DNA of 64,000 nucleotides from the NCBI GenBank assembly GCA_964016885.1, contig OZ024740.1:302498001-302562000 (forward strand), in the 5' to 3' direction. This document shows positions 1-64,000 of this stretch, piece after piece. The translations under genes were made by a program, and so were the position numbers. This DNA comes from Eledone cirrhosa (taxonomy: Eukaryota). The notes beneath the pieces are model-generated. The model was not told the origin of the DNA, made no database searches, and worked only from the letters and a program-made list of their open reading frames with translations. How positions within the stretch are numbered: the stretch's first letter is position 1; the number at the start of each line of letters is the position of its first letter.

Positions 1-1734
1 CCTTGGATATGCAGCCGAATTGATGTTTGTAATATCATTTTGCTTAAAACCGTCATGGTTTCTTTGCATTTAATACAGCATATAAGCGGTGATTTAGTGA
101 CCAAATATGTTCTAGTGCACACGTAATCTATACTCATATATGAAGAAGTAAACTAATTTTTAATGCAATAATCAAAAGCGTTTTTATGTTTTGTATTCAA
201 TTCACTTTTTAGCTTAGGAATTTAAATTCAGAAAAATACATTATAATCCGTTTTACTGCAAAGAATAATATCTTCCATTTTTTGTATAAAACAGAAGATA
301 TAATACGAACTAATGGAAACGTATTTCGTAAAGTGTAGCAATGTAACGAAATGTTTAGAATTATTATCTGATGTTTGATTTAATGTAAACCGTTAAGGAC
401 AACAAAAAATGTTAACATCTTGAATCTATGCTAATCTCTTTCGCTCACTGATTGAAATGCATTCTTTTCGTTGAAAACAAACAAATTAATGATTCTCGTA
501 ATCTCTACAGATTAGATAATGACTATGAACATACTTTTCAACTCAAATGGGAAAATATATTTATGATATCCACAACGGAATAAATAGAATGCACTGAAAC
601 AGCGTAATAAGAAACGAAATTTGGCTTATGTGGGTTCAAATAGGTGGTGAAATATGTGTAGTTTGTAAAAAGGAATTGGGCAAATATTAATTCCTCTTTA
701 CGTTTACTTGCTTTTATCCATAAAAACTATAATATATCCGATATACCCCTTTAATATAAAGGTGCATTACTGGATATGTAATATTGTTGCAATTGACACG
801 TATTATCTATTATTAGTCGGATGCAAGTGCTCACATACTACATTCACAATATTTTTACATACTGAGATTTAGTATCTGTTTTTTCTTTTCTTCCCACGAC
901 AAATAATTGCAGTTAAAAATAAAAACCCGATAGTAAACTGCAAGAATTGTAAGTAATATAGTAGTCCCTACATTAATTGTCCTTCATTAATACATTGTTA
1001 TTCTTGGAAGTATCTTACACCTATATTTCTAATTTCTCAATCAAGCGTTTTATTTTTCGGTTGGCGTTCTATCTATGACAATCGTTTATATTATGAGGCT
1101 CATATCAACGTATGGCTGCTTGCTTCACAGGCCTGTAAGTCGTAATATCAATGGGGAAAACACTTAATTCTTACAAAGATCAAAATGAGACAATCGTTGA
1201 TTTAGATTTATGAGATCAAATAGTCTGAACACAAAGGTTTTTCAGGGTGGATATGAAAATATAATTCGAATCTTTGTATAGAAATATCTTCTATTTTGGT
1301 GAAATGTACAGTGTAAGATTGATTAATTTAAAACTAATATACTGCTGTATTTTAAGTAAACACACATTTTCTACAAGACATTCGACTTGCTAGCTTTCAA
1401 GAACACTAAATTTGCAAGAAAAAATAGCTTTCACGCATGAATACGACTTAGCCTACACTATATATTTGCTCTCTGTCCTTTGCCATTGACATCAGTAGAT
1501 TGACTGATTACAATCTGTCACGCGTGCTATTGAACTATGGAATCGAGAATGAAATATGTTAAAGGTTCTACGTCAAAATCAATTACTCTCGATTTCAAAG
1601 ATAAGAGTGTGTTACACAGGGTCGAAGAAGCTTATATTTGAAGAACATACAGCCTTATTTGCAAATGATATCATACCTAACAATTACTACATATTGATAA
1701 TGGAATGCAAGAAATTCAAGCTTTTCTAAATTAT

Positions 1735-1942
1735 ATAAACCATTGGCACAAGACCAGCAACATGTCGGGAGTAAAATGTCAATTATATTTATTACGGTAC
1801 TTAACTGGTACATTATTTAACGACCTCGAAAAGATGAAAGGCAATGAAGATCTCAACTAGACTTGAACATAAAATGTAAAAATTCGTAATTAAATACTGC
1901 AAAATATTTTGTCCGACGCTCTCCTGATACTACCAATCTACA
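1735..1942 (-). mobile_element. Degenerate tRNA-derived SINE (same family as 8374/22202/56433)
   Basis: Diverged match to the family: ttggcacaagaccagcaa...aactggtac...gatgaaaggcaa...gtccgacgctct...gatactaccaat. Confidence 0.7.
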
Positions 1943-2069
1943 GTTTTATAGAATAAAGTAATAATACCATTTTGCAATTCGCATATATTTTCGAAATGAA
2001 CTTGAAGGAAAATAATTTGGAAAAGGGTCTAAATTTCTCACTTAAGTCATGACCTCGTAGTATGTTTAC

Positions 2070-2170
2070 CATGGAATGCCATTTGATAAATTAATTACAT
2101 CACACCTGCTTGTTATGAAAACAACAGTGATGACAACAACGAAAGCGAGAATAAAAAAGAATATTAACAT
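2070..2170 (-). CDS. Possible first coding exon of a host gene encoding a signal peptide or TM anchor (MLIFFFILAFVVVITVVFITSRCDVINLSNGIP)
   Basis: ATG at 2170 (minus), ~20-aa hydrophobic run, ends at a possible donor TG|GTAAAC at 2069; lies in non-repetitive sequence. No homology recognised and no downstream exon found. Confidence 0.2.
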
Positions 2171-3030
2171 TGCACATTCTGTAACAATATAGAAGCCGTC
2201 AGATTCCAGAAAGCGTGTCAACTGATTAATTAAAGAAAATACAGAAAGGAAAACGTCAATGTGTGTCCAATTAACTCGAGATTTTAATTTAATAACACGT
2301 GATTTAACAACCAATAACATTTGGTGTGCCGAAAAAAGTTGCTTTTTGCATAACATCGATGAATGTGTCGCTACAAACGGCTAGCAGTTCCACCTGGCTA
2401 TTTTCGAGTTTACTGTCTATCACAGTTGCCACTTAATGCAGGAGCGTTAATTAAATACCCTAACTTAATTAAATTCGTTTACAAATCCATATCAGACTAG
2501 ATGTCAACCTGTCACTCACATAAATTTCAACAAGTGAAATCATGTCTGCTGAAAACATAATTGACACGCTACCAACTCTATTTAGACGTGTCTACATAAT
2601 CACAACCAATGTTATAGCTGATATCAGTGACATTTAACATATAAGACTTAGAAAGATTGTACATTTCTAGAGTCTGTATATATAGATGTTTGGTTTAAGG
2701 TTTCTTCGATATCAACAAGATCGAACTTGTTATTATAAACACATAAACTGGTAATCTGTAAAGAGTTAAAACAATATAAAAGCAATTCAAATGAAACACT
2801 ATAATCATTGTGAATTACATACACTTTATTTGTAATCCATGTTAAAAAACAAATACTATTCAAATAGTTTAATTACTATAATGAGAAAACAAAAAACAAA
2901 TCCTTATCCACACAAACTTTGTGTTCTAAGTCAACAATTGTATTAGATATATATTAAAATGAATTTAGAATATGATTATACATGATAAATACATCGCATG
3001 TGCCAGTATTTAATATTTTGAATTACACAG

Positions 3031-3204
3031 ATACATACATACACATATAAACATACATACATGCATACATACATACATACATACATACATACATACATAC
3101 ATACATACATACATACATACATACACACACATACATACATACATACATACATACATACATACATACATACATACATACATACATACATACATACATACAT
3201 ACAT
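3031..3204. repeat. (ACAT)n tetranucleotide microsatellite
   Basis: Direct inspection. Confidence 0.98.
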
Positions 3205-5096
3205 TCATATAAGAACGGCACTAATTGAGTAAAATTATAAGTTACATCCCAAATAAAACATAAACCATCTATTTCACTATTTTCACTAACTATGGAAACT
3301 TTGGGATGTGAAGCAAAGTATAGCCATGTGTCTGCTACCAGCTTGACTGTAACATGGAAAGTTACTTAGTTCTCGAACGCATGTCTGTAAGCATTTCAAC
3401 AGATAAAATGAAAACAATTGATTTCAATGTAATACAAGTAAGTAATGTAATAAGTACGATTGTTAATTGAATATCTGTATGTATATATATATAAGAAAGG
3501 TAAATGAAATGAAGGAATCTAGCTGTAGGTGCAATGTGTTTTCTGTTTGTTATGTACTTAATGCTATTTGACGGAAGGCAATTTAGTAAAGGAAGACATA
3601 CAATTAACAAACCAGGCACAATGTCAATCTTACATAAATTATTGTAGTTCAGCCATATTAACCTTCGGCAAAGTATTGCTATGTGTTTGTTTTCTGTGTT
3701 CTAATTTTAGTTCTTTTATTTCTCATCTTCATCAGCAAATTAACTAAAGTGACAAATGTATCTAGTAGGAATACTCTATGCTACCCTTGATACACATTGA
3801 CTAACTATGAAGTGTATAATCAACTCAATATGAAAGCTATTGTAGATTATGTATTTAAACTATTCATTTCATGTATGTATAGAATTAAAGTTGTAGAAAA
3901 TTGATACTGCTGTTTAGAATTGTACTTTGTTATAGTCAATACGCCACAAGTCACTGAGTTGGAAAATAGTTACGTGGTACATTGGTGTAATTCATGCAAC
4001 GTGTTAACACACGGTTACGCTTGGTGTCTAGCAAATTAATATTTTGATTTCTCATATTTTTACGTCGTAAAAGTAACAACAGACGCCTAAAGCTATCCAC
4101 TTGTCTCCTAATCCTGAGCTATGTGATTTGTGAATGCAAACGTTTAGAATTATGCAAGTTAGTTTCACTATATTAAATCAATATCAGTATATTCTTGGTT
4201 TCCTTTTAACGAAATTAAAATATTCAACATGTTTACCGTTTCTAAAACATGGAATATTTACTATTTCTGAATATGGAATTCTTTAGATATCTTAAACAAT
4301 TTCGTATGTATAGGGAATTGCAAAGATGAATTCGTGATGTTCATTTCTTTCAATAGAGAAATATCGACAGAAATATAGTGAACTTGTAGAACTTAATAGA
4401 GTTTTAGTATATAAAAAATATTCAGAAACGAAAAAATATATATATAATAAAATGATAGAATATAATTATCGTGAACAAAGACTGTATTTTATATAATAAT
4501 TGAGATTTTAACGAAGTGGATATCGGTCAGTTTAGATATGAGGAATTTACAAATATATTTAATTGAGATTAGAAAAGGGAAGAGAAACCATCTCGTGATC
4601 TAAAGCAATAACAACACGATACGTTTTGCTGAAAATTATCTAAAAGTGCAATTTCTGTTTTGCTGACAATGTATTGAACAAAACTCACGGTATATGAGAT
4701 TATTTTTATTTCGATATTTGTCTTTTTTTAATCGATCAACATGTCTATTGAACATTAATTTCATCTGATACTATCAACAGGGGGAAAAATTGCAATGAAT
4801 ATTGATCCGTCTTGGTCTTTGTGTTGTATAAATGTAGAAATTAGTTTAGAAGGGCATATATTTTAATTGGTCGGCATCTGTGTGTTTTTCCTTTTTTTTT
4901 CGTGTGGGTGGGGAGTAGAAACTAAAACACATTTCCGTCCCTGCTAACTTTCAGACAATAAATATCCATTCATTTAGTTTAGAGAATATTGATAAGGTAC
5001 TTACTTTTGTTCCACTAACTGTTGAAATGGATAAAATGTCTGCTAAAACTGAATGAAAATAATAATGTAAGTGGTTTTGATTTATTTCGTAACTTT

Positions 5097-5110
5097 ATCA
5101 TCATCATCAA

Positions 5111-5146
<36 letters not shown>

Positions 5147-5183
5147 TATCATCATCATCATTCATTTTATTATTATTATTATT
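5097..5183. repeat. (ATC)n(ATT)n microsatellite
   Basis: Direct inspection. Confidence 0.95.
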
Positions 5184-5195
5184 TTTTTCTTTTTT

Positions 5196-7020
5196 CTGAA
5201 TTGGATGCCACGCTCTTTATCCTCCGTGAGTTTCAACAGTGCTTTTTTTAAAGTATTGTTGTGTAGGGACTTGTGATTCTTGCACTTGTGTTTCCTGAGG
5301 GTTGGTAACCAAACCGGCTCCGACCGATGTTGACTGTACTTTGCCATCCCCGTAGCAGAAATTTCAAAAGTGTTTTTCTTTTTTTTCTTCCTATTTTCGT
5401 TTTGAAAAATTCAATATTACATGATGGCGTCAACGACTTCGCTTTACTGTTCTCGACTATTGAAACAATTAGCAATAACAACGTCAATATCAACTTAAGA
5501 AGTGAAACCAGAGAGTTCAATAACACTACCAACATCTTTTACACCACAACCATCATTAGACAAAATTATTTAATATCACAGAAAATCACTGCTACCCCCA
5601 CCATCCTTATTAACACATTTACTCTTCCACTACGACTGCCGGCTCGATTTCTACCGAAGGCAGTAAAAACAACACAACAGCAGAGAATTTACAAGTTTTG
5701 CAAGAGTTTTGGAAAACATCATCATAAGAGACAAAAACTTTAAAGTTGCCACATATATTGTAAAGAGGAATTGGCGAAAGGTAAGCTTAAATACTCTATC
5801 CAATACACAGTCGTATACTACTGAATTGGAACAAATTCCTGAAGAAGTGTTAGAGGAAATGAAAGTGCAAAAGTGCATATGGGAGTACACAAGAACCATA
5901 TCACCAGGGTGGTAAAATATGCCGCAGATTTAAGGTTTCCTACAGAGGTGAATAGGAGGAATTACTCACTGTCAGTGAAAGTAGAGGCCAGAAGGCCAAA
6001 GTAATATTATGTGGGATTCGCTTAATGGCATTTTTCCACAACGAGTCACGAAAGATAGAAGGCATTTACTATTGCTCCGAAATGGTTACATAACTATGAG
6101 ATTGCAGCAACAATGGAAACAATAGCAGCAGCAGCTAATAAAACAACAGCAGCTTCACAGATCACCGCAACAACATCAATATAATCTCCAAATACAAGAA
6201 CAGCAACAACTGCAGCAGCAACAACACTAACAGCAGCAGTAACAGTAATAACGCCATACCTTTCCCAAAATCACCAACAGCAGCAACAGAAACATCATGG
6301 CCAACACCAGCATCAAAAACCATAACACCTATACAATACCTTATGGTATACACCTCCCTATGTCTCTAGGATATGTCATACAAATCCACAGCAAATCCCT
6401 CATATATGTAATGCAACGAGGGTGGCACAATATCAGAGAATTATGTGCCAGCAGATGGAAATCAAAGGTGTGAAAGGAAATAAACACAGCCTTGAAAAAT
6501 ACTGAAAAGAAACCTCCAATATATCCACAACATATATAAACACAAACATGTTCATACCCATACCAATAACAAGAATAGCAACCGAAATATGACCACAAAA
6601 ATCTTCTAAACGGCCATAAATACGAACAACGAAACATTACTGACTTACACCGATAAAGAAATATTAAACAAAATAACTATGGAACACCAAAGATTGTCAT
6701 ACTGACTAGGAAAGTAAACTCGTTAAAGCAAAATAAGACGTACATAATTGCCTACATAGATATACCGGGATCATCTGGGAAGAACGTCACTCCACGACCT
6801 CAGTTCAGTAGATATAGACATGGTAGCCATATTCATTCGCTCAGAAGATAAGTCGGTCTTTCTGGAAGTAAAAAGCAGCAATAACCATACATTCAAACTA
6901 GTAGACGTCTACGCTCCGACAGGTGTGCGATAGCAGAATCTTGTCTAAAGGCCTTCCCAATAAAGTCTCAAGCTACGGTGCTAGTGAGACATTGGAACAA
7001 CATCATGGATGCACCATGTG
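5196..7020 (+). pseudogene. Highly degenerate Tx1/L1-like LINE remnant (5'UTR, ORF1, start of APE endonuclease)
   Basis: ~5980 encodes VEARRPK (cf. VEGRRP before the ORF1 zinc knuckle); Q/T/N-rich linker; ~6892 FKLVDVYAPTG and ~6981 LVRHWNNIMDA match FRLVAVYAPTG and LAGDWNGILDA of the younger copies. Confidence 0.7.
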
Positions 7021-7346
7021 TCTATAAAACAGAGGTAAAAACTCGCACAAAAGACCATACGGTCATGTGCTTCGCCAAATAAATTTTACTTTATTTACCA
7101 ATTATCTACGTGCATCTGTTTACCTGCTTTCTTTCATTACTTGTTTATATTCAATATTTGCTTATATTCTTGATACGTGTTGTGTTGAATTATATCTTTC
7201 TAAAGACTCCTGATGACCTACAAGGAGTTTATATACTATGTGAATAATGTTAACTAATTATAACGGATTGGTGCATTGTTTGCATGATTATACTAGTTTC
7301 TCAAGTGTATAGAAACGATTGTAGAGATTAAAGATAGATTAGATTT

Positions 7347-7411
<65 letters not shown>

Positions 7412-8373
7412 GTGAAGGCTGGATGCTAATAACCTCTTTTATTGATGGATGCATAATACATACTTCTGTGGCCAATTAATCACGTCATCATATCATGACG
7501 TAATAGAATCTGCGACGTCATCATAAGGGATGAACATAATAGATATAGTTAAGTAATCCGTACTAGCGATAACAACGGTTGTTTGGCTGCCTGCATAACA
7601 TTATTTTTCTGTTCTAGCATTTGATGTGTGTCAGTAAACATTGCTTAAATATATCTATTTTGTTCATACCCTCTGATGGTGTCACCGATTGTATTGACTC
7701 ATAGCCTGATGTCGCAAATAATTGAACAGGCATATGGTGTATGCAACAATAAAAGACGTTGTAGGAATCCGGAATACAATGTGTTTCATTGAAGTATTTA
7801 CACCAGTGCTTTATTGATGATACACATGACGTCGAATGTTATTTTCTTATCAAAACAGAGACTGCTGATCGAAATGACTGGATCAGAAACGGAGCTACCT
7901 ACGTTAAACCATAAAATATACAGAAAACAAAATATATATATATCTCGAAACCTGTTGAAAATCAATAAATGCTAACAATATAGTGAATCAAACATCGATG
8001 GACTTTCTTGCAAATCTAATGAAGATATAATGAAATATGAATTATATTAGTGTTGAAAAATAAATCAGTTTAGTTAGATGGAGTCGTCTATTCGTTTATA
8101 TATTCTCACTGCGTCTTGTTTTGTGAAAAAGTACAACTTCCGATGTATATATACATATATATAATTTTTATATTTATTTCTCTTGAGAGAAAGTAAGTAA
8201 AAAATATAGAAATCTTTACTGAAAATTTCATATATCAGGACGTCTGGAGTTATGTTGAAAAACGAAGATGGAATTATTTATTTGTTTTTCGTTCGATGAT
8301 ATATCTTGTATCGTATTTTTTCTGGGGTTGTGTTCATCGTTTGTGCTTTTTTTCTGTATACATATCTAATAAT

Positions 8374-8559
8374 TGTTTCTACTTTTGGCACAAAGCCAGC
8401 AAATACCCAGTGCATTACTGGTACTTTATTTTATCGACCCCGTAAGGATGAAAGGCAAAGTGAACCTCGGCGGGATTTGAACTCAGACCGTAGAGGGACG
8501 TAACTATGCCGGAAAGCATGGCGTCCGACTCTCTACAGATACTGCCAATTCACCGCCCT
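8374..8559 (-). mobile_element. tRNA-derived SINE, copy 1 of a tandem pair
   Basis: Minus strand has A-box-like tggcagtatc..gtag, B-box gagttcaaatccc, core tttgcctttcatccttacggggtcgataaaataaagtaccag, 3' end agaaacaattatt; flanked by gtatacatatctaataat. Confidence 0.9.
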
Positions 8560-8578
8560 AGTATACATATCTAATAAT

Positions 8579-8800
8579 GGTTTCTTATATAGGCACAAGG
8601 CCAGTAATTTTTTTTGCGGGGAGGAGAAAGTCGATTAAATCGACCCCAGTGCGTGACTGGTACTTTATTTTATCGACCCCATAAGGATGAAAGGCAAAGT
8701 TAACCTCGGCGGGATTTGAGCTCAAATCATAAAGAGCCGTAACTCTATGATGCAAAGCATGGCGTCCGACCCTCTACCGATACTGCCAATCCACCACCCT
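8579..8800 (-). mobile_element. tRNA-derived SINE, copy 2 (longer variant) of the tandem pair
   Basis: Same head and core, plus an extra segment gcggggaggagaaagtcgattaaatcgac; flanked by the same 18-bp repeat. Confidence 0.9.
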
Positions 8801-9376
8801 AGTATACATATCTAATAATATGGGTGAATCTGTTTCTATTAAGTTTTGATTTGTGTGCCATGCCTACTAATGTAAAGGTTCTATATACATTTGAGTGTAT
8901 GTGTGAGGAGACAGAGAAAGAAAATTGAGAGACAGAAAGTAAGGGTATGTGTGTGTTTGTATGTATGAAGGTGTGAGTGTGGGTGTTTGTGATTGTGTGT
9001 GGGTGTATGAGTCTGGATGAATATAGGTGAGTGTGTGTGTGAGAGTCTGTGTATGTGAATGAGGGAGTGTGGGAGTGTCTATGTGTAAGCGTGTGTGTAT
9101 GGGGAGTGAGTTTGGATGTGTGTGTCTGCTTCTGTGTGAAGGAGACTGACGAAGGAAGAGGCCATCAAACCAATACCTCAGTTATGGTAACAACTATTAG
9201 TTACTATATTGTATTCAATATTAACAAAATATTGTCTTGTTATATTCATTCCATTTTCGACTGGGGCTTAAATCGATCTTTCTTGAAAGCATTCTTAATT
9301 ATTTCATGAAAGACATATATGTATTCAAGAGAATATTCCCTTTGATCAGATGTGTAGACACACACACAGAGACACA

Positions 9377-9497
<121 letters not shown>

Positions 9498-11191
9498 CCT
9501 CATATATATAAATATATATATAATATCCACCAGTGCGATCACACTATCTTGAAGATAATGTGATTTGCATTGTTGCATTGAGGCCAATGTATTATATATA
9601 CCTATATTACCGATGTTGATAAAAATACCATTGAAAACTAAAACCGCTCGTGTGTCCTGGTTTTTCGAAGCAATTAGACGAGAGAATATACACACGAAGA
9701 ACCCATGACCTGTCTATTCTATACATGTGCGTTGTTTATTTATTTCCTATTACGTTTGAAGACCTGAAAGCTAAATCATGAGATATAAACACTAATATCT
9801 ACACTTGACGCTCCTATCAAAATTTGACATATTTATCAGTAGCTTAATTTGACAGTGCTTTCTGAACGTGGATTTTACCACAATATAAATTGTACGGAGT
9901 TTTTTCTCTGTGAGCTCCTAAAAAATATTTTCTTTAATCGCCTGAATGCACATTAGAATATCTTATCCACCTCACCTATACAGTTTATTTCAATTCTCTC
10001 TTCGTTTTTAATCTTCTGTTGACTGATGTTTCCAACGTGTATTTGATGAAGCTGTTGCTCTTTACCTCGCGAGAAATGTTTTGCTTCTCTCTCTTTCTTG
10101 TCTTCGTACTATTGTGACTCAATTTTCGAGCTCTCTTGTAGAATATGTTATATAATTTCAGTATGCAGTATTTGTAATCTCTGCTCCAGGGTCTCCTTCT
10201 CCTTGCGTATGTGTTGGTCTCAGACTGTTGTCGTTCGACTGAGCGAAATCAGAGCTCAGTGACCAGATTTGAGGGCCCGACACGAGTAGGTCGACAAACT
10301 GTTATCTCTGCTCCGTAGTGTAAGACTTAAGGAACTCTTTCAGTTTACACATTTTGTTTTTATTTGAAACTGGAATATTTACGAAATCACTGAATCTGTT
10401 AAAAATACCAGCCAAATAACAATCTAATGTTTTGTGGAGACAATGATTCTAGTCAAGCATTACATTACTCGATATCTCTTCAAGGCGATAGGTTATGACC
10501 AGTATGTCAATTCTAACATATTCGGGTAAACTATAAAAACCTCGCTATATTTATATACCACTTTATTTAATTGTTTTCTGTTTTATATCTTCATTGCTTG
10601 ATGCATTACATTAAATATATAAATACATGAATAAATATATGACAAAATATTTCACCACGTATGTATGAATGTTTGTATGTATGTATCTATGCATGTAGGT
10701 ATGTATGTACATATGTGTGTATGTATATATGTATATATTTATGTTTATATGTATGTATGCATGTATGCACATATGTATGTAAATATGTATGTGCATATGT
10801 ATGTAGTGGCTACTACAAACGAAATATCATTGATCAGAAATGTCTGTGCTGACTAATGTGTCCTTTCCGCATTTTCTCTCTAACTTCATATCTGATTGAG
10901 TACCTCATTTACTTCGGTTACCCCAGATTTAACTCTGAATCAATCTATCTACCTATCTATCTTTATCTATCTATCTATCTGGGATGGACACACGCGTGAA
11001 ACTTGCTGGGTAAGTTCCGCCTAAATTTCCATAGAAATTCCTAACTGTAAACTTTCATTTTTGTACCATTTTGTAGAGGGACTGCCAGGGCAAATTTTGA
11101 TCTGGTCAGTCTCTCAAATTATTCTACGCCTTTAGGCGAAATAGTGGTGAAAAAAAATGTTATCTTTCGAAATATGTCCTACTTTGATAAA

Positions 11192-11348
11192 AATGATTGA
11201 AGCATCTTCACCAACATTCAAAGGAAGAAAAGGGAAGCTAAACTCACAGCTTCCCCCTGCCACTTTCACAGCAGCAAATGCCAAAGGCAGAGGTCAGCCA
11301 CCTGCTGACCGACAACTTGATGTAGCCACAACTATACAAGAAACTGAA

Positions 11349-11379
<31 letters not shown>

Positions 11380-12911
11380 GCAACAATCAAGACACAAAAA
11401 CAACAACAACATCAACAACACCACCAACAACAACAGCAACACGAACAAGGAAAATGTCTCCTTCGACCAGACTGTAAGGAAAACCCTCGACTATCTGCTA
11501 GTAGATATAAGCAAAGCTAAGGAGCTACTGGCAGATGACAAAAAATACGTAGTGTACGGGGAAAATGGATTATTTTCGATCCCCCCCCCCCCGGAACTAA
11601 AAAGCCGGAGACTCTTAAACACTGTGATGTTTAGGACAGTTTCAAACAAAACCAAAAAACCACCTCAACCATCACAGAGTGAGATAGAGCTGGTTTTAAA
11701 AGATGTCATGAAAGACATCACATTCATTCAGAAGGATAGACTCTATGGGAGTCTATCCATTCTCATGAAGGACAGGGACACAGCAGTGAAACTGTCAATA
11801 AAACCAATCTCATCCACCTCATACACCTTCTACCCGACGTACATGGGTAGAAGGACACAACAAATAAAAATTCACATCATCCTTCCGATTATGGACATAT
11901 GGTGGGTATTGACAGGTTTCCTGGACCTAGACGACGCCACATTAATATCCATGGGAAAGGCATCGGATGACGCGTTCAGTGGAACGGGCCTCGAACTTGT
12001 AGTTCAAATGAGGCCCGAAAGGATCGCTCAGATCCCTGAACGCGTCATACTGGATGATCAAACTTTTATTAACATTACCGTTGAGGGTAGGCGGCCCTCG
12101 TGTTACCACTGGGGAGTCAGAGGTCACCTGAGGGATGTCTGTCCTGAACTTAAAAAGAAAACTCCAATCTACACCACCAACAACTGCACAACCAACACAA
12201 TCACCACAACCACCACTACAAAAACAACAACAGCTCAAACCAGAACAAAACACTGTCCCCCCCCTCCACTAAAAAAACTCAATTTCCAAAACACCAGCAC
12301 CGCAAACACAACCCGAAAATCTACTCCTCCCCTCCAACATGGAAGACGTTCGTCATCAGACGAGGAGGAGCACTTCCACACAATCAAAAGAAAAAAAGAA
12401 AACACACCTCAGACACAAAAATGAATACAACCCATCCCCCAAAATAACACAGACACCAACACAAAAGAGCACACAACAACAGCAAACAAAAAACACCACA
12501 CAAAAACAAAAACATGCATACACATACATAAACACAGGAAATAAAAAACTGCTAAACATTGTATACAACAACAATTTAGTTAAAACCCAAGGGCCTAACT
12601 TCACCCAGGCAGGGGATTTCCCCCACCTAAAAATGATTAAGGCCCCAGGGGACACATATAAAACGCTAAAAAACAACTTTAAAGAGGACGTGCCCCTCTC
12701 CTACTCCCCCACCCACCCTGCGTCGGGCCTATTAACCGCGTCCTCCTAAAAAATTTCCCCACCCTCTCCACAAACACCCACACAACTCCAAACACCCCAA
12801 CCACACAACAGACTGATGCCGCTACACTTCCACAAACCACCACCCCACCCAACAACCCATCCCACCCTCATGGAAATTATGCAGCCCAATACCCGGGACG
12901 CAGAAAGGTAA
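11192..12911 (+). pseudogene. LINE ORF1 (nucleic-acid-binding protein with degenerate zinc knuckle), disrupted
   Basis: ORFs 11157-11477, 11552-12424 and 12339-12749; VEGRRPSCYHWGVRGHLRDVC knuckle; ends MEIMQPNTRDAER* at TAA 12909-12911; homologous to ORF1 at 16063. Confidence 0.8.
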
Positions 12912-12935
12912 GTGCCTTTTCTCTTCACCACCAAC

Positions 12936-15900
12936 ACGGCTATTCTGAGAGTAGGTTGTCTAAATGCGCGTGGCCTGGGCTCAACTTGGAAGCAAGCAAT
13001 GCTTCTAAATGACCTCAGGTCACAACGTATAGATGTGATGGTTATTTGCGAGGCCCGGATCAGCAACGTGTGACAGCTGGCCCCACCTTTGACGACTTTG
13101 AGATGTACGCATCTCTCTGTCAGCCCGGAGGTGGGGGTGGGGTTGTCGTTCTGCTGCAAACACATCTGAGTCTCGCAACACAGACGGTACATTTGGATCC
13201 GGAGAGTCGACTAGTGGTTCTGGACCTTGGCAGTGGTGAAGGCGGAGCGTTTAAGCTGGTAGCCGTCTACGGCCCTTTCGGGTCAACGCGGGCGGACTTC
13301 TTCCATCGCCTGGAGACTTTTCTAGGGACGTCCCGCTCCTTGATATTAGTGGGGGACTGGAGTGGTATCCTAGATGCACGTTGGTAATACGTAGGGGCCT
13401 GTCCCGATAGAGAGGGGTGTAACAGCCTCAAAGGGTTAATCGGCCGATTTGACCTGGCCGATAGATATCGACTAGATTTTCCGACTGCGCCAACCTGGAC
13501 TTGGGCAAACCGCAGCGGATCATCTAGGTCGTACTTAGATATGTTCTTAGTTAGAAATAAGGATAAGGACTTTTTAAGTTGTCCAAAAATGCCCATGGTT
13601 GGCTATTCAGACCACCAGTTAGTGACCTGCATGGTCAACCTTGACAGAACGCATAGACAGGGACCCGATTACTGGAAGCTAAACTTGTCCATACCAGCAA
13701 GTAAAGCTTACAGGGACCGGATTAGCACTTTAGTTAAGGAGAGGTTGATGGGCGCCATCGTCAACAGCAGGTGCTGGGGATCTCTCAAAAGAGAGATTAG
13801 AGTAGTCTCTATAGAATTTAGTAAGGAGTTAGCCTCAAATAGAAATAGGAAGGAAAGGGAGCTGGTAGAAGAGGCAATTTGAAGCGGCAACGTCAGCCAG
13901 AATGCTAGCGTCGGGAACGGCCCTGGGTTAGTTCTTCGACGCGAAACACAAAGGTTGCATCGTCCGAAGGAAAATACGTCCTCTGGGAAACGAGGAGACC
14001 ACCAAAGCTGTTTGCTGGGCCCGCGTGACAGAATCCAAAAGAGGGACTAGATCCACTATCCGGTCTTTGCGAGACCAGGATGGACGGGTGATCCTTGAAC
14101 CTAAGCAGATGTGCGAGGCTTTTCAAAAGCTCTTTGCCAGATTGTTCGGAAGGGGCGGGGGGCCGGTTGGGGAAGTGGACTTCGGTCCATACCTCGACGG
14201 CCTTCCGCGTCTCTCGAACAAGGAGGCGGAGTCCTGCGAGGAGCCGATTTCAGCTTCTGAGATAGAGGACGTTCTGAGCCAATGCGGCAAACGCAAATCT
14301 CCGGATCCCGATGGTCTTCCATACGAACTAGATCTAGCTATGCCGGACTTGTTCCCCGATCTCCTCGAGGCGGTCTACTGCAGCTGGCAACAGAACGGGA
14401 GAATTCCCTGTGCTGTGACTAAGGTCGTAGTCACGCTAGTGAGGAAGGACGAGAACAAGCGGGACGATATAAATAATTTCCGGCCCATAAATCGGCTAAA
14501 TACAGAGTTACAGATTTTGGCCAAGGTGCTAGCAAAGAGGTTGGCGCTTGTCGTGGGCAACCTGGTGGGAGATGCGCAGACATGTGCTATCCCGTCCAGG
14601 TCCATCCACGACAACCTCCACCTCATGCGATACATCATAAAGAGGGTTGGGAACGAATCCGGTTTTGGTGGGCCCTGATCAACTTGGATCAATCTAAGGC
14701 ATTCAATAGGGTCGACCATGGTTACCTGGATGCGGTGCTAGCGGCGGCAGGCTTCGGACCCGTTTTCAGGGGATCGATCACTGCCATGCACAGCAGCCGC
14801 ATCTGCTCTAGGGTCAAGGTGAACGGCTACCTCTCGGAGCCGTTCGAAATCGCGCGGTCCATACGAAAGTGTGCCCTCACTCCTCCCTTCTATATGTAAT
14901 GACTCTAGAGGCACTGCTACGGAAGTTGGAGTTGTTGCAGGGCATCCCGTTGGAACCGGGATTGCGGAAACGGTGTCGGCCTACGCCGATGACGTAACAG
15001 TAATGGTTTCGACGGCCTCGGAACTCGGGGCGATCGGCACCTTACTGGAGGAGTACGAAAGGTTTACAGGGGCTAAGCTGAACCGGGACAAGTCGATCGG
15101 TCTGCAACTCGGCACATGGAGGGGCAAATCGATGCCCTCCGATGGCGTCGTCGGGCGCTGGACGGAGGGCCGGGTGAAGTTTCTCGGGGTCTGGTTCGGA
15201 CCACACCTCCAGATGGAGAAGAACTGGGGTGACGTAACGAACAGGGTGTTTGCACTGACTCAGAAGTGGGCCGAGTGCAAACTATCCCTGAAAGGTCGGG
15301 CGGAGGTGGCGAACACTTATATAGCGTCCGTCATCTACTACCGCCTTACCGTCGTGCCTTGCCCAACGGAAATGCTCGCCAAAATGGTGCGCGTACTCTT
15401 CCAATTCCTTTGGAAGAGGCGGGCTCCTATGGTGAGGAGATCCATCTGCTGTCAACACCCTTCGAAAGGAGGGATGGGGATGCCGTGGCTGATGATGCAT
15501 AAACACGCATTAAGGTTACGGCACCTCCAGGTATTCCTCATCGGTCAACCGGTGTGGGCCCCGTTTGTGAGGCGAGCCTTTCCCAGACTCGTCTCGCTCA
15601 CTGAGCTGCAATTCTGGGTCAAGCAAAGACCGAGAAAACTGGGCGCCTGGCACACCGAGTATGCCCAGGCGCTCACGGCTCTCTGGCAGGCGGACCCGGC
15701 TGTCAGTGGAGAATCCACCTCGTCATTCTATAGATGGCTCGTGGTTAGCAGGTGCGACGACGCCCTCGGAGAAGCCCTAGGCATGGAGGAAAACGAACTG
15801 GCCAACCTGTTCGGTAGGACATTCAGCCCGGGACCTATGGATAACTTCCAGAGGTCCCTGGCCAGACAGTGCTACCGAGGGGCACTGCCCGTTCGAGAAA

Positions 15901-16067
15901 GGCTCTACAGACACGGGCGCCCGGGAAGGGACCCCTCGAGAAAGATCTGTCCCAGATGCGTGTGCACTGCCGATCCGGTTGACCACCGAGTGTATTGTAA
16001 CGATGAAGCCCCCTCCCCTCTTCAAAAACGAAGGAGAGACGGTGTTTCTGTGCGTAATAGCCATGGC
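12936..16067 (+). pseudogene. LINE ORF2 (APE endonuclease + reverse transcriptase), disrupted
   Basis: Fragments with GDW, SDH, KSP.PDG, FRPI, LDQSKAF, YADD, CPRC; collinear with the 1032-aa ORF at 59970-63068; start codon reads ACG. Confidence 0.93.
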
Positions 16068-19000
16068 TGAAGCAAAGGTACCTACTTTTTGTCAAAACAA
16101 GAAGATGGGAGGGAAAGCCATGCCTACTTGACCAGCAGGTAGTAGCAGACATGGACAAATGAATGCCAACATTATCGCCTCAAAATTTAGAAGAGGAACA
16201 AGCATCAGCTGCTTGTAAGCAACTGAACACGCCTGACGTCACAAACGTCACATGTATCGACACACAGTAGGAAGTATCTGTAGCAAACACTAATACCACC
16301 ACAACCAACAACAACAACACAATAAATGAGAACAACAACAACACAACAAAAGGAATCAGTGGCAACACAACGAATGAGACCATCATCACCACCACCAACA
16401 ACAACAATAACCAAATTTCATTTGCAGCAACAGTATTTTATATACTACTCCATGAACATTTCCCAAAAGTCCCAATATTTGGAAGAAGCTTCCAACTATG
16501 TGACGTTTGAGAGAGACAGCCCAGACATACACATACCCCCACAAGTAAGAGAAATTACACAGAAAAAGAAGCTAATTTATAGAACAGTTGACATCACTAC
16601 CAAAAAACCCATAACGCTCCCAACAAGCACTATCGAAGCTGCACTAAAAGACATCAAGCCAGACGTGGCATACCTCCAAAGAGGTTAACAGTATGGAAGT
16701 GTGTCAGTGCTCTTTAAGTGCGAAACACTGGCACAAAAACACTCGGTTCACCCAATAAAAACGGATCAACACATCTTCTTCCATGGGAAGAAGATCCTAC
16801 AAAATAAAAATAACCAGGATCCCAGCAGAGGTCAACATATGGTGGATCCTACGCTGCATCCTGAAGAAGGATGAGGACACCCTCCTATCTGTAGACAGGA
16901 CAGACCGGCATAACTGGTTTGGAACCTGTATCGAGGTTCTGGTACAAATGAGGCCTGAGAGAGTTGAGAAAATACCGGACAGGATCGTCCTTGAGGAAGA
17001 TGTCATCTCCATTTTAGTGGAAGGGAAAAGACCTCAGTGCCATAAGTGTGGGAAAACCACACACTTAAAGGCCTTTTGCCCTCTCTTAAACACATAGAGG
17101 ACAAACAAGGTGTTATTACCAACACCAAAACCCCAACATCAACACTCAAAACCAAACACAACACAAACACCTGTAACATCCACTCCCACACCACCACAGA
17201 CCAGAGACAACCACACACACAAAATCCAACTGAATAACTCTCCATTGCCTCTTCCCCCCCCCCCTTCAAATACTTCCACAAACACTCCACCACATACGCC
17301 TCCCATCTACCCCTGATTCAGAAGTCTCAGATACGGGAACCTCTACATCTCCAAGTGAGAATGAAGAGTAACCCCAAAAATTCAAAAACAAAAAAGACAC
17401 AAAAAAGACACAAAAACATCTACAGAAAACACGCACACACCCAACCCCACCATAAACACATCGCCACAAACGACAAACACACCAACAACACAATCACCAC
17501 CAAAACAACCAAACACTTCACCAACAAAACAAACACCCACACCACCACAATCACAAACCCCAACCACAAAAAGAAAACTACAAACAGAAACAGTACACAT
17601 AAAAAACAAAACACACTACACATACATAAAAACAAGAAACAAAGAACTGGTGGAAACTGTCCGAAAGGACCCCACAATACAAACGGAAGGGAAAACCTTC
17701 CCTACCAACGACCCACCCCCAAACCTCAAACTTATCAGGGTAACAACCCTACAGTATCAAACTTTAAAAAAAAACTTCCCACATGATGTGGGCCCCCCCC
17801 CCCCCCTTGCCAAAAGCCCCTTAACCGTGTCCTGCTAAAAGGATTCCCTGCCTCCTCAAATACCACCAATCTGGACATGGAGATCGAACAACCCGACCTC
17901 CAGGAAACGAAAAGGTAAGTGTTCTCCTTAACTCTTCTTCACCAACATGGCGACTATACAAGCTGGAAACAGGGCCAGCTTTTAAATGATCTCAGGTCAC
18001 ATTGTATAGATGTGATAGCCATCACCGAGTCTAAAATTCACGACAAGCAGCAGCTAACACCCATGTTCGATGATTTTGAGATCTACGTATCTCTCTGGCA
18101 GCCAGGAGGTCGAGGGGGAGTTGCTGGTCTGTTTCGAAAAAACATGGATCTCAAAATACAGACGATTCACTTGGACCCGGAGGGCAGCCTGGTGGTCCTG
18201 GACGTGAATGGTAGTGAAGGTGGAGCTTTCAGACTGGTGGCCGTATATGCCCCGACTGGGACATCGCGACCAGAGTTCTTCAAGCGTCTGGAGCCATTCC
18301 TGGGAACGTCTCGCTCCTTAGTGTTAGCGGGGGACTGGAATGGCATCTTAGACGCACGATGGGACTATGTAGGAGCTTGTTATAATAGAGGGGGTGTAAT
18401 AGCCTCAAAAATCTCATAAGCCAATTCCAACTGGCTGATAGATAGCGACTAGACTTCCCAAGTGCACCAATGTGGACGTGCAGCAACCGCACTGGGTCTT
18501 CTAGATCGTATTTAGATAGATTTTTAATTAGACAGAATGATAAGGAAACATTAAGCTGTCCACAAGTGCACATGGTTGCCTATTCAGACCACAAATTAGT
18601 TACCTGCGTAGTCAATCTTGGTAGAACACATAGACAGGGATCCTGATACTTGAAGCTAAACATGTCGCTCCCGGTGCGTAAGGCCTACAGTAAACGGATT
18701 AGCACCTTAGATAAGTGCCAGTTGACGGGAGCGATCGTCAACAACAGGTGGTGGAGCTCTCTCAATAGAGCAATTAGAATAGAATCGATAGCATTTAACA
18801 AGGAAGTAGCTTTAGAAAAAAACAAAACTGAAAAGGAACTGGTAGCTAAAATAGAAGAGGCACTTAGGAATGGCAGTACAACTGACATGCTAGCGGCGAG
18901 AACGGCACTAGACCAGTTCTTCAACGTGAAACACGAAGGTCGTATTGTCAGAAGTAGAACACGTGCTCTAAGAAACGAGGGAGCCAAGGCTGTTAGCTGG

Positions 19001-19573
19001 GCCCGAGTGGCAGAGGCGAAAAGTGGCAATAAATCCACAATTCGGTCTTTGCAAGACAAAGATGGACGCATTATACTTGAATCCAAGCAGAATGTGCGCA
19101 GTCTTCCAGCAGCATTTTGCACAACTGTTCGGGCAAAGCGGTACATCGAGCGAGGTGATGGACTTCAGCTCCTACCTAGACGGCGTACCGCGACTCTCGA
19201 GCACGGATGCGGAGGGCTGCGAAAGGCCGATCACAGAGGGCGAAATAGAAGATGCCCTAGGCCGCTGCGGGAAACGCAAGTCACCCGGTTTAGATGGTCT
19301 ACCCTATGAGTTTTACATAGGCATGCCAGACTTGTTCTCTGGCGTCCTCGAAGTGGTCTACTGCAACTGGCAGCAGAATGGGAGGATTCCCAGTTCTGTA
19401 GGCAGAGGCGTAGTAACGCTGATCAGGAAAAATGAGAACAAGGGGGGTGAAATAAGCAATTTCAGGCCCATAACTCTGCTCAACACAGAGTTAAAGATTT
19501 TGGTCAAGCTGTTAGCAGCAAGGCTGGCGCTTGTCGTCAAGAGCCTGGTAGGGGAAGCCCAAACGTGTGCAAC
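16063..19573 (+). mobile_element. Second Tx1-clade LINE (divergent subfamily), lacking 5'UTR and 3' half of RT
   Basis: ORF1 from ATG 16063 with CHKCGKTTHLKAFC (CX2CX4HX4C), stop at 17916-17918; ORF2 from ATG 17947 with GDWN, SDH, KSPGLDG, FRPITLLN; homology stops at AQTCA. Confidence 0.92.
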
Positions 19574-20222
19574 ATTCTAACAACATACCTATTCTATCGG
19601 CGCTGTGATCTCTCAATTCGGAGAAGTAGCAAATCTACCTGGAGTGACTCTCTGATCTCCAACCTACGAGGACCTTTCGGATGAACCCTTAGGAGGAACC
19701 CCATATATTATTATACATATATACACATATATGCGGTCTCAACACCGCATACCCCCCCCCCCCCCCCCGCCCTCTCTTTCTGTCTCTCTCTCTCACTCTC
19801 TCTTTCTCACTCTCTCACTCTATGTCTCTCTCTATATATATAAGTCAGAACTTATCCTGCCTTTGTCTCTGCCTCTTTTATTTAGGAGGGGTGGGGGGCG
19901 GTTACGTTCCATAGTTCACATTGTGCACATGAGTTCCAGAAGTTGACAGCAGAGATGGGTCTGTCAGATGTTCCGCTGTCCTTTCCAAAGTTGTTTTCAT
20001 ATTCTAAATATTTTTTTTTCACTTAAATATATATTTATTTACTGTTATTTAAAGAAAATTATTGTAGCTAACTCGTGCTTATAAAATGTATCCCCGTAAA
20101 ATGAACAAGTTGTCGAAACGCGAATCGTATGTGCTATGTATTGTATTTGTGTGATTCTTCGATGCAGGAGGGTGAAATAGGTACGATATGCCTACGTATG
20201 AATACGCTGTATATAATTTAAT

Positions 20223-20476
20223 GGCACGTGGCTTAGTGGTTAGAGCGTTGAGCTGACAATCGTAAATTGTGAGTTCGAATCCCGGACCGGGTGGTATGAT
20301 GTGGTTTGAACAAAACACTGTATTTCACATTGCTGTAAAAATTAGCTACAACATTACTGGTGCCTAGAGTTATCAACCATTGCCTTTCCCTTGGGACAAC
20401 ATCGCTGGTGTGGAGAGGGGAGACTGGCATGCATGGGTGACGGTTAGTCTTCCACACATTGCCTAGACTTGTGCCG
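20223..20476 (+). mobile_element. tRNA-derived SINE (second family)
   Basis: A box tggcttagtggttagagc and B box gagttcgaatccc followed by a non-tRNA body; no acceptor stem. Confidence 0.85.
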
Positions 20477-22201
20477 ACTATTTAGTACTTGGTATAGTCA
20501 GGATCAGTTTCATTAGACCCACTTTGAGACCTTTCTATTTCAAACAAACAAAAAGAATCTCAGGAAACTACTTTCACATACAATTTGTTTATGTCTGTTT
20601 GGCCTGACCTAACAGGCAAATACTGCGCGAAAGAAGTAGAATAAATTAAGCTCGAATGATTTTAATCCACTAGACTTAAATGAGTATAATACGTCTCTCC
20701 TCGTTATACTGTCACATACTCCAAATTTAATAAAGTGGCCTGGAGATTAGTAACGTGACGCTTTTGAGCTGAAAATTATTTTATAATGATAAGTGAGGAA
20801 TCATAAAATAGTATTTATGTTCAAAGGGCGATAAACCTGTAAATATTTCAAAAGCCCTAGTCTAAAGTTTATAGGTTAAAACCGTGTACATCTTTGAACT
20901 ATCCCTGTAAGGCCCTACAAATAATGATATGGAAGACTTTCCACTGATTTAGAATTTGGCTCTTGCATTCCTTATTTCCATATGCATCATATGGTAATGC
21001 ATCATATGGTAATGGATGGAATTGAACATATAAAAATAACAAGTTTAAAGACTCAAATTCAAAACTCCCGCTAGTTCTATATTGTCTTCCTTTGAATCTT
21101 AGTCCTCTCTGAATTTTCAGCAGTTATGTCCCTAACCTTATTCTGGTAATTCATTTAGAGAGCATTTATTTCCTTCTCGTTAATAGCTTTCGAATTATTA
21201 ATAAACAAGTTAAATAATTAGAGACTGATAGAAATTACATCATCCCTAGTACAATATGTTTAGTATTTATTTTTTACATACAAAAATGAAAACATTTGTT
21301 ACAGTTGATATTTGAACTAATAAGAATGAGTAGCAAACAAATATACTGTATAGTCAGCAGAAGAATATTTGTTTGTTGAGTTAGAATACTTCATTTTCCT
21401 ATAAATGAAAACTGAAACTGATACATTACTGGAGTAACCGTTCTTCGAAATATAGTTTGTATAGCTCCTTATGGGCGTATATTGTGAATATCAATAACAA
21501 TATTTTCTTTGGGTGCGGCCAAATTACCACATGTAATTTAGACATCAATTTCACTATAATTCCCTAATGAATTCACATCTATTCATTTTGAATTTCTTCT
21601 CTTAACCCAGTAACTTTAAACATCAAAACTGCATGCCTATAGATTTCATGATTTTGTTCAACCACAACACAGTGCGTTTCAACCAGTAGGGAGAAATATA
21701 CAAGTTTCACACAAAAACAAGAATAATTTCATTTAGCACATACTTTTCAGAGCACTTGCAATCTCGCCTTGAGTCCTGACTATGACACATTTTAGCCTTT
21801 CACTGAAAGTAATTCATTTCAATTGATGGTTAAGCCAATGTTTTTCATTTGTAACTATTCATTAACGTGAAGAAAGATGCAGTCCTGCATTCTCCCTTTC
21901 TGGCAATTAAATATAATCAATAGATTATATTAGATTGGAAACACTAGTGTTGATCTGCATGGACAAGAATGAATCAAGTAAAAGAAAACAATTAGTTATG
22001 TTAAGTTTCTACAAAATGAGGAAGTAATTAATGTATCATTGAGTAATGAAGGTCTTTGTCTAAAACCAGAGCAATTTCCTAGTTTTGTCTTATTTTATTT
22101 TCATTGTTGCTGACAAGTTAGATGTGATTGTAATTGTTGCAGTCTCTGCGACATATATTACGACTATTATTGAAGTTTCAACCCCATTATTTGCTGTTAT
22201 A

Positions 22202-22390
22202 GGGCGGTGGATTGGCAGTATCGGTAGAGGGCCGGACGCCATGCTTTGCAGCATAGTTACGTCCCTTTACGATCTGAGTTTAAACCCCGCCTAGGTTAAC
22301 TTTGCCTTTCATCCTTACGGGGTCGATAAAATAAAGTACCAGTAACGTACTGGGTAGTTGCTGGCCTTGTGCCTAAAGTAGAAACAATTA
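22202..22390 (+). mobile_element. tRNA-derived SINE with target-site duplication
   Basis: Same family as 8374; direct repeat attatttgctgttatagg at 22186-22203 and 22387-22404. Confidence 0.92.
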
Positions 22391-22561
22391 TTTGCTGTTA
22401 TAGGTATTGTTGTTTTTATTCTATAACTCTTGCAGGGCGCTGTTTGCAAGGAAAATGTTTGACTAGTCGTCAAACGCTTGTTTATATCTATATATCAGGG
22501 TACAACTAGTTTAAAACTTGTTATTCCGTTATTCAACAGAGTAAATTATGGCTTCATTATG

Positions 22562-22665
22562 AAAAGTCACGCCCCGACGGCTAAACTCTAGCCGTTTTAA
22601 CAGCTAGTTCCAGATTGGAATTAGCTGTTTAAACAGCACAGCTCAGCCGTCGGTTCCCGGACTTT
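22562..22665. repeat. Imperfect ~100-bp palindrome related to the 50757 element
   Basis: aaagtc..ccgacggct...acagcta.ttcca / tggaattagctgt...agccgtcgg..gacttt. Confidence 0.75.
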
Positions 22666-22675
22666 ATAATAGATA

Positions 22676-22723
<48 letters not shown>

Positions 22724-22732
22724 TGTATATAT

Positions 22733-23295
22733 ACTTTAATGTTCAGAAAACAGGAGAGATAAAGCTGACAGAGCCATGCAAACAGGAGGAGTAGTTAGCT
22801 TTGATAAGCATCAAAAAATGCGAAACAGAGCTCCGCCAGCTTCAGTAAGTGAGACTGTCACTACTCTAAAACAATAGCATAAGGTCTTCGAAATGCTTTT
22901 AATTAATCATACAGTGTATTGCAAAATACACTATATATACATTCATATATATATCGCTATTTCAGAGCACCAATTCTAATTTTCAATTTCTGCTTGACCG
23001 GCAACCGCTCTGTATAATCAGTTCCTGCTTATTACTAGAATTCTATAAGAATCAAACATTCATGATTTTCAGCAAACAGGAGGAGTAGTTAGCTTTGATA
23101 AGCATTAAAAAATGCGAAACAGAGCTCTGTCAGCTTTATCTCCCCTGTTTGCTGAAAATTAAAGTAAGTGAGACTGTCACTACTCTAAAACAATAGCATA
23201 AGGTCTTCGAAATGTTTTTAATTAAGCATACAGTGTATTGCAAAATACATTATATATACATTCATATATATATCGCTATTTCAGAGCACCAATTC

Positions 23296-23302
<7 letters not shown>
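22733..23302 (+). mobile_element. Non-autonomous HHR-bearing tandem element (retrozyme or PLE pseudo-LTR-like) in (TA)n
   Basis: Direct repeats ~22777-22983 and ~23072-23302; a short inverted copy of 23124-23165 at 22733-22774; (TA)n on both sides. Confidence 0.8.
23066..23158 (+). ncRNA. Type I hammerhead ribozyme with U3-A8 variant core
   Basis: agct-TTGATAA-gcat(taaaaa)atgc-GAAA-cagagctctg-TC-agct; stem I extends as ttttcagcaaacagg/cctgtttgctgaaaa; predicted cleavage after C23131; degenerate copy at 22797-22841. Confidence 0.8.
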
Positions 23303-23385
<83 letters not shown>

Positions 23386-23392
<7 letters not shown>

Positions 23393-24640
23393 GTCAGGTT
23401 TTTTTACAAAATGAAAAATAACCGAGGTGTCCTAAACGAGTGAACGTATAAGGTAAAAAGATAAAATCGAAAATGCAACTGGAATCTTTTTTTTTTAAAT
23501 ATATATTTAATTTGTTCCTTTACCGGTTTCGCAGTTCTTCTGCTTCTCAAAAGTAGAATTGAGATGGAGGGTCTGTGGTTTTTCTCACATCTGGTTGGTC
23601 TTTGAATGTTACTTCTGTTTTATATGGAAAAAAGCGGCTCGAAATGCCAGGTTTTCAGAGAAGTAATTTGGTTGGTTGGTGAATAAGTATAATAAATTTC
23701 GAGCCAGTTCGTGTTACAAAATTCTTCAAACAGGGGGGTGGGGGCTCAGGTTCTTGTTTTCATATATGAGTGAAATTTGGTTGGTTGATGCAGTCACGTG
23801 AATAAGCACATCAGCTTTCGCGCCACTTTGTCTTAATTTCTTTTACTTAAAGAAAAGTGGTTCACGAAGGCTTTTTTTTAAATGTAATTTGATTGGTTAT
23901 AAATGAAATTATGTACATTAAATTTCGAGCCCGTATTTGGGAATTTATTTTGTAGCATTTTAGAGAATTTTGTGTCAAATAAAAGATAATGGTCAAGAAA
24001 AATGGGATGGGGAGAATTGTTCTGGTTCAGTGAATATTGAAATAAAGAAAGTAGAGATATGTATGTTTATTTGTGTGCTTGTGTGTGTGTGTGTAGGAAG
24101 ATGATTCTATTAGTAGAAATGTGGGAGGGAGTTGTGTGTGTGTATGGGTGTTATGTGTGTATGTGTATGTGTGTGTTGGTGTATGGTTAGCATGTTAAGA
24201 TGGAGAGAATATATATATTGTGTGAGTGTGTGTAGGAAAATGATTCTATTAGTAGAAATGGGGGAGGGAGTTGTGTGTGTGGGAGTATGGTTAGCATGTT
24301 AAGATGGAGAGAATATATATATGTTTTGTGTGTGTATGTGTATGTAGGAAAATGATTCCGTTAGTAGAAATGGGGGAGGGAGTTATGTGTGTGTGGGGGT
24401 GTGGTTAGCATGTTAAGGTGTTAGAGTATTAACGTATGTTAAGGTTTAATTAGTTCTGGTTTTTATTTTCTAAAGTAGGTGTTATGTGTGTGTGTATGTA
24501 TGTGTCTGTTTAGATGGTTAGCATATTATGGTGTTGACATAATGTATATTAAACTATATTTAATGCTGGTCTATATTTTTGAATAAACATATTTTCCTTA
24601 TTTTCCTTATTTTCCTTATTTGTTCTGTTGCATTGTCAGT
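23386..24640 (-). mobile_element. Non-coding PLE-like repeat ('family B') with HHR and internal ~120-bp tandem repeats
   Basis: Reverse-complement match to 56140-57185; abuts (TA)n; three related ~120-bp units at ~24085-24430. Confidence 0.75.
23517..23553 (-). ncRNA. Minimal hammerhead ribozyme, U3-A8 core
   Basis: Minus strand ctt-TTGAGAA-gcag(aagaa)ctgc-GAAA-ccgg-TA-aag. Confidence 0.75.
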
Positions 24641-27396
24641 AAATATATATATATCGCCTGATCAAGAAACATCAAATTTGACTGTGCTTAACTGAGTATG
24701 TTCTATTATTGGCTTAATATATTAGATAACAGGAAAATAATTGGGTGGTAAAAATGGTAAAGGATCATTAGAAATACATAAGTGTATCTAGTCAATTCTG
24801 CATTTAAATAGTGCTTTGATCTACATTGATAATATAAGCACTTATAACAACATGGCATTGAAACAAATTTAATGCTATTTACAACAATTCAACGTCCACG
24901 TATTAATGTGAAACATAAATACAATTGATGGAATTAATCTGGGCATTTAACAATGTTCTTAAAACCCATAGGTAGAGAACATGTTCTCTCTACTGAAAGA
25001 TTATCATTTAAATCGTGTTGGTATCCTTTCATTGCTAATGGAATCAGACACATATGTTAATCGTCTAAGAATAAATGTTGAAGGAATTTGTTTCTGCTCA
25101 TGACCCTTGCAAACCATCCAACTCAAATTCTATTGATTTGATTCAATTTCCTATTGAATAATATCGAGATGATGGCAGCTATTTTGAGCTGAGTGGAAAT
25201 GCAAGTGTGTTGACATTCTTAGGAAAGAAGGACTAGGTGTAACAATATCCTGGAAATATTTGTCAAAAGCAGAGAAGGCGAAGGTTACGAAGGAGTCAAG
25301 AGTGTCTGAGGTTAGTTGAAGAGTGAGGTCTAGGAAGCAGATGCAACTATAGAAGTGGTAATGAATGCAGAGAGAGAAGAGACAGCACATGTCGCAGGCC
25401 ATCGCCAGTTTTTATGGCATGGAATGGAGACTGCAATATATTTTTCGAACAGACCTTCTACCTGATGATCTTGCACTCACGTCCCTCTCACGAATAAGTG
25501 GGCCAAGAAGGAGAAGAATAAGAAGATTTACTAGTAAATTACCTCAAAATATAACCAAACCGGTTTCGACATCACTCACATGGAAAGGGGAAAAATTAAA
25601 TGGGAACATGAGATGTCTGGTGTAATTAATTTCATATTATGTAAGGTTTTCGGGTAAATATACATTTGTATAGATATTTGTTCATTATCTAGGGGACGCA
25701 CACTCTCACATTCAAACGCATGCACACAAATCGACACACACACAGACATATATATATATATAGATATTTATACCTATATATACCTATTTATACCCATATA
25801 TGTATATACGTATATGTATGTGTGTGTGCGTATTTGTGTGTGTGGTGTGTGTGTTAATGAGTGTGCGCGCTATTATAATATAATGTTATGTGTTTTATAC
25901 GATTTATTTTTGGTATTTTGTTCGTACTTAGGTATGTATATCTTCAGGTTTTAGTGTCGTAGATTCAACAAAATGGACCAAATCTTCAAATATATTATAT
26001 TTTCTCTGTGGTTGAGTTATTCACATATTGGATACAATCACAGAATAGTCGATTAAAACTATTTAATGCCGTTTTCAATACACTAGATATTGGTAGTAAG
26101 CTTCTTAAATCTAGTTTGTCTATATCCATATAACATTATGCTGTTTACTTAATACTGATGTTATTGCGCTGGGTTTACTTAGTAAATCTATGTACATACG
26201 AAACACTACTCCAGTGTCCCCTTAATCGTTATATGTCGCTGTGTTTTCCATTTGATATATCTTTGAACATATCTAGAACAATTTAGAATCTACTTAATTC
26301 TCATAAGATAACTGATATCAAAGAGTAGGATTAATAAGTGTTTATCCTAGTTTCAGGTAGTAGCTGGGATAGTAGATTAAATGACTCCAGTTTCTTCGTG
26401 GTTAATAATATAAAGCTTACTGGATGATAGTCCGTCTGGTTGTTATGTAAATGAGAGTAGAATCCAAGATTAACATGGGTTGGAATTATTATAACGAATA
26501 ATGAGGCACTGAAGATAGATTGATAAAAAAAATATTATTTCATTAGTTATTTGAGATAGTAGTCTATTTCTATTTATTTTATCTTATCTCCGTTTTTTAC
26601 AAATTCAAATTTTATTCACAGTTGTATAAGTAACATTAAACATTGTCACAATTCTTTCAGAATGAAAATATAAGCACAAATATAAACACAAAATAAACAT
26701 ATATAATGAATACAATTAATTATTGCTAGGAACTTCACAAATATAATGCATCAAAATATATGATCAGAAGGATAAAAAAGGGAAACAAAAAAATAAAAAA
26801 CGATCAATTCACCACCAAGTACGACAATTTGTCGCACATCTCAAGGGTCAACGGAAATGTTTTAGGCAAGCCGAACGCTCTCAGCTTAATCACGAGAGAA
26901 TGCTGGGCGATGGTGCTGAAACAACCGGACACCCTTACGAGTACCACCTGACACCTCAGAAAAGCGAGCCACCGATAAATTGTTTCAAAAGATTATCTAT
27001 TTTATGCCTATTTATCCCTTTACCCTGCTCTGTGAGAATGATAAAATAACTTCTTGTTATAGTTTCATCGAAGCTAATAAATATTTGAAATCACAACGAA
27101 GTTTGCCTGTGTTCCACAAAGAATAGCTTGGGTAGTTCAAGTATAATAGATGCCACTCTAATAATGCATTGTTAATCAATAATTTACTATTCGGACTAAC
27201 TTGTTTGTTCTTTCAACAGAGCGAATCAATCGCAGCATCAAACGGCAAAGTGAAAGAAATAAAAATAAATGCTTCCTAAATTACATTTATCGTTCTCCCA
27301 AGGTTTGCTTAAATTACATCAGGAAACTTATATTTCCATCAATGTATATGTAAGTGCGCATGGGGCTTGTTTTTGTATGTAATATAAAATACGCTA

Positions 27397-27556
27397 AGGC
27401 ATCGAATTGGCACAGTCATTAGAAGGTCTGAGAGAATGCTTTGCGGTATTTGTTTTGACACGCTGCTCTCTGAGTTCAAATCCCGCTGAGGTCAACTTTG
27501 CCTTTCATCCATTCCAAGTCGATAAGAAAAGTAGTAGCTTTGTACAGGGGTAGATT
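27397..27556 (+). mobile_element. Degenerate tRNA-derived SINE
   Basis: gaattggcac...tgagttcaaatcccgctgaggtcaactttgcctttcatcc...gtcgataag. Confidence 0.8.
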
Positions 27557-27980
27557 ATTTCTCTCTATATATTTCTTACTTCCAATCTCTCACTCTCTAT
27601 TCTTCTCCGGGACATATCTGTTGTATTCAGACATGGTGTGGGATGGGCTCCAGGTGTAAACGCTGTGTGTCAATATGACACCCTAATGACTCCCTCGGGT
27701 GTTAGAAGACCATGCACACATGCATAAAATACGCTATATATAGTATAAACACACACACGCACACAGACCTAGGCATACACACACACTGATTACAGACTTC
27801 TATGTATTATTTTCTGGGCTATGGTTCTGAAAGACGTGTTTCCGTCTGATTTCTGTCTAGTACGGTATGACTGGGAGCTTTGATTGTACCTGGTAAAATA
27901 AGTGGATAGCATGGGTTTGGTTTAGATTTGATTAAGTTCTATTGAAAGTATATGATAGTCATAAATATATGTATTGTGTA

Positions 27981-28018
<38 letters not shown>

Positions 28019-28064
28019 AGTGTTTTTAGAAAAAAAGTGTTTAAAAGTGTTTTAGAAAAGTACT

Positions 28065-28350
28065 TTTACTGTTTTTCACTGAGAAAATTATATTGGCATT
28101 TTCTACTTTTTTCCTAATATATATAGAGAGATATGTCAACATGAATGGACCTGTTATTTTTATCTTAAGACATTTTTACCAATTCCAACCACCCGTCCCT
28201 TCAATCTATCTTATTTCTCCTTCTTTCTTCTGATGAAGGACTAGCGTCCGAAACGTTAAGACCCTCTTCCTACTATTTCAACCGTTAACCTAATATATTC
28301 CTTCCATATATTGTACCAATTGTGTTGTTATTTCTGTTTATCTTTTACAC
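28065..28350 (+). mobile_element. PLE-like terminal repeat with HHR; left arm of an inverted pair with 31330-31625
   Basis: Reverse-complement similarity to 31330-31625 continues into the mirrored microsatellite tracts. Confidence 0.85.
28226..28261 (+). ncRNA. Minimal type I hammerhead ribozyme
   Basis: tctt-CTGATGA-a-ggac(tagc)gtcc-GAAA-cg-TT-aaga; palindromic stem III aacgtt. Confidence 0.8.
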
Positions 28351-28459
28351 ACACACACACACATACATACATATTTACCAATATATATATATATGTGTGT
28401 ATATATATATATATATACACACATATCTATATATAAAAACATACATACATATATATCTT

Positions 28460-28497
<38 letters not shown>

Positions 28498-28505
28498 AAG
28501 ATGTG

Positions 28506-28688
<183 letters not shown>

Positions 28689-28723
28689 GGGTGTGTATGA
28701 TTATGTATAGAAGATTATATTAA

Positions 28724-29090
28724 TAAAAGGAATTCCTACTTTGTCTGATTTACTCGTTTTATTTACAATCCTTTAAATATAATGATATTATAATGAAATA
28801 GTATGGTAGAATATTAAATGTTAAATGTTAATTGAACAAGTACTTTCATGCTTTCGCAATCTTCAGGTCATATTCGGTGGTGACAGTCAAGTTAGCAATT
28901 TTCAACTGTTGAAAATTGCTAACTTGACTGTCACTACTGAATATGACCTGAAGATTGCGAAAGCATGAAAGTACTTGTTCAATTAACATTTAACATTTAA
29001 TATTCTACCATACTATTTCATAATAATATCATTATATTTAAAGGATTGTAAATAAAACGAGTAAATCAGACAAAGTAGGAATTCCTTTTA
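28724..29090. repeat. Near-perfect 367-bp palindrome centred on T28907, one HHR per arm
   Basis: taaaaggaattcc...ttcaac-T-gttgaa...ggaattcctttta; HHR gac-CTGAAGA-t-tgc(gaaa)gca-t-GAAA-gtac-TT-gtt at 28945-28979, mirror at ~28835-28869. Confidence 0.95.
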
Positions 29091-31156
29091 GGGGGGGATA
29101 TACAGAGATGACGGGCTCTTATTAGTTAATAACTTGAATAACCAAAATCTTGAAAGGCTACGGAAAAATATTAGAAAATCTTTTAGTGAACTGGGTCTAA
29201 AAATAACATACGAATACAATCTTAAAGTAGTAAATTTTCTGGACGTAACTCTTAATTTAAATACCGGACTGATAGGACCCTTCCACAAGATAAATGAGAA
29301 CCTTACGTATATCATCTTTAACTCAATCCACCCACTCTCCATGATCAAATCGGTTCCCCGTAGTATTTCTCTTAGAATCTCTCGCCTATCGTCTGACTCT
29401 GAGATTTTTAATGAACACGCTGAATACTATAATAATGCGTTAAGGAATGCCGACCACCGGGATACAATAGAATACATTGATAAGAATCTCCATAACACAC
29501 ATAGCTCTACACGAAATCAAGGAATACGTAACCGGGGGACTAAAATACAAGCGCACACACACAGTACCACCAGACATACTAATAATAGAAAATCACCACC
29601 AAATAAATCACGTTGTAGAAAGTATATCTGGTATAATCCTATTTTTAATGCCCCGATTAGTACAAAAATATCTCTTTCATTATTTAAGTTAATCAACAAG
29701 CATTTCCCTAGTTCCCATAAATACAGTAAAATTCTGAACTCTAAAACTATTAGACTATCATACTCCACGGCACCATACCTTGAAGCATACATAAAAAACT
29801 TAACTTAAAGCAATTAAACAACACTGCAAAACAAAATATTTTGGTAACAGATGGGCAGAACGTAATATCTGCCTCCCAACCAATAAATGGGAGACGGGTA
29901 TTACACAACCCACCTGTACTGCTATCACAACCTATCCATGGTATACCTGCTACCCACAACAAAAAAATGTAACTGCCATCTACCTAAAGTCCAACGTTGT
30001 TTACCAATGCACGGTTGAATCGAACGACCAGAAATGGTATTACATCGCATCTACCACCACCTCGTTTAAATCTCGCTGGTACCGTCATCGATTCTCAATC
30101 AAACATCCTGATCACCGTTTTGTGACCACGCTCGCCAACAAGACCTGGCAACTCCGTGAACGCAACCAACAGTTCACCTTAAAATGGGATATACTTTCCA
30201 GCGCAAGTGCATATCGGAGTGGATTGAAGTACTGTAGGTTATGTAACCGTGAACTCTTTTACATATTAAAATCCAAAAATAAACTACTTAACGATAGAAT
30301 CGAACGATCATTACACTGCAACCACAAACTAAAAGCTAAATTCTCTCACTATAAAATAACTTAACATTCAAACCCGTAACTATAACATCGCTTTCTAGCT
30401 AACCACCTTCTCTTCCCCCACACTTCAAGACAATACCCTGCTTATCACTATAAATGGTAACTCAGTGCAATTCGCAGATTACTACTACGAACCCAAAGTT
30501 CACCCACCCCATAGACTTCGTCTGTCCCCTCTCTATCTCTCCCTCTATATCCATTCCACTCTCTCTCTCACCTTTGGCCTACCTCCCTCCCTCTCCACAT
30601 CTATGAACCTGCCCTCTGGGGCATTAAATAATTCCAACCTTGACTATCAACGCATCTCTCTAAAAGTAACCAGTATAATAAAACCCCTACCATAACATTT
30701 TGATTAAGATATCTACAAACCACTCTCTCTTATTTCTCCAACCCCTGCATATCTTTCTCTCTCTCTCCCTCTCCTCTACTTTTCTCTCTTCCTTTTCTAC
30801 TCTATCTTCTCCAATAACCTCACTTAAGGGTATTTACATTGTACATTTTAACCATTCTGCTCTGATGATACAGTGGTCACAGCATTTGATATTTGAGTTC
30901 TGCAAATAGTTGTAAATTTGCACATAGCATAACTAGGCTGTATTACCACCGTGAAAACAGTTGTAAGCACACGGGATAAATTACCTTTTTATGATGTCTA
31001 CCTGTTATTATTCATTCTTTATCTACACTCCGGAATACAGAAGGATCAGGAACTAAGTTTCCTCAACAATTCTTCCATAACTCGTTGAGTAACCTCTCAC
31101 CGTACGTCAACCATATCCAGTGTAGTAATTAACCATTACTACATCTAGGATAATCC
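29091..31156 (+). mobile_element. 5'-truncated Penelope-like element (YRDD-type RT C-terminus, GIY-YIG endonuclease, 3'UTR)
   Basis: Begins GGIYRDDGL; NFLDVTLNL, IWYNP, IRLSYS; ~29995 VVYQC..YYIAST..FKSRW..H; CRLCNRE..LLNDR.E..CNH to stop 30364; frameshifted. Confidence 0.9.
30858..30969 (+). ncRNA. Hammerhead-like motif with greatly extended stem II in PLE 3'UTR
   Basis: tgct-CTGATGA-t-acagtggt...accaccgt-GAAA-acagttg-TA-agca; internal helices acagc/gctgt and tgcaaat/atttgca; one extra A after GAAA. Confidence 0.6.
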
Positions 31157-31181
31157 TATATATATATATATATGTACATAT

Positions 31182-31227
<46 letters not shown>

Positions 31228-31329
31228 ACATATATATGTATGTATGTTTATATATATATATACATATGTATCTATATATTGGTAAATATATATATATGTG
31301 TGTGTGTGCGTGTGTGTGAGTGTGTATGT

Positions 31330-31790
31330 GTGTGTAAAAGGTAAACAGAAATAACAACACAACCGGTACAATATATGGAAGGAATATATTAGGTTAACGG
31401 TTGAAATAGCAGGAAGAGGGTCTTAACGTTTCGGACGCTAGTCCTTCATAAGAAGAAAGAATAAGAATTAAGATAGATTGAAGGGACGGGCTAGTTGGAA
31501 TTGGAAAAAATGTCTTAAGATAAAAATAACAGGCCCATTCATGTTAACATATCTATATATATATTAGGATAATAAGAAAAAAGTAGAAAATGCCAAAAGA
31601 ATTTTCTCAGGGAAAAACAGAAAAAGTGTTTTTTTAAACACTTTTTACTACCGGTTTCAGTCGATAAAACTTTGACTTCTTCATGCTACAGGAAATATGA
31701 TGAACAGTATATAATAAGGTTAAGGGGTATATCAATTAGGAGCAGATATTAGAGAACATAGTTTTTCATATATATAAAAATTCACAATTT
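31330..31790 (-). mobile_element. PLE-like terminal repeat, right arm; mutated HHR at 31421-31456 and a second HHR-like motif at ~31647-31688
   Basis: Inverted copy of 28065-28350; minus strand aTGAAGA-agtc...gact-GAAA-ccgg-TA. Confidence 0.75.
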
Positions 31791-31883
31791 CGTTTCTCTC
31801 TCTCTCTCTCTCTCTCTCTCTTGGTGGTGTGGTGGTAGTAGCAGTTAAAATAGTAGTTGAGTTGTGCCATGTTACTGCTTGAC

Positions 31884-31928
<45 letters not shown>

Positions 31929-32007
31929 GTAGCTGTTGGTATGCAGTATGTACGTGTGTGCATCTTTATATCTATCTGTTCCTCTCTCCCTCTCTCTCAC
32001 TCTCTCA

Positions 32008-32109
<102 letters not shown>

Positions 32110-32957
32110 GTGTGTGTGTGTAAAAATAATATTCATGTATGATGTAATATATTTAGTTATGAATTTTTATTTTTTTGCTCACCAAGCACAACGTTTTGTT
32201 CAGTGTTAATTTGACGTTGTTTTGTATTTGAACCACAGAAGAGTTTTGCCGCAGTATGATTGTCAAAATATAAGATTGTTTATAATGGTTTAAATATGGA
32301 ACTACGCTTATTCGTTTATTTCTATTTTTGTTTTAGATATTGTGATAGGAAAAACAACCCGATGTCTGAAACATATAACGCTACTAGGCTAGTTTAACAA
32401 TGTACCCGACTTCACGTTGTAACAATAAATTCAAGATTTTATATATTGCTACCACATATTGAATATTGATTATTTACATACGAACAATGATACCAAATTA
32501 TCTTGGAGAGGAAAACGGACTTAAAAGCAATCATATATTTCTCTGGGGTATTGTTGACCTAATTTTAGATAAATTACTAAATTTCATATTACTTTCATCA
32601 CACGTAAAACATTTTCCCCAATGGATCATCATTTCCCTTAAATCACTTAAATGTGCATTTATTAATGATATTGGTTTCACTCAGTTCATTCTCTCTCCCC
32701 CTCTCATTCAAGAAAACTACGCCCATCGATATATTTCTATGTATATTACGAGTCATCAATTTTTTGTCTAGATTTCTTTTCACACAGTATAACGTTTCTC
32801 CGTTTTAAAGAAAAGGGTGTATAAGAAGCTATGACGGTCATTCTTATCCTAAGTACACTTGTGAGAGAGAGAAAATGAAATAGTAGCAATCGGGAATTGA
32901 AAATTGAAACCATGTGACGGACTTGCCAGGATATTAAAACATATTGTGTGTGTGTGT

Positions 32958-33018
<61 letters not shown>

Positions 33019-33019
33019 G

Positions 33020-33246
33020 AGGTTATATATAATTTGTTGGGATACAACAAGCTAGATATTTTTATATCCAGGAGATTCCAACCAGAATGGTTGCATTTGT
33101 TAAGGGTATGTCAATATTTATTTATAAAACTAACCTATATTATATTTTATCTGATGAAAGCGCACCATAGTTTGCTCTAGTGGCCCTTGAAATATGTATA
33201 ATGAAATAAATATGGTTTTATAAATATAGTTTCCATTTGTTATTAT

Positions 33247-33250
<4 letters not shown>
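33020..33250 (+). mobile_element. PLE-like terminal fragment ('family C') with HHR at 33143-33208
   Basis: tattttat-CTGATGA-..cac..gtg..-GAAA-tatgta-TA-atgaaata; homologous to 52985-53460; lies between (GT)n and (TA)n. Confidence 0.7.
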
Positions 33251-33285
<35 letters not shown>

Positions 33286-33619
33286 ATTAGGTATTAAATT
33301 AACAACGAAATTAAAAACAAGTCAAGTTAATTTACCTACCCATATCATTGTTTTATGATCGTTTCGGAGGGGCGATCATATTGACATAGTGTTTGATCTA
33401 TAGCAGTTATATAACCATACTATCAGACCGTCTATATATAAATAAATAGAGAGAGTGAGATGGAAAATCCCGACAGCGCCGCCACTGTACTGGGAGACTC
33501 TCTCTCGCTCTTTATACATATACTTTTGCACACCCACACACTCACACATTCACACACACACACACAATATGTTTTAATATCCTGGCAAGTCCGTCACATG
33601 GTTTCAAGCTGAAAGGTTA

Positions 33620-36600
33620 TTGAAAGACACTGTTTTCTGTTATATAAAAACTACAATAACAACAGAACAAATCCGCTTCTTAAAACACTGTGTTTCCTCC
33701 AAAACATACACAACAAACATATCAAAACAAGTAAATAATTTATTATTGAACAAAACACAAGCTGAACGGCTAAAACACACAATAACAGTTAATATGAAAA
33801 GAACAACATACACAAAAGTCAACGCACTCTACAGACAAAAACGCATCAACGGTAAGGAAATCCGAAATCTCATCACAGCAAACGAGAGAGATGACTTCAT
33901 GAGCGTCATCCGACGCGAAACGAAATATGCTCAAAACGAATGCTGTAGGCATTTCAAGAAGAAATTAGAATGGATGAATAAGAAAAAACTACAAGAAAGG
34001 AAAATCGAATATTCTCAAAAATACCCAGATAACATCGACAACATCCGTATGAGTGATGTAAAACTACCGGAAGAATTTACCAATGACCACACAGTAAATA
34101 TCTATGGGAACACTTTAATCAGTGAACAAGAACAACAAATCCTAAAGTTACCACCAAAATTTGCCATCTACAAAAAGATTAACCCTATGGAATGCAAAAC
34201 GGAGCTGGAAAAGTGTTTCACAAAAATACGTTGGAATGCAAAGGTAAACAACAACAACAATAATAACGGTAGTAGTAATATAAACAATAACTCTGGGTAT
34301 AGAAATAACAGCCATAACCATAACAATGGCAGGAAAGTGAGAAATAGTGATAATAGTAATAATACTAGCGATAGACAGAACAACAACAACCACAATAATA
34401 ATAATAATAGAAACGTTAACCACAGACACAGCAACAGTGACCACAGTAGTAATAACGGTAACAATACGAACAACAACAACAACAATAACCACAGTGGTAA
34501 TAATGGAAATAGTACATGTAGCAACATCAACAAAAACAAGAAACATAATAATAGTAACAACCACAATGGTAGAAATAGCAGTAACAACAACAACAATAAC
34601 GGTGAAGTAAACAACAATACATCTAGCAATCATAACAATAATAATATTAATGCTAATGATAGAAACAACAACAACCACCATGATAACAATAATAGCAACA
34701 CACACAACTATGACGATAGAAATAACGACAACCCCTTAGAGAAACTATTTTTCAACCCAGCTGACAAAACATATAAGATGGGTAATATCTATCCTACGAG
34801 GTTACCCTTTAATAAAAGAGTTTGCATACCACAGCAAATAGATGACGAGACGGAGGCACAGTTCACCATAGCTAGAAATAAGATTAGACAAGTAGTAGAC
34901 AGGTACACTATGAGACAGAGCAGACCAGAGGCCCAACAACTTGGGATAAAACCTGTAGAAGGCTTGGTTAGCCTCAAGCAGCGCACAAGGGATGGTGAGG
35001 TAGTGTGTCTACCCACAGATAAGTCTGGTAGGATGTCAATAGATAGCATGCCGAACTACATCGAGGCAATGCAACCCCACATCACCAACACGAGCGAAGT
35101 TGCACAACTAACACACGATGGGAGAGAAAAAATCCTCAACGCTCACATGATGATGTGGACTGACATCCTAAAGCCAAGCAGACGCACTGCCAACAACTTC
35201 CAGGCGTCTAACAATGGCATACCACCCTTGTATGGGCTCCGCAAAGACCACAAGACAGTCGACGACCCGACAACAGGACCACCAACAAGACCCGTATGCG
35301 GAGCTAATATAGCTAGCAACTACAGGATCTCCTACTTCCTCTCAATGGTTATACGCCCCATAATCAAGATGTCCCCAGATGTATGTGAAAGTACAGAGGA
35401 CCTCCTCAGCGGAATCAGTGAGTGCAACAAAAACAGGAGCCTATCCAACTGCATAATAGGCAGCATGGATGTGGTGTCACTGTACCCATCCATTAACATT
35501 GATTTTGCTGTGAAAAGATGTGTGGAGATGATCATTGAGAGTGAGGTGGAGTTCTGCGACGTCGACACAGACGAACTGGGCCTCCTACTTAGACTTACCT
35601 ACGACACTGACTACCTAGACAGCCATGACCTTAGATGTTTCTGCCCTAGTAGACCTATAAGAGGTAGACCCCCCACCATAACCTCAATGGCTAAAAAGAC
35701 TCCCATAGGAAGGTGGATTGGGTGGACCAAAGCTATACGGACCCCCCAAAACACTGATCAGGTAAGAAAAATGGTCGCACATGCAATAGGGCTAGTATCA
35801 AAACTACCCTAAAGGGCCACATATTTAAGTTCAATGAGAAAATCTACACCCAAAATGAGGGAGCAGCCATCGGCGTCAGCATAGCTGGTGATGTTGCCAA
35901 CCTTTTCATGGTATGGTGGGAAAGGAGACTTAAAGATCTCCTTAATGAAAGCTCCATAGACCTCATCATGTACTCTCGTTATGTAGACGATATCAATATA
36001 GTTATAAGAACACCCCCACTAGAGAGCACTAACAAGTTTGATTTAGAACGTAGCACGATGGAAAGCATCCAGCAGATAGCTAATTCCATACACCAGAGTA
36101 TAACTGTAACTATAGACTTCCCTTCCAAACACCCTAACAATAGACTACCTGTATTAGACACAGAACTCTGGATTAACACTATAGACGAGAGAGCCCAAAT
36201 TCTCCACTCACACTATGCTAAACCCATGGCCTCCAAATACCTGATACTCAAAAACTCAGCAATGTCCAGTAGTGCTAAGTTTAATATTCTGATCGCAGAT
36301 TTGGTACGAGTGATGAAGAATGTGTCCAGCATGTGCGACCCAACAGAAATGGAAGGACACATCCAACACTTCATCAACCGCATGCAGTTCTCTGGCTACA
36401 ACCAAAGAGACAGAGTCAGAGTATACGAAGGAGCCATGGAAAAGTATAAGACCCTCATAGAACTGGACATGAAAGGAATTTGCCCACTATACAGGAGCAA
36501 ATCATGGAATAGCTTAGATAGGGCTAGACATAAGATAGGGAAGGCCACATCATGGTACGACAACCAGAGATATCAGAGTGTCATGTTTGTGGACGCCACC

Positions 36601-37137
36601 CCTGGAGGGAAATTAGCTAACCAGTGTAGAAAGGCCCTGAGAAAGACCCACTTAAAAATAAAGGTGGTAGAAAAGCCAGGAACCACCATAAAATCCCTGA
36701 TCAGCAAAACCTACCCTTTTAAGAAAACCCACTGTACCAATAGGAAATGTATCATATGTAAGGTGAACCCCCGGATAAACTGTAAAACTAGAAACGTAGT
36801 CTATAGCATAAGATGTACAGAGGGTACTTGCAGAAACACGACAACAACATACATAGGTGAGACAGCTCGTAGCATAGGTGAAAGGATAGACCAACACTGG
36901 GGGGAACTAAAAGGACGAAAAAACGGGTCAGTACTATACGAACATGCTAGACAACAACATGACGGTAACATAGACAACATAGAAATTAGAATAATATCTA
37001 AACATAGGAATGACCCAGCAGATAGGCAAATCAGAGAGGCCAGTGAAATAGAAATTAGAAGACCAAAGCTAAACAGAAAGAATGAGTGGAACAACAACAA
37101 CACCCAAACAAACAACACTGATCTAAGAGAAGTATAA
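33620..37137 (+). pseudogene. PLE polyprotein: reverse transcriptase + GIY-YIG endonuclease, frameshift at ~35797
   Basis: TDKSG, YGLRKDHK, RPVC, SMDVVSLYPSI (motif A); after the shift IKTTLKGHIFKFNEKIYTQNEGAAIG (B'), RYVDD (C), LPVLD, YAKPMAS; CxxxxCxxC, NVVYSIRC..YIGET.R..ER..H, REASEI..P.LN. Confidence 0.93.
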
Positions 37138-37414
37138 ATAAATAAGTAAATTAAATTAAATAAATAAAATAAGATAAATAAATACATACACAAGCACATA
37201 AACACACACTAGTCACCCAGCAGACACAACACTATACACACTATACACACTAGTCACACATCACACATAACACACGCAAACGCATGCGCAAAGAAGACAA
37301 AATAAAATAAGATAAACAAACAAGCAAATAAATAAATAAATATATAGACAGACTGAACAAAAAAAAAAAAAAATGGCGTAGACATACAACACAACAGGAG
37401 GAACAATGAATATA

Positions 37415-37460
37415 ACACCACTGACGATGTTGCAGATGTGCAACGAAAGATTTATGTAAA
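37415..37460 (+). ncRNA. Hammerhead ribozyme core in PLE 3'UTR
   Basis: CTGACGA-t-gttgca(gatg)tgcaac-GAAA-gattt; stem I imperfect. Confidence 0.65.
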
Positions 37461-37670
37461 TTATGTAAACTATATATATATGTGTTTGTCTATATTGTAT
37501 CTGTATTATTTTTGACCGCCGGTCAGTCAATGGCAACATTGAGGACCGAGTAAGTTAGATCGCAGATATATATATATAAAAGACAGCGAGAAGCGAAAAC
37601 CAACCAAACAGTGAGTGTGTTCTGTTATTAATTCTGGCAATATTACGCAAATATGACCCTCCCCAAATAT

Positions 37671-37738
<68 letters not shown>

Positions 37739-37740
<2 letters not shown>

Positions 37741-39337
37741 ATGAAATGACAGGAGGCTGGACTTGTGTAAATCCTTGAAAGGTTTATTATACTAGTTATC
37801 ATTTCAATGACCGGGTTCGTATGAATCCGGTGATATCATCAGGTATTCTAAATATAGTAAGTGAATGTAATAGATAAAATCCATGGGGCTGAAACTACTC
37901 GGAGTGGCTTGATACGCCCCAGGGGCCCGACGCGCAGCCGGTTTTTTAACCGCCATATACTACCTTTAAATTACAGATCAAATCAGAACTATTAGATATA
38001 TCATGCTTCCCTCTACTTAAGCATATCCCCCTCCTGGGTAAAGGAATAGTACTGATTTTGTACAAGAATGGCTTAACGATGCGGGCTGACTTCCTGCTGG
38101 CCCACCTGAAGCTTGCTATACATTCCTAGAGTGCTCGGAAAAATCGATTTCCATATCTTTCGCTAGGCGATATCACTCGGAGTGATGGGCTGCCCAAGCA
38201 TGTAGTCGCCGCATGCTGTTTGACGGCTAAACAAAGACATAATCTATAATAAAATTTAAGTGTCTTCATAAAAGACTCTTTCTTTGCTTAAACCTCGCAA
38301 CCTTGAAAATGTTAAACTGTTTAACTTTAAATTTTCTAATTTCTTTAATTTTATAATGTTAATATTAAATATTAATTTTTTAACTTCATCCTATAAGTCT
38401 AAACAAAAATGTAACGTTCCAAACTTCTGCTCACACATTATAACTCACTGAGCCCCACTATATTTACCTCTGCTATGATACGGGTCCCTTTGAAAATATT
38501 TATTTCGCGCCATTCGTGGCCTGACTGTAGTCCAACATTAATATCGACCTTTCTTCCTCTTTCTTTCTATCTTTCTTCTTGTAGCCATCAACCCTGACTT
38601 TTCTTCTTCTTCCTTTTCTTCCTTCTCTTCTCCCTTCTTTCTGTCTTTCCCCCGCTGACTTATCTTCCTTCCCCTTTTTGTTTGCCTATATTTGACCGGT
38701 AGTAGTTATTAAGATACGGGTCCCTAGAGAATAAAAATTTGTTCGCGACATTCCTGGCCTGACTGTAATACCGACCTTTCCTCCTCTTTCTTTCTGTCTT
38801 TCTTCTTATAGCTGATATTACCCTGGCTTCTCTTCTTCTTCCTTCCCCCTTCTTCTCTCTTCTTTCTTTGTTTCTTTCTTTTTTCTTGTGGCATGATATT
38901 AACGCTGACTTATGTTCCTATCCCTTCCTGTTTTCCTTTATTTGACCGGTAATAGCACACTGTAAGCTTTAGCCACGTCACTCGAGGGCGACCGGCAAAG
39001 GTAGAAGATGCTGCATGGCGGTCGTCCTCGGGTCTTTGATTTTCAGCCCCATGGATTTTATCTATTACATTCACTTATTATATTTCGAATACCTGATGAT
39101 ATCACCGGTTTCATACGGAACCCGGTCATTGAAATGATCATAGTATAATAAACCTTTCAAGGATTTACACAAGTCCAGCCTCCTGTCATTTCATTGTAAT
39201 ATTTAACTCCGTAATAGCACCACCAACTACAAAAACAAAGACGGTTGAACTGCTTTACGTTGAGTACTCTCCATATTATTACATTGAGATTGACCATACG
39301 GAATTGACCAGCTCTATCCAGTGGTGAACCTCAAACC

Positions 39338-39340
<3 letters not shown>
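37739..39340 (+). mobile_element. Non-autonomous or truncated PLE-like element: inverted 5' repeat, body, 3' repeat
   Basis: 37739-37894 is the reverse complement of ~39042-39195; internal ~240-bp tandem duplication (~38477-38705 / ~38713-38955); (TA)n on both sides; no ORF. Confidence 0.85.
39089..39146 (+). ncRNA. Type I hammerhead ribozyme (mirror copy at 37789-37846, minus)
   Basis: atac-CTGATGA-tatc-accgg..ttc(atacg)gaa..ccggt-catt-GAAA-tgatca-TA-gtat; palindromic stem III. Confidence 0.8.
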
Positions 39341-39408
<68 letters not shown>

Positions 39409-39463
39409 TTTCTGAATTTTTTTAGCAAGATTCTTTATCTGCAAACGTGTGTTGAAACCGATA

Positions 39464-39910
39464 TTGTTATAATTTGGGAGTGTCCTGTTGCCAATAAAAA
39501 AACTCACGCACCAGATGTTTTCATTTCAATTTATTATAAATTTCCGGTTGGTTGGTTGGTTCCACAACCGGATGGTTGTTCATATATTGCCAAATTCTTT
39601 CGTCACACATTATGTGACCTCTTCAGTGACTGGGGATTCTTTTCTTTGTTTTGTACCTCTCCTGTGTTCTGTCCTACGCCACAAAAACAATATGGCGTAG
39701 GACAGAACAAAGGAGTTGCACAAAACAAAGAAAAGAATCCCCAGTCACTGAAGAGGTCAGAGAATGTGTGAGGAAAGAACTTTGGCAATATATGAACAAC
39801 CATCCGGTTGTGGAACCAACAAACCGACCGGAAATTTATAATAAATTGAAGTGAAAGCAACTGGTGGGTGTGTTTCTTATTGGCAACATGACCCTCCCAA
39901 AGTCTAACAA
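39464..39910. repeat. ~450-bp palindrome made of two inverted PLE 3' ends, each with an HHR
   Basis: Arms meet at gtcctacgcca-(11 nt)-tggcgtaggac; HHR gtca-CTGAAGA-g-gtcaca(taatg)tgtgac-GAAA at 39589-39630 (-) and 39744-39786 (+); terminus atgaccctcccaaa..taacaa matches PLE end 37653-37676. Confidence 0.9.
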
Positions 39911-39911
39911 C

Positions 39912-39995
<84 letters not shown>

Positions 39996-40817
39996 ATTGA
40001 TGAACAACTTTTTAGCAAGACCTGTAAGAAATCGCAACCAAATATCACAAAACTTAGTCTACTGTTTTGTGTATATACATATTATTACATGGCTCAACTT
40101 TGCCGCAAATCTCTTCTCGAAACAGTTGGTTGGCGGCGACATTGTGAAAATAGCCAGCGAGATATTTTGGGGTGTCTGTTTCAGCTCAGTGCTTTCTGAG
40201 TTTAAATACTTCTTACTTTCATTGGGACAATGTTGCCGTTCTGCCAGGATTTGCGAACAACATATAATGACTGCAATGCAAAGCCCAACGACTGCCATTT
40301 ACCCAAAAGCAAAATGAATGTTTAAAGAAAAAGATGCATTTTACCTTAAGTGTGGAGAAACGCGGCTTTTGAGGACATGTTATACTTTTTGTATTGCTTG
40401 CTCGGGAAAGAGGACCCATAAGAGATTGGTTAGTGACAGGAAGGAAATTTTCAAACCAGTTTCCTGTCCTAATTCTTGAAACAAATTGCACTCTTCTAAA
40501 ACAGTTTGATACCTAAGTCAATACTCATTGATCCGTGGCATTACAACCACAGCACGACCCAATAATATGGGTACTGAATAATACATCTGTGCAATCGTAC
40601 GATCGAGTAGGAACAGAAAAATAATGTCTTATTTTAATTGGAAAATGAATACATGGACAAAAGGCGCGATAATAAGTGTTATATGAATTGGAGGACAAAT
40701 GGGGACAAATCAAGGTTCTTTTAAAATTATAAGATATCATATACATTGCATGAACTACGAGAATCAACTCCCACCTCACTTTATATGAGCCAGTAAATTG
40801 TTATTTTAAAGATCGAT

Positions 40818-40995
40818 AATTGTTTCTACTATTGGCACAAGGCCAGCAATTACCCAGTGCATTACTGGTACTTTATTTTATCGACCCTGTAAGAATGAAA
40901 GGCAAAGTTAACCTCGGCGGGATTTGAACTCAGATGGTAAAGGGACGTCACTACGCTGGAGAGCATGTCTGACCCTCTACCAATACTGCCAATTC
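40818..40995 (-). mobile_element. tRNA-derived SINE
   Basis: Same family as 8374; flanked by tcgataat at 40813-40820 and 40994-41001. Confidence 0.9.
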
Positions 40996-41050
40996 GATAA
41001 TGCGTGCAAGTTTGTTTACAACTTGGTGGCTCCACTCTGTTGATAAAATT

Positions 41051-44000
41051 ACTATTTAGTAGCACTACTATGTTGGTCGCCTCACCATGCTGATAGCACT
41101 ATTATGTTGGTAGAACCACTATGTTGGTAGCACTATTATGTTGGTAGCACTATTATGTTGGTAGAACCACTATGTTGGTAGCACTATTATGTTGGTAGCA
41201 TCACTATGCTGGTAGCACTATTATGTTGGTAGCACTGTTATGTTGGTAGCCCAACTATGTTGGTAGCACTACTATGTTGGTAGCACTATTATGTTGGTAG
41301 AACCACTATGTTGGTAGCACTATTATGTTGGTAGAACAACTATGTTGGTAGCACTATTATGTTGGTAGAACCACTATGTTGGTAGCACTATTATGTTGGT
41401 AGCATCACTATGCTGGTAGCACTATTATGTTGGTAGCACTGTTATGTTGGTAGCCCAACTATGTTGGTAGCCCACTATGTTGGTAGTACTACTATGTTGG
41501 AAGCCCCACTATGTTGGTAGCACTACTATATTGGTAGCACTACTATGTTGGTAGCCCCACTATGTTGGTAGCACTACTATGTTGGTAGCACTACTATGTT
41601 GGTAGCACTACTATGTTGGTAGCCCCACTATGTTGGTAGCCCCACAATGTTGGTAGCCCCACTATGTTGGTAGCACTACTATGTTGGTAGCACTACTATG
41701 TTGGTAGACCCACTATGTTGGTAGCCCAACTATGTTGGTAGCACTACTATGTTGGTAGCACCACTATGTTGGTAGCCCCACTATGTTGGTAGCCCAACTA
41801 TGTTGGTAGCACCACTATGTTGGTAGCCCTACTATGTTGGTAGCCCCACTATGTTGGTAGCACTACTATGTTGGTAGCCCCACTATGTTGGTAGCCCCAC
41901 TATGTTGGTAGCCCAACTATGTTGGTAGCACCACTATGTTGGTAGCACTACTATGTTGGTAGCAGCACTATGTTGGTAGCACTACTATGTTGGTAGCAGC
42001 ACTATGTTGGTAGTCCAACTATGTTGGTAGCCCCACTATGTTGGTAGCACTACTATGTTGGTAGCCCCACTATGTTGGTAGCCCCACTATGTTGGTAGCA
42101 CTACTATGTTGGTAGCAGCACTATGTTGGTAGTCCAACTATGTTGGTAGCCCCACTATGTTGGTAGCACTACTATGTTGGTAGCCCCACTATGTTGGTAG
42201 CCCCACTATGTTGGTAGCCCCACTATGTTGGTAGCCCCACTATGTTGGTAGACCAACTATGTTGGTAGCCCCACTATGTTGGTAGCCCCACTATGTTGGT
42301 AGCCCCACTATGTTGGTAGCACTACTATGTTGGTAGCCCCACTATGTTGGTAGCCCCACTATGTTGGTAGCCCCACTATGTTGGTAGCACCACTATGTTG
42401 GTAGCCCCACTATGTTGGTAGCACTACTATGTTGGTAGCCCCACTAAGTTGGTAGCACTACTATGTTGGTAGACCCACTATGTTGGTAGCCCAACTATGT
42501 TGATAGCACTACTATGTTGGTAGCCCCACTATGTTGGTAGCACTACTATGTTGGTAGCCCCACTATGTTGGTAGCCCCACTATGTTGGTAGCACTACTAT
42601 GTTGGTAGACCAACTATGTTGGTAGCCCCACTATGTTGGTAGCCCCACTATGTTGGTAGCCCAACTATGTTGATAGCACTACTATGTTGGTAGCCCCACT
42701 ATGTTGGTAGCCCCACTATGTTGGTAGCCCCACTATGTTGGTAGCACTACTATGTTGGTAGACCAACTATGTTGGTAGCCCCACTATGTTGGTAGCCCCA
42801 CTATGTTGGTAGCCCAACTATGTTGATAGCACTACTATGTTGGTAGCCCCACTATGTTGGTAGCACTACTATGCTGGTAGCCCCACTATGTTGGTAGCAC
42901 CACTATGTTGGTAGCACTACTATGCTGGTAGCCCCACTATGTTGGTAGCCCCACTATGTTGGTAGCACTACTATGCTGGTAGCCCCACTATGTTGGTAGC
43001 AGCACTATGTTGGTAGCCCCACTATGTTGGTAGCACCACTATGTTGGTAGCACTACTATGTTGGTAGCCCCACTATGTTGGTAGCACCACTATGTTGGTA
43101 GCCCCACTATGTTGGTAGCACAACTATGTTGGTAGCCCCACTATGTTGGTAGCCCCACTATGTTGGTAGCCCCACTATGTTGGTAGCACCACTATGTTGG
43201 TAGCACTACTATGTTGGTAGCCCCACTATGTTGGTAGCACCACTATGTTGGTAGCCCCACTATGTTGGTAGCACAACTATGTTGGTAGCCCCACTATGTT
43301 GGTAGCCCCACTATGTTGGTAGCCCCACTATGTTGGTAGCACTACTATGTTGGTAGCAGCACTATGTTGGTAGCACTACTATGTTGGTAGCCCCACTATG
43401 TTGGTAGCCCCACTATGCTGGTAGCCCCACTATGTTGGTAGCACTACTATATTGGTAGCCCTACTATGTTGGTAGTCCAACTATGTTGGTAGCCCCACTA
43501 TGTTGGTAGCACTACTATGTTGGTAGCACTACTATGTTGGTAGCCCCACTATGTTGGTAGCACTACTATGTTGGTAGCACTACTATGTTGGTAGCCCCAC
43601 AATGTTGGTAGCAGCACTATGTTGGTAGCACTACTATGTTGGTAGCCCCACTATGTTGGTAGCCCCACTATATTGGTAGCCCCACTATGCTGGTAGCCCC
43701 ACTATGTTGGTAGCACTACTATATTGGTAGCCCTACTATGTTGGTAGCCCCACTATGTTGGTAGCCCCACTATGTTGGTAGCCCCACTATGTTGGTAGCC
43801 CCACTATGTTGGTAGCCCCACTATGTTGATAGCACTACTATGTTGGTAGCCCCACTATGTTGGTAGCCCCACTATGTTGGTAGCACTACTATGTTGGTAG
43901 CCCCACTATGTTGGTAGCACTACTATGTTGGTAGCACCGCTATGTTGGTAGCACTACTATGTTGGTAGCCCCACTATGTTGGTAGCCCCACTATGTTGGT

Positions 44001-47000
44001 AGGACCACTATGTTGGTAGCCCCACTATGTTGGTAGCACTACTATGTTGGTAGCACTATTATGTTGGTAGCATCACTATGCTGGTAGCACTATTATGTTG
44101 GTAGCACTGTTATGTTGGTAGCCCAACTATGTTGGTAGCCCACTATGTTGGTAGTACTACTATGTTGGAAGCCCCACTATGTTGGTAGCACTACTATATT
44201 GGTAGCACTACTATGTTGGTAGCCCCACTATGTTGGTAGCACTACTATGTTGGTAGCACTACTATGTTGGTAGCCCCACTATGTTGGTAGCCCCACAATG
44301 TTGGTAGCCCCACTATGTTGATAGCACTACTATGTTGGTAGCACTACTATGTTGGTAGCCCCACTATGTTGGTAGCCCCACAATGTTGGTAGCCCCACTA
44401 TGTTGGTAGCACTACTATGTTGGTAGCACTACTATGTTGGTAGACCCACTATGTTGGTAGCCCAACTATGTTGGTAGCACTACTATGTTGGTAGCACCAC
44501 TATGTTGGTAGCCCCACTATGTTGGTAGCCCAACTATGTTGGTAGCACCACTATGTTGGTAGCCCTACTATGTTGGTAGCCCCACTATGTTGGTAGCACT
44601 ACTATGTTGGTAGCCCCACTATGTTGGTAGCCCCACTATGTTGGTAGCCCAACTATGTTGGTAGCACCACTATGTTGGTAGCACTACTATGTTGGTAGCA
44701 GCACTATGTTGGTAGCACTACTATGTTGGTAGCAGCACTATGTTGGTAGTCCAACTATGTTGGTAGCCCCACTATGTTGGTAGCACTACTATGTTGGTAG
44801 CCCCACTATGTTGGTAGCCCCACTATGTTGGTAGCACTACTATGTTGGTAGCAGCACTATGTTGGTAGTCCAACTATGTTGGTAGCCCCACTATGTTGGT
44901 AGCACTACTATGTTGGTAGCCCCACTATGTTGGTAGCCCCACTATGTTGGTAGCCCCACTATGTTGGTAGCCCCACTATGTTGGTAGACCAACTATGTTG
45001 GTAGCCCCACTATGTTGGTAGCCCCACTATGTTGGTAGCCCCACTATGTTGGTAGCACTACTATGTTGGTAGCCCCACTATGTTGGTAGCCCCACTATGT
45101 TGGTAGCCCCACTATGTTGGTAGCACCACTATGTTGGTAGCCCCACTATGTTGGTAGCACTACTATGTTGGTAGCCCCACTAAGTTGGTAGCACTACTAT
45201 GTTGGTAGACCCACTATGTTGGTAGCCCAACTATGTTGATAGCACTACTATGTTGGTAGCCCCACTATGTTGGTAGCACTACTATGTTGGTAGCCCCACT
45301 ATGTTGGTAGCCCCACTATGTTGGTAGCACTACTATGTTGGTAGACCAACTATGTTGGTAGCCCCACTATGTTGGTAGCCCCACTATGTTGGTAGCCCAA
45401 CTATGTTGATAGCACTACTATGTTGGTAGCCCCACTATGTTGGTAGCCCCACTATGTTGGTAGCCCCACTATGTTGGTAGCACTACTATGTTGGTAGACC
45501 AACTATGTTGGTAGCCCCACTATGTTGGTAGCCCCACTATGTTGGTAGCCCAACTATGTTGATAGCACTACTATGTTGGTAGCCCCACTATGTTGGTAGC
45601 ACTACTATGCTGGTAGCCCCACTATGTTGGTAGCACCACTATGTTGGTAGCACTACTATGCTGGTAGCCCCACTATGTTGGTAGCCCCACTATGTTGGTA
45701 GCACTACTATGCTGGTAGCCCCACTATGTTGGTAGCAGCACTATGTTGGTAGCCCCACTATGTTGGTAGCACCACTATGTTGGTAGCACTACTATGTTGG
45801 TAGCCCCACTATGTTGGTAGCACCACTATGTTGGTAGCCCCACTATGTTGGTAGCACAACTATGTTGGTAGCCCCACTATGTTGGTAGCCCCACTATGTT
45901 GGTAGCCCCACTATGTTGGTAGCACCACTATGTTGGTAGCACTACTATGTTGGTAGCCCCACTATGTTGGTAGCACCACTATGTTGGTAGCCCCACTATG
46001 TTGGTAGCACAACTATGTTGGTAGCCCCACTATGTTGGTAGCCCCACTATGTTGGTAGCCCCACTATGTTGGTAGCACTACTATGTTGGTAGCAGCACTA
46101 TGTTGGTAGCACTACTATGTTGGTAGCCCCACTATGTTGGTAGCCCCACTATGCTGGTAGCCCCACTATGTTGGTAGCACTACTATATTGGTAGCCCTAC
46201 TATGTTGGTAGTCCAACTATGTTGGTAGCCCCACTATGTTGGTAGCACTACTATGTTGGTAGCACTACTATGTTGGTAGCCCCACTATGTTGGTAGCACT
46301 ACTATGTTGGTAGCACTACTATGTTGGTAGCCCCACAATGTTGGTAGCAGCACTATGTTGGTAGCACTACTATGTTGGTAGCCCCACTATGTTGGTAGCC
46401 CCACTATATTGGTAGCCCCACTATGCTGGTAGCCCCACTATGTTGGTAGCACTACTATATTGGTAGCCCTACTATGTTGGTAGCCCCACTATGTTGGTAG
46501 CCCCACTATGTTGGTAGCCCCACTATGTTGGTAGCCCCACTATGTTGGTAGCCCCACTATGTTGATAGCACTACTATGTTGGTAGCCCCACTATGTTGGT
46601 AGCCCCACTATGTTGGTAGCACTACTATGTTGGTAGCCCCACTATGTTGGTAGCACTACTATGTTGGTAGCACCGCTATGTTGGTAGCACTACTATGTTG
46701 GTAGCCCCACTATGTTGGTAGCCCCACTATGTTGGTAGGACCACTATGTTGGTAGCCCCACTATGTTGGTAGCACTACTATGTTGGTAGCACCACTATGT
46801 TGGTAGCACTACTATGTTGGTAGCCCCACTATGTTGGTAGCCCCACTATGTTGGTAGCACCACTATGTTGGTAGCCCCACTATGTTGGTAGCCCCACTAT
46901 GTTGGTAGCCCCACTATGTTGGTAGCACTACTATGTTGGTAGCCCCACTATGTTGGTAGCACTACTATATTGGTAGCCCTACTATGTTAGTAGCCCCACT

Positions 47001-50000
47001 ATGTTGGTAGCACTACTATGTTGGTAGCACTACTATGTTGGTAGCCCCACTATGTTGGTAGCACTACTATGCTGGTAGCCCCACTATGTTGGTAGCACTA
47101 CTATGTTGGTAGCCCCACTATGTTGGTAGCACTACTATGTTGGTAGCACTACTATGTTGGTAGCACTACTATGTTGGTAGCACTACTATGTTGGTAGCAC
47201 TACTATGTTGGTAGCACTACTATGTTGGTAGCCCCACTATGTTGGTAGCACTACTATGCTGGTAGCCCCACTATGTTGGTAGCACTACTATGCTGGTAGC
47301 CCCACTATGTTGGTAGCACAACTATGTTGGTAGCGCCACTATGTTGGTAGCACTACTATGCTGGTAGCCCCACTATGTTGGTAGCACCACTATGTTGGTA
47401 GCACTACTATGTTGGTAGCACTACTATGTTGGTAGCCCCACTATGTTGGTAGCACTACTATGTTGGTAGCCCCACTATGCTGGTAGCCCCACTATGTTGG
47501 TAGCACCACTATGTTGGTAGCCACACTATGTTGGTAGCACTACTATATTGGTAGCCCTACTATGTTAGTAGCCCCACTATGTTGGTAGCCCTACTATGTT
47601 GGTAGCCCCACTATGTTGGTAGCCCCACTATGTTGGTAGCACTACTATGTTGGTAGCACTACTATGTTGGTAGCCCCACTATGTTGGTAGCACTACTATA
47701 TTGGTAGCCCCACTATGTTGGTAGCACTACTATGTTGGTAGCCCCACTATGTTGGTAGCACTACTATGTTGGTAGCACTACTATGTTGGTAGCCCCACTA
47801 TGTTGGTAGCACTACTATGTTGGTAGCCCTACTATGTTGGTAGCACTACTATGTTGGTAGCACTACTATGTTGGTAGCACCACTATGTTGGTAGCCCTAC
47901 TATGTTGGTAGCACCACTATGTTGGTAGCCCCACTATGTTGGTAGCCCAACTATGTTGGTAGCCCCACTATGTTGGTAGCACTACTATGTTGGTAGCCCT
48001 ACTATGTTGGTAGCCCCACTATGTTGGTAGCCCCACTATGTTGGTAGCCCCACTATGTTGGTAGCACCACTATGTTGGTAGCACCACTATGTTGGTAGCA
48101 CCACTATGTTGGTAGCACTACTATGTTGGTAGCCCCACTATGTTAGTAGCACCACTATGTTGGTAGCACCACTATGTTGGTAGCCCCACTATGTTGGTAG
48201 CCCCACTATATTGGTAGCACTACTATGTTGGTAGCCCCACTATGTTGGTAGCACCACTATGTTGGTAGCCCCACTATGTTGGTAGCCCCACTATGTTGGT
48301 AGCCCCACTATGTTGGTAGCCCTACTATGTTGGTAGCACTACTATGTTGGTAGCACTACTATGTTGGTAGCCCCACTATGTTGGTAGCCCCACTATGTTG
48401 GTAGCCCCACTATGTTGGTAGCACCACTATGTTGGTAGCACTACTATGTTGGTAGCCCCACTATGTTGGTAGCCCCACTATGTTGGTAGCACTACTATGT
48501 TGGTAGCCCCACTATGTTGGTAGCACCACTATGTTGGTAGCACTACTATGTTGGTAGCCCCACTATGTTGGTAGCACTACTATGTTGGTAGCACTACTAT
48601 GTTGGTAGCCCCACTATGTTGGTAGCCCCACTATGTTGGTAGCCCCACTATGTTGGTAGCCCCACTATGTTGGTAGCACTACTATGTTGGTAGCCCCACT
48701 ATGTTGGTAGCCCCACTATGTTGGTAGCACTACTATGTTGGTAGCCCCACTATGTTGGTAGCCCCACTATGTTGGTAGCACTACTATGTTGGTAGCCCCA
48801 CTATGTTGGTAGCCCCACTATGTTGGTAGCACTACTATATTGGTAGCCCAACTATGTTGGTAGCCCCACTATGTTGGTAGCCCCACTATGTTGGTAGCCC
48901 CACTATATTGGTAGCACTACTATGTTGGTAGCCCCACTATGTTGGTAGCACCACTATGTTGGTAGCCCCACTATGTTGGTAGCCCCACTATGTTGGTAGC
49001 CGCACTATGTTGGTAGCCCCACTATGTTGGTAGCACTACTATGTTGGTAGCACTACTATGTTGGTAGCCCCACTATGTTGGTAGCACTACTATATTGGTA
49101 GCCCCACTATGTTGGTAGCACTACTATGTTGGTAGCCCCACTATTTTGGTAGCCCCACTATGTTGGTAGCCCCACTATGTTGGTAGCCCCACTATGTTGG
49201 TAGCCCAACTATGTTGGTAGCACTACTATGTTGGTAGCCCCACTATGTTGGTAGCCCCACTATGTTGGTAGCACTACTATGTTGGTAGCCCCACTATGTT
49301 GGTAGCCCCACTGTGTTGGTAGCCCCACTATGTTGGTAGCCCCACTATGTTGGTAGCACCACTATGTTGGTAGCACCACTATGTTGGTAGCCCCACTATG
49401 TTGGTAGCCCCACTATGTTGGTAGCCCCACTATGTTGGTAGCACCACTATGTTGGTAGCACTACTATGTTGGTAGCACTACTATGCTGGTAGCACAACTA
49501 TGTTGGTAGCACCACTATGTTGGTAGCACTACTATGTTGGTAGCACTACTATGCTGGTAGCACAACTATGTTGGTAGCACCACTATGTTGGTAGCCCCAC
49601 TATGTTGGTAGCCCCACTATGTTGGTAGCCCCACTATGTTGGTAGCCCCACTATGTTGGTAGCACTACTATGTTGGTAGCACCACTATGTTGGTAGCCCT
49701 ACTATGTTGGTAGCCCCACTATGTTGGTAGCACTACTATGTTGGTAGCACTACTATGTTGGTAGCCCTACTATGTTGGTAGCCCAACTATGTTGGTAGCC
49801 CCACTATGTTGGTAGCACTACTATGCTGGTAGCAGCACTATGCTGGTAGCCCCACTATGTTGGTAGCCCCACTATGTTGGTAGCCCCACTATGTTGGTAG
49901 CACTACTATGTTGGTAGCCCCACTATATTGGTAGCACTACTATGCTGGTAGCCCCACTATATTGGTAGCCCCACTATGTTGGTAGCACCAATATGTTGGT

Positions 50001-50180
50001 AGCACTACTATGCTGGTAGCAGCACTATGCTGGTAGCACTACTATGTTGGTAGCCCCACTATATTGGTAGCACCACTATGTTGGTAGCACCACTATGTTG
50101 GTAGCACTACTATGCTGGTAGTAGCACTATGCTGGTAGCACTTCTATGTTGGTAGCACTATTATGTTGGTAGAAGCACTA
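41051..50180. repeat. 17-bp minisatellite array (ACTATGTTGGTAG + variable 4 nt, mainly CCCC or CACT), roughly 535 units
   Basis: Direct inspection; degenerate units at both edges; length/17 gives ~535. Confidence 0.99.
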
Positions 50181-50348
50181 TCTATATTCCTAATTAAGTT
50201 TAGCCACTTGTTTTATACATACTGTCAATGTCAGATATACCCTACACTAGTTTGTGATTGCAGAGTTCAAAGTTCAACATTAATATTATATTGGATATTT
50301 AACGAGTGGGGAAATACGCAGGTTAGAATTATTACATACTCATGGAAG

Positions 50349-50381
<33 letters not shown>

Positions 50382-50404
50382 CTAAACAAATTCTAAAGTC
50401 TGTC

Positions 50405-50633
50405 TTAAGCCAGAAGGCTCATTTGGCCGGTGTTTATCCCGGTTTCATGGCGTGAAGCGACTGAGAGTACAAGACTCCCCCCTGGATAGGACGCCAGTCC
50501 ATCGCAGGGTTAATCCTCCAGCTATTGCTGGTACTCATTTTCAGCTGAGTATACTGGAGCAACGTGTCAAGAACACAACACGCAACCCAGGAATCGAGAC
50601 CACGACATTATGATCGTAAGGCCACGTGCCTCC
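50405..50633 (-). mobile_element. tRNA-derived SINE (third family, conserved-core type), internally deleted head
   Basis: Minus strand ggcacgtggcc...gtggtctcgattcc..ctcagctgaaaatgagtaccag..ctgcgatggactggcgtcctatccagggg. Confidence 0.8.
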
Positions 50634-50754
50634 ACATATATGTATATACTTATAGATGTATATACATACATATATATATACGTATATATATATCCATATA
50701 CATTCATACATACATCTCTCTCTCTCTCTGTATATCTATATATATATATATACA

Positions 50755-50945
50755 TATAGGAAAAAGTATGACCCCGACGGCAGAGCTCAAGCCGTTTCGA
50801 CGGCTATTTCTGAAATAGCCGTCAAAACGGCTTGAGCTCTGCCGTCGGAGTAATACTTTTTCCTATTTCCTACTCTACTACCCTAAGTATTGAGTACTCT
50901 GGTGCGTTATGGTCCACCTGGTTCCTTACCACGTTTCCTTTGTTA
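50755..50945. repeat. ~110-bp near-perfect palindrome (50755-50866) plus a unique tail, in (TA)n; probable PLE-type terminal remnant
   Basis: ataggaaaaagtat..ccgacggcagagctcaagccgttt.gacggctatttc-T-gaaatagccgtc.aaacggcttgagctctgccgtcgg..atactttttcctat. Confidence 0.85.
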
Positions 50946-51623
50946 TATATATATATATATATACATATATATAATGTTAATGTCATAAAATATCTGACTC
51001 TTCAAAATACAGAAATGTTGCACAGTTTTAGTACAGCCTTCAGATATTCAAATACAAATCTCGCTCTTAATCAGTTAAACACTTCCGTTGCTGAGCTTTT
51101 GACATCTCCTTCTACATGCCCACCAGATATAACTATCTGTGTTGTGATTCTTGTTGCCAAATCGTTAAAGATGTGGAATAGAAAAATGAAATATAGAAAT
51201 ATATCAATGGAGATTATATGCAGTCCTTTGTTGCGAACGGCTTAGAGATTGAAAATGATAAACTAGGAAATAACGAAGAAATGATTTTACTAAATTTCAT
51301 TCAGAAAGCAGGTACAAATCCATATATCTGGAACAGGGGATAGATTTTATCGAAGACAATGAAGATACCCACTAGACGGTCGTTATTGACGATGTTGCTG
51401 GTGCTTTTATTTTTTAATCCTAGTTAGAATTGTTCCAGTATTTAGAAACTGTGTATCTAATGTGTCCCTTCTTTACTCAAAATGGTAAGTCTATGCTAGG
51501 GGAAGATTCCACTACTCTTCTTCTCGGGTCGAACAACCACTATGTTATTGTGTTGAATATTCTCACATTCTTCTGGTGCAAGATCCTGATAGCTGGCTGA
51601 CATGAGGTATATATATATGTATA

Positions 51624-51684
<61 letters not shown>

Positions 51685-51701
51685 ATATATAATATATATA
51701 T

Positions 51702-52585
51702 AACGCGGATAATACGTGCTCCCTCAGCAATTGTCCGATACGCCACACAGACTGTTGCTTGAACCCCTACATGGTTCATAAGATCGAGTGTCACAAGCGC
51801 AAATATTATTACATCGGCAGCCCCATTCGTCCGCTGCACATATGAACAAAGGAGCACGTCAGCACTGGAGCCTCGTCCTTTCGAGAACATATAACAAAAT
51901 ATGTAAACAATGACGGAAGACCACTGTCAGCAAGAGAACGCAACATTGGAACACTAAGGATCAAGAATATAATTTGGTTCAGACGACTAGAACCGCCAAT
52001 TAACAATAGGTCCGAAAGGATGGAAACGCGGTGGCTAATCTAACCCGAATGACATCACACACACACACCATAACAAGCGAGCGAATGGATGTTATTGTAC
52101 ATTTGGCCCGCCTCCCGACATACAAACCGACGGTCAGGCTATGCTGCTATGCTGTACCTGCCACCAACCTTTCGCCTACCAGCCTGTTACATCAACCAGA
52201 ACCACTTCAATGCAAAGAAAGAACAACTCTCGCGTCTGCGCACGAGCGCTGTCATATTACGATCACCCTACGCTTTAGATGCTACTAGAGACATTAACCA
52301 CCTCTGAATGAGCACGCCTATTTTGCATGCGCGAACCTGATGGGGAATATTCGTTGGCATATTTCAATGAGTCTGTCACCGACATAAGCAACAAATAGCC
52401 AGGTAGATTGTTTTCCGACAAACCTCCGAAATTCTTTCAGTATCCCCTGACGATGGATGTGAATTCCGAAATATAGGGGCCATTAACTGTATTCCGAGGT
52501 AGAGTCATCTCTGGTTTTCATTCTATTTTACAGCTCTCTTGCTCTTTATCTCATTTCTTCCTATTTTGTTACTGGGAAATTTATC
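51702..52585 (+). mobile_element. Degenerate 3' fragment of a PLE: GIY-YIG endonuclease, 3'UTR, HHR at 52444-52478
   Basis: Translation CSLSNCPI..CC..MVHKIECHKRKYYYIGS.IRPLHI*TKEH..SSFREH..LRIK..P.INNRSE; HHR ccc-CTGACGA-t-gga(tgtgaat)tcc-GAAA-ta-TA-ggg. Confidence 0.85.
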
Positions 52586-52586
52586 C

Positions 52587-52627
<41 letters not shown>

Positions 52628-52984
52628 TGCGTGTGTGTGTGTGTGTGTGTGTGCGTGGGTGTGCGCGCGTGTGTGTGTGCGTGTGTGCGTGTGTGTGTAT
52701 ATATATATGTGTTGGGGGGGTTCGTGTGTGTGTGTGTGTGTGAAAATGAGAGTCGCGCGTGACTAAAAATATACGAATGAATAAAAAATATAGGAGAAAG
52801 ACAAGCGAAACAACTGATAAACAAATACTGTCTGTGTTCGTACATTTTGGTGTCTTCGCTCATATTCTTTTCTTTATTTTATATATATATATATATCAGC
52901 AAAGAGATGTTTAACTTGCTGGTAATTCAACAAATTTATTTATTATAACAGATGCGAAGCACTCTACAAATTTTCCTGGAGTAT

Positions 52985-53460
52985 AATATCAATGATATTA
53001 ATAAATGGAAACTATACTTATAAAACCATATTTATTTTATTATATTTATTTCAAGGGTAGATACCAAAAAAACTTTTTGTACGCACTCATCAGATAAAAT
53101 ACAAAATTGGTTTTATAAATAGTGACATACCGGAAAAACCAGACTTTAACGGTTCAGGTTCCAAATGTATTATACAGGGTGTGTATATGTGTAGTGTATA
53201 TATATATCAATGATATTAATAAATGGAAACTACATTTATAAAACCATATTTATTTTATTATATTTATTTCAAGGGTACCTTAACGGTTCAGGTTCCAAAT
53301 GGAACCTGAACCGTTAAGGTCTTTTTTTCGGGTATGTCACTATTTATAAAACAAATTTTATATTTTATCTGATGAGAGCGTACCAAAGTTTTTTTGGTAC
53401 CCTAGAAATAAATATAATAAAATAAATATACACTACACATATACACACCCTGTATAATAC
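52985..53460. repeat. Rearranged direct/inverted cluster of family C PLE-like termini with HHRs (53361-53424 +, ~53033-53101 -)
   Basis: ccttaacggttcaggttcca-a-atggaacctgaaccgttaagg centre; tattttat-CTGATGA-..gtaccaaa/tttggtac..-GAAA-taaata-TA-ataaaata; duplicated blocks 52986-53058 / 53205-53277. Confidence 0.8.
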
Positions 53461-55569
53461 AGGAGTATACTCAGGGGAACCTTAATGATTCCTCAATTTA
53501 AAAACATAGCAGTGAAGTCCAATCGTATTACTGTTTATTTTATTTTTTAAGTGGAGGTCACATTGAATAATGTAATCTCAGACACAATACGCATTGCAAT
53601 AGTTATAAACACATTTGTTCTGGTGCACGTTCCTGATAGCTGGCTGACCTGAGGCATGCAGAATATAATATTCTACACAGGAGTATTGCGAGGGAAACTT
53701 TGCCTAGTTGCCCTATATCAAAAATAACTAGCAACCAAATCCTATCATATTACCTTTTTTGAAAAGGGAAGATTACAGTGTTTATTGTTATCACAGACAC
53801 AATATTCAATGGAATAGTTATGAGTTAATCACATTTGATAGATAGTTTGTCTTCTAGGTGGATCATAAACAACTCAACCTGTTAGATATAAAAGTAAAAT
53901 TTTACTCAGTTCCTACGCTTACTTTTAAAATGCGAATGTATTTCTAGATGAAATGTGTAGACATAACATGTGATATTCACTGATGTAACTCATCTGTTTA
54001 TGAATCTGTTTGATTTTTTCTGAGCTGGGCTAAGCAATAATCAAATAAACAGCACTGCCAACACGGCTGGGACTACCAACAACAAGAACAACAACACTAT
54101 CTACACCACATCTATTAACATTTTCAATCAACTCCACCAATGTGGCAAACAATAGATAAACTACAACAAAAACAACTATTTTTAAAAGGCGGTCCAAGAT
54201 CATACCTACTCAATCCGCCTTAATAGCTGATGGTATTGGAAGTGGCCGTTTAAATAGAAGCTGGAAACACGTAAGCGTTACATGTAAATCGTTACAATCG
54301 TTGCACTGATTCTAAATATACAGCAAATAGAATACAAAATGAAGCTAGTTTACGCGTTAGAATCGATAGTAGAGAAATTAGAAAGAATTGTTACCGTACT
54401 TCGTATGTCTTAATGTTAAAGATCTGCGAAACGCTTTAATTCATACATTTCCATAACGGCAATATATGAAGAAGGACCATTAAAGGGTCGAATTATTACA
54501 AACGTAGAAATGTTTCAATGAAAAGGGACGATTAAAGAGAGATGCATAATCAATATTCTTTTGGTCTTGTATAGATGACCTAATGACACCTTCATTCTAG
54601 TAAGAATATCTATCGTCAACCCACCACCCGCATTTATTAAATGGCTGTCTGTATCAGATAAGCTGTAACTCGCCAGTAGCAAAATGAAGTAAACGATATC
54701 GAAGGCGGGGCGATGTATACGGAAGGATCTGTAGCTGGTTCAGTGCGTCGGGAAGTGAGCGATCAATAGAAGAAATACAAGAAATAGAAGCTGATCATAT
54801 ATAAATAAGAAATTATGAAAGAAAGAGAGAATGATGAATTGAAAGAAAGAACAAAGGAAAGAAAGAATGTGAGAAGAAAGAAAGGACGAGAGAAAGAAAT
54901 TGACATAGGACGAATGGCGTGAAATAAGATGGAAAGAATTCCCTCCTAGATGAGGAATTGAAATTTATTATAATACGTGAAAGAAAAGAAATAAAGATAC
55001 GTAATTGCAACGGTGGGATGGAGTATATTTGAAGATTGGGGGATAAGAATAACTGAATGGTTTAAAGAGAGTATGAATGTGCAGAATGAAGGAAAGAAGG
55101 AAGATATGTAGGGTGGAAAGTAAAACGATGTGGAGTAGAAGATGGTGGTGTCTGCTCAATGATTCTGGCGGAAAACTATGAGATAATTAGACATTCTCAA
55201 ATGACCTAGAGGAATATTACCTAGAACGATATGTTGTTACAATTTATAGCAACACTGGCATTTGCAGCAGACGATCATCAACTTGGCTAATAAGTGACAC
55301 TGTCCTACCGATAAAATCGCGTTACCTTCTACCAAGAAACATGGATAGCATCTCTACAGTCATTCAGCATTACATATGGTCTCAACATATACGTGTATAC
55401 TTACACGCAGACAAATTTATATATATATATATATATATTGGGTGTCCCCAAAAATGTATACATACTTTCATTACCTGTACAGGCAATATTTATTAGAATG
55501 GTGTTGAAGTGTGTATACATTTTTTGGATACTCTGTATGGGTGTGTATGGGTGTGTATATCTGCGTGCA

Positions 55570-55789
<220 letters not shown>

Positions 55790-56093
55790 GGTGTATTAAT
55801 ATGATGGTAATAATAATATTGACGGGAGTTGTTAAACTCATTTGATATACGATTTCTATAGCAGCTGTACGTAAAGTGAATATTTTCTACTATATCACCC
55901 CTCTACTTTTTACCTAGGAGACATTACTATATTATATAGTAACGTATTTCATCTTACTTTCATCTTACTAACATTCTTTTGCATCGGTATTGGTGGAAGG
56001 TTGAAGTAAACAGTCTCTATAACCAAATACTCACCCCCACACATGTAAAAACCTTTATATCTATACCTATATATAAAGGCCTTTATATATACC

Positions 56094-56141
<48 letters not shown>

Positions 56142-56432
56142 AAGAAAAAGAGATGAAATCGAAAATGCAACTGGAGTCTTATTTTTTTTTTAAATATATA
56201 TATTTCAAATCACGTTTATTAAAAAAAAGTCTTCGTGAGCCGCCTTTTTTTAAAGTAAAGAAATTCAAATACACACACACACACACACACGCACACAAGC
56301 ACACAAATAAACACACATATCTTTACTTTCTTTATTCAATAGAAAATATGAATTCTGACACCCCAGCGAACTAACCATATTCACTGAACCAGAACAATTC
56401 TCCCATCCCTTTCTCTTGACAATTATCTTTTT

Positions 56433-56618
56433 CGGTGGATTGGCAGTATCAGTAGAGGGTCGGACGCCATGCTTTCCAGCATAGTTACGTCCCTTTACGA
56501 TCTGAGTTCAAATCCCGCCGAGGTTGACTTTGCCTTTCATCCTTACGGGGTCGATAAAATAAAGTACCAGTAATGCACTGGGTATTTGCTGGCCTTGTGC
56601 CTAAAATAGAGACAATTA
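56433..56618 (+). mobile_element. tRNA-derived SINE nested in the family B element
   Basis: TSD gacaattatcttttt at 56418-56432 and 56611-56625; empty site visible in the other copy near 23985. Confidence 0.92.
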
Positions 56619-57003
56619 TCTTTTTATCAAAAAATTCTCTAAAAAGGCTACAGAATGGATTTCCAAATAAGGGCACAAACATTTAATGAAAATTTGTTCA
56701 CGTGATAGCCATAATTTCATTTATAACCAACCAAAAAAAAGCCTTCGTGAGCCTCCTTTTTTCAAGTAAAAAGAAATTCAAACACTCATATATGTAAAAA
56801 CAACCTGTGACAACCCCCCCCCCCTCTTATTTGAAGAACTATTGTAACGCGAACTGGCGCGAAATTTATTATAATTATTGACAAACCAATGAAATTACTT
56901 CTCGAAAAACCTGGCATTTCGAGCCACTTTTTCCATATAAAACAAGTAACATTCAGAGACCAACCAGATGTGAGAAAAACCACAGACCCTCCATCTCAAC
57001 TCA

Positions 57004-57041
57004 CCTTTTGAAAAGCAGAAGAACTGCGAAACCGGTAAAGG
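57004..57041 (+). ncRNA. Minimal hammerhead ribozyme, U3-A8 core
   Basis: cctt-TTGAAAA-gcag(aagaa)ctgc-GAAA-ccgg-TA-aagg; palindromic stem III accggt. Confidence 0.78.
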
Positions 57042-57177
57042 AACCAAATAAATAAAATATATATATTTTAAAAAAAAATAAGACTCCAGTTGCATTTTCG
57101 ATTTCATCTCTTTTTCTTTATACTTTCACTCGTGTAGGACACCTCGGTTATTTTTCATTTTGTAAAAAAAACCTCAC

Positions 57178-57235
<58 letters not shown>

Positions 57236-57240
<5 letters not shown>

Positions 57241-57416
57241 TTCTATAGGACTAGAACTGTTTCATTCGGAGGAAATCATCAGGTAAGCCCTGATTATTTC
57301 CTCCGAATGAAACAGTTCTAGTCCTGTAGAAGCCATTTCTACATTAAATATTTATCTCCGGTATGTATTGAGTACCTTATTTATTGTGGTTATCCCCGAT
57401 TGAACCCGGGATAAAC
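57236..57416. repeat. 101-bp palindrome (57236-57336) with an HHR core on each arm plus a unique tail
   Basis: Minus arm CTGATGA-t-ttc(ctcc)gaa-t-GAAA-cagttctag-TC; folds back just upstream of the core. Confidence 0.8.
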
Positions 57417-57578
57417 ACACACAAATATATATATATATATATATACATGTATATATATGCATATACTTATACATAGATATATGTCTATATATAAATGCAT
57501 ATATATATAAACAATTAAGTCATACAAAAGTGAGTTAGAAGCGAAACGAAATTTAATTTCGTTTCGTTATTTGTTTTC

Positions 57579-57609
<31 letters not shown>

Positions 57610-57723
57610 GATATATATATATGTGTGTCTGTGTGTGTGTGTGTGTTAATATAGGTTGATAGATAGGTAGTTAAATAAATAAATAGATAGTTAGATAGTT
57701 AGATAAATAGATAGATAAATAAA

Positions 57724-58596
57724 TTTCTTTATTAGCCACAAGGGCACAAAAGAAGGGGACAAATACAAATGGGGAGTTTACATACAGGTATATGAAAATA
57801 AAACTATTAATAAGATAACAAATAACAATTGATATCCCCAATAGGGGCGAGGCGTTACACAGGGGTTGTACACAGCCCGAAAAAATGTACAACCCTTATC
57901 TCCAGGAGCACCAAGAGTGAGTACTCCCTTCCTCTCTTCCTCTTTTTCCTCAACCTACAGGCTTATATAGAGAGAAGGCCCAACCACTCGGGCCATCTTT
58001 GGCACATTAACCCACCTTTTATAAAATTTGCTGGGGTACAGCACCTCTCTCTCCATCCTGATTCTTCTTCCAAAATGATATTTGAAAAAACGAATCAGTT
58101 GCTCACCGGAGAGAAAGGTGTCTGACCTCAGCCTTTTTAACCTCGTCCACCATATAACCTCTTTCACCATAGCCATAACACATAGGAAAACCGCCTGTCC
58201 CTCGTTTTTGAAGGAGGGTGGCGGTTTGATCATGACAATCGACTCGGTGGTCAACTGGATTGGTCCCACCCGCAACAATAGTCGTTCTACAAAGCCCCAC
58301 AGGTCGGTAACGCCTGGGCAGTGTACAAATGCGTGCGCGACGGTTTCCTCGTCCCGCACGCATCTCGGACAGATCTTTTTCGAAGAATCCCTACCCGGGC
58401 GCCTGTGTCTGTAGAGCTTGTCTCGAACTGGTAGAGCTCCTCGGTAGCATTGCCAGGTCAGAGACTTTTGGAAGTTGTCCATTGGTCCCGGGCGGAAGGT
58501 CCTAACGAACAGACTGGCCAGTTCGTCCTCCTCTACGCCTAAAGTTTCTCCGAGCATCTCGTCGCACTTGCTGCTGACCAACCCTCTATGGAATGA
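57724..58596 (-). mobile_element. Tx1-clade LINE 3' fragment A (CCHC region + 3'UTR)
   Basis: ORF 57955-58581 with CPRC..EETVAHAFVHC; ends AATAAAGAAA; bounded by (GATA)-like tracts. Confidence 0.92.
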
Positions 58597-58636
58597 TAGA
58601 TAGATAGATAGATAGATAGATAGAAAGATAGATAGA

Positions 58637-58914
58637 TTTCTTTATTTGCCACAAGGGCGCACTAGAAAAGGGGACAATACAAAGACATGCCGGGGATTTT
58701 ACATACAGTCGTGTAAAAAAAATATAAAAACAAACAATTACAACAATCGAAATCCCCAATAGGGGGAAGCGCCACAAATGGGTTGTTTAAAACCCCGTCG
58801 ATAGAACAACCCTCAACTCCAGGAGCGTGTTGTGCAAGTGATCCTTTCTTCCTTTTGCTCTCTTCTTTAACCTAGTGGCTTATAAAGAGAGAAGGCCCAA
58901 TCACTCGGGCCATT
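58637..58914 (-). mobile_element. Tx1-clade LINE 3' fragment B
   Basis: ORF2 last codons + 3'UTR homologous to A; ends AATAAAGAAA + (TCTA)n. Confidence 0.9.
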
Positions 58915-58935
58915 AGATATATATATATAGATAAC

Positions 58936-59306
58936 TTTCTTTTTATTTGCCACCAGGGCATCAAAAGTGGGACAAGTAAAAAGGGGGGAGTTTACATGCA
59001 AAGGCGTCCTCAATATGGAGGAGGCAATAACAAGATATAAAAGTATAAAAATAAAATAAAATATAACAAAATAAATTTTGTAACAAAATCCTCAATAGGG
59101 AGGAGGTTCCTTGGGGGGTCGCACACACCCCGAAAAAAGGTGTGCAACCCTTCTCCTCAGGAGCACAGAGAGGGGGTGCTCCCTTGGTCTTTCATCTTCC
59201 TCACCTATAGTCTGATGTAGAATGAAGGCCCATTCACACGGGCCATTCTCGCCACTTTCACCCATCTTTCATAAAAACGCCTGGGGTGCAGCACCTCTCT
59301 CTCCAT
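58936..59306 (-). mobile_element. Tx1-clade LINE 3' fragment C
   Basis: MEREVLHPRRFYERWVKVARMARVNGPSFYIRL* + 3'UTR nearly identical to D. Confidence 0.92.
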
Positions 59307-59327
59307 ATAGATAGATAGATAGATATA

Positions 59328-59402
<75 letters not shown>

Positions 59403-59404
59403 TG

Positions 59405-62400
59405 TTTCTTTTATTTGCCACCAGGGCATCAAAAGTGGGACAAGTACAATGGGGGGAGTTTACAAAACAAGGCGTCCTCAATAAGGAGGAGGCAATAACA
59501 ATATATAAAAATAAAATAAAATATAACAAAAAATAAAATTTATAACAAAGTCCTCAATAGGGAGGAGGCGCCTTGGGGGGGGGGGGTCGCACACACCCCC
59601 GAAAAAAAGGGTGCAACCCTTCTCCCCAGGAGCACAGAGAAGGGGTGCTCCCTTGGTCTTTCATCTTCCTCACCTATAGTCTGATGTAGAGTGAAGGCCC
59701 ATTCACACGGGCCATTCTCGCCACTTTCACCCATCTTTCATAAAAACGGCTTGGGTGCAGCACCTCTCTCTCCATCCTGATCCTTCTTCCGAAATGATAT
59801 CGGAAGAAACGGACCAGTTGTTGGCCAGAGAGAAAGGTGTCTGACCTCAGTCCTTTCAGACGCGTCCACCATACAACCTCTTTCGCCATGGCTATTACGC
59901 AAAGAAACACCGCCTCTCCTTCGTTTTTGAAGAGGGGAGGCGGCTTGATCGTTACAATAGACTCGGTGGTCAACCGGATTGGTCCCACCCTTGACAGCAG
60001 TTGCCCGAGCAGTGTACCAATGCGTGTGCAACGGTTTCCTCGTCGCACACGCATCTGGGACAGTTCTTTTTCGATGGGTCCCTACCCGGGCGCCCGTGTC
60101 TGTAGAGCCTTTCTCGAACGGGCAGAGCCCTTCTGTAGCATTGCCAGGCCAGGGACCTCTGGAAGTTATCCATGGGTCCCTGGCTGAATGTCCTACCGAA
60201 CAGGTTGGCCAGTTCGTCTTCCTCCATGCCTAGAGCTTCTCCGAGGGCGTCGTCGCACCTGCTAACCACCAGCCCTCTATAGAATGACGAGGTGGATTCT
60301 CCACTGACAGCCGGGTCCGCTTGCCAGAGAGCCGTGAGCGCCTGGGCACACTCGATGTGCCAGGCGCCCAGTTTTCTCGGTTTTTGCTTGACCCAGGATT
60401 GCAGCTCGGTGAGTGAGACGAGTCTGGGAAAGGCTCGCCTCACAAACGGTGCCCAGACCGGTTGACCGGAGAGGAATACCTGAAGGTGCCGTAGCCTTAA
60501 TGCGTGTTTACGTATCATTAGCCACGGCATCCCCAGCCCTCCTTTCGAAGGGTGTTGACAGCAGATGGATCTCCTCACCATAGGAGCCCGCTTCTTCCAA
60601 AGAAATTGGAAGAATGCGCGCTCCATTTTGGCGAGCGTTTCCCTTGGGCAAGGCACAACGGTCAGGCGGTAGTAGATGACGGACGCTATATAAGTGTTCG
60701 CCACCTCCGCCCGACCTTTAAGGGACAGTTTGCACTCGGCCCACTTCTGGGTCAGTGCAAACACCCTGTTCGTTACCTCGCCCCAGTTCTTCTCCACCTG
60801 GAGGTCTGGTCCGAACCAGACCCCGAGCAACTTCACCGGGCCCTCCGTCCAGCGCCCGATGACGCCATCGGAGGGCATCGATCTGCCCCTCCACGTGCCG
60901 AGTTGCAGACCGATCGACTTGTCCCGGTTCAGCTTAGCCCCTGTAAACCTTTCGTACTCCTCCAGTAAGGTGCCGATCGCCCCGATTTCCGAGGCCGTCG
61001 ACACCATTACTGTTACGTCATCGGCGTAGGCTGACACCGCTTTCCGCAAACCCGGTTCCAACGGGATGCCCTGCAATAACTCCAACTTCCGTAGCAGTGG
61101 CTCTAGAGTCATTACATACAGAAGGGAGGAGAGAGGCCACCCCTGTCGGATGGACCGCGCGATTTCGAACGGCTCCGAGAGGTAGCCGTTCACCTTGACC
61201 CTAGAGCAGATGCGGCTGCTGTGCATGGCATTGATCCAGCCCCTGAAAACGGGTCCGAAGCCTGTCGCCGCTAGCACCGCATCCAGGTAACCATGGTCGA
61301 CCCTATCAAATGCCTTAGATTGATCCAAGTTGATCAGGGCCCCACCAAAGCCGGGTTCGTTCCCAACCCTTTCTATGATGTATCGTATGAGGTGGAGGTT
61401 GTCGTGGATGGACCTGGACGGGATAGCACATGTCTGCGCATCTCCCACCAGGTTTCCCACGACAAGCGCCAACCTCTTTGCTAGCACCTTGGCCAAAATC
61501 TGTAACTCTGTATTTAGCAGAGTTATGGGCCTGAAATTATTTATATCGTCCCGCTTGTTCTCGTCCTTCCTCACTAGCGTGACTACGCGCTTGGTCACAG
61601 CACAGGGAATTCTCCCGTTCTGTTGCCATTTGCAGTAGACCGCCTCGAGGAGATCGGGGAACAAGTCCGGCATAGCTAGATATTGTTCGTATGGAAGACC
61701 ATCGAGACACGGGGATTTGCGTTTGCCGCATTGGCTCAGCACGTCCTCTATCTCAGCGGCTGAAGTCGGCTCCTCGCAGGACTTCGCCTCCCTGTCCGAG
61801 AGACGCAGCAGGCCGTCGAGGTATGGACCGAAGTCCACCCCCCCCCCGCCCCTTCCGAACAATCCGGCAAAGTGCTTTTGAAAAGCCTCGCACATCTGCT
61901 TAGGTTCAAGGATCACCCGTCCATCCTGGTCTCGCAAAGACCGGATAGTGGATCTGCTCCCTCTTTTGGCTTCTGTCACGCGGGCCCAGCTAACAGCTTT
62001 GGTCCCCTCGTTTCCCAGAGCACGTATTTTGCTTCGGACGATGCAGCCTTCGTGTTTCGCGTCGAAGAACTGGCCCAGGGCCGTTCTCGACGCTAGCACT
62101 CTGGCCACGTCGCCGCTTCTAATTGCCTCTTCTACACTATCTACCAACTCCCTTTCCTTCCTATTTCTATTTGAGGCTAACTCCTGACTAAATTCTATAG
62201 AGACTACTCTAATCTCTCTTTTGAGAGAACCCCACCACCTGCTGTTGACGATGGCGCCCGTCAACCGCTCCTTAACTAAAGTGCTAATCCGGTCCCTGTA
62301 AGCCTTACTTGCCGGTAAGGACAAATTGAGCTTCCAGTAACCGGGTCCCTGTCTATGAGTTCTGTCAAGGTTGATCATGCAGGTCACTAACTTGTGGTCT

Positions 62401-63100
62401 GAATAGCCAACCATGCGCATTGTTGGACAACTTAAAAAGTCCTTATCCTTAATTCTAACTAAGAACCTATCTAGGTACGACCTAGATGATCCGCTACGAT
62501 TTGCCCAAGTCCAGGTTGGCGCAGTCGGAAAATCTAGTCGATATCTATCGGCCAGGTCAAATCGACCGATTAACCCTTTGAGGCTATTACACCCCTCTCT
62601 ATCGGGACAGGCCCCTACGTAGTCCCAGCGTGCATCTAGGATACCATTCCAGTCCCCCACTAATAGCAAGGAGCGGGACGTCCCTAGAAAAGTCTCCAGA
62701 CGATGGAAGAAGTCCGGCCGCATTGACCCGAAAGGGCCGTAGGCGGTTACCAACCTAAACGCTCCGCCTTTACCACTCCGGTCCAAATGTACCATCTGTG
62801 TTGCGAGACCCAGATGTTTTTGCAGCAGAACGACAACTCCACCCCCACCTCCGCGCTGACAGAGAGATGCGTGCATCTCAAAGTCATCAAAGGTGGGGGC
62901 CAGCTGTCGCACGTTGCTGATCCGGGCCTCGCAGATAACCATCACATCTATACGTCGTGACCTGAGGTCATTTAGAAGCATTGCTTGCTTCCAAGTTGAG
63001 CCCAGGCCACGCGCATTTAAACAGCCTACTCTTAGCATAGCCATGTTGGTGGTGAAGAGAAAAGGCACTTACCTCTCTGCGTCCCAGGTATCGGGCTGCA
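59405..63100 (-). mobile_element. Tx1-clade LINE copy D, 5'-truncated just upstream of ORF2
   Basis: Last ~10 codons of ORF1, nearly complete ORF2, 3'UTR; (GATA)n on both sides. Confidence 0.95.
59674..63044 (-). pseudogene. LINE ORF2: APE endonuclease - reverse transcriptase - CCHC zinc finger, nearly intact
   Basis: 1032-aa ORF (ATG 63044): LNARGL, E, GDWN, SDH, FRPITLLN, LDQSKAFD, RQG.PLS, YADD, CPRC..EET..H..HC; in-frame deletion near 62780 and a frameshifting deletion near 60008. Confidence 0.95.
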
Positions 63101-63117
63101 CATAGATAGATAGATCA

Positions 63118-63249
63118 TTTTCTTTTTATTTGCCACCAGGGCATCAAAAAGTGGGACAAGTACAATGGGGGGAGTTTACATAACAAGGCGTCCTCAATAA
63201 GGAGGAGGCAATAACAAAATATAAAAATAAAATAAAATATAACAAAATT
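63118..63249 (-). mobile_element. Tx1-clade LINE 3'UTR-only fragment E
   Basis: Near-identical to the terminal ~130 bp of C and D. Confidence 0.9.
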
Positions 63250-64000
63250 GCTGAAGGTGTGAGTGAATTTATGAAGAAACGGAAATAGATATTCAGTAAT
63301 TGACCGCGTGGATAAAAGTGTGTTTCAATGAGGTGAAGTAATCTTGAGAGAAGCCTACATTGTGTAACCTATGTATTTTAACTAAATACGTAGCTAATCC
63401 ACAGACTTTAGTAGTTTATACGATGTATTTATTAATCCGCATAGCAGAAGTGCCCAAGTAATTAGAATAGGATCAGAATTCAATTTCAATATAATGATGA
63501 TGTGCCAAAGTAATTTGTCGGCAATTGCAATAGCTGTGTGTTCGTATGAACTTATAATGTGATGACATAATTTCTCATCTAATTCACTCCAGGTACGAAG
63601 GAAATATGTTCTTGTAATTGTAGCTACATATGAAATTGTTGCTATCCTTTTCCCAATCTCTATAGAAACAATCATATTAATTTGCCGAGTGATAATCATG
63701 ATAAATACTTCTACAGAAGCTTAGTTAGTGATGCAGCATATCAGAGGCGTATCAGTTTGATATCTATTCAAAGATAGCACAATCGAAATACAATCATAAA
63801 AAAAAAACGTGTGTGATTAAGTGCACGCGTGTGTGTTCCTGAGGGTGTGTCTGTGTCTCAGTGGTTTGCGTATGTGTGTGAGTGTGAGTTTATTTGTATG
63901 CATGAGAATGGGTATGTGTTTGTGATGGAAGTTGTTTGATTATAATTTAATCAAATTAAATCTATTGCAATATATTTATTCTTAGTTTTACTATACTTAG

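Follow-up and report, generated by a model that had tools for sequence, protein, structure and literature searches.

Known repeat-seeking LINEs

Several LINE families insert into simple repeats. Among microsatellite-targeting Tx1 elements, Kibi and Koshi of teleosts occupy (TC)n and (TTC)n, respectively, and crocodilian families occupy (TTCC)n or (TTTC)n (PMC4494074, PMC3812793); a family has been counted as target specific when one type of target makes up more than 20% of its flanks (PMC4494074). Other simple-repeat LINEs include SART/TRAS of the R1 clade at (TTAGG)n (PMC7265360), Waldo/Mino at AC-type repeats, and Dong at (TAA)n (PMC7265360, PMC3812793). A review describes the targeting mechanism of microsatellite-seeking APE LINEs as "not well understood" (PMC3812793).

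Here we describe a LINE lineage of the octopod Eledone cirrhosa, found in a 64,000-nucleotide stretch of contig OZ024740.1 (the window) and followed through the genome. Like SART/TRAS, Waldo/Mino, and Dong, it inserts into simple repeats with a specific phase and on a specific strand. Waldo and Mino belong to the R1 clade and Dong to the R4 clade, and all of these elements lie in clades other than that of the Eledone lineage. SART1 depends on a poly(A) tail and on three repeats (PMC7265360); for the tailless Eledone lineage, one motif is enough. Like Kibi, Koshi, and the crocodilian families, the lineage consists of APE-type LINEs of the L1/Tx1 group in short pyrimidine-rich microsatellites, and its motif, TATC, is one base off the crocodilian TTTC. 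It differs from them in that motif (ATT in a sister family), in its invertebrate octopod host, and in its copy number, with exact ends numbering roughly 10,000 or more. We found no report of TATC/GATA as a LINE target in the literature, in which the supplements of PMC4494074 may list further Tx1 targets; what appears new to microsatellite-seeking APE LINEs is one target motif and one invertebrate host group, repeat-seeking relatives being already known. The annotation of Octopus vulgaris comprises 80 L1-Tx1 consensus families, 13 of them recently active, and the word "target" is absent from the article text (PMC13282606); relatives of the Eledone lineage are probably among these families. A specific association of L1-Tx1 elements with the Z chromosome of octopuses was not confirmed, as the source speaks of LINEs generally (PMC10925132).

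With a probability of about 0.78, our reading is that abundant octopod L1-group (likely Tx1) LINEs occupy ^TATCTAT in a single orientation and phase, chiefly within (TATC)n/(GATA)n, that their ORF2 endonuclease likely nicks the GATA strand, and that an array of copies in the window likely represents five insertions into a regenerated site.

Element structure and classification

Full-length copies are about 5.7 kb long (the median copy is 2.0 kb), and their two long ORFs, variable 5' truncation, target-site duplications, and lack of LTRs identify them as LINEs. Pfam matches above cut-off, Exo_endo_phos and RVT_1, correspond to an N-terminal APE and an RT domain in ORF2, and an uninterrupted ORF2 with APE and YADD motifs exists. 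The best PDB match of ORF2 is L1 ORF2p (8sxt; E = 7e-39), and the endonuclease domain alone gives only weak PDB matches. The APE-RT layout is common to Tx1L of Xenopus, human L1 ORF2p, and the Eledone lineage, which is an APE-type LINE of the L1 group.

Within that group, the lineage probably belongs to the Tx1 clade. A C-terminal CCHC finger in ORF2 is typical of Tx1, and the motif is visible here, with a zf-RVT match (E = 4e-5) below the curated cut-off. Unlike L1 and Tx1L, the lineage has no poly(A) tail. In its ORF1, a CCHC knuckle is matched weakly (zf-CCHC, E = 0.003 and 0.03, both below cut-off), and the Pfam search gave neither Transposase_22 nor RRM; an ORF1 with an RRM and/or a CCHC knuckle has been associated with Tx1 (PMC5203782). 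Homologue searches returned one named protein, from Argonauta hians (62%), and no named Tx1 reference elements. Assembled contigs from four runs (three organisms) covered the element at mixed identity with uninformative ends, and no relatives with flanks were found in the metagenome scan. A hairpin at the 3' end is not taken as support, being too short and showing too little variation.

A fixed 3' junction and a short target motif

The original prediction was of a (TCTA)n-specific family, to be recognized by enrichment and phase of that repeat in the flanks of genomic copies. Both are evident at the 3' end, where TATCT directly follows 1,270 of the 1,488 exact D-type ends genome-wide (85%, far above the 20% by which target-specific families have been defined); chance is excluded, given that in the window's DNA outside the elements TATCT occurs at 0.2% of strand positions. 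Among the first 88 D-type ends on contig C1, which were chosen regardless of flanks, come from one half of this one contig, and include a few members of the same arrays (L121/L122, L162 to L164), the 3' flank opens with TAT in 85, TATCT in 76, and TATCTAT in 65. This is not the (TC)n or (TTC)n target of Kibi and Koshi; TATCTCT forms the first seven flank bases in only 4. Genome matches to the A-type and B-type end patterns number 6,908 and 1,595. When all collected end types are pooled (partly non-independent), TATCT comes next in 237 of 273, and the families concerned form one clade in a tree of homologous proteins and one Argonauta hians protein.

Informative empty sites, a set biased against pure tracts, contain fewer than three perfect units in 17 of 27 cases. 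Positions +1 to +7 are the most conserved; the upstream side is weaker and also prefers the TATC phase from -1 to -8, with C at -1 in 18 of 27. Insertions are also accepted at TATAT and at (TC)n^TA. The target therefore amounts to one short motif, ^TAT(C/A)T(A)T, preferred where TATC surrounds it, and not to a strict microsatellite: the predicted preference holds, with fixed polarity and phase, and a strict repeat requirement does not, as the short motif suffices. The lineage resembles L1, with its TTTT/AA site, in having a short consensus at the nick and a duplication that starts there, and its target preference is intermediate between promiscuous L1 and stringent Tx1L.

The sequences alone would be compatible with recognition by the endonuclease or with selection by RNA-DNA pairing. 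In the latter, nicking would be loose and AT-rich, and the site would be chosen by pairing of read-through UAUC with the nicked primer, as for L1 poly(A) and T-tracts, which implies a target inherited from the donor's flank. We consider this unlikely, although it is the strongest competitor to endonuclease recognition. The side of strongest conservation, +1 to +7, is the one able to pair with the RNA, the tolerated TATAT and (TC)n^TA sites would fit, and AATAAA lies about 9 nt before the end, so that the transcript would plausibly run into the flank; however, the TATC phasing of -1 to -8 speaks against pairing, as does the observation that isolated Tx1L endonuclease nicks its target almost exclusively (PMC1950540).

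Target-site duplications and 5' junctions

A non-repetitive target-site duplication of at least 12 bp that starts exactly at the 3' TAT was found in 20 of the 88 copies, compared with a mean of 1.1 and a maximum of 6 in 1,000 shuffles. Duplications are about 7 to 20 bp long, begin at the first base beyond the element's 3' end, and occur in non-repeat DNA (for example, at L105, L144, L149, L157, and L161); inside pure tracts they cannot be seen. Because they start exactly at TAT, the 3' repeat is target and not tail. The original prediction had allowed that the tract may begin as the element's own 3' tail, in which case arrays would arise from tails that are targeted later or merely abut. TAT after nearly all 3' ends would be expected of a tail, as would the minority of copies, including one at the edge of the array (copy E), without the repeat at their 5' junction, but the 3' flank is repeated at the 5' junction from its first base, departures from TATC included. 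No added repeat units were found at 3' junctions among 106 copies, in which 26 matches were unshifted and 2 shifted, both of the latter with other explanations. The idea thus fails at the 3' end, and we regard it as highly improbable; RNA and target could still have as many as three terminal bases (TAT) in common. The lack of extra RNA-derived units also counts against site selection by pairing.

Among truncated copies with no neighbour upstream, 31 of 56 had a TATC repeat of at least 7 bp within 30 bp of the 5' junction, against a background of 1.1%, so solo copies do not mostly lack (TCTA)n there, the pattern that had been named as contrary to a repeat-targeting family. In the remaining 25, no TATC run is clear at the 5' end, and in 16 not even TAT(C/A)T is present; some of the exceptions involve mis-mapping, rearrangement, or an adjacent gap. 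At least three units lie inside the 5' 30 bp in 42 of 88 copies. TAT(C/A)T within 40 bp was discarded as a 5' test on account of its 24% background. In some full-length copies, the 5' end appears to bear a short additional leader that resembles ATCT; clean examples number three or four (L118, L125, and L136, with L308 weaker).

Two further copies, F and G, lie in the window. Copy F (10981..16067, plus strand) is 5' complete and decayed, lacks its 3' end, and is 93% identical to copy D of the array in ORF2. The (ATCT)n on which the original prediction drew does directly precede it (10939..10980, plus strand), together with a probable leader, but since (ATCT)n ahead of full-length copies is partly element-borne, it is weaker evidence of a target than the flanks of truncated copies. 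Joined directly to F is copy G (16063..19572, plus strand), which belongs to a more distant family (73% nucleotide identity to D) and lacks its first ~200 bp; further G-type copies likewise terminate at TATCT. Matches classed as "other," at 60 to 75% identity, were false pattern matches inside the G-type 3' UTR and not true ends.

A head-to-tail array of five copies

Five LINE copies (A to E), all on the minus strand, lie head to tail at 57655..63249 with TATC tracts between them. Copy E (63117..63247) is a ~130-bp 3' fragment of end type ...AAAAAGAAAAT; its 5' flank lacks the TATC repeat, as had been noted, and is single-copy DNA, so its empty site cannot be rebuilt. A short TATC tract (63101..63116) separates it from copy D (59403..63100), which is 3.7 kb long and truncated just ahead of ORF2. 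This ORF2, with APE, RT, and zf-RVT domains, starts near 63044 and ends prematurely at 59970; compared with other copies, it has lost a short segment near 60002, ahead of that end. About 24 units of (TATC)n (59307..59402) lead to copy C (58934..59306), a 373-bp 3' fragment whose end type, ...AAAAAGAAAGT, is that of full-length copies such as the one at 10981. Beyond degenerate TATC/(TA)n (58914..58933) lies copy B (58635..58913), a 279-bp B-type 3' fragment, and beyond (TATC)n (58597..58634) lies copy A (57722..58596), an 875-bp A-type 3' fragment that is followed by degenerate (TATC)n (57655..57721).

All five copies terminate in AATAAA-N0-2-GAAA-NN without poly(A) and run into a TATC tract, in some cases degenerate (GATCT after copy E; TATTT, then TATC, after copy A), and the 3' tract of one copy doubles as the 5' flank of the next. 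The coordinates and breakpoints agree with the predicted same-strand copies of unequal 5' truncation, and the ends and shared tracts are likewise as described. Pairwise identities of 97% (E-D), 90% (C-D), 88% (C-E), 77% (A-D), 74% (A-C), and 72% (A-B) indicate more than two subfamilies, where at least two had been proposed. Tandem duplication or unequal crossing-over of a single insertion does occur elsewhere in the genome, where L162 and L163 have identical breakpoints and some arrays grew by duplication, but for the five-copy array it is even less credible than an own tail and is refuted by differing 5' breakpoints, differing terminal signatures, and identities of 72 to 97%.

Genome-wide, neighbours lie on the same strand in 23 of 23 downstream and 30 of 31 upstream cases, and this same-orientation stacking of mixed subfamilies bears out the proposal that re-targeting builds arrays. 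Of 30 sampled (TATC)5 tracts, 19 abut a copy, compared with 0 of 30 (TATG)5 tracts, a pattern with four times as many genome matches. Random insertion followed by survival in microsatellite-rich DNA might be entertained for a region rich in simple repeats, but the base-precise phase and single polarity refute it, and the vacant (TATG)5 tracts and the different motifs of sister families leave it the least probable of the readings considered.

Proposed mechanism and a sister family at (ATT)n

Under endonuclease recognition, we hypothesize that ORF2 would nick the bottom strand at 5'-ATAGATA^G and that the nick would prime reverse transcription at the ...GAAANN end of the RNA, perhaps aided by pairing with read-through UAUC. 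A second-strand cut 7 to 20 bp downstream would then duplicate the motif and leave a site on either side of each copy. Full-length copies appear to contribute a few more ATCT-like bases upstream of their own start and may thereby supply extra target, and later insertions would re-use the flanking sites, producing head-to-tail arrays.

A broader possibility, which we offer tentatively and consider doubtful, is that the lineage both seeks and makes its target, the duplication and target-like leader seeding TATC tracts, and that long GATA microsatellites in octopods are mainly made and mainly occupied by it; its split from the (ATT)n sister (about 55 to 60% endonuclease identity) would then be a target switch with mappable specificity residues. 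About half to three quarters of sampled long GATA tracts are flanked by a multicopy LINE, which would matter for octopod microsatellite markers and repeat annotation. The presence of TATC and ATT sisters in one genome, one of which retains an uninterrupted ORF2, makes the question of enzyme versus RNA pairing testable by domain swaps. The sister family shares the 3' box, its endonuclease is 52 to 59% identical, and its 3' flank reads ATTATT in 23 of 30 copies and TATCT in 0 of 30.

Organization of the array

The five minus-strand LINE pieces at 57655 to 63249 follow one another head to tail, in the 5' to 3' order copy E (63247 to 63117), copy D (63100 to 59403), copy C (59306 to 58934), copy B (58913 to 58635), and copy A (58596 to 57722), with copy D coding for APE, RT, and zf-RVT domains. 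As the original prediction described, the copies share a strand, vary in truncation, and lack poly(A); each closes with AATAAA-N0-2-GAAA-NN and runs directly into a tract of TATC (GATA on the opposite strand) or a degenerate form of it. Because their breakpoints differ and their identities range from 72 to 97%, we regard them as independent insertions of several subfamilies, where at least two had been claimed, and the same two observations rule out tandem duplication as the origin of the array.

L1 ORF2p is the top solved-structure match, and the domain layout, the missing tail, and motifs, some of which we take to be typical of the clade, probably place the family in Tx1. The sole named homologue, an Argonauta hians protein, is 62% identical and falls, in a tree, among the families of the genome studied here, which makes an octopod host probable.

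TATC at 3' junctions genome-wide

The final 28-mer of copy D has 1,488 exact matches in the genome, 1,270 of them followed by TATCT, which occupies 0.2% of strand positions in window DNA outside elements. In a sample of 88 copies (the first 88 among the 100 D-end matches listed, each located on contig C1 and taken whatever its flanks), the next bases were TAT in 85, TATCT in 76, and TATCTAT in 65. Patterns for the 3' ends typified by copies A and B matched 6,908 and 1,595 times, and TAT(C/A)T or TCTAT lay within 10 bases past 29/30 and 27/30 of these ends, respectively (first 30 of each). The more distant G type, 73% identical to D, has the same ending, with TAT next at all 14 ends found among 20 loci. 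Across all loci pooled, which overlap and were partly selected, TATCT came next at 237 of 273 ends. TATC enrichment and a fixed phase, proposed as a check on genomic flanks, hold across the genome.

Within the final ∼40 nt of every end type (59403 to 59445, for example), a conserved GCC-N5-GGC hairpin precedes AATAAA and is possibly an RNA recognition signal. Among 121 copies, the lengths of its flanking U and A runs covary (4/4 in 113 copies, 5/5 in 6), perhaps as the result of one evolutionary event.

A target rather than a tail

The original prediction allowed that the tract might begin as the element's own tail. In that case the 3' flank should be missing from the 5' junction, but it is found there again. 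Non-pure duplications of at least 12 bp, counted from the first base past the element, occur in 20 of the 88 copies; 1,000 random re-pairings of the flanks give 1.1 on average and never more than 6. Several lie in ordinary DNA, including those at loci L050, L105, L144, L149, L157, and L161. Permitting extra repeat units ahead of the duplication added two cases to 26 (106 copies), which trace to a tandem duplication in one instance and to a mismatch of one base in the other.

Among truncated copies with no upstream neighbor, 31/56 carry a TATC repeat of at least 7 bp no farther than 30 bp from the 5' junction (background, 1.1%). In the remaining 25 there is no such run, and in 16 not so much as TAT(C/A)T; some of these are rearranged, mis-mapped, or next to a gap. 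Copy E, whose 5' end was correctly noted as bare, thus belongs to a common minority. Empty sites, when reconstructed, read roughly (TATC)^TATCTAT (^, insertion point), with C just before the cut in 18/27 and fewer than three perfect units in 17/27, a set whose construction leaves out pure tracts. The family prefers a motif within a TATC context and does not require a microsatellite. Separate insertions at L133, L136, and L171 all occupy a AACCTAAC^TATCTGT motif, apparently within another dispersed repeat.

Arrays probably built by repeated targeting

A family member lies directly upstream or downstream of 38/88 copies, in the same orientation in 23/23 downstream and 30/31 upstream matches; the one discordant match resembles a 5' inversion. 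On C1, a copy is found no more than 200 bp away from 19 of the first 30 (TATC)5 tracts, with the same polarity throughout (Wilson interval, 46 to 78%), versus 0/30 (TATG)5 tracts; the count is 17/30 when two A-type 5' ends are left out of the library, the search pattern may favor A-type 5' junctions, and a few sampled tracts are near-duplicates. The target preference is real and strong, and it accounts for the array, as originally proposed.

Duplication also enlarges some arrays in other places (L162/L163, at G000:C1:170.19 Mb), and copies with identical breakpoints or with flanks repeated nearby occur there and at L073, L076, L083, and L084. Copy F, a 5'-complete plus-strand copy, is joined at 16063 to 16067 to a G-type copy without its first ∼200 bp (10981 to 19572 overall), probably a second head-to-tail pair with its junction deleted. 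On the first 73 to 100 Mb of G000:C1, A-type ends (about 1.4/Mb versus a genome mean of 2.3/Mb) and (TATC)5 tracts (about 1.0/Mb versus 1.7/Mb) are sparser, so other chromosomes are richer.

Insertion and site choice

Junction geometry is the observed part of the mechanism, and target-primed reverse transcription is the standard model behind the remaining steps. The GATA strand would be nicked at ATAGATA^G, reverse transcription would be primed at the RNA 3' end, and the second strand would be cut 7 to 20 bp away, which would leave a target site on either side of every copy. Pairing between RNA and DNA, rather than the enzyme, may pick the site, but the Tx1L endonuclease is specific by itself (PMC1950540), and we therefore favor the enzyme as the likelier chooser.

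Three diverged copies among the sampled loci share the 3' box but are followed by ATT repeats; ATTATT came next in 23/30 best matches to one of them and TATCT in 0/30. Their type of endonuclease is 52 to 59% identical to the TATC type (three full-frame matches), with catalytic motifs mostly retained, and this sister pair opens the question of specificity to testing. The (ATT)n families (L143, L116, and L157; L356 to L405) often adjoin what appears to be a SINE of the host, and they too form head-to-tail stacks.

With the 5' end of copy F as a query, TATC-like sequence precedes 30/30 best matches (one being TATGTCT), nearly always ending in TCT or TCTT. At L118, L125, and L136 (L308 is a less clear case), 5 to 16 extra ATCT-like bases without counterpart in the target come after a clean duplication, and TCTCT precedes 6/6 G-type starts. 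These few cases suggest that full-length RNA likely starts inside the donor's upstream tract, taking a little of it along.

Relation to known families and other features of the window

Published Tx1-clade targets include (TC)n, (TTC)n, (TTCC)n, and (TTTC)n (PMC4494074; PMC3812793). The accessible text on 80 annotated L1-Tx1 families of O. vulgaris does not mention targets (PMC13282606), and another study describes L1-Tx1 as an old component in coleoids (PMC8967140). Among openly readable papers, we came across none that names TATC/GATA as a target, and judged against them the family applies a known strategy to an apparently new target.

Two long open frames at 33578 to 37137, spanning 744 and 459 codons between stops, had no match in a Pfam search. 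The window also holds a 9-kb satellite with a 17-bp unit (41051 to 50172) and ∼185-bp SINE-like repeats, about 90% alike, at 8368 to 8801, 22200 to 22392, 40815 to 40995, and 56433 to 56620.
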